DNA from: Anaeramoeba ignava BMAN
Lineage: Eukaryota; Protista; Anaeramoebae
Length of the DNA stretch: 64,000 nt
Assembly: GCA_028826165.1 (NCBI GenBank)
Contig: JAPDFW010000131.1
Span: forward strand, 78,966-142,965
Reading direction: 5' to 3'
Part shown: one piece after another, positions 1 to 64,000 of the stretch
Numbering within the stretch: position 1 is the stretch's first letter
Layout: every line of letters starts with the position of its first letter
Notes under the pieces: generated by a model
The model's database searches: none
What the model was told of the DNA's origin: nothing
What the model saw: only the letters and a program-made list of their open reading frames with translations
Made by a program: the position numbers and the translations under genes

Positions 1-388
1 AATAAAAAAAAAATGAAATTGAAAATGAAAAATGAAAATCAAAAATGAAAAGAAAAAAAAATCAAAACGAAAATATAAAATAAATCAAAAATCAAAAAAT
101 CAAAATGAAAATGAAAATGAAAATAAATCAAAAAAAATGAAAATCAAAATGAAATTGAAAATCAAAATGAAAATCAAAATCAAAATGAAAATATAAATAA
201 AATCAAAATGAAAAAAATAAAAATCAAAATGAAAATAAAAATAAAAATCAAAATCAAAATGAAAACAAATCAAAATGAAAATGAAATCAAAAATCAAAAT
301 CAAAATCAAAATCAAAATCAAAATAAAAATCAAATTGAAAATGAAAATCAAAATGAAAATCAAAATCAAAATGAAAATATAAATCAAA

Positions 389-2581
389 TTGAAAACGAAA
401 ATCAAAACAAAATTAAATCAAAATGAAAATCAAAATGAAAATCAAAATGAAATCAAAAATCAAATTCAAAATGATAATGAAAATAAAAATCAAATTGAAA
501 ATAAAAATCAAAATGATTATAGTCAAAGTGAAAATGAAAATGAAAGTGAAAATGAAAATGAAAGTGAAAGTGAAAGTGAAAATGAAAGTCAAAGCGAAAG
601 TGAAAGTGAAAGTGAAACACTTTCATCAAACGAAAAATTACTTTATTCAAAAAACCAGCAATATTTACCAATCAATCAAACACCAAATATTTCATCAAAC
701 ATATCATCACAAAAAATATCATCAAGCGGTTCTTTTTCAGATTCAGATTCAGATTCAGATTCAAATTCAGATTCAGATTCAGATTCAGATTTTAAGGAAG
801 AATCAAGAGAAAAAAATAGTTTCCTTGAAAGTTACAAAAATGAAAAAAAAGTACCATTTTATCAATTAGCAAACAAAAAAGAAAATTTAAAAGGAAATTC
901 ACGAAAAACAAGACAGAAAACAAGGAAACAAAATAAAATTGAAAATAGTGAAAATCATCATCGCTCACATAAATACGTAAATGATGCAACGTTAATAATA
1001 GAAGGATTGAAGCCATTTCATCCCGAAATCATTGAAGAAGCAAAAATGATCAGCACTGAATTAATAAGAATTGCAATTTCTTGGCATGAAATGTGGTTTG
1101 ATTCACTTGATGAAGCATCACAATATTATTTTTCAGAAAAAAATTTCCCTGGAATGATGGCAACACTTACTCCATTACATGAAATTATTGAAAAAGGAGG
1201 AGAAACCAAAAGCGAGATTGAATTTTTAAATGATTACGGAGATGAACTTGTAACTGCAAGAGAAAATTGCCGACAATTTTCCAAAACAAGAAATGAAAAC
1301 TTCATTTCAGAAGCTTGGGAAAACTACTTCAGATGCTTCAGAAGAATCAAGAAGGATATCTCAATGATAAAATCACTCAAACTTGAAACAGCATCTCCAC
1401 ATTTGTTTGATTTGCAAAACTCACACATTTCAATCCCAGGAACTTATCGACCTGGATTAAAAGAAATTTACATTGAAAAATTCGATCCCGAAATTGTCAT
1501 CTTGAAAACCAAACAAAGACCAAGAAAAATTAAGATTTACGGATCTGATAAATTGAAATATCAGTTTCTTTTGAAAGGAAAAGAAGATATTCGACAAGAT
1601 GAACGAGTAATGCAACTTTTTGGATTAGTAAATACACTCCTTGCAAATTCATCAACAAAATCATCAACAAAAACAAAACTTCATCTGAATATTCAACGAT
1701 ATGCGGTTGTTCCACTTTCGCCCAATTGCGGATTAATTGGATGGGTTCCTCATTCAGATTCTCTTCATGATTTAATCAAGGAATATCGCGAGGCAAATGG
1801 AATTGTTTTGAATCGTGAACATCTTGGTATTTCTGATTTTGCCCCCGAATTTCACAAGTTGCAAATACCTCAGAAGGTTGAAGCCTTTGAATATGCATTA
1901 TCACTTGGTGATGGGATGGAAATCAATAAAGTTTTATGGTTGAAATCACAAAATTCAGAAATTTGGTTGGATAAAAGAACCAACTACACGACTTCTTTAG
2001 CTGTCATGTCAATGGTCGGATATATTCTTGGTCTTGGTGATCGTCATCCTTCAAACATTCTCATGAACCAATACTCAGGTCAAATTTCACATATTGATTT
2101 TGGAGATTGTTTTGAGGCTGCAATGGAAAGAAGTCAATTTCCTGAAAAAATTCCCTTTCGTTTAACAAGAATGCTTTGGAATGCAATGGAGATTTCTGGT
2201 GTTGATGGGATATTCAGATCTACTTGTGAAAAAACTATGAATATTTTGAGATCTAATCGTGATTCTTTGATGGCAATGTTGGAAGCATTTGTTTATGATC
2301 CTTTATTTTCTTGGAAATTAAATTCTCATGAAGAAAATAATAATAATAATAAAAAATTAAAAAAATTGCAAACAAGATCAAGTACAATGCTTCCTCTTTA
2401 TCTTCGTAATACTTCAAATCAAGACAGCGCTCTTGATTTTGAAAATGAAGAAACTAATGAAAAAGCTGTTAGTATTGTTCTTAGAATTGTTAATAAATTA
2501 TCTGGAAGAGATTTTGATGGTTCAATTAAATTGGAAATTGATCAACAAGTTCAGAAATTAATTGAAGAAGCAACTTGGTGA
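389..2581 (+). CDS. TOR: TOR (target of rapamycin) PIKK kinase, 3' part: end of FAT, FRB and kinase domain; FATC truncated; 5' part probably upstream of the window
   Basis: FRB 'ELIRIAISWHEMWFDSLDEASQYYF' and kinase motifs 'KQRPRK', 'FLLKGKEDIRQDERVMQLFGLVN', 'GYILGLGDRHPSN', 'HIDFGDCFE', 'PEKIPFRLTRM', 'LEAFVYDPL'. The first ~190 aa are low complexity, so the ORF start is not a real start. Confidence 0.95.
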   Translation: MKTKIKTKLNQNENQNENQNEIKNQIQNDNENKNQIENKNQNDYSQSENENESENENESESESENESQSESESESETLSSNEKLLYSKNQQYLPINQTPNISSNISSQKISSSGSFSDSDSDSDSNSDSDSDSDFKEESREKNSFLESYKNEKKVPFYQLANKKENLKGNSRKTRQKTRKQNKIENSENHHRSHKYVNDATLIIEGLKPFHPEIIEEAKMISTELIRIAISWHEMWFDSLDEASQYYFSEKNFPGMMATLTPLHEIIEKGGETKSEIEFLNDYGDELVTARENCRQFSKTRNENFISEAWENYFRCFRRIKKDISMIKSLKLETASPHLFDLQNSHISIPGTYRPGLKEIYIEKFDPEIVILKTKQRPRKIKIYGSDKLKYQFLLKGKEDIRQDERVMQLFGLVNTLLANSSTKSSTKTKLHLNIQRYAVVPLSPNCGLIGWVPHSDSLHDLIKEYREANGIVLNREHLGISDFAPEFHKLQIPQKVEAFEYALSLGDGMEINKVLWLKSQNSEIWLDKRTNYTTSLAVMSMVGYILGLGDRHPSNILMNQYSGQISHIDFGDCFEAAMERSQFPEKIPFRLTRMLWNAMEISGVDGIFRSTCEKTMNILRSNRDSLMAMLEAFVYDPLFSWKLNSHEENNNNNKKLKKLQTRSSTMLPLYLRNTSNQDSALDFENEETNEKAVSIVLRIVNKLSGRDFDGSIKLEIDQQVQKLIEEATW

Positions 2582-2786
2582 TTTTTTTATTTTTGAATTT
2601 TGATTTATTTTTTCAAACAATTTTTTCCAATAATTCTTTTTGTTTTTCTTTTTTTCTTTCTAATAAAAACAAAAACATGAAATTTTAATAATAATATTTC
2701 ATTTCATTTCATTTCATTTCATTCAACAAAAATCCAAAACAAAAACAGAAAGAGAGAATAATGTTTTCTTAAAAAAAAATTAAATT

Positions 2787-5080
<2,294 letters not shown>

Positions 5081-5206
5081 TTGTTTTAGATAAATTTTAA
5101 AATAAATTTTTTTTGAAATGTCAAAAAAAAAAGAAGAAAAAATCAACTAAGGAAATGAAAAAAATGAAAAATGAAAAAATTTGATAAAAAAATTTTTTAT
5201 TGTTCT

Positions 5207-8200
5207 TTAATTTTTTTCATTATCATTATCATTATCATTATCATTATCATTATCATTTTCATTATCATTATCATTTTCATTATCATTTTCATTTTCATTT
5301 TCATTATCATTTTCATTTTCAATTTCATTTTCATTATCATTTTGATTATCATTATCATTATCATTATCATTTTCATTATCATTATCATTATCATTATCAT
5401 TATCATTTTCATTATCATTTTGTTTTAGTTTTTTTAATAATTCTTCTTTTTGTTTTCTTAATTCTTCTAAATATTCTTCTTTTTTTTGGGAAGAATTTAA
5501 AAGTTGTTGATATGAAGTTGCTAATGCAACCATTCTTGCTGGAGATTTATTAATTAATTCAGGAGCTATATACTTTAGATAACAACTAAATTTTAAATCA
5601 ATTTTATATCAATTTTATATCAATTTTATATTAATTTTATATTAATTTTATATTAATTTTATATTAATTTTATATTAATTTTATATTAATTTTAAATTAA
5701 TTTTATATTAATTTTATATCAATTTTATATCAATTTTATATTAATTTTATATTAATTTTATATTAATTTTATATCAATTTTATATCAATTTTATATTAAT
5801 TTTATATCAATTTTATATTAATTTTATATCAATTTTATATTAATTTTATATTAATTTTAAAATAATTTTTATTAATTTTATATTAATTTTATATTAATTT
5901 TATACACATATCAATTTTATATTAATTTTATATTAATTTTATATACAATTTTTATATTTTATATTAATTTTATATTAATTTTATATCAATTTTTAATTTT
6001 ATATCAATTTTATATCAATTTTAATATCAATTTTATATTAATTTCTATGAAATATTTTAAATTAATTTTATATTAATTTTATATTAATTTTTTAATTATA
6101 TTAATTTTATATTTTTATCATTTATTTTTATATTAATTTTTATATCAATTTTATATTAATTTTATATTAATTTTTTTTTTAAATTAATTTTATCATTTTT
6201 TTATTATCAATTTTATTAATTTTTAATATTAATTTTATATTCAATTTTTTATTAATTTTATATTAATTTTATATTATTTTTATTATAATTTTAAATCAAT
6301 TTTTATTTTATTTTATAATTTTATATTAATTTTTTTATATATAATTTTATAAATCAATTTTATTTTTTATATTAATTTTTAAATCAATTTTATATTAATT
6401 TTTATAATAATTTTAAATCAATTTTTTATATTAATTTTATATTAATTTTATATTAATTTTAAATTAATTTTATAACTCAATTTTAAATCAATTTTATATT
6501 AATTTTATATTAATTTTATATTATTTTATAATTTTTATTAATTTTATATTAATTTTATATTAATTTTATATCAATTTTATATCAATTTTATATTAATTTT
6601 ATTTAATTTTATATTAATTTTTTTATATTAATTTTAAATCAATTTTATATTAATTTTAAATCAATTTTAAATTAAATTTTAAATTAATTTTATATTAATT
6701 TTATATTAATTTTATTAATTTTAATTTTTTAAATAATTTTATATTAATTTTAAATCAATTTTATATTAATTTTAAATCAATTTTATATTAATTTTAAATC
6801 AATTTTATATTAATTTTATATTAATTTTATATTAATTTTAAATCAATTTTATATCAATTTTATATTAATTTTATATTAATTTTATATTAATTTTATATTA
6901 ATTTTATATCAATTTTATATTAATTTTATATTAATTTTATATTAATTTTAAATCAATTTTAAATCAATTTTATATCAATTTTATATTAATTTTATATTAA
7001 TTTTATATTAATTTTAAATCAATTTTATATTAATTTTATATCAATTTTAAATTAATTTTATATTAATTTTATATTAATTTTATATTAATTTTATATTAAT
7101 TTTAAATTATATGAATTTGTTTATACCCTTCCCAAAATTTAAGATATTGCATGCTAATACTTGGTGAAATTGGTTCATTAACTGGGAAATAAGCTGGATT
7201 AACAAATTTTGATTTATTATTTAAAATATAAGTCCAAAGTGAATATGTTTCCTGAGAAAGGTTATTGTCTTTTCTTTCTTTATCATTATTATATAAAAAG
7301 GTTCCAAATCTCATTGAAAATAAATGTTCAACAATTGCAATCAAAAAATTCTCATTAAATTCAAAAGCAGTTGGAAATTGATTCCAAACTTGAAAAACAC
7401 TATCCATAAATTGAAGGAAAATTGGAGATCTTTGATGATCAGAATAATGTGAATCTGCATGACCAGTTCTTTGTGAAAATTTATGTCCAAAAGAAAGCCA
7501 TTCCTTTTCAATAATCACAATCATTCCTTCAATTGTTCTGTAATAAGAATCCAAAAGGATTTCTGATAATCCACAAACTTGGGAAGTTCTATCCCAACCA
7601 TCAGAACAATGTACCAAAACAGAATAATCATTTTCAATCAAATGACATATTTTTCTTGATGAATTGATGATTTTTTGAATGTGCCAAAACCAATTTGATT
7701 CTTCTAATCCTGAAAGTAGTTTTTTGTCATCATTAAAATTTCCACTTGTGAAAAGTGTTTTTAATTTATTCAAACTATCTCTCATAACATGAATATTATC
7801 AATTCCAAGAAATTTCACAATACAATTTTCATAATGTTCTGATGATTCAAATCCTGCTCCTTTTGCTGTGTTTGCAACAGCATTTTTTTTGGGTCGGCAA
7901 TCCATAATATATAATTTTGTTCCTTTTGGATTTGATCTAAATATTTGAGATATTATTTTCTCATCTTCAGTATTTCTTGAGCGTGTTAATCCTTGAAAAC
8001 CAATTTAAATATTATTTTTTTCAATTATTTTGAATTTAATTATTTTTTTTTCAGTTATTTTATCATGTACCAACTTTTGGTTGAGAAGATCTTGTTATTG
8101 ATGAATATTTTGTTGGATGTATCCATGATAAAATTGGTATTCTTCCTTTCGTTCGAAATTTTGCAATTGAAATTATATCCTTCTCTGAAATTACTGCAGG

Positions 8201-9533
8201 AACTCCAAATATTTTTGGATATGTTGGTGAAACTTTATAATTTTTGTTTATATAAGTTAATCTCCATTGTTTATTTGATTCGGATGTGATTCCTGTTTTT
8301 TGTTTTTTTTGTTTATTTCATTATGATTTTGATTTTGATTTTCAAAAAGATTTTTTTTTGCCTTGTCTTTCATATTCTTTCTTGGGATTATAAATTGTCC
8401 ATCCTATATCTTCATGTTTAAATGACTTATGATTAAAAGGAAAGGAATCTTTAATATTTGTGAAAAAAGAAAATTGAATTAACTTAATCACAAATTCTCT
8501 TCGACTGTGATTTTTTCTTGGAAAGAAAAATTTATATCCTTGAAAATCTTTGCATTTAATTTCGAATCCATATGAATATTTTCCTGATCAAGAAGAATTG
8601 AGAGATAATATTAATAATAAAAATAATAATTAAAAAAATTCAATTCAATTCAATTCAATTGTTTGCTTTTAATTCTTTTTAAATTAAATTATTGAATACC
8701 CTTGCTAGTTTTTTGTCCTCCAATTTTCTCAATTCTTGAAATTAAACCAAGTGGAACTTGAGGAATTTCTTGTAAATTAATTTTTGACTAAGAATAAATA
8801 AATAAAAATAATTGATAATTTGTTTTGTTTTGTTTTGTTTTGTTTTGTTTTGTTTGTTGGTAAATTTGAAAATTAAAATGATAATAATGAATTAACTAAC
8901 ATAAATTCCACTATCATAAGGTGAATAAATCATCCTGTAATTTGTTAAAATTAATTTTCCTTTTGCAATAAGAGGTACTGATTCATATTGTCTGAAAAAA
9001 TAAGAAACATTTTCTGATTGAATAATAAATTTTTCATTTTCAATTGATTCAATTGATTCATTTAGATAAGAATTTAAAGTTTCAATTGGATTAAATTTTT
9101 GTGAATTATTTGAAAGATAATTTCCTGTAATTTGACTAATATTTCCCATATTATAAGTATTATGTGGTTTATTATCTGCAACTTTTGCTGATGTTTTTAG
9201 AATTGATAAAGCAAGTGTTGTTGTTGCTGTTCTTTTTCTTTCCAAATTTTTCAAAATATTTTGATTTAATTTCATTTCATTTTTTTCCTTGTTTTGAGTT
9301 TGTTTTTCATTTTGATCTTTTGAATTATTTCCACTGTTTAAATTTTGAATTTCTTTTTCAATTTCTTTTTCTTTTTCAATTTCAATTTCTTTTTCTTTTT
9401 CATTTAATAAAATTCCATTTTGAGAAGTTGAAGTTAAAGCAATAGTCATAGATTTTTCATTTCTTTCTTGTGTTTTATCTTTTGGTTTGATTCTAAATTG
9501 TTGTTTCTTAAATAAAGGTCGAAAATTTGACAT
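5207..9533 (-). CDS. Myotubularin-family PI3P/PI(3,5)P2 phosphatase (PH-GRAM plus PTP domain), 6 exons
   Basis: Catalytic 'VHCSDGWDRT', plus 'EKEWLSFGHKF', 'SPIFLQF', 'FEFNE' and GRAM-like 'GKLILTNYRM'. Exons join in frame at approximately 9533-8901, 8788-8701, 8583-8362, 8292-8071, 7992-7127 and 5586-5207. Confidence 0.93.
5590..7100. repeat. Intronic 12-bp minisatellite (TTAATTTTATAT/TCAATTTTATAT)
   Basis: Tandem 12-bp unit fills the last myotubularin intron. Confidence 0.9.
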
Positions 9534-9609
9534 TTTTGTTTGTAAATTTAATTAACTTTTTTTTTTTTTAAAAATGAAAAAAATGAAAAACAAAATAAAA
9601 AAAAACGTT

Positions 9610-11562
9610 TTATAAAAATAAACTTTTTGAATTGTTTTCTTTTTGTTCAATTTTCTTGGAATTTTTCACTTTATCCGTTTTTAATTTTCCTTCTTTTTTT
9701 AATTTGGAAATTTGATTAATTTTTTTTCCATTTTTCTTTTGAATTGGATTTAAATTCGAAATATTTTTTTGAGAAGAAAAAACCATTTTGTTAGAATAAT
9801 ATTTTTGATTTGATTGAATAGAACGATTTTGAATTTTATGAAGATTATCTTTTTGTTCAGATTTAGGGACTTTTATGTTTGAATAATAACCAATTTTTTC
9901 AAGAATTTTTGAATGAGAAGATAAATTTTTCAATCTTTGTTCTTTTTGCTCAAGATATTGAGAAATTGAAAGTGATTTTGAGTTTTGGTTTTCATAGATT
10001 TTATCCCAATTTGGGGTATTCTTCTTATTTTTGGAAGAAATTTTTGTTGGTCTTAAATTTGGATTTCTTTTATCAATTTGAGTTTTTTTGGAGTTTCTTT
10101 TCAATTGAAATGCTTTTTTAACTGAAAATATTGATTCTCTTTTTCGGTTTTCAAAGATTTCTTTCCTTCTTTTAGCTTGAATATTCATTTCAATTTCTTT
10201 CATAATTTGATCTTTTAATGCATTTTGATTTTCATTCTGTAAAATTTTTGGGGGATTTTGATTTTCTGTTTGCATTTTTGAATCCAAATTTGAAATTAAA
10301 TTTTGATTTGAAATTAAATTTGATTTTTGATTAAAATTTGTATTAAAAATTGAATTTGTGTTGAATTTAAAAATTGAATTTGTATTAAAAATTGAATTTG
10401 GATTTGAATTTAAATTTGAATTTGAATTTGGATTTGGATTTGGATTTGGATTTAAATTTGAATTTGAATTTGAATTTGAATTTGAATTTGAATTTGAATT
10501 TGAATTTGAATTTGGATTTGGATTTGGATTTGGATTTAAATTTGGATTTAAATTTGAATTTGAATTTGAATTTGAATTTGAATTTAAATTTAAATTTGAA
10601 TTTGAATTTGGATTTAAATTTGAATTTGGATTTAAATTTGAATTTGGATTTAAATTTGAATTTGAATTTGAATTTGAATTTGGATTTGAATTTGAATTTG
10701 AATTTGAATTTGAATTTGAATTTGAATTTGAATTTGAATTTGAATTTGATTTAGGTTTTGTTTCTATTTTTAATTTTGTTTCTGATTTTAATTCTGTTTT
10801 AAATTTTGGATTGAAATTTGGATTAAAAATTGAATTTGGATTTGGATTCGAATTTGGATTTGTATTTATTTCTTTTTTATTTGATTTTGAATCTGTTTTA
10901 TGTTTTGATTTTGAATCTGTTTTAGGTTTTGATTTTGATTTTGATTTTGATTTTGATTCTGTTTTAGGTTTTGATTTTGATTTTGAATGTGTTTTATGTT
11001 TTGATTTTGATTCTGTTTTAGGTTTTGTTTCTATTTTTAATTTTGTTTCTGATTTTAATTCTGTTTTAAATTTTGGATTGAAATTTGGATTAAAAATTGA
11101 ATTTGGATTTGGATTCGAATTTAGATTTGTATTTATTTCTTTTTTATTTGATTTTGAATCTGTTTTAGGTTTTGATTTTGATTTTGATTTTGATTCTGTT
11201 TTAGGTTTTGATTTTGATTTTGATTTTGATTCTGTTTTAGGTTTTGATTTTGATTTTGAATGTGTTTTATGTTTTGATTTTGATTCTGTTTTAGGTTTTG
11301 ATTTTGTTTCTAATTTAGGTTTTGATTTTGATTCTAATTTAGGTTTTGATTTTGATTCTGTTTTAGGTTTTGTTTCTATTTTTAATTTTGTTTCTGATTT
11401 TAATTCTGTTTTAAATTTTGGATTGAAATTTGGATTAAAAATTGAATTTGGATTTTGATTTTGATTTGTATTTGAATTTATTTCTTTTTTATTTGATTTT
11501 GATTTTGATTTTGATTTTGATTTTGATTTTGAATTTGATTTTGAAAATTTTAACGATTTCAT
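9610..11562 (-). CDS. Hypothetical basic low-complexity protein (SK/NS/NP repeats, three internal repeat blocks)
   Basis: 650-aa ATG-initiated ORF with a non-repetitive C-terminal ~220 aa. No recognisable domain. Confidence 0.6.
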   Translation of the reverse strand: MKSLKFSKSNSKSKSKSKSKSKSNKKEINSNTNQNQNPNSIFNPNFNPKFKTELKSETKLKIETKPKTESKSKPKLESKSKPKLETKSKPKTESKSKHKTHSKSKSKPKTESKSKSKSKPKTESKSKSKSKPKTDSKSNKKEINTNLNSNPNPNSIFNPNFNPKFKTELKSETKLKIETKPKTESKSKHKTHSKSKSKPKTESKSKSKSKSKPKTDSKSKHKTDSKSNKKEINTNPNSNPNPNSIFNPNFNPKFKTELKSETKLKIETKPKSNSNSNSNSNSNSNSNSNSNSNPNSNSNSNSNLNPNSNLNPNSNLNPNSNSNLNLNSNSNSNSNSNLNPNLNPNPNPNPNSNSNSNSNSNSNSNSNSNLNPNPNPNPNSNSNLNSNPNSIFNTNSIFKFNTNSIFNTNFNQKSNLISNQNLISNLDSKMQTENQNPPKILQNENQNALKDQIMKEIEMNIQAKRRKEIFENRKRESIFSVKKAFQLKRNSKKTQIDKRNPNLRPTKISSKNKKNTPNWDKIYENQNSKSLSISQYLEQKEQRLKNLSSHSKILEKIGYYSNIKVPKSEQKDNLHKIQNRSIQSNQKYYSNKMVFSSQKNISNLNPIQKKNGKKINQISKLKKEGKLKTDKVKNSKKIEQKENNSKSLFL

Positions 11563-11760
11563 TTTAGAAAATAAAATAAAATAAATTTTTAAAGAAGAAA
11601 AAAAAAAGTGAAAAAATAAAGTGGAATTTGTTTTTTTGTTTTTTGTTTTTTGTTTTTTTTTAACGAATTTTTTTTTTCTTCTTTCTTTTTTATTTTTCTC
11701 CTTTTTAAAATTATTTAAAAAAATTTTTTTTTTTTTTCATTTTTTTTTTTCATTTTTTTA

Positions 11761-14373
11761 ATGTCTCTTCTTTCAATTATAAATCAATATTTAGATCAAA
11801 AAGAAAATATTCAAGAAAATATTTCACATTTAATTCAAATTCTTTCACAAAATAAAAACATATTTTTTTCTTCAAATCATTTTTTTATTCAATGGAATTC
11901 AAAAATTGAAGAAATTATTGATAAAAATGATATTTTCTCAAAATGGTCTGGATTTTGGCTTTTAAATTTTACAATCAAAAATTCTCCAAATGAAATTATT
12001 GCAAAAAATTCAACAAAATGGATTGAAATATTTTATAATTTATTGATACAAAATCGAAATGAAAAATCAATTAAAAATCAAAATATTTTAAAGAAACTTC
12101 AAAAAAATAAAAATAAAAATGGAAATGAAAATAAAAATGGAAATGAAGAATTTTTAATCATCAAAAAATTATGTCTACAAACTTTTCAAGAATTAATTTG
12201 CAGATTATCTGAACAAGAAATTAAAATTAAAAAAAATAATAATAAAAATAAAAATAAAAATAAAAATGAAAATCAGAACAAAATCAAAAAAAATAAAAAC
12301 GATAATATATTCAATATCATCCAAAAAATTATTCACATTTTAATTGAGGATTTACAGAATTTTGATTTGGAATCGATCAACACAATTCTTAGTTTGATGA
12401 AATACAAACCAAATTTATTATCGCCTTTTTATCCACAAATTGAGAGAAGTTTATTTGAAATGACCAATTTGCAAGCAATTGAAATTTTAGAATTTTCAAA
12501 TGATTTAAATCAAAATTATTTTGATGTCATTTCAGATTGTTTAGTGAATTTACCAATGTGTTCTTTAAAAGCATCAGGAAACCAACCCAAACAGCCCAAT
12601 ATGCAGAAAGATGAATATATAGCGTTCCATTATGGGAATCGATTGCCAACTTCAAAGAAATGGAATGAAATTCTGATGAAAATCATTTTCAAATTGAATT
12701 TATTATTAAACCAACTTTTTCGGAATTTGGAAGAAGAAAAGCTTCCTCAATTTCTCAACAACATTGAATCATATACATTTCAAGAAAACAACGAGAATAC
12801 GAGAAATCAAGCAAAGAAGAAAAAGGATGAATCAATGAAAGAAGAGATGGGAATGCAAATTGAAATTGATACAGAAACCAAAAAAGAAAACAATGAAAAC
12901 ATAAAATTTGAAGAAAACAAAATACTTGAACAAGCAAAATTTTATTTCATCTGCATCAACAAGTTTTTAACAACACCTTTAAATATAGATGTTTTATTTC
13001 CTATTGAGCAATGTTTTGCTTTGTTTTATCGAATTTTGCTGAATGATGGCACTCGCACAAAAATATCGACTGATGAATACACCAAATCAACAGAAATCAA
13101 AAAACTAGAAATATATTTGCCATCACTCCACATATGGAGTCTTGAATCCATGCAGAATCTCATTTCATTTTCAAAAGGACATTTTTCCTCGTTTGCAATA
13201 TTTCTATCTCAATCACTTATTTTTTCACTCAAAAGAACACAACCAAAAACACTTTCCAAAAATCCTCAAGTAATAATCAGTCTTTTGAACACAATCAAAA
13301 GCTTGGTTTGTGAGTTTGGAGCTGGTTTGCCTTTTTCTTTTTACCAAGAAATTGTTCTTATTATTTTTACTCATTTAAGATTTATTTTGGAGAAAATTAC
13401 AATTAATGCAAGAAATTCACAAAATTCAATTCAATCCAAAACAGAATGGGTTTTCAAAACAAAAAAGCGCAAAAAACACAATCAAGAACCAGTTCAATAT
13501 TTGAGCAAAATTCATCACGATGATTTAGTTCAATTGCTTTCATCTTTGACAAATACTTTGAAAATGATTATTCTTTCTTATGAAAGTTATTTTCCTGTTC
13601 GAATTCAATCTGAAATTGATCACAGAATAGCAACATTAAGTTATTTGGTTCTTGATCTAACCAAAAATAACGAATTTTGTAGTTGGATTTTTTCAAAAAT
13701 GATTGAGATTTTGATTTCTTGTTTGGAATCTCAAAAGCCTCATCAACCAGCATTTATTGGAATTGCATCAGATATTTTTACTCGCGCATTTTCACTTCAA
13801 TTAACTTCTCAAGAAAGTTTTGTCAATGATATTCAAACTCAATGTCTTCATGGATTGAATGTTTGCAGTATTTTTTTATATCCTCATTCTTTTGCTCTTA
13901 AAGGAACAAGTTTTGGTGATTTTAAGTCTTTTAATAAGGAAGAGCAATTACATTTACTTAATTTCCAAGAAAAAGATATTGAGGATTTTTCTTCAATTCA
14001 AAAAAATAATTCGATTCAAAGGGATGTATTTTTTTTTGAATCTGAACTTGAAAATTTAAATGAGAAAATTGATTTTGAAAATTTGAATGAAAAAATTGAT
14101 TTTGAAACTAATTTAGAAATGAATTTGGAAAAAAAAGAAGAAATTAAAGAAATTAAAAAAGAAGAAATTAAAGAAATTAAAGAAATTAAAGAAATTAAAA
14201 AAGAAATTAAAGAAATTAAAGAAATTAAAGAAATTAAAAAAGAAGAAATTAAAAAAGAAGAAATTGAAAAAGATTTAATAAGTAATTTAGTTGAAGATTT
14301 TCAAGAAGAGCAAATTGATGATTTTCCTGAAATAATTCAATCACCTCCTGATTCAAATGATTCAGATTTTTAA
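11761..14373 (+). CDS. RIX1/PELP1-like pre-rRNA processing factor
   Basis: N-terminal 'KWSGFWLLNFTIKNSPNEIIAKNSTKWI' resembles the RIX1 domain. The body is helical and the acidic tail ends 'DDFPEIIQSPPDSND', as in Rix1/PELP1-like proteins. Intronless 870 aa. Confidence 0.65.
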   Translation: MSLLSIINQYLDQKENIQENISHLIQILSQNKNIFFSSNHFFIQWNSKIEEIIDKNDIFSKWSGFWLLNFTIKNSPNEIIAKNSTKWIEIFYNLLIQNRNEKSIKNQNILKKLQKNKNKNGNENKNGNEEFLIIKKLCLQTFQELICRLSEQEIKIKKNNNKNKNKNKNENQNKIKKNKNDNIFNIIQKIIHILIEDLQNFDLESINTILSLMKYKPNLLSPFYPQIERSLFEMTNLQAIEILEFSNDLNQNYFDVISDCLVNLPMCSLKASGNQPKQPNMQKDEYIAFHYGNRLPTSKKWNEILMKIIFKLNLLLNQLFRNLEEEKLPQFLNNIESYTFQENNENTRNQAKKKKDESMKEEMGMQIEIDTETKKENNENIKFEENKILEQAKFYFICINKFLTTPLNIDVLFPIEQCFALFYRILLNDGTRTKISTDEYTKSTEIKKLEIYLPSLHIWSLESMQNLISFSKGHFSSFAIFLSQSLIFSLKRTQPKTLSKNPQVIISLLNTIKSLVCEFGAGLPFSFYQEIVLIIFTHLRFILEKITINARNSQNSIQSKTEWVFKTKKRKKHNQEPVQYLSKIHHDDLVQLLSSLTNTLKMIILSYESYFPVRIQSEIDHRIATLSYLVLDLTKNNEFCSWIFSKMIEILISCLESQKPHQPAFIGIASDIFTRAFSLQLTSQESFVNDIQTQCLHGLNVCSIFLYPHSFALKGTSFGDFKSFNKEEQLHLLNFQEKDIEDFSSIQKNNSIQRDVFFFESELENLNEKIDFENLNEKIDFETNLEMNLEKKEEIKEIKKEEIKEIKEIKEIKKEIKEIKEIKEIKKEEIKKEEIEKDLISNLVEDFQEEQIDDFPEIIQSPPDSNDSDF

Positions 14374-14458
14374 ATTTAAAATAAAACAAAAATAGATTTT
14401 TTTTTTAAATAAATTTTTTTTCCCATTTTTTCATTTTTTTCATTTTTTTCAAATAAAA

Positions 14459-16323
14459 ATGTTTGGAAATTTACAAACTCAATTTCCTCCAATTACAAAA
14501 TGGTGGACAATTTCAATTGTTGCTATAACTGTTTTAAGTTCTTTAGGAATTATTCAAGCAGCAAGTTTACTTTATTTTTTTCCTTTTGTTTGGTACAAAT
14601 TAGAAGTAATTTTTATAAATAAAACAAATTTAATTTAAACAATTTTAATTTAAATTTTTTTAATTTAATTTTAAAAGATTTGGAGAATTGTTACTTCATT
14701 TCTTTATCTTGGACCTCCTTCTTTTTCATTTTTAATGGGAATACTGTTTTTTTTTGCTTCTGTTGGAAGAGCTGAAACAATGTTTTTTGAATTATATGAT
14801 TTTGTTTATATGAGTATTATCTTTGCTGGTTTTTTACTTGTAAATAATCTTGAAACTTAAGATTGAATTTATTTTAAAATTTATAATTAAACTTATAATT
14901 AGATTTATAATTAAATTTATATCAAAATTTATAATTAAATTTATAATTATATTTATATCAAAATTTATATCAAAATTTATATCAAAATTTATATCAAAAT
15001 TTATATCAAAATTTATATCAAAATTTATATCAAAAATTATTTCAAAATTTATAATTAAACTTATATCAAAATTTATAATTAAATTTATAATTAAATTTAT
15101 AATAAAATTTATAATCAAACTTATATTTATATTTATAATAAAATTTATAATTATATTTATATTTAAATTTATATCAAAATTTATATTTATATTTATAATT
15201 ATATTTATAATTAAATTTATAATTATATTTATAATTAAAATTTATAATTAAATATATAATTAAATTTATAATTATATTTATAATTAAATTAATAATTATA
15301 TTTATAATTAAAATTTATAATTAAATTAATATCAAATTTATATTAAAATTTATAATTAAATTTATATTTATATTTATATCAAAATTTATAATTAAATTTA
15401 TAATTAAACTTATAATTAAATTTATAATTAAATTTATAATTAAATTTATAATTAAATTTATAATTAAATTTATAATTAAATTTATAATTAAATTTATAAT
15501 TAAATTTATAATTAAATTTATAATTAAAATTTATAATTAAATTTATATCAAAATTTATAATTAAACTTATATCAAAATTAATAATTAAATTTATATCAAA
15601 ATTTATAATTAAATTTATATCAAAATTTATATCAAAATTTATAATTAAATTTATAATTAAATTTATAATTAAATTTATATCAAAATTTATATCAAAATTT
15701 ATATCAAAATTTATATCAAAATTTATATCAAAATTTATATCAAAATTTATATCAAAATTTATATCAAAATTTATATCAAAATTTATATCAAAATTTATAT
15801 CAAAATTTATATCAAAATTTATATCAAAATTTATAATAAAATTTATATCAAAATTTATATCAAAATTTATATCAAAATTTATATCAAAATTTATATCAAA
15901 AATTATTTCAAAATTATTTCAAAATTTTAGTTTATTGCAAGCTTTATTCCTTTGGGAATTCTAGCACCAGGTTTTTCTTTTGCATGTCTTTATTATTATT
16001 GTAGAAAAAATCCAAATGGAGTACAATCAGTTTATGGAATATTTACAGTTCCAACAAAATATTTCCCTTGGATAAGTTTAGTTATTTCACTTTTAATGGG
16101 AGGATTACCTATAGTTCAATTTTTTGGTCTTTTAGTTGCACATTTTTATTTTGTTATGAAAACTTATTATCCAAATTATATTCAAACTCCTAATTTTTTA
16201 AAACAATTATTTCCTTCTAGAAATTTTAGAGTAAGAGAAGATAATTTAAGACAAAATATTCCTCAAAATGATCCATTTCCTTGGGGTCATGGTCAAAGAT
16301 TAGGAGAAAATTTTAATAATTGA
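14459..16323 (+). CDS. Derlin (Der1-like ERAD rhomboid pseudoprotease), 3 exons
   Basis: Exons 14459-14605, 14678-14839 and 15931-16323 join in frame via GT-AG introns. Motifs include 'PPITKWW', 'LE|[10 protein letters not shown]' (WR motif), 'YFPW', 'GLLVAHFY' and a C-terminal SHP-box-like 'WGHGQRLG'. Confidence 0.9.
14870..15920. repeat. Intronic 12-bp minisatellite (ATTTATATCAAA/ATTTATAATTAA)
   Basis: Fills Derlin intron 2. Confidence 0.9.
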
Positions 16324-16664
16324 ATAAAATAAAATAAAATAAAAAAAAAATGAAAGAAACTTGAACTAGCAAAAAAATATATTTTCTTTTTCTTTTTCTT
16401 TTTCTTTTTAAAATAAAGCAATATTAAAATGAATTTAATTTTTTTGTTTTTGTTTTTGTTTTTGATTTTTTTTTTTTGATGAATTAAAACAAAAAGAGAA
16501 ATTAATTTTTGGAAAAAATAAATGTTCCAAAAAAAAATTCCAAAAAAAAAAAATTATTTTCTTTTTTCTTCTTTTTTGAGATTTCAATAATTTAAAAAAT
16601 AAATTGAATTTGATTTTGAATCTTTTTTTATTCCATTTTTTTTTGCTTTTATTTTGTTTTTTTT

Positions 16665-17954
16665 TTAACAACATCCTGATTTATCTTTTTTTAATGTAGG
16701 TTCAATTATAATTTGATTTGGTTTTTTTTTTCCTGATTGAATTACTTTTCCATTTTTTTTATTAAGAAAATCTTCAGCAATTGTTAAAAATAATTCTTCA
16801 ACTTGAATTGATTTTTTAGCACTTGTTTCAAAAGTTTTTGCTTCAATTTCAGAACTAAATTCAGAGACTTCTTGAGCAGAAACTTGTCTTGTTTTTCCAT
16901 CCATAATTGCATCAACTTAATTTTAATTTTATAAATGAATTTTGATTTTATAAATGAATTTTAATTTTATAAATGAATTTTAATTTTATAAATGAATTTT
17001 AATTTTATAAATGAATTTTAGTTTTATAAATGAATTTTAATTTTATAAATGAATTTTAATTTTATAAATGAATTTTAATTTTATAAATGAATTTTAATTT
17101 TTTACGTTTTGTTCCAACAAGATAAATTGGACAATTTTTTTCATTTTCTCTAAGTTCATTTACCCAAAATCTTAATCTATCAAAAGTATCATGATTTGTC
17201 ATATCTAATTTAATTTTAATTTTAATTTTAATTTTGATTTTAATTTTAAATTTTATAAATGAATTTTAATTTTAATTTTAATTTTAATTTTAATTTTAAT
17301 TTTAATTTTAATTTTAATTTTAATTTTAAATTTAATATTAATTTTAATTATAATTTTAATATTGATTATAATTTTAATTTTAATTTTAATTTTAATTTTA
17401 ATTTTAATTTTAATTTTAATTTTAATTTTAATTTTAATTTTAATTTTAATTTTAATTTTAAATGAATTTTAATTTTAATTTTAATTTTAATTTTAATTTT
17501 AATTTTAATTTTAATTTTATAAATGAATTTTAATTTTAATTTTAATTTTAATTTTAATTTTAATTTTAATTTTAATTTTAATTTTAATTTTAAATTTAAT
17601 TTTAATTTAAAATAGGAATATGAAGAAAACTACCATAACAAACAATAGCAGCACCAGCACCTCTATAATACATTTTAGATAAACTTTCATACCTTTCAGA
17701 ACCAGCTGTATCCCAGATTCCTAAAGTTAATTTATTATCTTGAACAAAAACTGTTTTTGATCCAAATCCAGCAGCAACAGTCTTTATTATTTTTTTAAAT
17801 TAAAAATTAAAAATTAAAAATTTTGTTTTGTTTTTTTTTTTACTGGTTGTTGTCCTTCAGTAAATTTATCATAAAGAAATTTTTCAACTAAACAAGATTT
17901 TCCAACAAAAGATGCACCAAGTAAAACAATTTTTAAATCTGCTTTTTGAGCCAT
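16665..17954 (-). CDS. RAB24: Rab24-like small GTPase, 4 exons
   Basis: Spliced product: [22 protein letters not shown]...[32 protein letters not shown]|DMT...LRFWVNEL...IYLVGTK|LD...FETSAK...SGCC*. The '[12 protein letters not shown]' and 'GTK' variants are Rab24 signatures. All introns are GT-AG. Confidence 0.85.
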
Positions 17955-18159
17955 TTAAAAAAAAAATAATAAAAGATAAAAAAAGAAAAGAAAAAAATGA
18001 AAAAAAACCAAAAATTATTTTTTCTTTCAATTTTTTATTTATTTAAAAAAATTTTCATTTCAATTCCAAAAAAAAAAACAAAGATTCTTTCAAATTTCAT
18101 GTTATTAGAAATTATTTTATATTTCAAATTTTATATTTTAAATTTTAAATTTTAAATTA

Positions 18160-19320
18160 TTAGAAATTATTTTGGATTAATTCAATTCTTTCAACCATTT
18201 CTTTCCCTTCTTTCTCACTTCCTTCAATTAAATTCCCACTTGATTTTAAAATTCTTGATATGAAAATCAACTTCAAAATTAAAGTATTGGAATTATTTTG
18301 GATTTGTTCCAATTCAAATCCATCATTTTCATTTAAATATTTTTCATTATTTAAAATTTCATGAATTTCTTCTTGATAGAGAAAATTAGGATTATTCAAA
18401 TTAATTTTTTGAATCTCTTTCTGAATAAATTTAAAACGGAGAAATTTATCTTCAATTTTTTTCTCAGATTCATTAATTTTTTCTTGAATGTCTTGTGAAA
18501 GGATTTTTTCTTGATCAATTTCCTTTTGAATTTTTTCAAGATCTAATTTAAGTTGTTCAGAATCATCGATTTGATTTTTTGTTTTTGAATCTTCAAGTTC
18601 CAAAACTGATTTTGTTTTTGTCAACAAATCAATCAATTGTTTTTTCATATCTTGAACTTCTTGCAGGTTTTTTTCAATTGAGCTGTCATCCAAAGGTTGT
18701 GGAGTGACTGTTTTTTTCTTTAAAGATCCACCAGATAATCTTCTTGAAATTTTTTCTGTGTCTTGTTCTTGTGCAAATGTTTCATTTTTTTGCAGATGAT
18801 ATTGAGGTTTTCTGATTTCTTGTTTTTTACTAACTGAAAAAGATCTTTTTGATCTTTGATTTTTAATTGAATTTACCGGTGATTTTTTCACTTCATTTGT
18901 TGGCGATTTTGAAACTGGTTTAACTAAATCAAAATTTGCTTTTTTTTCTTTTGAATCCTTTACATTTTTCGATTTTTCTTTTGAATCTTTTAAATTTTTC
19001 GATTTTTCTTTTATATTTTCTGATTTTCTTGATTTTGTCGTTTTTGCTTTTCCTTTTGTTTTTTTTGCTTTTGATTGATTTTCTTCTTGGTTCAAAATTT
19101 TCAATTGACTTTTTCTATAAAACATTCCATGCATTGCTGGACATTCAAAATGTTTAATTCCTAAATTATCTCCTGAGCAATTTCCAACGGCTTCGTTTAA
19201 TTCAACTCCGATTAGATTCGATTGCATACTGTTTGCTGCCCCAATAAATCGTACAGTCCCAATGTTTCCTTTTCGATCTTCAACTATGCATCCAATTGTA
19301 AATTCTTTATTTTTTGACAT
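18160..19320 (-). CDS. CAP-Gly domain protein with basic linker and coiled coil
   Basis: 'GTVRFIG...IGVELNEAVGNCSG...HFECPAMHGMF' matches the CAP-Gly consensus. Confidence 0.85.
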   Translation of the reverse strand: MSKNKEFTIGCIVEDRKGNIGTVRFIGAANSMQSNLIGVELNEAVGNCSGDNLGIKHFECPAMHGMFYRKSQLKILNQEENQSKAKKTKGKAKTTKSRKSENIKEKSKNLKDSKEKSKNVKDSKEKKANFDLVKPVSKSPTNEVKKSPVNSIKNQRSKRSFSVSKKQEIRKPQYHLQKNETFAQEQDTEKISRRLSGGSLKKKTVTPQPLDDSSIEKNLQEVQDMKKQLIDLLTKTKSVLELEDSKTKNQIDDSEQLKLDLEKIQKEIDQEKILSQDIQEKINESEKKIEDKFLRFKFIQKEIQKINLNNPNFLYQEEIHEILNNEKYLNENDGFELEQIQNNSNTLILKLIFISRILKSSGNLIEGSEKEGKEMVERIELIQNNF

Positions 19321-19399
19321 TTTGAAAAAAAAAAATGAAAATGAAAAAAAAAATGAAAATTTTATTTTTTAAATTTTTTTTGATTTTTAAATAACAATT

Positions 19400-21095
19400 A
19401 ATTTAATATTTAATTTATATATTACTTTAAAAATATAATTTAATATTTAATTTTATTATTAAAATAATAATTTAATGTTTTAGATTAAAATATTTTATTA
19501 TTTAAATATTTAACATATAAATATAAAAAATAAGAATAGATTTAATTTAATATTTAATTTATAAATCAATTTAAAAATATAATTTAATATTTAATTTTAT
19601 GTTTAAAATAATAATTTAATGTTTTAGATTTAAATATTTTATTATTTAAATATTTAACATATAAATATAAAAAATGAGAACAGATTTAATTTAATATTTA
19701 ATTTATAAATTAATTTAAAAATATAATTTAATATTTAGTTTTATTATTAAAATAATAATTTAATGTTTTAGATTTAAATATTTTATTATTTAAATATTTA
19801 ACAAATAAATATAAAAATGAGAATAGGTTTAATTTAATATTTAATTTATAAATTAATTTAAAAATATAATTTAATATTTAATTTTATTATTAAAATAATA
19901 ATTTAATGTTTTAGATTTAAAATATTTTATTATTTAAATATTTAACATAAAAATATAAAAAATAAGAATAGATTTAATTTAATATTTAATTTATAAATTA
20001 ATTTAAAAATATAATTTAATATTTAATTTTATTATTAAAATAATAATTTAATGTTTTAGATTTAAATATTTTATTATTTAAATATTTAACATATAAATAT
20101 AAAAATAAGAATAGATTTAATTTAATATTTAATTTATAAATTAATTTTAAAAATATAATTTAATATTTAATTTTATTATTAAAATAGTAATTTAATGTTT
20201 TTAGATTTAAATATTTTATTATTTAAATATTTAACATATAAATATAAAAATGAGAATAGATTTAATTTAATATTCAATTTATAAATTAATTTAAAAATAT
20301 AATTTAATATTTAATTTTATGTTTAAAATAATAATTTATTGTTTTAGATTTAAATATTTTATTATTTAAATATTTAACATATAAATATAAAAATGAGAAT
20401 AGATTTAATTTAATATTTAATTTATAAATTAATTTATAAATATAATTTAATATTTAATTTTATTATTAAAATAGTAATTTAATGTTTTAGATTTAAATAT
20501 TTTATTATTTAAATATTTAACATATAAATATAAAAAATGAAAATAGATTTAATTTAATATTCAATTTATAAATTAATTTAAAAATATAATTTAATATTTA
20601 ATTTTATGTTTAAAATAATAATTTATTGTTTTAGATTTAAATATTTTATTATTTATTTAAATATTTAACATATAAATATAAAAATGAGAATAGATTTAAT
20701 TTAATATTTAATTTTATAAATTAATTTATAAATATAATTTAGTATTTAATTTTATGTTTAAAATAATAATTTATTGTTTTAGATTTAAATATTTTATTAT
20801 TTAAATATTTAACATATAAATATAAAAAATAAGAATAGATTTAATTTAATATTTAATTTATAAATCAATTTAAAAATATAATTTAATATTTAATTTTTTT
20901 ATTATTAAAATAATAATTTATTGTTTTAAATTTAAATATTTTATTATTTAAATATTTAACATAAAAATATAAAAATAAGAATAGATTTAATTTAATATTT
21001 AATTTATAAATTAATTTAAAAATATAATTTAATATTTAATTCTATTATTAAAATAATAATTTATTGTTTTAGATTTAAATATTTTATTATTTAAA
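19400..21095. repeat. ~144-bp AT-rich tandem satellite, ~12 copies
   Basis: The landmark GAATAGATTTAAT (with variants) recurs at ~19534, 19678, 19821, 19966, 20109, 20254, 20397, 20540, 20688, 20833 and 20979. Confidence 0.92.
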
Positions 21096-21134
21096 AATAT
21101 TTTGAAAATTGATTTTTGAAATTAAAATTTTATC

Positions 21135-21365
21135 TTTTTGAATTAAATTGAATTAATATTAATTTGGAAATTTGTTTTTAAATTTAAATTTATTAATAAT
21201 TTTAAATTCCAAAAATTAAATTAAAAATTAAATTAAAATAATTTTCCTTTTTGAATTAAATTGAATTAATATTAATTTGGAAATTTGTTTTTAAATTTAA
21301 ATTTATTAATAATTTTAAATTCCAAAAATTAAATTAAAAATTAAATTAAAATAATTTTCCTTTTT
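21135..21365. repeat. Two-copy ~114-bp direct repeat
   Basis: The block TTTTTGAATTAAATTGAATTAATATTAATTTGGAAA...AATAATTTTCCTTTTT occurs twice in tandem. Confidence 0.85.
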
Positions 21366-21578
21366 AATAAAAATTAATAAAAATAATAATAATTTATTAA
21401 TAAATTAATTTAAAATAATAAATTAAAAAGAAAATTAAATTAATTATTAATTTAAATTTATTCTCATTTTTATATTTTTATTTATTTTCAAAATCCACTT
21501 TTTATTCATTTTTAAATTTTTTTTCATTTTTTCCTTTTTAAAAACACAAAAACACAAAAACAAAAACACAAAAACAAA

Positions 21579-22299
21579 ATGGATAATAATAATAATAACC
21601 AAATTCAAAATGCAAATCAAAATGAAAATGAAAATGAAATGAAAAATTTAGAAAAAAAAGTAACAAAAAATTTAATTAAAAATTATTCAAACCTTTTAAA
21701 TGGAAATTCATTTAAAGATTTTTCAATTTTTGTTGAGAATAAATCAAATCCTTTTGAAATTAAAGTTCATAAATCAATTTTATCTTCAAGATCTCCTTTT
21801 TAATGAATCATTAAGGCAAGAATCTCTTTCTATTTTTAAACCAATTTAATAAAAAGAAATGGAATCAATTTTGAGTTATATTTATTATGGAAATATTTCT
21901 TTTGAGAATCAAGAAAATCTTATTCAATTATTAGAAATTTCAATTTATTTTAAATTAAATTTATTGAAAGAAATTATTCAAAAAAAAATTTTAAATTCAA
22001 TTAATTATTCAAATTTTTTCCAATTTTTATTCCAAAATCGAAATTTAAATTCAAATGAAATTGAAATAAAATGTTTTGAATTAATAAATCAAAATTTTTC
22101 CCAAATTCAAAATAATGAAAATTTATTCAATTTAACTAAAGAAGAAATTATCAAATTTATTCAATTTAAACAAGAAAAAAAAGAAATTTTTCAATTTGAT
22201 TTTTTTCAATTTTTAAATAATTGGATTGAAAAAAGAAATGAAAGATCAAAAAGAAAGAAAAAGAAAAAGAAAAAGAAAAAGAAAAAGGGAATTGATTGA
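21579..22299 (+). pseudogene. BTB/POZ(-BACK) domain gene, frameshifted and 3'-truncated
   Basis: ORFs 21579-21803 ('FKDFSIFVE...IKVHKSILSSRSPF') and 21859-22299 ('ILSYIYYG...LLEISIYFKL') are two halves of one BTB domain. Indels lie at T-runs near 21800 and 21835, so sequencing error is possible. Confidence 0.75.
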
Positions 22300-22439
22300 G
22301 AAAATGTGCATAAATTTGTGATAATAAAAGAAATATTTGATCTCTTTTCCAAAAATCAAATCATCTCTTTAATTAACTTGATTTAAGATAAAAGTTGAAA
22401 ATAGAAATTAATAATAAAGGAAAAACAGAATTTCTTAAT

Positions 22440-24120
22440 TAAATCCTTTTCTATGAAGATTTAATTAAATTATTGAAAAGAAAAGATTGATTTAAGATGA
22501 AAAATAAATTGAGAAGAAACAAAGTGTTTTTAATTAAATCCTTTTCTATGAAGAAGATTTGATTAAACTATTGAAAAGAAAAGAATTTTTGTGGGAAATT
22601 CTTTTATAAGAAAAAAAGAAATCTAAATAAGATTTAATTAAATTATTGAAAAGAAAAGATTGATTTAAGATGAAAAATAAATTGAGAAGAAACAAAGTGT
22701 TTTTATTTAAATCCTTTTCTATGAAGAAGATTTGATTAAATTATTTAAAAGAAAAGAATTTTTGTGGGAAATTCTTTTATAAGAAAAAAAGAAATCTAAA
22801 TAAGATTTAATTAAACTATTGAAAAGAAAAGATTGATTTAAGATAAAAAAGAAATTAAGAAGAAACAAAGTGCCTTTAATTAAATCCTTTTCTATGAAGA
22901 AGATTTGATTAAACTATTGGAAAGAAAAGATTGATTTTAGATGAAAATAAATTAAGAAGAAACAAAGTGTTTTTATTTAAATCCTTTTCTATGAAGAAGA
23001 TTTGATTAAACTATTGGAAAGAAAAGATTGATTTAAGATGAAAAATAAATTAAGAAGAAACAAAGTGTTTTTAATTGAATCCTTTTCTATGAAGAAGATT
23101 TGATTAAATTATTTAAAAGAAAAGAATTTTTGTGGGAAATTCTTTTATAAGAAAAAAAGAAATCTAAATAAGATTTGATTAAACTATTGAAAAGGAAAGA
23201 TTGATTTAAGATGAAAAATAAATTGAGAAGAAACAAAGTATTTTTAATTAAATCCTTTTCTATGAAGATTTGATTAAACTATTGAAAAGAAAAGATTGAT
23301 TTAAGATGAAAAATAAATTAAGAAGAAACAAATTAAAATAAGATTTAATTAAACTATTGAAAAGGAAAGATTGATTTAAGATGAAAAATAAATTGAGAAG
23401 AAACAAAGTATTTTTAATTAAATCCTTTTCTATGAAGAAGATTTGATTAAACTATTGAAAAGAAAAGATTGATTTAAGATGAAAAAGAAATTAAGAAGAA
23501 ACAAAGAAATCTAAATAAGATTTAATTAAATTATTGAAAAGAAAAGATTGATTTAAGATGAAAAAGAAATTGAGAAGAAACAAAATGCTTTTATTTAAAT
23601 CCTTTTCTATGAAGAAGATTTGATTAAATTATTTAAAAGAAAAGAATTTTTGTGGGAAATTCTTTTATAAGAAAAAAAGAAATCTAAATAAGATTTAATT
23701 AAACTATTGAAAAGGAAAGATTGATTTAAGATGAAAAAGAAATTGAGAAGAAACAAAGTATTTTTAATTAAATCCTTTTCTATGAAGAAGATTTGATTAA
23801 ACTATTGAAAAGAAAAGATTGATTTAAGATGAAAATTCTTTATAAGAAAAAAAGAAAATTAAAGAAGATTTAATTAAATTACTCAAAAGAAAAGATTGAT
23901 TTAAGATAAAAAAGAAATTAAGAAGAAACAAAGTGCCTTTAATTAAATCCTTTTCTATGAAGAAGATTTGATTAAACTATTGTAAAAGAAAAGAATTTTT
24001 GTGGGAAATTCTTTTATAAGAAAAAAAGAAATCTAAATAAGATTTAATTAAATTATTGAAAAGAAAAGATTGATTTAAGATGAAAAATAAATTGAGAAGA
24101 AACAAAGTGCTTTTATTAAA
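22440..24120. repeat. Modular tandem satellite (~95-250-bp units built from three modules)
   Basis: The module AATCCTTTTCTATGAAG(AAG)ATTT recurs 11 times, interleaved with ATTGATTTAAGATGAAAAA...GAAACAAAG and AATTTTTGTGGGAAATTCTTTTATAAG modules. Confidence 0.92.
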
Positions 24121-24204
24121 AAAAGAACTGAGAAGAAAAATGAAATTGATTAGAAAGAAAAGAAGAAAAGAAAAAGAAAGAAAAAGAAAAAGAAAAAGAA
24201 AAAC

Positions 24205-25308
24205 CTAATCAAGAATAGAAACTGAAACAATAGCAGTTCCAACAACTGAATCAGCACCGCCATAAAAAACCAAGAACTTATCATTACCAAGAGGCATTGC
24301 TCCTTCAAGAAAAACAACATTTGGCGTGAGACCCAAATAAGGATCCAAACCTTTTTCCCAAGCAAGGACTGGAGAAAGCAAAGGTTGTTGGCATCTTTGA
24401 AGAACATTAGTGGGATTTTCTTCATCCAAAATGGCCCAACCAACATTATATTCGAGATCATAACCGGGTTTAGGAGTGGGACCTACAACACGAGCAGAAT
24501 TATAAAGAAAAAGATAACTCCCATCGGATAGCTGAAGAGGATAAGGACCGGCTTCGACTAATTTACTGTCAAAAGAATCGGGTCGAATAGGGAAAAAAAC
24601 TGCCGGATTTAGGGACCAATTGAGAAGATTATCTGAAGTGGCAAATTGTAAACCGTTTACAATTGACGAGTCGCCAAAAAATAAATAATGTGGAGAATCG
24701 TAACCGTCGCGAATCAATAGCGATCCGGACTTGGATTCTGCCAACTGAGGAAAAAGAGCGCCATAGCGTTTCCACGAATCCTTTTTATAAGGTTCGGCAC
24801 TTGTGGCTAACGCAAGTCGCGGAAAAACCCCTGAACTATTCTGCTCTGCTGCAGTATATAACAAATAATACGTTGAATCCTTCTCACGAAAAACAACACG
24901 TGGATCTTCCACTCCATAATTATCTAACGGTCCACTTGGTGCTAATGTCACATCATCGTCTGTGATGTTGTTGAAGACGATGTTGTCAAAGTCGGTGATT
25001 AATCCGCCCCTTGCAGTTGTAAATGTCACCACGGATTGTTTCACTCCGTATTTTGTTCCTGATGTATTTTGGCTTCTTATCATTAAGGCATCCACTACTT
25101 TTTTTCCGTTTTGATATAACGGACAATAGGATGGATTGTAATTGTATGTGAAAATTGATTGTTGAAATTGAGAATTGAATAACGGAATTTCTTTATTAAC
25201 TCGTGTCAATGACACATTGTATTGTTTGCAATAAATTGTTTGAGTTAATGTCAAGATTATTATAACTTGACAAGAAAAAAAAAGCAAAAAATTTATTTTA
25301 AAATCCAT
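24205..25308 (-). CDS. Glycoside hydrolase family 130 (beta-mannosidase/phosphorylase-like five-bladed propeller) with signal peptide
   Basis: Motifs 'GVEDPRVV', 'SKSG', 'DSKLVEAGPYP', 'LLSP..AWEKG', 'PNVVFLEG', 'FYGGADS.VG'. Hydrophobic N-terminus. Intronless. Confidence 0.85.
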   Translation of the reverse strand: MDFKINFLLFFSCQVIIILTLTQTIYCKQYNVSLTRVNKEIPLFNSQFQQSIFTYNYNPSYCPLYQNGKKVVDALMIRSQNTSGTKYGVKQSVVTFTTARGGLITDFDNIVFNNITDDDVTLAPSGPLDNYGVEDPRVVFREKDSTYYLLYTAAEQNSSGVFPRLALATSAEPYKKDSWKRYGALFPQLAESKSGSLLIRDGYDSPHYLFFGDSSIVNGLQFATSDNLLNWSLNPAVFFPIRPDSFDSKLVEAGPYPLQLSDGSYLFLYNSARVVGPTPKPGYDLEYNVGWAILDEENPTNVLQRCQQPLLSPVLAWEKGLDPYLGLTPNVVFLEGAMPLGNDKFLVFYGGADSVVGTAIVSVSILD

Positions 25309-25584
25309 AAAGAAAAAAGGAATAGAAAATGAAAAAAAATGAAATTAAAAAAAAATTTTTTTAAATTAATTTAAAAGGAGAAAAATTAAATGCGAAAAAA
25401 TAAATAAAACGTTTTTTTTTAATTTTTTTATTTTTCATTTTTTTAATTTTTATTTTTTTTTTCTCAATTTAAATTTAATTTAAAATTTTAATTTAAATTT
25501 CAATTCAAATTCATTCTTCTTTTTATCAATTTTTTATTTTATTTTTTAATTTTTTAATTTTTTAATAAATAATATTTATTTACA

Positions 25585-28485
25585 ATGACAAATGTATTGG
25601 AACCAAAAACTCTTAAAGTTGTTCTTTTAGGCAATTCTCAAGTTGGAAAAGTATTTTATTTTCAATCAAGACAAAAAGAAACAAAAATTTAAAAAAAAAA
25701 TAACGGAATTTATTATTATTTTTAATTAAGAAAACAATTAAATAATTAAATAACCATTTGATTACAAAAATTAAAATTACAATTCATTTATAAAATCAAA
25801 ATTAAAATTCATTTATAAAATTAATATTAAAATTAAAATTAAAATTAAAATTCATTTATAAAATTAAAATTATAATTATAATTAAAATCAAAATTAAAAT
25901 TAAAATTAAAATTAAAATTTAAAATTAAAATTAAAATTCATTTATAAAATTAAAATTAAAATTAAAATTAAAATTAAAATTAAAATTAAAATTAAAATTC
26001 ATTTATAAAATTAATTAAAATTTTCTTTTAGAGTTGTTTACTTCATCAATTTTGTGATGGAAAATTTAATAGAAATACTATTTCAACAGCAGGTGTTGAT
26101 TTTAGATTTTCTGAACTTGTTGTTAGAGATCAAACTATAAAATTACAAATTGTATACACATTCTTTTAATAATTCAATTCCAAATGAATTTCAATTTAAA
26201 ATTAAAAATTAAAATTAAAATTAAAATTCATTTATAAAATTAAAATTAATATTAAAATTAAAATTAAAACCAAAATTAAAATTAAAATTATAATTAAAAT
26301 TAAAATCAAAATTAAAATTAATATTAATATTAAAATTAAAATTAAAATTAAAATTAAAAATTAAAATTAAAATTAAAATTAAAATTAAAATTAAAATTTA
26401 AAATCAAACCAAAATCAAAAATTAAAATTAAAATTAAAATTAAAATCTAAATTCAAATTAAAATTCATTAAAATTAAAATTAAAATTAAATTAAAATTAA
26501 AATTAAAATTAAAATTAAAAATTAAAATTTAAAATCAAAACCAAAATCAAAATTAAAATTCAAATTAAAATTCAAATTTAAATTAAAATTTAAATTAAAA
26601 TTAAAATTAAAATTAAAATTAAAATTAAAATTAAAATTAAAATTAAAATTAAAATTAAAATTAAAATTAAAATTAAAATTAAAATTAAAATTAAAATTAA
26701 AATTAAAATTAAAATTAAAATCAAAATTAAAATTAAAATTCATTTATGAAATCAAAATTAAAATTCAAAATTTAAGTGGGATACTGCTGGTAAGTTTATT
26801 AAGTTTATTTTATATAAAAATTATACAAAAAAGATGAACAATTTAATAAAATAAAAAAATAAAAAAAGGTCAAGAAAGATTTCGGACAATCACAAGTTCT
26901 TATTATCGAGATGCTGATGGAGTTATGGTTGTTTATGATATTACAAATAGACCTTCTTATGATCAAATTCAATATTGGATTAAAGATATAACAAGTAATG
27001 GTCCTCCAAATATTGCTAAAATGATTTTTGCAAATAAAAACGATCTTGATACAGATCGTAAAGTTGAAAAATCAGAAGGAGAAGTATTTAATTATTTTAT
27101 CCGATTTTACATTTAATAATTAATAATTTTAATAATAATTTTAATAATAAATTTAATAATAAATTTAATAATAATTTAATAATAATTTTAATAATAAATT
27201 TATTAATAATTTTAATAATTAATTTAATAATAAATTTAATAATTAATTTAATAATAAATTTAATAATAATTTTAATAATAAATTTAATAATAATTTTAAT
27301 AATAAATTTAATAATAATTTTATAAATAATTTTAATAATAATTTTAATAATAAATTTAATAATAATTTTAATAATAATTTTAATAATAATTTTAATAATA
27401 ATTTTTAATAATTAATTTAATAATTAATTTAATAATAATTTTAATAATAATTTTAATAATTAATTTTAATAATAAATTTATAAATAATTTTAATAATAAA
27501 TTTAATAATAATTTTAATAATAATTTTAATAATAAATAATTTTAATAAATTTAATAATAATTTTAATAATAATTTTAATAATAAATTTAATAATAATTTT
27601 AATAATAATTAAATTAATAAATTTAGTAATAAATTTTAATAATAATTTAATAATAATTTAATAATAATTTTAATAATTAATTTAATAATAAATTTATTAT
27701 TAATTTTAATAATTAATTTTAATAATAATTTTAATAATTAATTTTAATAATATTTTTAATAATAATTTTTATAATAATTTTAATAATAAATTTAATAATA
27801 ATTTTAATAATAAATTTTAATAATAATTTTAATAATTTTAATAATAATTAAATTAATAATTTTAATAATAATTTTAATAATAATTAAATTAATAATTTTA
27901 ATAATAAATTTAATAATAATTTAATAATAAATTTAATAATAATTTTTATAATAAATTAAATAATAATTTTAATAATAAATTTAATAATAAATTTAATAAT
28001 AAATTTATTAATAATTTTAATAATAAATTTAATAATAAATTTATTAATAATTTTAATAATAAATTTAATAATAATTTTTATAATAAATTTATAAATAATT
28101 TTAATAATAATTTTAATAATAATTTTAATAATAATTAAATTAATAATTTTATAATAATTTTAATAATAAATTTAATAAAAATTAATAATAATTTTAATAA
28201 TAAATTTCTATATTTTAAAAAATTTTAGAAACTTGCTTCTTCTTTAAATTGTAGTTTTTTTGAAGGAAGTGCAAAAACAGGAGAAAATGTAGGTCAAGCA
28301 TTTTTTAAACTTGCAGAACAAGCTGTTGACAGGTAAATAAAAATAAATAAATAAAAATAGATAAAAATTAATTTCAAAATTAAATTAAAATTTAAAAATA
28401 AAGAGGATTTATTCATGAACCTGAAAATGATACAGTTAAAATAAGAAAGAATTTAACTACAAAACAAAAAAGCAAATGTTGTTAA
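25585..28485 (+). CDS. Rab1/Rab8-like small GTPase, 6 exons including a 13-nt microexon
   Basis: Spliced product: MTNVLEPKTLKVVLLGNSQVGK|SCLLHQF...STAGVDF...IKLQI|WDTAG|QERFRTITSSYYRDADG...ANKND...EGE|KLA...EGSAKTG...AVD|R...KSKCC*. All introns are GT-AG. Confidence 0.9.
27115..28205. repeat. Intronic 12-bp minisatellite (AATAATAATTTT/AATAATAAATTT)
   Basis: Fills intron 4 of the Rab gene. Confidence 0.9.
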
Positions 28486-28949
28486 AGGAAAAGAAAAAAA
28501 AAAGAGGAATTTCCACAAAATAAAAATTTATTCCTTTTTTTTTTTTTAAAAAAAAAACAAAATTAAAAAACAAATTAATAAAAAATAATCTTTCTTATAA
28601 AAAGAAACAAAATTATTTTTTTTTTTCATTTTTTTTTTCATTTTTTTCTTTTTGAATTATCGTTAAATTTTTAATTTATTGTTTTTTTCTTTTATCTTTT
28701 TTTTCCTTTATTCTTTCAATATTTGTTTAAGATTTCCTTTCAAACAAATTTTATTGTTATTTTGTCTTAACAAAATTGAAAAATTTTCCTTTATTCTTTC
28801 AATATTTGTTTAAGATTTCCTTTAAAACAAATTTTATTATTATTTTTATTTATCTTAACAAAAAACTAAGAGGTTTTTATGATAGGTTGATTTTATCAAT
28901 TTATTCTTTTAATATTTGTTTAAGATTTCCTTTATTTCCTTTAAAAAAA

Positions 28950-30280
28950 GAAATTCAAATTTAAAAGGAAATTCAAAAAGAAATTAAAATTCAAATTCAA
29001 ATTCAAATTCAAATTCAAATTCAAATTCAAATTCAAATTCAAATTCAAATTCAAAGAGAAATTCAAAATGAAATTAAAAGAGAAATTCAAATCAAAAAGA
29101 AATTCAAATCAAAAAGAAATTCAAATTAAAAAAGAAATTCAAATTTAAAATGAAATTCAATTTCAAAAAGAAATTCAAATTCAAATTAAAATTCAAATTC
29201 AAATTCAAATTCAAAATTCAAATTCAAATTCAAATTCAAATTCAAATTCAAAAAGAAATTCAAAAAGAAATTCAAATTCAAATTTAAATTTAAATTCAAA
29301 ATCAAATTCAAATTCAAATTCAAAATTAAATTCAAAAAGAAATTCAAATTCAAAATGAAATTCAAATTAAATTCAAATTAAAATTCAAATTCAAATTCAA
29401 ATTCAAATTCAAATTCAAAATTAAATTCAAAAATAAATTCAATAAGAAATTAAAAGAGAAATTCAAAAAGAAATTCAAATCAAAAAGAAATTCAAATCAA
29501 AAAGAAATTCAAATTAAAAAAGAAATTCAAATTCAAATTCAAATTCAAATCCAAATTAAATTCAAATTGAAAGAGAAATTAAAAAAGAAATTAAAAGAGA
29601 AATTCAAAGAGAAATTCAAAAAGAAATTAAAAATGAAATTAAAAGAGAAATTCAAAGAGAAATTAAAAATGAAATTAAAAGAGAAATTAAAAGAGAAATT
29701 AAAAAAGAAATTCAAAATGAAATTAAAAAAGAAATTCAAAATGAAATTCAAAAAGAAATTCAAAATTAAATTCAAATTCAAATTCAAATTCAAATTCAAA
29801 AAGAAATTCAAATTCAAATTCAAAAAGAAATTCAAAAAGAAATTCAAAAAGAAATTAAAAAAGAAATTCAAAAAGAAATTAAAAGAAATTCAAATTCAAA
29901 ATTCAAATTCAAAATGAAATTAAATTCAATTTCAAATTCAAATTAAAAAAGAAATTCAAATTCAAATTCAAATTCAAATTCAAATTCAAATTCAAATTCA
30001 AATTCAAAATCAAATTCAAAATGAAATTCAAAAAGAAATTCAAATTCAAATTCAAATTAAAAAATAAATTCAAAAAGAAATTCAAAAAGAAATTCAAATT
30101 CAAATTCAAATTCAAAATTAAATTCAAAATCAAAATCAAATTCAAATTCAAATTCAAATTAAAAAAGAAATTCAAATCCAAATTCAAATTCAAATTCAAA
30201 TTCAAAAATGAAATTAAATTCAATTTCAAATTCAAATTCAATTTCAAATTCAAATTCAAAAGAGAAATTAAAAGAGAAAC
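28950..30280. repeat. Intergenic low-complexity repeat (AAATTC / AAAAAGAAATTC)
   Basis: Mixed 6- and 12-bp units over ~1.3 kb. Confidence 0.88.
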
Positions 30281-30333
30281 AATTTTCATTTTGATTTGAA
30301 ATTATTTTTATTATTTCAAAAAAAAACTTAATT

Positions 30334-33187
30334 TTAATTATTATTATCAATTAATTTTTCATTTAAATTTTGATTTAAATTTTGATTTAAATTTTGATTT
30401 TGATTTTGATTTTGATTTTCATTTAAATTTTGATTTAAATTTTCATTTTGATTTAAATTTTGATTTAAATTTTCATTTAAATTTTCATCTTCATTTTCAT
30501 CTTGAAATTGTCTATAATCAGTAATTTCCAAACTTTCCATTTGTTTTGCTTGATCAATTTTTAAATGATCTGATCTATATTTCAACCATTTTCGAGATTT
30601 TTTACAAGCAATAAAAATAATCAAACAAAGAACACCCCAATGAAGAATACAACTCATAACACTTGGTTCAATAGGATTAAACCAAGTATGAGGATTATCA
30701 ATAATAGAATTAATAAACCACCACAAAAAGATTGCGATTCCTTCAAAAGGAATAAAATATTTAATAACAATCTCAAACCACTTTCCAACAGAAAAATTTA
30801 AAATAACACTTCGAAAAGAATGAGGATTCATTTTGATGATTAAAACATCCAAAAAAAGACCGGATAAAAGAAGACCATTTCCCCAAACGAAGTCTTGAAC
30901 ACTGAGAAATTTGGTGCTGATTGCGGAAGGAAGACCGAGAATAAAATTGATAATTCCGAGGAAAATGAGCGATTTTTTTCTTGAGTAATTAAGATCGGAT
31001 AAAAATTTCAACGGAACTTCAATCATTGAAATAAGAGATGAAAGAATAGCAAAAACAAGAGCCAAGAAAAAAAGGATGGCGAGGAATCTTCCGAAGCCTC
31101 CCATGCTTTCAAAGAGGACGGGGAAGAGCTTGAAAGCCAGTGCGGTGCCGGCATCACCTGAGCTAGCCATATCATCAATGATTGATTTTGATGAATTATC
31201 TTGATACATGAGACCGAATGTTGTCCCAAAAGTCAACATTCCGCACAGTAACGAGATCATGTTGTTGGTGATCGGCGTCAGGATACCTGCTTGTGCTGGA
31301 GAGTGCGACTCACGCATGTAGGTCGCATATGTCAGAAAGATACCCTGCGCCGCACTTGTGTCAAATGAATTTTGAACAATTGCGTTGAACCAAACTGACG
31401 GTTTATAAAAAAGTTTTGGATCGGGATAATAAAATGTCTTCATTCCTTGTTTGGAGTCTTTCAATGTGAGCGACTTGATAAAACATATTAAAAGTATCAC
31501 AATCAAAATGGGGACAAGAATTAAGTTCACTTTTTCAATGGATCGAATTGAGTTGTAACTTGATAGAGTTACTGCTAAAATCACAATTACAAGCATTAAA
31601 ATTGGCCAACCTTTCTCCATTTCATCAAAAACTGCTTTTGATTCTTCCATGTCTTTTGGTAAGGAGTAGAAGATTGAGTGAATGAAATAGTATAAGCACC
31701 AACCTGATAATACTGCGTAATAGAAATTGATGAATACAATACATGCAGATATGAAAAAACCAAGGAATAATCCTTTTTTTCTCAAAAAGAAGTGGAATGT
31801 GCTTGGTGTCGAGAGTTTTGTATATTTTCCCACTATTATTTATAAAATTTAAAATTATTTATAAAATTAATTATAAAATTATTTATAAAATTATTTATAA
31901 AATTATTTATAAAATTATTTATAAAATTATTTATAAATTAATTATAAAATTATTTATAAAATTATTTATAAAATTATTTATAAAATTATTTATAAAATTA
32001 AATATAAAATTGAATATAAAATTAAATATAAAATTAAATATAAAATTAATTATAAAATTATTTATAAAATTATTTATAAAATTATTTATAAATTAAATAT
32101 AAAATTATTTATAAATTAAATATAAAATTATTTATAAAATTATTTATAAAATTATTTATAAAATTATTTATAAAATTATTTATAAAATTATTTATAAAAT
32201 TATTTATAAAATTAAAATATAAAATTATTTATAAAATTAAATATAAAATTGTATATAAAATTATTTATAAAATTTAATATAAAATTAAATATAAAATTAT
32301 TTATAAAATTATTTATAAAATTTAATATAAAATTAAATATAAAATTATTTATAAAATTATTTATTAAATTATTTATTAAATTATTTATAAAATTAATTAT
32401 TAAATTAATTATAAAATTAAATATAAAATTATTTATAAAATTAATAATAAAATTAAATTATTTATAAAATTATTTATAAAATTATTTATAAAATTAATAA
32501 TAAAATTAAATATAAAATTATTTATAAAATTATTTATAAAATTAAATATAAAATTATTTATAAAATTATTTATAAAATTATTTATAAAATTAAATATAAA
32601 ATTAAATATAAAATAAATTATAAAATTAATTATAAAATTATTTATAAAATTAAATATAAAATTATTTATAAAATTATTTATAAAATTAAATATAAAATTA
32701 TTTATAAAATTAATTATTAAATTATTTATAAAATTATTTATAAAATTAAATATAAAATTAATTATAAAATTATTTATAAAATTCTTGATAAAATTCTTGA
32801 TAAAGTTGTTTATGAAGTTGTTTAAATTCGTTTCTAAAATTTTGATTCTTGAAATACAAACAGCCATATTCAGAAATTATTAAAGGAATAGACCAAACAA
32901 ATAAAAACATAAGCCATAAAATTAAAAAAACACCAGAACCAGTTCCATTCGAATCAGATAAAGAAAGAGCAACAACTGGATAAAAAAATCAAAAAAAAAT
33001 TTTTTTACATTTTCAAATTAAAATTAATTTTTATCTAAAATTTACTTCTTGGAAATCTCCATGTATTTCCTATTCCAACTGCAGCTCCTAATGAAGATAA
33101 AAATAATAATAAACGATTTGTAAAAACTGGATTTTTTGATTTTGTTTTCATTGCAAAATCATCTTGATTTGAATCTTCAGAACTCAT
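30334..33187 (-). CDS. Neurotransmitter:sodium symporter (NSS/SNF, SLC6-like) transporter, 3 exons
   Basis: Exon 1 has the TM1 signature 'SSLGAAVGIGNTWRFPR'. Exon 2 'GSGVFLILW...SIPLIISEYG' splices to 'LGKYT'. Further motifs are 'FYYAVLSGW', 'IEKVN', 'LAF..FP' and 'SSLISMIEVP', with ~12 hydrophobic segments. Confidence 0.9.
31840..32800. repeat. Intronic 12-bp minisatellite (ATAAAATTATTT)
   Basis: Fills intron 2 of the NSS transporter. Confidence 0.9.
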
Positions 33188-33341
33188 AATTTAATTTAAT
33201 TTAATTTAATTGTTATTTTAATTTTATTTTAATATTAATAAAAAAATGAAAAATAAAAAATTGGAAAATCTTAATTATTTTTTTTTTAATTATTTTAATA
33301 AAAAAAATTGAACAAAATTTTCCTTTTTAGATAAAAAAAAA

Positions 33342-35411
33342 TTAATTCAAATTCATTTTAGAATTAAATTCAGAATCCAATTTTGCTTGATCAAATATTT
33401 GTTGAGCATAATTTTGAAGATCTTTTAATTGTTTTGAAATGTATAATTTTAAGTTAGTTAAATCTTCAAGAATTGGAAACAAATCTTTTTGCCAAATTGA
33501 TTGTTCTTCTTGAGATTTTTGAATAAATCGATTGAATTCATCTGTTAAAGATTGCAGTTGATTTTGTTTTTGCAAAATTCGCGAAGATCCATCTTTTTGG
33601 ATCTGCGAAATTTCATCTTGTAGTGCTTTTTGTTGATTTTCCAATTCTTGATGATAGAAAAATAGCTCTTCTTTGAACTTATTATATTGTTGTTCATTTT
33701 TATCATTTTCATTTTGAAGTTGAAAAATATGAGTTTTTTTTTCGTTAATTTGAGAATCCAAATGATTCTGCTTTTCGCGCAACTGAGTAATGTCGTTTTG
33801 GATCTGTTGGGAATTGCGATTGAAATACTCGGCGAGATTAGTCAATCCTTGTTTGATTTGGGGCAAATTATCTGACAGCAAAGAAATCCCATTTTGGAGT
33901 GAATTTTGATTTTGTTTGGAAAAAGTATGTTCCGTTGAATCATCGATATCCTTCAGCGAGACTTGATTGGAATTGTAATCGCGGTTGATGGACAGTTGAT
34001 AGTTGATGCCGTCGGTGTTGTTTTTGGCGCCCGAAGGGATCAAACGAAGAGTCATTGCGGATTGGTGATATTCACTCAATAATTTTTCCAATTCATCCAT
34101 TTTATTTGAAACATTGATTTCCAAATCCCATGTTTTCTTCTTGATCTCCTGTTTGTGTTTTTCCACAGTCGCGATCGACTCTTCCATCTGTTTTTTTCGG
34201 ATCATCATTCTTTGGTGGTCCTCCACGCTGATGTTCTGCGAACCAATCTCCTCCTGAAGCTGAGCTTTGCTTTGCAGAACACGTTGATATTCGGTGTTTA
34301 GTAACTGATTTTCTTGTTGTAGTTTCACACAGTAATTCTCCAAGTTGCTGTTCTGGAAGGTAACATTGTTTGTCTCTTTTTGGAGATCGAAAATCTCTTC
34401 CTGCATTTGCTTCTTCTGGCCCTCAAGCTGCTGCATATTGGAGAAGGCGGATTCGGAACTTTGGATGTGATTTTGAAGTTGAGAAATTTGTTCATTGAGT
34501 TCCTCAATTTCCTTGAGAACAAACTGGTTTTTTTGAGAGAACTCATCCTCAAGCTCCTTTTCGAGGTTCTGGAACTGCTCATCTTCGCCAGACATGAAGC
34601 ACTGGTATATCTTAGTCAAGTATTCAAAAAAAGCTAGTTCATTTGCTTGTGGTTCAATAGTGGCATCTTGCAGATCTAATGTTGGCTCGCCATCAAGCAC
34701 CGCTCCCGAATTGGGCTGAGAAACCTGCTCGTCATATGTCAGTAACTCAACCAACCAGGCCAGCGCTGCAAGAAGTGATGGCCACGCATGAGGCGATCCG
34801 ACTGCGTGCAAGGATGATTTGTTAATGATAAAAGGATATTTTAATCTTTTGAAAATCAAAGGAACATCATTTTCCCATTTTGTCCCGAAAGTGAAAAGCG
34901 GGTCGATTTGTTGATACAGAAACTCCAGAATGGACGCGAAATCCTTCGCAGTTGGCTCTTTAAGCATCTTCGTTGTCACTGTTTTGCTGTAGCTGTGATT
35001 GCTCAAATAGCGAATGATGTTCCGTATTTGTTTTTCTTGATATTGCTTGTCCCGAATAGGTCTTGGATCGTCCATTTGCTTACTTTGATTCGGATTCACA
35101 AATACACTCGATTTTCGTGCTTGTGTTTTTCTTTTGGGAACAACTTCCGATTGTCTTGTTGGTTTCGCTTTGAGCATCCTTTTCGGTTTGGATCGTTCGA
35201 TTTCTGATTGTCTTGGTTTATTTCCTTCTTTTTTTCGTGGCTTTTTGATCGTTACTTTTTTCCGAATTGGTTTCTCCATGTTTGTTGATCTTTTTTTTTT
35301 GTTTTGATTTCCATTTCCATTTCCATTTCCATTTCCATTTCCATTTCCATTTCTGTTTCGAAGTATATTTGATGGTCTTTCGTTTTGATTCATAATTGTT
35401 CTTGTATTCAT
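33342..35411 (-). CDS. NDC80: Kinetochore protein NDC80/HEC1
   Basis: Basic N-terminal tail, CH-domain motifs 'DPRPIRDKQYQ', 'PTAKDF..ILEFLYQQIDP', 'LKYPFIINKSSLHAVGSPHAWPSLLAALAWLVEL', then a long coiled coil. Confidence 0.95.
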   Translation of the reverse strand: MNTRTIMNQNERPSNILRNRNGNGNGNGNGNGNGNQNKKKRSTNMEKPIRKKVTIKKPRKKEGNKPRQSEIERSKPKRMLKAKPTRQSEVVPKRKTQARKSSVFVNPNQSKQMDDPRPIRDKQYQEKQIRNIIRYLSNHSYSKTVTTKMLKEPTAKDFASILEFLYQQIDPLFTFGTKWENDVPLIFKRLKYPFIINKSSLHAVGSPHAWPSLLAALAWLVELLTYDEQVSQPNSGAVLDGEPTLDLQDATIEPQANELAFFEYLTKIYQCFMSGEDEQFQNLEKELEDEFSQKNQFVLKEIEELNEQISQLQNHIQSSESAFSNMQQLEGQKKQMQEEIFDLQKETNNVTFQNSNLENYCVKLQQENQLLNTEYQRVLQSKAQLQEEIGSQNISVEDHQRMMIRKKQMEESIATVEKHKQEIKKKTWDLEINVSNKMDELEKLLSEYHQSAMTLRLIPSGAKNNTDGINYQLSINRDYNSNQVSLKDIDDSTEHTFSKQNQNSLQNGISLLSDNLPQIKQGLTNLAEYFNRNSQQIQNDITQLREKQNHLDSQINEKKTHIFQLQNENDKNEQQYNKFKEELFFYHQELENQQKALQDEISQIQKDGSSRILQKQNQLQSLTDEFNRFIQKSQEEQSIWQKDLFPILEDLTNLKLYISKQLKDLQNYAQQIFDQAKLDSEFNSKMNLN

Positions 35412-35617
35412 TTATAAAAATTTAAAAAGAAAAAAATAATTTTAAAATATAAAAAAGAAAAAATTTAAATTAAAAAAATAAAAAAAAACCGTTAAAATTA
35501 AAATTAAAATTAAAATTAAAATTAAAATTAAAATTAAAATTAAAATTAAAATTAAAATAACCGTTAAAATCTTTTTTCATTTTTTTTCTTTTCAAATTTA
35601 AACCAAAATTAAGAAAG

Positions 35618-35701
35618 GAAAATGAAAAACAAATTAAACAAATTTCATCAAGTTTATCTTCAACAATTTTCCTTTTTAAAAATGGAAAAGCAATAGAATA
35701 T
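35618..35701 (+). pseudogene. RCC1-BTB family gene fragment, 5' of the transposon insertion
   Basis: Reads ENEKQIKQISSSLSSTIFLFKNGKAIEY, matching residues ~36-63 of the array genes. The normal first ~35 codons are absent. Confidence 0.9.
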
Positions 35702-38004
35702 GGTAGGGGTAAATTTGACCTATTTTGATCTACTGCCTATTTTTATCTACTTTTTTTACAATTTTTTTGATTTTCATTTTAAACACATTTTTGATGCTTA
35801 ATTCTGATTAAAATAATTCTCTTTTCATCAATTTCCCTTATCACAATTCAAAATATGAAAAATTTATGATCTATTTTTTATTTTTTTTTTGGTGCAAACA
35901 ATTTAGAAGCAAACATAAATCAATTTTATTTATATAATTACTTCTCATTATTATGTTTAATTTTCCTTTTTTAATTCAGAATCCCGAAATAATTACACTG
36001 AAATATTCATTCCCATTTTTTCATTTTTTTGATTCTCTTTAAAATATTTTTCTGCTTCATAAATCCTCACTTTCTTCAAGTTAACTATCTTTTTTTTTAT
36101 TTAATTTCTTTTTTTCTTATTTCTTCTCCTAATTACTTTTCTCATTTTGTTTTATTTAATATATCTTTTTCATTCTCAAAAAAAATTATTTGCTCTTAAT
36201 TGTTATTCTTTTTCATATTTTTTCTTAAATTAGATATTTCATCTATCTTTGCTTTTGATTATTTTTTACCATTTAATTAATTTTTTATTTTCCAACTCTA
36301 TTTTCACTTATTATTTTATCAATCTATTCAGATCATTTGCAAATAATATCTCACAAATTTAAGATGAATTTTTCCTTTATTCCAATAATTCAAAAAAGTT
36401 ATCAAGTTTAAATTTCCAAAAAGCTCTCAATTTTTTCTTCAAGATATTTAAATTTTAATTTTATGTCTTGCTCTTTTTAATTTAATTCTCTTTTTCTAAA
36501 TTTTGATTACTCAGCTCTAAAAAATATCATTTTTTCAATAAAGAAATATCAAGTTTTTTTATTTACTTTTTTTAAATATTAATTACAAACATGTAATAGT
36601 AATTTTGGAAATTCATTTTTGTTGTTTATTCTCTACTTTTTATTGTATTCAAAAATGAAATAAATTGAGTAAATTCAAAATACTCATATTTTCTTTTTTT
36701 TTGTTGTCTCAAATAAAATCTTAAGTTTTAATATTTTTAATAAATATCTCCCAGAAATATTCTTTTATTATTTGATTTTTAATTGATTTATATTCCTGAA
36801 GCTTTAATTATAAGTTTTATTTTCTTGATTAAATCATATTAAATAATTTCATAAATTATTAAAATATTCTTTTATTATTTTCGATAATTAATTCTATATT
36901 CATAAAAGTTTTTTTGTAATATTTTTTTATATTTATTTATTTTAGAATGTTTTATTTTTTTAATCTTAATTTTTATCTTCACAAATCAAAAATTAAATTA
37001 AAAAAATAAAATCGGAAAAAAATAATAAAATAAAGATTTTTCTTAAAGTTTATAATTTAAAAGAAATTCCAATTTAATCAAAAAAAAACTATTTTTATTA
37101 TGATTGAATGAATTTTAAATTATAAATTTTTTTTATTTAATTATTTAATTCAAAAAATCAAATTGTTTTTTAATTTAAAGTTTCCATTTTTATTTTTTTT
37201 GGAGTTTAATTTTCATTTACTTTGATAGAAATATAAAGATTTTATCAATTTATAGAATTCAGTTTAATATTATATTCATTGTTTAAAAATTCTGAAAATT
37301 ATTTCAAATTAGAGAATTAGAAAGAATTAAATCAATTTTAATCTGAATCAAAATCTAATTTCACTTTTGTTATTATTAATTTTATAATTGAATTGAAACC
37401 ATTTCATTCTTTTTTTTGATAAATTTGATTTTAATTAAGAAATAAAATATATTTAAAACATCTCTTATGACTCTCTAATATTTATTTTTTAAATAATATA
37501 TTAAATTAATCCTTAAATATTTCTTGATTTTTTTATTCCAAATTTTTTTTAAATTCTTTTTTTAAAATTATTCAAAATATCAATTTTCATTCTGATAAAT
37601 ATAAAAATACCTAAATAAGTAAAAATTCTTATTTTAATTAATATCTGAAATCAAATTACAAATTAATTATTTATTAAAATTATTAAAAATAGTTGAAATA
37701 AATTTATTAATTTTTTTTAATTTCTTTTCAAAATTTATAATATTTAGCATTTGAATATAAGAATTGGAAGAATAAAAATTAAGATAAAAATAAATAAATG
37801 TTCATTAATTATAATTTTAAAATTGAATTTGATTTAATATAAAATATTTATTATCCAAAAAAAGAAAAAAAATGGATTTGATTATTTTTTTTTGAGTTAT
37901 AAAAATATCATAATTTTTGATTTAAATTGAATAAATAATTTCCATTAAAAATTAAATTCAAGTAATTTTAAGAAAATTGGAATTTTTTTTGATTTTTTTT
38001 GATT

Positions 38005-38815
38005 TTTTTTCTCAATAAAGAAAATCTATTTAAAAACAATTTTATTTCTTTTCTTTTTTTTGTTCTTATTTCTTTTTATACAAAATCTTTAATTAAAATT
38101 AGAAAGTTTTTTAATTATTAATTTTATTTTAAATTTATGTTATTTTATAAATTATTTTTAATTCCAGATTTTTTTTTCAATAAAGAAAATCTATTTAAAA
38201 ATAATTTTATTTCTTTTCTTTTTGTTCTTATTTCTTTTTATATAAAATATTTAATTAAAATTAGAAAGTTTTTTAATTTTTAATTTTATTTTAAATTTAT
38301 GTTATTTTATAAATTATTTTTAATTCCAAATTTTTTTTTCAATAAAGAAAATCTAATTAAAAATAATTTTATTTCTTTCTTTTTGTTCTTATTTCTTTTT
38401 ATATAAAATATTTAATTAAAATTAGAAAGTTTTTTAATTTTTAATTTTATTTTAAATTAATGTTATTTTATAAATTATTTTTAATTCCAATTTTTTTTTT
38501 CTCAATAAAGAAAATCTAATTAAAAACAATTTTATTTCTTTCTTTTTTGATCTTATTTCTTTTTAATAAAATCTTTAATTAATTTAGAAAGTTTTTTAAT
38601 TTTTAATTTTATTTTAAATTAATGTTATTTTATAAATTATTTTTAATTTCAGATTTTTTTTTTCAATAAAGAAAATATATTTAAAAACAATTTTATTTCT
38701 TTCTTTTTTTGTTATTTCTTTTTATATAAAATCTTTAATTAAAATTGGAAAGTTTTTTAATTATTAATTTTATTTTAAATTAATGTTATTTTATAAATTA
38801 TTTTTAATTCCAATT
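38005..38815. repeat. ~163-bp tandem repeat, 5 copies, inside the MULE
   Basis: CAATAAAGAAAAT recurs at ~38013, 38178, 38340, 38503 and 38664. Confidence 0.9.
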
Positions 38816-39562
38816 TCGTTTTACAATTAGAATCGAAATAAGATGAAAATGAAATTCCAGAAAAATCGATTTATCAAAAAAATCTATCCCAATTCAAAAT
38901 GATAAAATTATATAATAGTGAGAGTAATCAATCCTTTTTTTTCTGTTTTTCCAATGTATCTATCATTATTTCTCTTTTCCATTTTTTTTTCTAATCAAAT
39001 AATTATGGGAAAATCATCTCATCTTACTTTTACCTAAAATATTCAATTCAATTCAATTCAATTTAATTTAATTCAATTTAATTCAATTCAATTTAATTTT
39101 GAATCGATTTTAATTGATAAATACGTTTTCCGTTTGTGCAGAACTTATTTCTTTATGATTTTCTCTAGAAATTGAAAAGTCAACAAAAAAATGCAATTAA
39201 TTGATTTCGAGTTAACATAAGAAGAAAAAAAACAAAAGAACTTAGAAGCTTTTTCTTCATTTATTATTATTATTGCTCAGTTATGATCCCAATATTTGAT
39301 TCTTCTTCTCCTTTAAATTAATAAAGAAAAAAAGTGGAAAAAGAAAATTGTTGAAGATGAATTTTATTAATTGATTCCATGAATTGAAAAAAAAAAAAGA
39401 AAAATGAATTTTAAAAAAAAGGGATGAAGAATTATTGATCGAGAATATTTTGAATTTCAATCAAAAAAAATCGATTAAAAACCAAGAAAATTCATTAAAA
39501 TAATTAAAGAAATTGATTGTGTTCTAAGGGATTTCCCTTTTTAATCCTCATCTGAATCTGTT

Positions 39563-41791
39563 TCAGAATTTGAATTTGATCTTGATTTGAAATCTGAATC
39601 TGAATTTGAATCTGAATCTGAATCTGAATCTGAATTTGAATTTGAATTTGATTCTGAATCTGAATCTGAATCTGAATTTGAATCTGAATTTGATTTTGAA
39701 TCTGATTCTGAATTTGAATTTGATTTTAATTTTGGTTTTGGTTTTGAATCTGAATCTGAATTTGAATCTGATCTTGATTTTAATTTTGATTCTGATTTTG
39801 ATTTTGATTTTGATTTTGGTTTTGATTTTGATTTTGATTTTGATTTTGATTTTGATTTTGATTTTGATTTTGATTTTTGATTTTGGTTTTAATTTTAGCT
39901 TTCTTTTTTTTCCTTTTTCTGAATGTGAATTTGAATTCAAAATATTTAAATTGTAATCATCATTTCTTTTTGGGATTCTTTTTGATTTTCTTTGTAGAAT
40001 TTTTTTTGATTTTAAAATTGAATTAGTTTTCGAAATGGAACTAAAATCAATATTAGACTCAATACCAACATTTGTTTCCTTTTTCTTTTTTTCTTTTTCT
40101 TTTTCTTTTTCTTTTTCATTTTCATTTTCTTTTTCATTTTGTTTTTGTTTTTGTTTTTGTTTTTCATTTTGTTTTTCATTTTGTTTTTCATTTTGTTTTT
40201 CATTTTGTTTTTGTTTTTGTTTTTGTTTTTGGTTTGATATTGTTTTGCTTCTTGTTTTTCTTGTGAGTTTTTCTTTTTCTTTTTCTTTTTCTTTTTCATT
40301 TTCATTTTGGTTTTGATTTTCTTTTTCTTTTTCTTTTTCTTTTTCATTTTCATTTTGGTTTTGATTTTCATTTTCTTTTGCAAATTGTTGTTTGGATATT
40401 TGGGAATTCATGTAATCTGAATCTGAATCTGAATCTGAATCTGAAAGAAACTCAAAATCTTCATCAAATTCAAAATCTTCATCAATTTCAAAATCAGGAT
40501 CTAAATATGGATGATTGAGAAAAAGTGAATTTGAATTTGAATTTGAATTTGAATTTGAATTTGAATTTGAATTTGAATTTTCAGAACTGAAATCAAAATT
40601 TCCATCTCTCGATATTGTGGTAGACCATCTTGTTTGCCAATACTTTTCTTCTTGTGCTAGATGCGCAGAGAATGACTCCAAATTTGTTCTTGATGTGGGG
40701 AAAATATCATTTAATCTCCTGTTATAACGCTCGACACATCCATTGGTTCTTTTTATTTCCTTAGGCAGTTCACTATAGTTCCACATCTGTGATCTGAGAT
40801 CAGACATAAAAGTTGTACGGAAATATCTAAACACTCTTTCCTGATTCGGAAATTTTTTTTTGAGCTTTTTTACTTTATCTAAGATATTTTCTTGAGGCAC
40901 AAATGGTAGTTTTTGTAACTTTCTTTTTAATTTTTTATGTATAGGTTCATTCAATCCTAGTTCTTGAAATTTTCTATTTAAACATTGACAATAATGAAAA
41001 TAACACCCAATGATTTTTGAGTTAGGAAAAATCCGATCCAGTGACTTTTTCAAATTCAATTCAAAATCAATCGTTATATAATCTGGATTAAGATCTGGAA
41101 TTAGACCGAGAAGCTGAGCAAAGAAAATTAAGTAGTTTTGGTATGATTTAGTTTCAGTTAAACCATATAAGACAGGATAAAATAAATTGAGTTTGGGTAA
41201 TTTGGCCATAACGACTATCATTTGTTTAAATCCTTTTGGAGCCACTTTAAAAGTGCCGTCTATGAAAATTTGTTCAGCCAAGCTTAAATTATAAATCATA
41301 GAACTACTAGCCCATATATAAATATTAAATGGTGACATTTGCTCCACTCTGAGAAAATCTGTCTTGGAAAGAGTTTGGTGATTTGAAATTCTGGAAATCT
41401 TCTTCTTCTTTTTTTTTCCAGATGGCAATCTGATGTTCTTTACATAGTTCTTAACTTCTTGATGAGATGGAGTAATATAAGCTTTTTCTAAATCTGAATC
41501 AATTCTTACACACATTTCTCTATATACTCTATCAGGAGTGAAAATATTATCCAGCGCTAATTCCTCCACTAAATTCCACAAATCTGCAACTTCTCTGGAT
41601 TGACTTATCCTTTGGCAAGTTGGTTTATGCTGTCCATTTGTAGTGCATTGGAGATTGGGATTATAGAACAATTTGGCAGTCATTCCACACCTTTTTCTAC
41701 ATCTATACCAACCAGTTGTATTAGTAGAGTTGTGTCTATTCTTGGAAAATGGGTATCCGTCAATTGTAATTTGAGGTTTGAATTTCTTCAT
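39563..41791 (-). CDS. MULE (Mutator) DDE transposase with N-terminal FLYWCH/WRKY-like zinc finger and low-complexity tail
   Basis: 'IDGYPF...WYRCRKRC...GQH' zinc finger, catalytic 'FIDGTFK', 'TIDFE', CxxH 'GCYFHYCQ' and 'RTNGCVERYNRRLN'. The tail is probably frameshifted near 39878; the alternative frame ends ...SETDSDED* at 39541. Confidence 0.92.
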   Translation of the reverse strand: MKKFKPQITIDGYPFSKNRHNSTNTTGWYRCRKRCGMTAKLFYNPNLQCTTNGQHKPTCQRISQSREVADLWNLVEELALDNIFTPDRVYREMCVRIDSDLEKAYITPSHQEVKNYVKNIRLPSGKKKKKKISRISNHQTLSKTDFLRVEQMSPFNIYIWASSSMIYNLSLAEQIFIDGTFKVAPKGFKQMIVVMAKLPKLNLFYPVLYGLTETKSYQNYLIFFAQLLGLIPDLNPDYITIDFELNLKKSLDRIFPNSKIIGCYFHYCQCLNRKFQELGLNEPIHKKLKRKLQKLPFVPQENILDKVKKLKKKFPNQERVFRYFRTTFMSDLRSQMWNYSELPKEIKRTNGCVERYNRRLNDIFPTSRTNLESFSAHLAQEEKYWQTRWSTTISRDGNFDFSSENSNSNSNSNSNSNSNSNSLFLNHPYLDPDFEIDEDFEFDEDFEFLSDSDSDSDSDYMNSQISKQQFAKENENQNQNENEKEKEKEKENQNQNENEKEKEKEKEKLTRKTRSKTISNQKQKQKQKQNEKQNEKQNEKQNEKQKQKQKQNEKENENEKEKEKEKEKKKKETNVGIESNIDFSSISKTNSILKSKKILQRKSKRIPKRNDDYNLNILNSNSHSEKGKKRKLKLKPKSKIKIKIKIKIKIKIKIKIKTKIKIKIKIRIKIKIKIRFKFRFRFKTKTKIKIKFKFRIRFKIKFRFKFRFRFRFRIKFKFKFRFRFRFRFKFRFRFQIKIKFKF

Positions 41792-42929
41792 AAAAAATTT
41801 TTTTTTAAATCAAAAATCAAAAATGAAAAATAAAATCAAAAATAAAAAATGAAAAATGAAATTGTTAGAATTGCTTTTTCAGTTTGATTTGAGAGATATT
41901 TTAGTTCATTTTTATTGCAAAATTTGTTTTGTTTGTTTTTTTTTTAATTTTATCATCATTAACGAAAAAAGGAAAAATTCAAACCGTTAAATTTCAAATC
42001 TTAGTTATTCGAATACTTTAAATAATAAATAATTGAGAATATAATTGAATATCATTTTTAAATTTTGAATTGATGAATTTTCTTTATTTAGAATTATAAT
42101 TTAATAATTCTAATAATGATATTCGAATAATAAAATATTTTAAATTTGAGAGATTCCAAAACCAAATTGATTAATTTTTTATTAAATTTTTATTCAAGAA
42201 ATAACAATAATAAATCAATAATTTTGTTTTAAATTATCCTTTCAATGATTTCTTCCTTTAATAATAAATTTAATTAAAATCAAATTTTGTTAAATTGTGG
42301 ATTGAAAAGAACATAAATTGGATTTTTTTATTATTTAGTTTTAATTAACATAGAACAACTATAAATCAATTTTTAATCAGAGATTCAAGTATTTTCCAAT
42401 ATTTCTTGTTGAATTCAGAACAAAAAAAAACAAAATATTGATTTTTTCTAATCCATTTTTTCTCAATTTTTTCCCAATTTTTTTGCTAACTAAAAATAGT
42501 TTATCAAATTTATATCTTCAATTACTTATAAAAATAATAATTCTAATCAATATATTCTTTCTTAAATATACTTTTAATTATAATTTATAATATTATTTGT
42601 AATTAAAAAATTATTAATCATTGTTTTATTTGAAAATCCAAATTTTTTTATTTTTTCAAATTTTATTAAAGTTATATAGTTATTGAAATATCTTTTGAAT
42701 AGATATTCATTTAAAAAATCTTTTCTAAATTACAAGTTAAACCATTTACTAAATTTTTACAAAAAAAAACATTTTTTCATTTTTTCATTTTTTCATTTTT
42801 TTCTTTATTTAATTTATTTTTCCTTTTCATTTTTATTTATGTTCTTTTGTTTTCAGTGCTTTTTTTTTTGTGCATATTCTTTGATTTACTTATTTCGTTT
42901 TATTTAGAATTTGTATAAACATTTTCTTT

Positions 42930-43745
42930 AATTAATAATTTAATAAATAAATTAATTAATAATTTAATAAATAATTTAATTAATAATTTAATTAATAATT
43001 TAATAAATAATTTAATAAATAATTTAATAAATAATTTAATAAATAATTTAATAAATAATTTAATAAATAATTTAATAAATAATTTAATAAATAATTTAAT
43101 AAATAATTTAATAAATAATTTAATAAATAATTTAATAAATAATTTAATAAATAATTTAATTAATAAATTTAATAAATAATTTAATAAATAATTTAATTTA
43201 ATAAATTAATAAATAATTTAATTAATAATTTAATAAATAATTTAATAAATAATTTAATAAATAATTTAATAAATAATTTAATAAATAAATTAATAAATAA
43301 TTTAATTAATAATTTAATTAATAATTTAATAAATAATTTAATAAATAATTTAATAAATAATTTAATAAATAATTTAATTAATAATTTAATAAATAATTTA
43401 ATAATTTAATAAATAATTTAATAAATAATAATTTAATAAATAATTTAATAAATAATTTAATAAATAATTTAATAAATAATTTAATAAATAATTTAATAAA
43501 TAATTTAATTAAATAATTTAATTAATTTAATAAATAATTTAATAAATAATTTATTAATAATAATTTAATAAATAATTTAATTAATAATTTAATAAATAAT
43601 TTAATTAATAATTTAATTAATAATTTAATAAATAATTTAATAAATAATTTAATTAATAATTTAATAAATAATTTAATAAATAATTTAATTAATAATTTAA
43701 TAATAATTTAATAAATAATTTAATTAATAATTTAATTAATAATTT
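42930..43745. repeat. 12-bp minisatellite (AATTTAATAAAT) inside the MULE
   Basis: About 65 tandem units. Confidence 0.9.
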
Positions 43746-46709
43746 AAAAAATTGATTCTAAATGTTATTTTCAATAATTTCAAGATTGAATTCTTATATC
43801 ATTATCCAAAAAAAGCTTGAAAAAGAAAACAAGAATTAAAATGTAAATTATGAATTCGTAAAGAATAATCAGGATGAAAAAGGAAAAAGAAAACTGTAAA
43901 TATATTGGATCAGAAAACAAAAATCTTAATTAAAAACAAACTGAAAAATAAAAAGAACATCATATATAATACTAATGAATTTAAATCAAAAATTCAAAAA
44001 ACAAAATGGAAATTATTCAAATCAAATTGGAAAAAGAAAAAGAATTAAAATGAAACATTTTTTGAAGATAAATTTTTTCTGTTGAAAATATACTAAAACA
44101 ATATTAAAATTATTGGGTTTTGTTTTAAAGAAGTTTTGATAAGAAATTTCATCTATTCTTTATTTTATTCATCAATTTATTATCAAAATCAAATGTGGTT
44201 AAATTTGTTGGATAGAAAAAAAAACAATTTTTAAATTGAACCTTTTTTCTTTATATTTATGGAATAAATCAATGAAATCATCAATAAAGAATAAGAATTA
44301 CATAAATTTATTTAAAAATGGATTTTCAAATAAATTTAATATAATTAATTAATTATTATTTGATTATAAATAAAACAAATTATCTTCAAATTTTTTCCTT
44401 TTTTTAATAATTTGAAATAAGAAAATGTAAAAAAAAATTATTTTAAAAAGATAAGAATTGGTTTATATTTTGATTGAAATGATTGTATTTGTGAATATTT
44501 ATTAACTTAAGATTTAATGAAAATGATTTTAATTTTTTTATTTCCAAATATAAATAAATTTTAATTTAAATAAATCAAAAAGAAAAGGAACTAATTTTTT
44601 GGAAGAATTTTCAATAATTTCAAATAATATTATATTTAGAAATATTAATCAAAACATTGATTTATAAAAGAATATTTGTTTGATTCTTTGTTTTATAATT
44701 GAAATTAAATTAAAAAATGAAAAAAAATAATTTGCAATTTTCGTTCCAATTTTCATTTTGATTTTTATTAAAATTATAAAAAGAATTTGGAAATAAAATC
44801 ATTTATAAAATAACAATAATTTAAAAGGAAATAAAGAGTTAAAAAACTTTCCAAAATTAATTAAATATTTTATATAAAAAAAACTTAAAAGAAAAAATAA
44901 TTCAATAACTTTTTTGATTTTAAATTATTTATTTAAATTTTCCTTTTTAAAAAAAAAATTTCAATTTTCTTAAAATTATCTGAATATAATTTTTAATGCA
45001 AAATACTTATTCAATTTAATTCAAAAATATGGATATTTGGTTTATTATAATAAAAATAATTAATATTAATTTTATTGTTTATCCTGGATAATAAATATTT
45101 GATAATATAATTAAATTGATTCTTTAAATTATAAATTGTTAATGTTTATTTATTTAGATTTTAGTTTTAATGATTTCAATTTTAATATTTAAATTATCAA
45201 TAATATTCATTTTCAATAAATATTAAATTAATTTGATTACTTTATTTCCATTATTTTAAATAATTTTAAATTATAATATATTTATAAATTTTAATTAAAA
45301 TACTCTCTTAAAAAATAATATTTGTTTAATTTATTAATTTTAAATTAAAAATTATTTTAAAAACATTTAAATTAATTTTTCATTTTCATTTTATTTTTGA
45401 TTCTTAATTTAAATTATAAACAAAATTTGAAATTCAAATAATTTATAAAATAATAAGAATTCATAATAAAATGAGAAATTGAAAAAGTTTAGAAAATTAA
45501 ATTAAAAAATTTTTTAAAAGAAACAAGAAAAAAAATGAAATTTTCTTTTTCCAATCAAAAAAAAATATAAATTAATTTTTTACAATTATTAATAAATAAA
45601 AAGTTGAGAACTGATTTTGGAATTTGAGATATTTTTATTTATTTGCAATTGTTTCAAACCAAGAAATTGTAAAAAAAAGCATTTTAGAAAACGAGAAAAA
45701 AACCAAAAAAAAAAGAAAAATAAAGAAAAAATAAATTATTCCTTTAATATTTTATTTATAAGAAAATTGATTATGAATTCAAAAATATCTCTTAGATCTT
45801 TTTTTATTCATTAATTAGATATAAATGATTAAAAAAAAAGTGATAGGTTTATTTCACTAAAATTCCACAAAATTAAGAAAAAAAAATAATTCAGTTTTCT
45901 TCAAATTCAAATTGAGTTAAGTTTCTCTCAATTCTAAACTTTAAATATAAATTTAAAGAATTCATAGACAATAAATCTAATCTTGAATTAAGTTTAAAAC
46001 CTTTTTAAAATCTGAATAATTCTCAGAGAGTGAAAGAAAATCTAATTTGAAAAAAATCAAATTGAAAACTGGAGATTCAAAATTATTTTTATTTTTGAAT
46101 TAAGATCATTAAATAAAAGAAATTTATTAATTAAATAATCATTCAAATGTATTGAAAAAAATCGTTATTTTGATTATCAAAAAATTTGGGCAATTTCAGA
46201 CTTTAGGAAATTTCAGATAAATTGAGATTGACCTCATATTTTTCATTTAAATCATTAAATTTAAGAAAATTATAATTATTTAAAAATAACCCTTTTTACC
46301 AAATTCATTAATCTGTGATAAAATATTTTTTCATAAAAACAAAAGGAAAATTTAATTGAAAATTTGTGATATCAAAAAAAATCAATTTTGATTTTAAATA
46401 AAATAAATAATTTATTTGAAATAAAACATCTCAATTTTGATTTAATCCAAAAAAGATTCCTCTTGACCTATTCATTTTTACTTATTGTGGATATTTGAAA
46501 AAAAAGTTGGCTATTTTTTATTATTATTCTGGATTTATAAAAAAAGTAAAATTAAAAATTGTGCAGTAAAATGTTTTTAAATTAAAAAATAAAGAAGATT
46601 TTGAAATTGAATAAAAAGTTAAACATATTGAAAAAAATTGATATTTTATTTAAGATGAAAAATAGACAATAGTAGGCAGTAGATCAAAATAGGCAAAATT
46701 CCTATTTCC

Positions 46710-47308
46710 TAGAATATTTAAATGAAAGAGATTCATATCAAAATATTGAAAAAATCCAAATTGAAGAAAATATTCAAAAAATAACTTTTGGTTATCAAGA
46801 TAATGAAGCTATTTTAACAATAGAAGGAAATGTATTTGCCAAAGGAATAGATATTAATCCAAATAATCCAAAAGAATTTATCAATATTTCATCATTAATT
46901 GAAGATACAAATGATAGAATAATTGAAAATATTGTTTCTGGAGCTAATTCAATTTACTTATTAACTTCAAATCAAAATGCTTATGGAATTGGTTCAAACT
47001 CTTATGGTCAACTTGGTTTTGATTATCAAATCCTTCCAAAAACAGAAAAACCAATTTTAATGATGAAAAATGTTTCTAAAATATTTTCAGGAAACAATTC
47101 AAAACATGTTTTTCTTTTAAATTCAAATCAAGAATTATTTGGATGTGGTAATAACGAATATACTCAACTTGGATTAGGAGAATCAAGAAAAGAAAGAAAA
47201 ATCCAAAAATTAACCAAAATCCAAAATATTCCAAAAGGCAAAATAATTGATATTCAAACTAGTTATTATCATTCAATAATGTTGATTGAAAATCAAATTC
47301 AAAATTAA
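46710..47308 (+). pseudogene. RCC1-BTB family gene fragment, 3' of the transposon insertion, truncated mid-propeller
   Basis: Continues EYLNERDSYQNIEKIQIEENIQK...HSIMLIEN and then stops (QIQN*). Confidence 0.9.
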
Positions 47309-47359
47309 AATTAAAAATAAAATTCCAAATTCATTTTTTTCATTTTTTTTCTTTTTGAA

Positions 47360-50300
47360 ATGAATTTTAAGAAAGCTCTTGAAGAAAATGATATTCAATA
47401 TTTCAAAAATATCAACAACTTTTCTGAAATTGATTTGATAGAGGGAAACCGAATTAACTTCTTTTTTGAAACAATGAAAGAAATAACTTATGAAACAATA
47501 GACATTTTGATTAAAAAAGGAATAAATATCAATTTAATTGATTATTCAGGAAGAAATCTTTTACATACTGCAATAATAAAAAATTCAGAAATGGAAACAA
47601 TTATTTTGTTGGTTGAAAATGGGATTTTGATTAATGAAAAAGATAATGAGGGAATAACACCATTGCATTATTTATTAAGTAATTGGAAAAGAGAGAAAAA
47701 AATGGAATTAATAAACCTTTTTGTTGAAAAGGGTGCTGATATTAATGAAGAAAGTAATAATAATGAAACTGTTTTGCATTACGCTTGCAAACATGGAAAT
47801 AATTCACTTGAAATTGTTAAATATTTTGTTGAAAATGGTGTTGATGTTAATTCCAAAAATAATAGAAATGAAACTGCTTTGCATTTTATTTGTAAAAACA
47901 ATTCACTTGAAATTGTTAAATATTTTGTTGAAAGTGGTGCTGATATTAACTTCAAAAATAATAGAAATGAAACTGCTTTGCATTTTGCTTGTAAAAATAG
48001 TTCACTTGAAATTATTGATTATTTGATTGGAAAAGGAAGTGATCTTAATGCGAAAACAACTGACAATGAAAATGTTTTGCATTTTGCTTCTCAAAACAAG
48101 TCAGTTGCAGTTGTTAAATATTTTGTTGAGAAGAGTGTTGATATTAAAGCAAAAACGAATCAAAACGAAACAGTTCTACATTACGCTTGCAAAAACCCAA
48201 ATGTTACACTTGAAATGATTGAATATTTGATTTCACACGAACTCGATATTAATGCCAAAAACAGAAGAGATGAAACGCCGCTTTGCTTATATTTTTCGGC
48301 AAATAATTCACTTGAAAGCATCAAATTTCTTGTTAAAAATGGTGCTGATATTCATACAAAAGGTTTTTGTGACGAAACACTCCTTCATATTGCTTGCCGG
48401 AAAGAAAAGACAAAGGAGTCCTTAGAAATGGTGAAATATTTGATTGAAAGTGGGATTAATGTGAATGCAGCAAATCGTGATGATGAAACTGCTTTGCATA
48501 TTGCTTGTCAACAAAAAAATTCATTTGAAACTATCAAATTATTAGTTGAAAATGGTGCAGATATCAATGCGAAATCATTTGTGTTCACTCTTTGTGGTAT
48601 TGAGCAAGAAACAGCTTTGCATCTTGCTTTTTCAAGTCAATCATTTGAAGTAGTGAAATATTTGATTGAAAAAGGAGCGAACATTAATGAAACAACGCAT
48701 ATGAATGAATCAATTTTGCACCAAGCTTTCTATAGAGATTTACCTTTTGAGAATATTGAGTATTTGATTGAGAATGGAGCTGATATTAATAAGAAGATAT
48801 ATACTGGTGGCAACATATTGCATCATTTGTGTTTCAGAAGCAATACAAACATAAAAATATTTGATTATTTGATTTCAAAAGGAGCTGATATTAATGCTAA
48901 AACAAAAAACAATGAAACAGTTTTGCATTATGCTTGCCAAAATGAAAATAATTCACTTGATTTTCTTGAGTATTTAGTTTCAAAAGGAATTGATATTAAT
49001 GCTAAAACAGATGAAAACGAAACTGTTTTGCATTATGCTTGCCAAAATAAAAATAATTCACTTGAAATAATTAAGTATTTGGTTTCAAAAGGAGCTGATA
49101 TTAATGCCAAAACAAAAAATAATGAAACAGTTTTGCATTATGCTTGTAGATATTCTACATCGGTTGATTTAATTGATTATTTGATTTCAAAAGGAGCTGA
49201 TATTAATGCTAAAACAAATGAAAATGAAACAGTTTTGCATTATGCTTGTAAAAATGAAAATAATTCACTTGATTTTCTCAAGTATTTGGTTTCAAAAGGA
49301 GCTGATATTAATGCTAAAACAGATGAGAATGAAACAGTTTTGCATTATGCTTGCCAAAATGAAAATAATTCACTTGAAATTATTGATTATTTGATTTCAA
49401 AAGGAACTGATATTAATGCCAAAACAAATGAAAATGAAACAGTTCTACATTTTGGTTGTAAATTCCATCATAAATTCAAGTTCATTAAACTTCTTGTTGA
49501 AAAAGGAGCTGATATTCATGCCAAAACAGATAAAAACGAAACTCCTTTGCATTTTGCTGTATCTGACCCACATTGGAGAGATTATGAAATGATTAACTTC
49601 TTGATTTCCAAAGGATCCGATATTAACACAAAAAATGATGAAAATAAAACACCATTTATACTATCATGTGAAATACCATCAAGAATTGATGAATTGATCT
49701 TTATAATAATGCTATTAAATGATCCAAACTTTTACGATTTGAAATATAGTCATATAAGATCAATTTTTTCGGAATTTTTCACTTCGATTTATTCCCTTAA
49801 CGAAGATTTAAATAATTTACTCAAATCAAGTGATAACTTTTCAGATTTAACAATTCAATCAAATGATTTTTCAAAATTTCATGTTCACAAATTACTTCTA
49901 TTGACAAGATTGGATAATGACTTGAAAACACTGCAAAATTTCATTAACTTTTGCCAACAAAAATCAAAATCAATTGTTCATTCTGCTCTAAATTTTCTTT
50001 ATTCAGGATTCATTGATTTTGAGTATTTATCCCAAAAATTTCGTGAAATCTCTTCAAATTCTTCAGATTTCTTTATTGAAAGTTATCCAGATAAAGAAAA
50101 AGAAAAATTAGTTTTTGAAGAAATTTCGAAGAAACAAGAAGAATTAATCCAGTTCTTTAAAGAATTTGGATTTGATTCAAAATGGATGGAATCAAAAAAA
50201 GGAAGAAAAGGTGTTATAAAAGATTTTGATAACTTATATCACCAAGAATCAACAAAAGATTTCACAATCATTTGCCAAGAAAAAGAAATTAAAATTCATA

Positions 50301-50575
50301 AATTGATTCTAATTTTAAGAAGTGAATTGTTTAAAGGAATGTTCCAATTAAATGTTCAAGATTCTTCAAATAAAGTTCATGATTATTCAGGGAAATCTTT
50401 AGAAACAATAAATCAATTAATTTATTTTTTTTATCATGATGAGTTTTATCAAATCAAAGAAATTAATGATCCAATTATTGAAGAATTGAGAGATATGAAA
50501 GATTATTTCCAATTAAATCAATCTTCAATAATCGATTACTATTTGGAATTTTTGGAATTTTTTCAAATCATTTAA
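47360..50575 (+). CDS. Ankyrin-repeat (~20 repeats) protein with two C-terminal BTB/POZ domains
   Basis: Repeated 'GADINAKT..NETVLHYAC'. BTB1 'FSDLTIQ...FHVHKLLL...LNFLYSG' and BTB2 'KDFTIIC...IKIHKLILILRSELFKGMF...IYFFYHD'. Intronless 1071 aa. Confidence 0.92.
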   Translation: MNFKKALEENDIQYFKNINNFSEIDLIEGNRINFFFETMKEITYETIDILIKKGININLIDYSGRNLLHTAIIKNSEMETIILLVENGILINEKDNEGITPLHYLLSNWKREKKMELINLFVEKGADINEESNNNETVLHYACKHGNNSLEIVKYFVENGVDVNSKNNRNETALHFICKNNSLEIVKYFVESGADINFKNNRNETALHFACKNSSLEIIDYLIGKGSDLNAKTTDNENVLHFASQNKSVAVVKYFVEKSVDIKAKTNQNETVLHYACKNPNVTLEMIEYLISHELDINAKNRRDETPLCLYFSANNSLESIKFLVKNGADIHTKGFCDETLLHIACRKEKTKESLEMVKYLIESGINVNAANRDDETALHIACQQKNSFETIKLLVENGADINAKSFVFTLCGIEQETALHLAFSSQSFEVVKYLIEKGANINETTHMNESILHQAFYRDLPFENIEYLIENGADINKKIYTGGNILHHLCFRSNTNIKIFDYLISKGADINAKTKNNETVLHYACQNENNSLDFLEYLVSKGIDINAKTDENETVLHYACQNKNNSLEIIKYLVSKGADINAKTKNNETVLHYACRYSTSVDLIDYLISKGADINAKTNENETVLHYACKNENNSLDFLKYLVSKGADINAKTDENETVLHYACQNENNSLEIIDYLISKGTDINAKTNENETVLHFGCKFHHKFKFIKLLVEKGADIHAKTDKNETPLHFAVSDPHWRDYEMINFLISKGSDINTKNDENKTPFILSCEIPSRIDELIFIIMLLNDPNFYDLKYSHIRSIFSEFFTSIYSLNEDLNNLLKSSDNFSDLTIQSNDFSKFHVHKLLLLTRLDNDLKTLQNFINFCQQKSKSIVHSALNFLYSGFIDFEYLSQKFREISSNSSDFFIESYPDKEKEKLVFEEISKKQEELIQFFKEFGFDSKWMESKKGRKGVIKDFDNLYHQESTKDFTIICQEKEIKIHKLILILRSELFKGMFQLNVQDSSNKVHDYSGKSLETINQLIYFFYHDEFYQIKEINDPIIEELRDMKDYFQLNQSSIIDYYLEFLEFFQII

Positions 50576-50687
50576 AAAAAAAGAAAAAAAAAGGAAAAAA
50601 GCAAAAAAAAAGAGGATTTTAAAAAACTTTCATTTTTTCTTTCGTAATTTTTTTTGAAACAATGAAAAGGAAAACAAAACCAAACAA

Positions 50688-51011
50688 AAAATAGAAGAAA
50701 CAATGAAAAGAATTTATTTAAATGAAAATGAAAATGAAAAAGATTTTATAATTGAAAGAAATGAAAAACAATATAAATTTCCTAAATTAATATTAATAAT
50801 GAGAAGTGAATTATATCGAGGAATGTTTTTATCTGTTACAGAAGATAAATCAAATAAAGTTACAGATTATAGTGAATTAAGTAATAAATCATTTCAAATA
50901 TTTGAATATTGGATTTATTCAAATCAAATTAAAGATGAAATTCAAATTACACAAGAAATAATTAATGAAATTAAAATTGGAATTGATTATTTTCAATCAA
51001 ATCAAAATTAA
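50688..51011 (+). pseudogene. RCC1-BTB family 3' fragment (second BTB only, no CaaX)
   Basis: KIEETMKRIYLNENENEKDFIIER...GIDYFQSNQN* is near-identical to the C-terminal ~110 aa of the array genes and starts abruptly after the ankyrin gene. Confidence 0.85.
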
Positions 51012-51086
51012 AATTAAAATCAAAATTAAAATTAAAATTAAAATTAAAATCAAAATTAAAATTAAAATTAAAATTAAAATCAAAAT

Positions 51087-51120
51087 TCATTTTTTATTTT
51101 TCATTTTTTTCTTTTTAAAA
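51087..51120 (+). promoter_or_regulatory. Putative initiator-like core promoter (tandem TCATTTT), representative instance
   Basis: Two TCATTTTT motifs within 35 nt of the ATG. The same motif precedes most starts in the window. Confidence 0.5.
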
Positions 51121-52944
51121 ATGAATGATTGTTTATTTTTTGGTTTTAATCAAAATCCAATTCTTTTCAAAAATGAACCAGAAGAAATAACAAAACCAAT
51201 TCAATTTAAATTTGAAAATGAAAATGAAAATGAAAATGAAAAACAAATTAAACAAATTTCATCAAGTTATTTTTCAACAATTTTCCTTTTTAAAAATGGA
51301 AAAGCAATAGAATATTTAAATGATTCATATCAAAATCCTGAAAAAATCCAAATTGAAGAAAATATTCAAAAAGTAACTGTTGGCTTTTCAAATGAAGCTA
51401 TTTTAACAATAGAAGGAAATGTATTTGCCAAAGGATATAATATGAATCCAAATAATCCAAATAAATTTATCAATATTTCATCATTAATTGAAGATACAAA
51501 TGATAGAATAATTGAAGATATTGTTTCTGGTTCAGACTCTATTTACTTATTAACTTCAAATCAAAATGCTTATGGAATTGGTTTAAATGAATATGGTCAA
51601 TTTGGTGTAAAAAAACCAAAAGAAACAAAAAAACCAATTTTAATGATGAAAAATGTTTCTAAAATATTTTCAGGAAATACTTCAAGTTCTGTTTTTCTTT
51701 TAAATTCAAATCAAGAATTATTTGGATGCGGTGATAATAGATATGGTAAACTTGGATTAGGAGAATCAATAATAGAAGAAGAAATCAAAAAATTAACCAA
51801 AATCCAAAATATTCCAAAAGGCAAAATAATTGATATTCAATTTTCAAATTATCATTCAATAATGTTGATTGAAAATGAAGATGAAAATCCAAATCCAAAA
51901 AGAAAACTTTATTCATGTGGTTATTCTCAATTTAATGGAATCGATAAAAATACTTATAAATTTACTGAAATCAAATCATCTTTATTTGAAAATGATGATA
52001 ATATTCTTGATTTTTCTTGTGGATATGACAATACTTTGATTTTAACTTCCAATTCAAAATTGATAGGATTTGGAAGAAATAATTATGGTGAATTAGGAAC
52101 TGGAGATATGAAAATTCAATCAATTCCAATTCAAATTGAACTTCCTAAATTAAGATTTAATGAAAATATTTTCAATTATCATCTTTCCTGTGGATCTTTC
52201 AATTCATTTCTTTATTATTCTCCTTCTTCTTTTTCCAATCTTGAAGAAGATTTAATAAAACTATTTGAAAGAAAAGAATTTTGTGATATTTCATTTAAAA
52301 CCAAAAATGGAGAAATAATTGAAGCTCATAAATTAATATTGAAATATAGATTAAATCAAAACCAAAATGAAATTGAAAAACTTCAAGAAATTATTTCAAA
52401 AAAATCAATTAAAGAATCAAATCAAATATTTGAAATGATTTATTCAAATAATTCTAAAATAAATCCAAAATTATATTCTGAAATTAAAGAAATTATAAAT
52501 TTAAATGAAAAAATTGAAGAAACAATTAAAAGAATTTATTTAAATGAAAATGAAAAAGATTTTATAATTGAAAGAAAAGAAAAACAATATAAATTCCCTA
52601 AATTAATATTAATAATGAGAAGTGAATTATATCGAGGAATGTTTTTATCTGTAACTGAAGATAAATCTAATAAAGTTACAGATTATAGTGAATTAAGTAA
52701 TGAATCATTTCAAATATTAGAATATTGGATTTATTCAAATCAAATCAAAGATGAAATTCAAATTACAAACGAAATAATTAATGAAATTAAAACTGGAATT
52801 GATTATTTTCAATTAAATCAAACAAATCCAAATTTATTTGATTTATTAATTAACAAATTTAATAATCAAAATCACAACAACAAAGAAGAAAAGAAAGAAA
52901 AGAAAGAAAAGAAAGAAAAGAAAGAAAAATGTTTAATTTTTTAA
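51121..52944 (+). CDS. RCC1-like beta-propeller + BTB-BTB protein with CaaX (CLIF), array copy 1
   Basis: RCC1 motifs 'GxNxYGQ/E(L)G', 'SCG..NTL', and BTB 'FCDISF...IEAHKLIL', 'LILIMRSELYRGMF'. The start is set at 51121 by homology (MNDCLFFG) and the upstream TCATTTT elements. Confidence 0.92.
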   Translation: MNDCLFFGFNQNPILFKNEPEEITKPIQFKFENENENENEKQIKQISSSYFSTIFLFKNGKAIEYLNDSYQNPEKIQIEENIQKVTVGFSNEAILTIEGNVFAKGYNMNPNNPNKFINISSLIEDTNDRIIEDIVSGSDSIYLLTSNQNAYGIGLNEYGQFGVKKPKETKKPILMMKNVSKIFSGNTSSSVFLLNSNQELFGCGDNRYGKLGLGESIIEEEIKKLTKIQNIPKGKIIDIQFSNYHSIMLIENEDENPNPKRKLYSCGYSQFNGIDKNTYKFTEIKSSLFENDDNILDFSCGYDNTLILTSNSKLIGFGRNNYGELGTGDMKIQSIPIQIELPKLRFNENIFNYHLSCGSFNSFLYYSPSSFSNLEEDLIKLFERKEFCDISFKTKNGEIIEAHKLILKYRLNQNQNEIEKLQEIISKKSIKESNQIFEMIYSNNSKINPKLYSEIKEIINLNEKIEETIKRIYLNENEKDFIIERKEKQYKFPKLILIMRSELYRGMFLSVTEDKSNKVTDYSELSNESFQILEYWIYSNQIKDEIQITNEIINEIKTGIDYFQLNQTNPNLFDLLINKFNNQNHNNKEEKKEKKEKKEKKEKCLIF

Positions 52945-53041
52945 ACAAGAAATCATTAATGAAAAAAAACAGAAAAAAAAAAATTTTTTTATTTTTTTAA
53001 TTTTTTTATTTTTTCATTTTTCATTTTTTTTCTTTTTAAAA

Positions 53042-54829
53042 ATGAATGAAATTATATTTTTTGGTGATAATCAAAAACCAAAAATTATCAAAAATAGACA
53101 AGAAGGATTAACAAAACCAATTCAATTTAAATTTGAAAATGAAAATGAAAATGAAAATGAAAAACAAATTAAACAAATTTCAACATCAGATTTTTCAACA
53201 ATTTTCCTTTTTAAAAATGGAAAAGCGATAGAATATTTAAGTGAAAATGATTCATATCAAAAACCTGAAAAAATCCAAATTGAAGAAAATATTCAAAAAG
53301 TATCTGTTGGTAAACAAAATGAAGCTATTTTAACAATAGAAGGAAATGTATTTGCCAAAGGAAGATATATTAATTCAAAACGATTTATCAATATTTCATC
53401 ATTAATTAAAAATAAAAAAGATAGAATAATTGAAGATATTGTTTCTGGTTCAGACTCAATTTACTTATTAACTTCAAATCAAAATGTTTATGGAATTGTT
53501 TCAAATGAATATGGTGAACTTGGATTTGATTCTCAAACACTTTTTAAAGCAGAAAAACCAGTTTTAATGATGAAAAATGTTTCTAAAATATTTTCAGGAA
53601 ACAATTCAAGACATGTTTTTCTTTTAAATTCAAATCAAGAATTATTTGGATGCGGATATAATGAACAAGGTCAACTTGGATTAGGAGAATCAAGAAAAGA
53701 AGAAAAAATCTATAAATTAACCCAAATCCAAAGTATTCCAAATGGCAAAATAATTGATATTAAATGCGCACTTTATCATTCAATAATGTTGATTGAAAAT
53801 GAAAATGAAAATCCAAAAAGAAAACTTTATTCATGTGGTTATTCTCAATTTAATGGACTTGGCAAAAATGATGGAGATACTTATAAATTTACTGAAATCA
53901 AATCATCTTTATTTGAAAATGATGATGATGATATTCTTGAAATTTCTGTTGGTTTCTCTCATACTTTGATTTTAACCAGAAAAGGGAAATTGATTGGATT
54001 TGGATATAATGAATATGGTCAATTAGGAACTGGAGATATGAAAATTCAATCAATTCCAATTCAAATTGAACTTCCTAAATTAAGATTTAATGAAAATATT
54101 TCCAATTATAATATTTATTGTGGTTCTTTCAAATCATTTCTTTATTCTTCTCCTTCTTTTTCCAATCTTGAAGAAGATTTGATAAAATTATTTGAAAGAA
54201 AAGAATTTTGTGATATTTCATTTAAAACCGAAAATGGAGAAATAATTGAAGCTCATAAATTAATATTGAAATATAGATTAAATCAAAATCAAATTGAAAA
54301 ACTTCAAGAAATTATTTCAAATAAATCAATTAAAGAATCAAATCAAATATTTGAAATGATTTATTCAAACAATTCCAAAATAAATCCAATATTATATTCT
54401 GAAATTAAAGAAATTATAAATTCCAATGAAAAAATTGAAGAAACAATGAAAAGAATTTATTTAAATGAAAATGAAAATGAAAAAGATTTTATTATTGAAA
54501 GAAAAGAAAAACAATATAAATTTCCTAAATTAATATTAATAATGAGAAGTGAATTATATCGAAGAATGCTTTTATCTGTAACAAATGATAAATCTAATAA
54601 AGTTACAGATTATAGTGAATTAAGTAATAAATCATTTCAAATAATTGAATATTGGATTTATTCAAATCAAATTAAAGAAGAAATTAAAATTACACAAGGA
54701 ATAATTAATGAAATTGAAAAAGGAATTGATTATTTTCAATTAAATCAAACAAATCCAAATTTATTTGATTTATTAATTAACAAATTTAATAATCAAAATC
54801 AAAAAAAAGAAAATTGTTTAATCTTTTAA
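53042..54829 (+). CDS. RCC1-BTB-BTB-CaaX protein (CLIF), array copy 2
   Basis: Collinear paralogue of copy 1. Confidence 0.92.
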   Translation: MNEIIFFGDNQKPKIIKNRQEGLTKPIQFKFENENENENEKQIKQISTSDFSTIFLFKNGKAIEYLSENDSYQKPEKIQIEENIQKVSVGKQNEAILTIEGNVFAKGRYINSKRFINISSLIKNKKDRIIEDIVSGSDSIYLLTSNQNVYGIVSNEYGELGFDSQTLFKAEKPVLMMKNVSKIFSGNNSRHVFLLNSNQELFGCGYNEQGQLGLGESRKEEKIYKLTQIQSIPNGKIIDIKCALYHSIMLIENENENPKRKLYSCGYSQFNGLGKNDGDTYKFTEIKSSLFENDDDDILEISVGFSHTLILTRKGKLIGFGYNEYGQLGTGDMKIQSIPIQIELPKLRFNENISNYNIYCGSFKSFLYSSPSFSNLEEDLIKLFERKEFCDISFKTENGEIIEAHKLILKYRLNQNQIEKLQEIISNKSIKESNQIFEMIYSNNSKINPILYSEIKEIINSNEKIEETMKRIYLNENENEKDFIIERKEKQYKFPKLILIMRSELYRRMLLSVTNDKSNKVTDYSELSNKSFQIIEYWIYSNQIKEEIKITQGIINEIEKGIDYFQLNQTNPNLFDLLINKFNNQNQKKENCLIF

Positions 54830-54830
54830 A

Positions 54831-54938
54831 CAAGAAATAATTAATGAAATTCAAATTGGAATTGATTATTTTCAATTAAATCAAACAAATCCAAATTTAT
54901 TTGATTTATTAATTAAAAAATTTAATAATCAAAATTAA
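54831..54938 (+). pseudogene. Duplicated 3'-terminal fragment of an RCC1-BTB gene
   Basis: Reads QEIINEIQIGIDYFQLNQTNPNLFDLLIKKFNNQN* immediately after the stop codon of copy 2. Confidence 0.8.
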
Positions 54939-54988
54939 AATTAGAATTATTTTTTTTCATTTTTTTTTCATTTTTTTTCATTTCAAAA

Positions 54989-56842
54989 ATGAATGATTGT
55001 TTATTTTTTGGTTTAAATCAAAATCCAATTCTTTTCAAAAATAAACCAGAAGAAATAACAAAACCAATTCAATTTAAATTTAAAAATGAAAATGAAAATG
55101 AAAATGAAAATGAAAATGAAAATGAAAAACAAATTAAACAAATTTCATCAAGTGATTTTTCAACAATTTTCCTTTTTGAAAATGGAAAAGCAATAGAATA
55201 TTTAAATGAAAATGATTCAAAACAAAAACCTGAAAAAATCCAAATTGAAGAAAATATTCAAAAAGTAACTGTTGGTGAACAAAATGAAGCTATTTTAACA
55301 AAAGAAGGAAATGTATTTGCAAAAGGAGAAGATATTAATCCAAAAAATCCAAATGAATTTATCAATATTTCATCATTAATTAAAGATAAAAAAGATAGAA
55401 TAATTAAAGATATTGTTTCTGGATTTAGTTCAATTTATTTATTAACTTCAAATCAAAATGCTTATGGAATTGGTTCAAATTATTATGGTCAACTTGGTGT
55501 AAAAAAACCAAAAGAAACAAAACCAATTTTAATGATGAAAAATGTTTCTAAAATATTTTCAGGAAATACTTCACTTTATGTTTTTCTTTTAAATTCAAAT
55601 CAAGAATTATTTACATGTGGATATAATGGTTATGGTCAACTTGGATTAGGAAAATCAATAATAGAAGAAGAAGAAGAAGAAATCAAAAAATTAACCAAAA
55701 TCCAAAATATTCCAAAAGGTAAAATAATTGATATTCAATCTGAATTTTATCATTCTATGATTTTAATTGAAAATGAAGAAAATAAAAGAAAACTTTATTC
55801 ATGTGGATATTGGAAATATAATTTATTTGGCAAAGATATTTATGAATTTACTGAAATCAAATCATCTTTATTTGAAAATGATGATAATATTATTGATTTT
55901 TCTGTTGGAAATGAACATACTTTGATTTTAACTTCCAAAGGGAAATTCATTGTATTTGGAAATAATAGATATGGTCAATTAGGAACTGAAGATACAAATG
56001 ATCAATTAATTCCTATTCAAATTGAACTTCCTAAATTAAGATTTAATGAAGAAATTTCTAATTATCATATTTCTTGTGGATTTAACAAATCATTTCTTTA
56101 TTATTCTCCTTTTTCTTCTTTTTCCAATCTTGAAGAAGATTTGATAAAATTATTTGAAAGAAAAGAATTTTGTGATATTTCATTTAAAACCAAAAATGGA
56201 GAAATAATTGAAGCTCATAAATTAATATTGAAATATAGATTAAATCAAAATCAAAATCAAATTGAAAAACTTCAAGAAATTATTTCAAATAAATCAATTA
56301 AAGAATCAAATCAAATATTTGAAATGATTTATTCAAACAATTCTAAAATAAATCCAAAATTATATTCTGAAATTAAAGAAATTATAAATTCAAATGAAAG
56401 AATTGAAGAAACAATTAAAAGAATTTATTTAAATGAAAATGAAAAAGATTTTATTATTGAAAGAAAAGAAAAACAATATAAATTTCCAAAATTAATATTA
56501 ATAATGAGAAGTGAATTATATCGAGGAATGTTTTTATCTGTAACTGAAGATAAATCAAATAAAGTTACAGATTATAGTGAATTAAGTAATAAATCATTTC
56601 AAATATTTGAATATTGGATTTATTCAAATCAAATTAAAGATGAAATTCAAATTACACAAGAAATTATTAATGAAATTAAAATTGGAATTGATTATTTTCA
56701 ATTAAATCAAACAAATCCAAATTTATTTGATTTATTAATTAACAAATTTAATAATCAAAATCAAAATCAAAATCAGAAACAACAAATAATTAACAAAAAC
56801 AAAACAGAAAAAACAAAAAAAGAAAATTGTTTAATTTTTTAA
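54989..56842 (+). CDS. RCC1-BTB-BTB-CaaX protein (CLIF), array copy 3
   Basis: Collinear paralogue. Confidence 0.92.
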   Translation: MNDCLFFGLNQNPILFKNKPEEITKPIQFKFKNENENENENENENEKQIKQISSSDFSTIFLFENGKAIEYLNENDSKQKPEKIQIEENIQKVTVGEQNEAILTKEGNVFAKGEDINPKNPNEFINISSLIKDKKDRIIKDIVSGFSSIYLLTSNQNAYGIGSNYYGQLGVKKPKETKPILMMKNVSKIFSGNTSLYVFLLNSNQELFTCGYNGYGQLGLGKSIIEEEEEEIKKLTKIQNIPKGKIIDIQSEFYHSMILIENEENKRKLYSCGYWKYNLFGKDIYEFTEIKSSLFENDDNIIDFSVGNEHTLILTSKGKFIVFGNNRYGQLGTEDTNDQLIPIQIELPKLRFNEEISNYHISCGFNKSFLYYSPFSSFSNLEEDLIKLFERKEFCDISFKTKNGEIIEAHKLILKYRLNQNQNQIEKLQEIISNKSIKESNQIFEMIYSNNSKINPKLYSEIKEIINSNERIEETIKRIYLNENEKDFIIERKEKQYKFPKLILIMRSELYRGMFLSVTEDKSNKVTDYSELSNKSFQIFEYWIYSNQIKDEIQITQEIINEIKIGIDYFQLNQTNPNLFDLLINKFNNQNQNQNQKQQIINKNKTEKTKKENCLIF

Positions 56843-56876
56843 TTTTTTATCTTTTCATTTTTTTTCTTTTTCAAAA

Positions 56877-58817
56877 ATGAATGATTGTTTATTTTTTGGT
56901 TCAAATGAATATCCAAAACTTTTCAAAAATAAACCAAAAATAATAAAAAATCCAATTCAATTTAAATTTGAAAATGAAAATGAAAATGAAAATGAAAAAC
57001 AAATTAAACAAATTTCATCAAGTTCTTTTTCAACAATTTTCCTTTTTAAAAATGGAAAAGCAATAGAATATTTAAATGAAAATGATTCATATCAAAATCC
57101 TGAAAAAATCCAAATTGAAGAAAATATTCAAAAAGTAACTGTTGGTGAAAAAAATAAAGCTATTTTAACAATAGAAGGAAATGCTTTTTGCAAAATATCT
57201 TCGATTAATCCAAGAATTCGAAATAAATTTATCAATATCTCATCATTAATTAAAAATAAAAAAGATAGAATAATTGAAGATATTGTTTCTGGATTTAGTT
57301 CAATTTATTTATTAACTTCAAATCAAAATGCTTATGGAATTGGTGATAATTATTATGGTCAACTTGGTATAAACACAAGGATATATGAAAGAAAACCAAT
57401 TTTAATGATGAGAAATGTTTCTAAAATATTTTCAGGAAATACTTCAAAATATGTTTTCCTTTTAAATTCAAATCAAGAATTATTTGGATGCGGATATAAT
57501 GAACATGGCCAACTTGGTTTCAGAGAAGTAATCATAGAAGAAAAAAAAGGCAATGACTTAACCAAAATCCAAAATATTCCAAAAGGCAAAATAATTGATA
57601 TTCAATGTGGAAGTTGGCATTCAATAATGTTGATTGAAAATGAAGATGAAAATCCAAAAAGAAAACTTTATTCATGTGGGCATTATGGATATAATGGACT
57701 TGGCAAAAATGAAAATACTTATAAATTTACTGAAATCAAATCATCTTTATTTGAAAATAATGATAATATTCTTGAAATTTCTGTTGGAAGATATCATACT
57801 TTGATTTTAACTTCCAATAAAAAATTGATAGGATTTGGAGATAATTATTCTGGTCAATTAGGAACTGGAAATATAGGGTATCAATTAATTCCAATTCAAA
57901 TTGAACTTCCTAAATTAAGATTTAATGAAGATATTTTCAATTATCATATTTCTTGTGGATATCAAAATTCATTTCTTTATTATTTTCCTTCTTCTTTTTC
58001 CAATCTTGAAGAAGATTTGATAAAATTATTTAGAAGAAAAGAATTTTGTAATATTTCATTTAAAACCAAAAATGGAGAAATAATTGAAGCTCATAAATTA
58101 ATATTGAAATATAGATTAAATCAAAATCAAAATGAAATTGAAAAACTTCAAGAAATTATTTCAAAAAAATCAATTAAAGAATCAAATCAAATATTTGAAA
58201 TGATTTATTCAAACAGAATAATAAATCCAAAATTATATTCAGAAATTAAAGAAATTATAAATTCAAATGAAAGAATTGAAGAAACAATGAAAAGAATTTA
58301 TTTAAATGAAAATGAAAATGAAAATGAAAAAGATTTTATAATTGAAAGAAAAGAAAAGAAATATAAATTTCCAAAATTAATATTAATAATGAGAAGTGAA
58401 TTATATCGAGGAATGTTTTTATCTGTAACTGAAGATACTTCAAATAAAGTTACAGATTATAGTGAATTAAGTAATGAATCATTTCAAATATTTGAATATT
58501 GGATTTATTCAAATCAAATTAAAGATGAAATTCAAATTACAAAAGAAATAATCCAATTTGATGATTATGATGATTTAAATGAACATAAATTTAAATTAAT
58601 AAAATATTCTGAAACTACAAAGAAAATTACAAAAGAAATGATTGAAGAAATAGAAAGAGGAATTGATTATTTTCAATTAAATCAAACAAATCCAAATTTA
58701 TTTGATTTATTAATTAACAAATTTAATAATCAAAATCAAAATCAAAATCAGAAACAACAAATAATTAACAAAAACAAAACAGAAAAAACAAAAGAAGAAA
58801 ATTGTTTAATTGTTTAA
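56877..58817 (+). CDS. RCC1-BTB-BTB-CaaX protein (CLIV), array copy 4, with a 30-aa insertion in BTB2
   Basis: Collinear paralogue. Confidence 0.92.
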   Translation: MNDCLFFGSNEYPKLFKNKPKIIKNPIQFKFENENENENEKQIKQISSSSFSTIFLFKNGKAIEYLNENDSYQNPEKIQIEENIQKVTVGEKNKAILTIEGNAFCKISSINPRIRNKFINISSLIKNKKDRIIEDIVSGFSSIYLLTSNQNAYGIGDNYYGQLGINTRIYERKPILMMRNVSKIFSGNTSKYVFLLNSNQELFGCGYNEHGQLGFREVIIEEKKGNDLTKIQNIPKGKIIDIQCGSWHSIMLIENEDENPKRKLYSCGHYGYNGLGKNENTYKFTEIKSSLFENNDNILEISVGRYHTLILTSNKKLIGFGDNYSGQLGTGNIGYQLIPIQIELPKLRFNEDIFNYHISCGYQNSFLYYFPSSFSNLEEDLIKLFRRKEFCNISFKTKNGEIIEAHKLILKYRLNQNQNEIEKLQEIISKKSIKESNQIFEMIYSNRIINPKLYSEIKEIINSNERIEETMKRIYLNENENENEKDFIIERKEKKYKFPKLILIMRSELYRGMFLSVTEDTSNKVTDYSELSNESFQIFEYWIYSNQIKDEIQITKEIIQFDDYDDLNEHKFKLIKYSETTKKITKEMIEEIERGIDYFQLNQTNPNLFDLLINKFNNQNQNQNQKQQIINKNKTEKTKEENCLIV

Positions 58818-58850
58818 TTTTTTATCTTTTCATTTTTTTTCTTTTCAAAA

Positions 58851-60665
58851 ATGAATGATTGTTTATTTTTTGGTTCAAATGAATATCCAAAACTTATTAA
58901 AAATGAACCAAAAATAATAACAAAACCAATTCAATTTAAATTTGAAAATGAAAATGAAAATGAAAATGAAAAACAAATTAAACAAATTTCATCAAGTAAT
59001 TTTTCAACAATTTTCCTTTTTAAAAATGGAAAAGCAATAGAATATTTAAATGAAAGAGATTCATATCAAAATCCTGAAGAAATCCAAATTGAAGAAAATA
59101 TTCAAAAAGTAACTGTTGGTGAACAAAATGAAGCTATTTTAACAAAAGAAGGAAATGTATTTGCCAAAAGAGAAGATATTAATCCAAAAAATCCAAATGA
59201 ATTTATCAATATTTCATCATTAATTAAAAATAAAAAAGATAGAATAATTGAAGATATTGTTTCTGGATTTAGTTCAATTTATTTATTAACTTCAAATCAA
59301 AATGCTTATGGAATTGGTGATAATTATTATGGTCAACTTGGTATAAACACAAGGATATATGAAAGAAAACCAATTTTAATGATGAAAAATGTTTCTAAAA
59401 TATTTTCAGGAAATACTTCACTTTATGTTTTTCTTTTAAATTCAAATCAAGAATTATTTACATGTGGATATAATGGTTATGGTCAACTTGGATTAGGAAA
59501 ATCAATAATAGAAGAAGAAGAAGAAGAAATCAAAAAATTAACCAAAATCCAAAATATTCCAAAAGGTAAAATAATTGATATTCAATGTGGAAGTTGGCAT
59601 TCAGTAATGTTGATTGAAAATGAAGAAAATAAAAGAAAACTTTATTCATGTGGATATTGGAAATATAATTTATTTGGCAAAGATACTTATGAATTTACTG
59701 AAATCAAATCATCTTTATTTGAAAATGATGATGATAATATTATTGATTTTTCTGTTGGAAATGAACATACTTTGATTTTAACTTCCAAAGGGAAATTCAT
59801 TGTATTTGGAAATAATAGATATGGTCAATTAGGAACTGAAGATACAAATGATCAATTAATTCCAATTCAAATTGAACTTCCTAAATTAAGATTTAATGAA
59901 GATATTTCTAATTATCATATTTCTTGTGGATTTAATAATTCGTTCCTTTATTATTCTCCTTTTTCTTCTTTTTCCAATCTTGAAGAAGATTTGATAAAAT
60001 TATTTAGAAGAAAAGAATTTTGTGATATTTCATTTAAAACAGAAAATGGAGAAATAATTGAAGCTCATAAATTAATATTGAAATATAGATTAAATCAAAA
60101 CCAAAATCAAATTGAAAAACTTAAAGAAATTATTTCAAAAAAATCAATTAAAGAATCAAATCAAATATTTGAAATGATTTATTCAAACAATTCTAAAATA
60201 AATCCAAAATTATATTCTGAAATTAAAGAAATTATAAATTCAAATGAAAGAATAGAAGAAACAATTAAAAGAATTTATTTAAATGAAAATGAAAAAGATT
60301 TTATAATTGAAAGAAAAGAAAAACAATATAAATTTCCAAAATTAATATTAATAATGAGAAGTGAATTATATCGAGGAATGTTTTTATCTGTAACTGAAGA
60401 TAAATCCAATAAAGTTACAGATTATAGTGAATTAAGTAATAAATCATTTCAAATATTTGAATATTGGATTTATTCAAATCAAATTAAAGATGGAATTGAA
60501 ATTACACAAGAAATTATTGATGAAATTCAAATTGGAATTGATTATTTTCAATTAAATCAAACAAATCCAAATTTAATTGATTTATTAATTAAAAAATTTA
60601 ATAATCAAAATTACATCAACAAAGAAGAAAAGAAAGAAAAGAAAGAAAAATGTTTAATCTTTTAA
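58851..60665 (+). CDS. RCC1-BTB-BTB-CaaX protein (CLIF), array copy 5
   Basis: Collinear paralogue and a mosaic of copies 3 and 4. Confidence 0.92.
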   Translation: MNDCLFFGSNEYPKLIKNEPKIITKPIQFKFENENENENEKQIKQISSSNFSTIFLFKNGKAIEYLNERDSYQNPEEIQIEENIQKVTVGEQNEAILTKEGNVFAKREDINPKNPNEFINISSLIKNKKDRIIEDIVSGFSSIYLLTSNQNAYGIGDNYYGQLGINTRIYERKPILMMKNVSKIFSGNTSLYVFLLNSNQELFTCGYNGYGQLGLGKSIIEEEEEEIKKLTKIQNIPKGKIIDIQCGSWHSVMLIENEENKRKLYSCGYWKYNLFGKDTYEFTEIKSSLFENDDDNIIDFSVGNEHTLILTSKGKFIVFGNNRYGQLGTEDTNDQLIPIQIELPKLRFNEDISNYHISCGFNNSFLYYSPFSSFSNLEEDLIKLFRRKEFCDISFKTENGEIIEAHKLILKYRLNQNQNQIEKLKEIISKKSIKESNQIFEMIYSNNSKINPKLYSEIKEIINSNERIEETIKRIYLNENEKDFIIERKEKQYKFPKLILIMRSELYRGMFLSVTEDKSNKVTDYSELSNKSFQIFEYWIYSNQIKDGIEITQEIIDEIQIGIDYFQLNQTNPNLIDLLIKKFNNQNYINKEEKKEKKEKCLIF

Positions 60666-60721
60666 ACAAGAAATCATTAATGAAGTTAAAAGAGTAATTT
60701 TTCATTTATTTTTATTTTGGT

Positions 60722-63400
60722 TTATGAATGAAAAGAATCATTAATTTTTGGGGAATCTGATGAATAAAAACTTATTTCTGAATTTTCGAGAATTTTTTGT
60801 GATTCCAAACTTTCGAATTGGAGAAATTGATCAATTTTTTTGGGAATATCAGTATTATCCATTGAACCAACAAAACTATTTGAATCATTTCCATAAGAAT
60901 AAACGATAACATCAACACCAGTATGACCATGAGTTGTCCATCCAACTTGAGCTCTTTGGGAAATCACATCACTCAAAGCATAGTTCAGTTGATCAAAAGA
61001 ATGAGAATTAAGAGCTGCATTGAGCTCATCCAATTCTGATTGAGTCAAGTTTGAAATTTGAGCAAAATCAGATAAAACATCTTCCACAGAATAACCGTTG
61101 TAGTAAACTAAATCAGCCATTGAATAAGCTGATTTTGTGATTAGTTTAAAATATCTGGATTCCACACATAAGTCAATTGAGATTTGTAGATTTCCTCAAG
61201 AGATGTATCAAGATATAAGCCACCAGTTTCATGATCAGCAACAACAACTAAGAGAGTGTTACATTTGAATCTGAATCTATGAAATCCATCATTTGTTTGA
61301 CAACAGTTTGCATTGAAGGGAGTTTCTCTGACTTGAGCAGCAGGATCATTTTGGTGACCACAATAATCAATTAATGAGCATTCAATCAGAAGAAAAAATC
61401 CATTAATATCTTCTTCTTGTGCTTTCTGGGAAAGTAATTCAAGTGCTTTTTGTGAAGTTTGTTGCAAAGTTGGGAAATCAGTTAAGTTTTGTCTATCGAT
61501 TACATAAGGATAATTATCGCTTGTGAAAAGTCCTAAAATTGGTGTTTGTAAATTTGTTTGATTTAGTTCGTTTGTTGTGTGCATAATTGTGTATCCTTTT
61601 GATTCTGCTTCTATTTCTAGATTTCTTCCATCTGTTCTTTTTCCTCCTAAACTTGTTGGAATAAACATATCTCTTCCTCCTCCAAAAAGTATATCTATCT
61701 TCCCAAATGCTGAATTTAGTTGTTGAACTGCAATATCAAGTTCTTGATTTCTGTCGAGCTGATGGGATGAGAAAGAGGCAGGAGTTGCTTTTGATATTTA
61801 TTTTGATTTTTATTTTGATATTGATTTTGAATTTGAATTTAATTTTAATTTTTGATTTTAATTTTAATTTTGATTTTGAATTTAATTTTAATTTTGATTT
61901 TTATTTTTATTTTGATATTAATTTTAATTTTGATTTTAATTTTGATTTTAATTTTAATTTTGATTTTGATTTTGATTTTTATTTTAATTTTAATTTTAAT
62001 TTTAATTTTGATTTTAATTTTAATTTTGATTTTGATTTTGATTTTAATTTTGATTTTGATTTTGATTTTGATTTTTATTTTGAATTTGATTTTGATTTTT
62101 GATTTTGATTTTGATTTTGATTTTGATATTAATTTTGATTTTAATTTTGATTTTAATTTTGATTTTAATTTTGAATTTAATTTTTATTTTGAATTTAATT
62201 TTGATTTTAAATTTTATTTTGAATTTAATTTTGATTTTGATTTTGATTTTGATTTTTGATTTTGATTTTGATTTTGATTTTGATTTTGATTTTTAATTTT
62301 GATTTTAATTTTAATTTTAATTTTGATTTTAATTTTGATTTTGATTTTGATTTTGATTTTAATTTTGAATTTGATTTTAATTTTGATTTTTGAATTTGAT
62401 TTTAATATTAATTTTGATTTTGATTTTGATTTTTGATTTTGATTTTTATTTTGATTTTAATTTTGATTTTGATTTTAATTTTAATTTTGATTTTTAATTT
62501 TAATTTTGATTTTGATTTTGATATTAATTTTTGAATTTGATTTTGAATTTGATTTTAATTTTGATTTTAATTTTAATTTTAATTTTGATTTTGATATTAA
62601 TTTTGGATTTTGATTTTGATTTTAATTTTATTTTTGATTTTGATATTAATTTTGGATTTTGATTTTAATTTTGATTTTGATTTAGATTTTGATTTTTATT
62701 TTGATTTTGATATTAATATTGATTTTGATTTTGAATTTGATTTTGATTTTGAATTTGATTTTGATTTTAATTTTGATTTTGATATTAATTTTTGATTTAA
62801 ATTTTGATTTTGATTTTGATTTTGAATTTAAATTTTGATTTTGATTTTGAATTTGATTTTGATTTTGATTTTGATTTTGATTTTGAATTTGAATTTGATT
62901 TTGATTTTGATTTTAATTTTGATTTTAATTTTGATTTTGATTTTAATTTTGATTTTAATTTTAATTTTGATTTTGATTTTGATTACCATGAGTAATTCGA
63001 GATTTAACAACAATTCCAGTTGCCATTGAATTATCCATAGCTTTTTCAATCAAAGTAACACAAGGATTACCATTAGTATCAATAGCAATTCTTCCATTAT
63101 AAGTTTTTAAACCACAAGCCAAAGCAGTTCCAGCAGCAGCAGAATCAGTAATGGAACTAGAAGCAGAATTAGTATGACAAGTTCCTTTTTGTATTTGATC
63201 TAAAGTGAGAAAATCAACTCCTTCATATTCTCTTGCTAAAGTTTGACTTGCTACTCCAAATCCATCAGGAATTATTAATATAACGTTATTTGATTTTGTC
63301 ACATTTTTTGGTTCTTCTATTATTCCTATTGATGTTGTTATTTTATTTTCTTGTTTAAAAAGAAAAGGAATTGAAGAAACACTTCAATAAATAAAATTAA
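60722..63400 (-). CDS. Alkaline phosphatase (PhoA/Pho8 family), one large intron, several apparent frameshifts; start uncertain
   Basis: 'NVILIIPDGFG', catalytic 'TDSAAAGTALACG', 'ITH|ATPA' split by a GT-AG intron (~62985-61788), 'IDYCGHQND', 'VADHETGG' and 'GWTTHGHTGVDV'. Frame breaks lie near 61160 and 61260-61310. Confidence 0.85.
61790..62983. repeat. Intronic hexamer repeat (GATTTT/AATTTT)
   Basis: Fills the alkaline phosphatase intron. Confidence 0.9.
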
Positions 63401-64000
63401 TAAGATTATGTTGTTATTATTAGTTTTTAAAAGTATTTTATTTTTTTTGAAATTCAATCTTCTCCATTTTAATATTTAAAGAAAAATGATTTAAAAATTC
63501 AAAAATATTTTTGTTTTTCAATTCAATTTTCATTCAAAAATTTCAAAAAGAAAAAGAAAAAGAAAAAGAAAAAGAAAAGAAAGAAAAGTGGAACAAAAAT
63601 TATTGATTTTTGAATTGATGGTTCTTCTTTATTAAGTAGATAATATTCATCTCTCCATTTTACAAGTTCTTCTTTTTAGTAAATTTAAAAGCGATGAAAA
63701 ATCTCTTCCACTTCAAATAATTTGTGAATTGTTTGTAAAAAAATTGAAAGTTGGTCAAAACTCAAAGTTAATAATTTTCTATAAAAAATTAAAATTAAAA
63801 ATAAATTAAAATTTAAAATTATTAATTTAAAATTAAAAATTAAAAATTTAAATTAAAATTAAATTTAAATTAAAATTAAAAATTTAAAAATGTCAAAAAT
63901 TTTTCTTTTCGGAAAATTTTTACTTTCAGAAAGTTTAATTAAACAGAGCAAAACAGAAATGTGAAAATAGTTCCTTCAAATAAGAAATTATCCCAAATCC

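What the first reader, a model, noticed from the sequence alone, without database searches (positions are those of the whole stretch)
51121..60665. Tandem repertoire of prenylated RCC1-BTB-BTB proteins with a constant adaptor half and hypervariable propeller loops
Seen: five intact paralogues have near-invariant BTB halves, while differences cluster at the same short positions in the propeller blades. Examples: VTVG-FS/KQ/EQ/EK; SGN-TSSS/NSRH/TSLY/TSKY; CG-DNRY/YNEQ/YNGY/YNEH; I-QFSNY/KCALY/QSEFY/QCGSW-HS; SCG-YSQF/YWKY/HYGY; G-YDN/FSH/NEH/RYH-TL; G-RNNY/YNEY/NNRY/DNYS-G; CG-SFN/SFK/FNK/YQN/FNN-SF. The broken copy at 46710-47308 supplies further variants. Substitutions are radical and often aromatic or charged. 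Established: BTB proteins with a repeat domain commonly act as Cullin-3 substrate adaptors, and RCC1 propellers bind partners through such loops. Inference: this is a variable/constant recognition repertoire under diversifying selection, possibly a cell-autonomous surveillance system that tags symbiont, pathogen or organelle-surface proteins for ubiquitination.
Basis: partly seen in the sequence, partly recalled or inferred. Interest (0 to 1): 0.88.

Follow-up and report, generated by a model that had tools for sequence, protein, structure and literature searches.

The report
Hypervariable RCC1-BTB receptor gene array
Five neighbouring genes belong to a family of about 1,260 copies in the anaerobic amoeba Anaeramoeba ignava; the proteins keep a constant ubiquitin-ligase-adaptor-like tail but vary strongly at about 30 positions on one face of a propeller-shaped binding domain, as immune-type recognition repertoires do.

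Summary
Window 51121-60665 holds five intact, intron-less tandem genes. Each encodes a 7-bladed RCC1 propeller, a tandem BTB module and a Lys-rich tail ending in CaaX (CLIF x4, CLIV).

The organism is Anaeramoeba ignava. A 26-mer from the BTB module occurs 1,263 times in the 42.8 Mb genome, in arrays of 1-6 genes.

Across about 100 paralogues nearly all positions are invariant, but about 25-40 propeller positions reach 2.5-3.5 bits of entropy. All of these lie in B-C and D-A loops or at their strand ends: 33 of 108 loop residues, against 0 of 95 in A-B and C-D loops.

- **Site models:** omega = 4.8 for 6% of codons (2dlnL = 628). All 28 selected sites are in the propeller and none in the BTB module.
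- **Neutral comparison:** hypervariable first and second codon positions are 4.5-5.7 times as diverse as 4-fold sites.
- **Recombination:** copy 5 is a gene-conversion mosaic of copies 3 and 4.
- **C-terminal module:** predicted to fold as an intramolecular BTB pseudo-dimer.
- **Cullin-3:** an orthologue exists in the genome.

The Cullin-3 adaptor role, transcription, the ligands and the immune or symbiont-surveillance role remain untested. First readers of this scan noted the same family on many other pieces of this genome. I found no paper describing it.

The parts
51121..52944 (+). copy 1: RCC1 propeller (51121-52218), BTB-BTB module (52219-52869), K/E tail + CLIF (52870-52941)
53042..54829 (+). 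copy 2: propeller (53042-54148), BTB-BTB module (54149-54796), short tail + CLIF
54989..56842 (+). copy 3, the reference for numbering: propeller aa 1-372 (54989-56104), BTB-BTB module (56105-56758), tail + CLIF (56759-56839)
56877..58817 (+). copy 4: as above, with a 29-aa insertion in the C-terminal helices and a CLIV end
58851..60665 (+). copy 5: mosaic with a copy-3 backbone and copy-4 patches (alignment codon columns 139-184 and 262-270, each including hypervariable loops); CLIF end
55013..56086 (+). span of the 25 strongest hypervariable codons of copy 3 (aa 9, 11, 12, 56, 97, 98, 146, 147, 165, 174, 196, 212, 214, 230, 253, 254, 274, 276, 308, 309, 325, 327, 338, 365, 366). They sit in the motifs G-xx-[H/S/N] (B-C loop) and G-x-N-xx-G (start of the D-A loop) and at the end of the D-A loop, in all seven blades.
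56540..56551 (+). V-T-E-D (aa 518-521) in the second BTB; it aligns with L-K-E (phi-x-E) of the CUL3 adaptor KBTBD4. D521 is invariant in the family and E520 nearly so.
56828..56839 (+). CaaX box CLIF of copy 3. The equivalents are 52930-52941, 54815-54826, 58803-58814 (CLIV) and 60651-60662.
56843..56876 (+). 34-bp spacer holding the conserved upstream element (CATTTTTTTTCTTTT[C/T]AAAAATG) found before all 32 family genes examined; a candidate minimal promoter or 5' UTR
46694..47296 (+). truncated family copy (aa 64-263). It is the right-hand part of a gene split by a Mutator-like element; the left-hand remnant (aa 44-71) is at 35618-35701.
50679..50996 (+). 3' fragment of a family gene (aa 468-571, 92% identical to copy 3) just upstream of copy 1
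54831..54923 (+). short duplicated 3' piece (aa 557-587) in the spacer after copy 2
47360..50575 (+). ankyrin-repeat protein carrying the same two-part BTB module (31% identity over 250 aa): a different binder on a related constant module

Best explanation
The five genes belong to a family specific to the A. ignava lineage, with about 1,260 copies. It is a germline-encoded repertoire of cytosolic binding proteins.

Shown here:
- Each protein is a 7-bladed RCC1-type propeller. Its B-C and D-A loops, which by propeller topology form the 'top' face, carry about 25-40 hypervariable positions rich in Tyr, Asn, Asp, Ser and Phe.
- The rest of the propeller and the whole C-terminal module are held almost constant by purifying selection.
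- Hypervariable codons change several times faster than neutral sites.
- Short-tract gene conversion between paralogues moves whole loops between copies.

Predicted:
- The C-terminal module folds as two BTB units packed like a BTB dimer within one chain.

Inferred:
- The second BTB docks on the organism's Cullin-3, so each paralogue would present a different ligand for ubiquitination.
- The fifth of members with a polybasic tail and CaaX, including all five here, would do this from the cytosolic face of membranes.
- The ligands are numerous and fast-evolving. Foreign proteins from prey, symbionts, viruses or mobile elements are the likeliest class.

Step odds: binding repertoire under diversifying selection 0.8; Cul3 adaptor output 0.5; non-self or symbiont surveillance 0.3.
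For: - **Domains:** Pfam RCC1, RCC1_2 and BTB score above their cut-offs in all five copies.
- **Whole-protein model:** AF2 pLDDT 85, pTM 0.78. Foldseek TM 0.75-0.81 to RCC1, HERC2 and RPGR RCC1-like domains.
- **Copy number:** 1,263 hits of a BTB 26-mer, control 0. 1,332 database proteins match, and all those looked up are A. ignava.
- **Entropy map:**
- **Location of hypervariable sites:** 33/108 residues in B-C and D-A loops, 0/95 in A-B and C-D loops, p = 8e-11.
- **UVR8 correspondence:** G-xx-H aligns with the G-WR-HT motif of UVR8.
- **Site models:** M2a against M1a gives 2dlnL = 628, omega2 = 4.8 for 6.3% of codons. All 28 selected sites are in the propeller. A star tree gives omega2 = 5.5.
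- **Neutral comparison:** 4-fold diversity is 0.093, and 0.149 next to hypervariable sites, against 0.53 and 0.42 at hypervariable codon positions 1 and 2.
- **Purifying selection elsewhere:** BTB omega = 0.12. All 32 ORFs are intact, against P of about 1e-52 under neutrality.
- **Mosaicism:** runs tests p <= 0.005 in all four trios, < 1e-4 for copy 5.
- **Loop diversity:** 23-80 variants per loop among 97 proteins; every combination is unique.
- **C-terminal module:** pLDDT 90; VIA Z = 15.1 over 192 residues to single-chain tethered BTB dimers, against Z <= 11 for single BTBs.
- **Cul3 compatibility:** KBTBD4 alignment with phi-x-E; a Cul3 orthologue at G000:C58.
Against: - **No transcription evidence.** The only run holding the stretch is of unknown kind and gave short shared unitigs. 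None of the 120 listed paralogues has a transcriptome-derived twin.
- **No Cul3 binding test.** The complex job could not be run.
- **Generic BTB fold.** The second BTB resembles transcription-factor BTBs as much as Cul3 adaptors.
- **Saturated partition.** With its own branch lengths the hypervariable partition gives omega = 1.07 at a saturated tree length of 53.
- **Elevated local synonymous diversity.** Synonymous diversity is about 2 times higher within two codons of hypervariable sites. Part of the excess could therefore be locally older alleles or a hot spot.
- **Recombination** inflates site-model likelihood-ratio tests.
- **Face assignment is indirect.** It rests on strand order, not on coordinates, which the tools do not release.
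- **Ligands are unknown.**
Confidence: 0.6

Rival explanations
1. Concerted evolution without positive selection. Gene conversion keeps the framework young-looking, while old neutral loop alleles persist because diverged patches escape conversion. Gene-wide dS then understates the age of the loops.
For: - Pervasive mosaicism.
- Star-like BTB tree, with only 2 of 29 inner branches supported.
- Synonymous diversity rises near hypervariable codons.
- The hypervariable-only partition gives omega = 1.07.
Against: - The conversion tracts seen in copy 5 include hypervariable loops rather than skipping them. Conversion would therefore homogenise the loops too unless diversity is favoured.
- Hypervariable positions 1 and 2 are still 2.8-3.6 times as diverse as 4-fold sites in the flanking two codons.
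- Neutral sites cannot exceed neutral diversity.
- The exact two-motifs-per-blade pattern on one face is what ligand contact predicts.
Confidence: 0.13
2. A recognition repertoire with a different output: not Cul3 substrate delivery but allorecognition, mating or incompatibility (as in fungal HET/NWD propellers), regulation of the expanded small-GTPase set, or decoys or sequestering binders. The BTB module would serve only as a scaffold.
For: - The same loop pattern occurs in the fungal HNWD non-self recognition genes (PMC1805685).
- RCC1-like domains commonly bind small GTPases (established knowledge). Rab families are expanded in Anaeramoeba (PMC11550330).
- The BTB fold matches non-Cul3 BTBs equally well.
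Against: - About 1,260 variants far exceed any GTPase set.
- The BTB module is the most conserved part (omega = 0.12), keeps an acidic phi-x-E-like motif, and a Cul3 orthologue exists.
- RCC1-BTB proteins of animals (RCBTB1, IBTK) are reported CUL3 adaptors (own knowledge, not checked here).
Confidence: 0.15
3. A recent burst of selfish or neutral amplification with relaxed constraint on surface loops. On this view the family is largely junk DNA that happens to stay open.
For: - Very high copy number; low framework divergence (pi4 = 0.09).
- Fragments and a transposon-split copy in the window.
- A satellite derived from the gene.
- No RNA evidence.
Against: - All 32 ORFs examined are intact, although each has about 370 single-base routes to a stop codon (P of about 1e-52). 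The sample is biased towards best-scoring hits.
- 70% of codons have omega = 0.04.
- Loop sites exceed the neutral rate rather than merely reaching it.
- The arrays sit among ordinary genes and show no transposon ends of their own.
Confidence: 0.07
4. Programmed, targeted mutagenesis (for example retroelement-templated or enzyme-targeted) writes diversity into the loops.
For: - Variation is extremely focal.
- Synonymous diversity is raised in the adjacent codons.
- Codon variants of the NAT type (Tyr, Asn, Asp) are over-represented.
Against: - No reverse transcriptase or template repeat appears among the window's ORFs.
- At least 14 separate 2-4-codon targets per gene at structurally equivalent loops would be needed.
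- GC3 of hypervariable codons equals the background (0.05).
- The diversity is between germline paralogues, not within one locus.
Confidence: 0.03

Closest known systems
MATH-BTB and F-box adaptor expansions of Caenorhabditis and plants (Thomas 2006, PMC1524861, as summarised in PMC4334554)
   Same: Large lineage-specific families of cullin-RING adaptors arranged in tandem. Positive selection acts in the substrate-binding domain and not in the cullin-binding domain. An immune role against foreign proteins has been proposed.
   Different: Here the variable domain is an RCC1 propeller. The family has about 1,260 nearly identical-framework copies in a unicellular anaerobe (about 5% of the genome). 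The BTB is a tandem pseudo-dimer, and a subset carries CaaX. Cullin binding is untested.
Fungal NWD/HNWD (HET-E/D/R) WD40 non-self recognition genes (PMC1805685, PMC2873952)
   Same: A beta-propeller with a highly conserved framework. Positively selected residues lie in the d-a loop and the b-c turn on top of the propeller. Diversity is reshuffled by concerted evolution and recombination.
   Different: There the diversity lies among repeats within about 10 NLR genes with NACHT/HET effector domains. Here it lies among more than 1,000 whole genes with a BTB effector module and an RCC1 fold rather than WD40.
RCBTB1/2 and IBTK (RCC1-like domain plus two BTB units)
   Same: The same domain order. 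The genome's annotators named members 'Btk-binding protein-related' and 'RCC1 and BTB domain-containing protein'. The ESM Atlas places the protein next to RCBTB1-type clusters.
   Different: Animals have single-copy, conserved genes with no hypervariable face. Orthology was not tested. Their role as CUL3 adaptors is from my own knowledge and was not checked here.
UVR8 (RCC1-fold photoreceptor)
   Same: The best sequence match among solved structures (E = 8e-25). The family's G-xx-H and G-x-N-xx-G positions align with the G-WR-HT and G-W-x-x-Y-G positions of UVR8. In UVR8 these positions form the interaction face (own knowledge).
   Different: UVR8 has fixed Trp/Arg residues there and no BTB domain. 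It serves only as a structural guide.
Single-chain tethered BTB dimers (PDB 4U2M, 4U2N)
   Same: The whole 227-residue C-terminal module superposes on two BTB domains joined in one chain (Z = 15.1 and 14.5).
   Different: Those are engineered fusions of transcription-factor POZ domains. Here the first unit is degenerate: it lacks the third strand and the acidic motif.

Membership tests
RCC1-like domain (7-bladed propeller) | RCC1 repeat profile matches above curated cut-offs | tested here: met
   PF00415 and PF13540 score above cut-off in all five copies. PF25390 scores above cut-off in three and just below in two.
RCC1-like domain (7-bladed propeller) | Seven four-stranded blades, closed by the N-terminal strand | tested here: met
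   The AF2 strand order gives 7 x (A, B, C, D), with residues 4-9 as strand D of blade 7. Foldseek TM is 0.75-0.81 to RCC1, HERC2 and RPGR.
RCC1 as Ran exchange factor | Catalytic wedge and Ran-contact residues | not tested
   No residue-level comparison with RCC1 was made. The candidate contact face is the hypervariable one, which argues against a single conserved GTPase partner.
BTB/POZ domain | BTB profile match and fold | tested here: met
   PF00651 scores above cut-off in all five copies. VIA Z is about 11 to KBTBD2, KLHL26, SPOP, KEAP1 and BCL6 BTBs for residues 63/85-220 of the module.
RCBTB/IBTK-type architecture | RCC1-like domain followed by two BTB units | tested here: met
   Two BTB stretches in Pfam. 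The module aligns over 192 residues with a two-BTB single chain.
RCBTB/IBTK-type architecture | Orthology to animal RCBTB1/2 or IBTK | not tested
   Only annotators' names and Atlas neighbours are available.
BTB-type Cullin-3 substrate adaptor | phi-x-E motif in the loop after helix A2/A3 of the BTB | tested here: inconclusive
   V518-T519-E520-D521 aligns with L-K-E of KBTBD4 (E = 0.003). D521 is invariant and E520 slightly variable. Diverged relatives have V-x-D.
BTB-type Cullin-3 substrate adaptor | 3-box or BACK helices after the BTB | tested here: inconclusive
   Two to three helices follow the BTB (557-570, 579 onward). No specific 3-box comparison was made.
BTB-type Cullin-3 substrate adaptor | A Cullin-3 in the same organism | tested here: met
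   The last exon of the cullin at G000:C58 (L036:4110-5657) scores 428 bits to human CUL3, against 363 to CUL4B and 300 to CUL1. The other cullin loci are Cul1/2- or Cul4-like.
BTB-type Cullin-3 substrate adaptor | Physical binding to the Cul3 N-terminal domain | not testable with these tools
   Complex prediction (BTB module + Cul3 exon-1 product) was unreachable five times. The spliced Cul3 N-terminal domain was not joined.
CaaX-prenylated protein | C-terminal Cys-aliphatic-aliphatic-X preceded by a basic stretch | tested here: met
   CLIF x4 and CLIV, each after a K/E-rich tail. Only 23 of 120 family proteins have such an end.
CaaX-prenylated protein | Actual lipid modification and membrane association | not testable with these tools
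   This needs biochemistry.
Diversifying recognition repertoire (as MATH-BTB/F-box, HNWD) | Site-specific omega > 1 confined to the binding domain | tested here: met
   M2a omega2 = 4.8, with 28 of 28 selected sites in the propeller. Star tree gives 5.5. The 4-fold comparison agrees. Caveats are and the recombination shown.
Diversifying recognition repertoire (as MATH-BTB/F-box, HNWD) | Selected sites grouped on one interaction surface | tested here: met
   33/108 against 0/95 loop residues. Assigned by strand topology, not by 3D coordinates.
Diversifying recognition repertoire (as MATH-BTB/F-box, HNWD) | Reshuffling by recombination or gene conversion | tested here: met
   Runs tests on four trios.
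Diversifying recognition repertoire (as MATH-BTB/F-box, HNWD) | Variable, non-self ligands | not testable with these tools
   No ligand information is available.

The most novel reading that the evidence does not exclude
A unicellular anaerobic eukaryote devotes about 5% of its genome to a germline-encoded, antibody-like repertoire of more than 1,000 cytosolic (and partly membrane-anchored) RCC1-propeller receptors. These would feed diverse foreign proteins, from prey bacteria, symbionts, viruses or mobile elements, into Cullin-3 ubiquitination: a cell-autonomous immune or symbiont-management system of a new molecular type.
Probability: 0.3. Interest if true: 0.9.

Novelty: new variant of a known kind. 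Interest (0 to 1): 0.8.

Why it matters
Adaptively diversifying cullin-adaptor families and propeller-based non-self receptors are known from nematodes, plants and fungi. Their ligands and immune roles are still largely conjecture.

This family is an unusually clean and large case:
- about 1,260 copies;
- a near-invariant scaffold;
- about 30 loop positions with omega of about 5;
- visible loop shuffling between copies;
- two localisation classes, with and without CaaX.

The host is a protist whose biology centres on housing bacteria in symbiosomes and eating others. If the proteins are expressed and bind foreign proteins, the family would show that large germline recognition repertoires coupled to ubiquitination exist in free-living single cells. 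It would also give a tractable scaffold for finding what such repertoires recognise. The predicted single-chain BTB pseudo-dimer suggests how more than 1,000 paralogues could avoid cross-dimerising with each other.

Tried and rejected
- **'TAA stops inside'.** I first read these as pseudogenes. They are not: most copies simply end at ...KFNNQN, before an (AAAATT/AAAATC)n microsatellite. All 32 genes extracted are intact.
- **NG86 dN/dS.** These ratios are inflated about 2.5-fold by AT bias (ML M0 omega = 0.33, against 0.88). I rely on the ML site models and the 4-fold comparison instead.
- **Hypervariable-only codon partition.** It is saturated (tree length 53, omega = 1.07) and not usable as a test.
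- **RNA evidence.** One run of unknown kind; short unitigs shared among paralogues; no verdict on transcription.
- **Locus tags of family members** were not found in the held supplements of the genome paper.
- **Complex prediction** (BTB module + Cul3 exon-1 product) was unreachable five times. No verdict.
Smaller requests to the same tool worked.
- **Five cullin loci** turned out Cul1/2- or Cul4-like before the Cul3 locus was found.
- **CaaX as a clade marker was rejected:** 9 changes on the tree against 9.2 in shuffles.
- **A limited cassette set was rejected:** most loop variants are singletons.

Full report
**What is there**

Window 50965-60665 holds five head-to-tail ORFs on the + strand. 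Their family start MNDCLFFG places the first at 51121. The genes are 51121-52944, 53042-54829, 54989-56842, 56877-58817 and 58851-60665, coding for 595-646 aa without introns. They are separated by only 33-159 bp.

Pfam finds RCC1 repeats and BTB above the curated cut-offs in all five. All five end in a Lys/Glu-rich tail plus CaaX: CLIF four times and CLIV once.

Among the five, the propeller half is 74-91% identical and the BTB half 90-96%. Variable columns number 136/372 against 30/218 (p = 9e-10).

**Organism and family size**

All named database relatives are Anaeramoeba ignava proteins. The genome is 42.8 Mb at about 20% G+C.

A 26-mer from the BTB module occurs 1,263 times at up to 2 mismatches, and the reversed control occurs 0 times. 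The hits lie in arrays of 1-6 genes with a period of 1.8-2.2 kb. At about 1.85 kb per gene this is about 5% of the genome.

The in-frame 'TAA stops' reported are not breaks. Most copies end at ...KFNNQN and run into an (AAAATT/AAAATC)n microsatellite. All 32 genes I could extract are intact. Only about a fifth of members have the CaaX tail: 23 of 120. The tail is scattered over the BTB tree, needing 9 changes against 9.2 in shuffles.

Every relative with the same architecture that I looked up, down to 31% identity, is from A. ignava. The nearest other species' protein is a 1,590-aa A. flamelloides protein at 31% identity. The RCC1 + BTB architecture as such is widespread in eukaryotes.

**The variable/constant pattern**

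Over 96 other paralogues the entropy is near zero almost everywhere. About 25 positions exceed 2.5 bits and about 40 exceed 2.0 bits, all of them in the propeller region (one lies in the linker just after it).

They fall in two short motifs in every blade, G-xx-[H/S/N] and G-x-N-xx-G, plus a site just before the next inner strand.

The AF2 model (pLDDT 85.3, pTM 0.78) is a 7-bladed RCC1 propeller, with Foldseek TM 0.75-0.81 to RCC1, HERC2 and RPGR. Assigning strands A-D from the model:
- 33 of 108 residues in B-C and D-A loops are hypervariable.
- 0 of 95 residues in A-B and C-D loops are hypervariable (p = 8e-11).
- The other six hypervariable sites lie at the adjoining ends of strands D and A.

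B-C and D-A loops form the top face of a propeller. This is stated for WD40 propellers in PMC1805685. I assigned the face from that topology because model coordinates are not released.

The G-xx-H pair aligns with the Trp-Arg of UVR8's G-WR-HT motif.

Hypervariable residues are 18.5% Tyr, 12% Asn, 9% Glu, 9% Ser, 8.5% Asp and 7% Phe. Each loop has 23-80 different versions among 97 proteins, mostly singletons. No two proteins share a combination.

**Selection**

Simple NG86 counts gave dN/dS of 0.9-1.3 for the propeller half and 0.3-0.5 for the BTB half at equal dS. In this AT-rich genome NG86 inflates omega about 2.5-fold: the ML M0 omega is 0.33.

I therefore wrote GY94-F3x4 site models for 32 genes and 572 codons:
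- M2a beats M1a by 2dlnL = 628.
- 70% of codons have omega = 0.04, 24% have omega = 1, and 6.3% have omega = 4.8.
- All 28 sites with posterior above 0.95 are in the propeller and none in the BTB module.
- A star tree gives omega = 5.5 and 2dlnL = 858, so the result does not hang on topology.

A comparison free of site counting agrees. 4-fold sites have diversity 0.093 (CI 0.063-0.126), and 0.149 within two codons of hypervariable sites. Hypervariable codon positions 1 and 2 have 0.53 and 0.42. GC3 at hypervariable codons equals the background.

Each gene has about 370 single-base routes to a stop codon, yet 32 of 32 genes are open (P of about 1e-52 under neutrality). This sample is biased towards the best hits.

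Caveats:
- Recombination inflates such likelihood-ratio tests.
- Synonymous diversity rises about 2-fold right beside hypervariable codons.
- A hypervariable-only partition with free branch lengths is saturated and gives omega = 1.07.

Part of the excess may therefore reflect older alleles kept at the loops. That reading also needs selection for diversity, because conversion tracts do cover the loops.

**Recombination**

Copy 5 has a copy-3 backbone with copy-4 patches at alignment columns 139-184 and 262-270, each carrying hypervariable loops. The informative sites form 24 runs where 65.6 are expected (p < 1e-4). Three other trios are also clustered. The BTB tree is star-like.

**The constant module**

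Residues 372-598, folded alone, give pLDDT 90.4. The best structural matches are engineered single chains holding two POZ domains (4U2M, 4U2N): Z = 15.1 and 14.5, with 192 and 189 residues aligned over model residues 8-218 and 8-225. Single BTBs reach Z <= 11 on the second half only.

The module is therefore predicted to be an intramolecular BTB pseudo-dimer whose first unit is degenerate.

The second unit aligns with the CUL3 adaptor KBTBD4 and has V-T-E-D where KBTBD4 has the phi-x-E motif L-K-E. D521 is invariant.

The neighbouring ankyrin-repeat gene (47360-50575) carries the same two-part module at 31% identity.

**Cullins**

The genome has about nine cullin loci. Their exons were searched one by one, by reference:
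- C71:671900-674700 is Cul1/2-like.
- C74, C64, C71:407200-410400 and C109 are Cul4-like or paralogues of those.
- C57 is Cul1-like.
- C58 is the Cul3 orthologue: 428 bits to CUL3, against 363 to CUL4B.

Exon 1 of the Cul3 gene (L036:216-569) encodes the N-terminal tail and helices up to ...ILMYL.

A co-fold of the BTB module with the exon-1 product was requested five times and never answered. Cullin binding is therefore untested.

**Transcription**

Only one public run, of unknown kind, holds the stretch. It yields short unitigs shared among paralogues, so nothing can be said about RNA. No listed paralogue has a transcriptome-derived twin, whereas two diverged RCC1-BTB proteins do.

A conserved 25-30-nt element precedes the ATG of all 32 genes. 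This could be a minimal promoter, which would fit the tiny spacers. That is inference.

**Literature**

The genome paper (PMC11550330) does not mention RCC1, BTB, cullin or ubiquitin in its main text. A supplement lists PANTHER names of this kind only among transfer candidates, mostly in A. flamelloides. I found no paper on this family, though the library searched is limited.

The concept has two precedents:
- MATH-BTB and F-box adaptors (Thomas 2006, via PMC4334554).
- Fungal HNWD propellers, with selected residues in the d-a loop and b-c turn plus concerted evolution (PMC1805685).

**Verdict**

The best reading is a very large germline repertoire of binders under diversifying selection. The family is a new variant of a known kind, notable for its RCC1 scaffold, its scale, its pseudo-dimeric BTB module and its CaaX subset.

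The Cul3 adaptor output is plausible (about 0.5). A surveillance role is conjecture (about 0.3).

The scan's first readers had already flagged the same family on many other pieces of this genome.

Noticed in passing
window 35694-46717: An ~11-kb Mutator-like element with terminal inverted repeats (…CCTATTTTGATCTACTGCCTA…) and a MULE transposase ORF (39563-41791). It splits an old RCC1-BTB copy whose halves lie at 35618-35701 and 46694-47296.
   Followed up: partly
window 22456-24120: A satellite of about 9.5 units (period ~173 bp, sub-period ~98 bp). Its unit resembles the propeller/BTB boundary of the family (the codons for EEDLIKL…).
   Followed up: partly
upstream 30 nt of each gene, e.g. 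window 56846-56876 and 58820-58850: A conserved element, CATTTTTTTTCTTTT(C/T)AAAAATG, precedes all 32 family genes examined. It is a candidate minimal promoter or 5' UTR and would explain how spacers of 33-34 bp can suffice.
   Followed up: partly
loci L005-L030, downstream of the stop codons: Non-CaaX copies end in N-Q-N codons that run straight into an (AAAATT/AAAATC)n hexamer microsatellite. A C-to-T change in AATCAA creates the stop, so the length of the tail is set by the microsatellite.
   Followed up: no
window 47360-50575: A 1,071-aa ankyrin-repeat protein with the same half-BTB + helices + BTB module (31% identity). This suggests several binder scaffolds share one constant module in this genome.
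   Followed up: partly
window 58560-58650 (copy 4, after aa ~556): A 29-aa insertion (FDDYDDLNEHKF…) in the C-terminal helices, in copy 4 only. The spacer after copy 2 (54831-54923) repeats the 3' end of the gene. Both are signs of unequal exchange at the 3' ends.
   Followed up: no
G000:C64, C71, C74, C109 (L032-L035): Four of the cullin loci examined are Cul4-like, an unusual number for a protist. Cul1 is tandemly duplicated on C57.
   Followed up: partly
proteins P0122, P0124, P0126, P0128: A. ignava also has 838-1,096-aa proteins named 'protein aardvark', in which an N-terminal extension is fused to the same RCC1-BTB body (52-73% identity).
   Followed up: no
window 389-2581, 7102-7905, 33342-35411: Ordinary nuclear genes flank the array: a TOR-type kinase C-terminus, a myotubularin phosphatase and Ndc80. 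The array therefore sits in normal gene space.
   Followed up: yes
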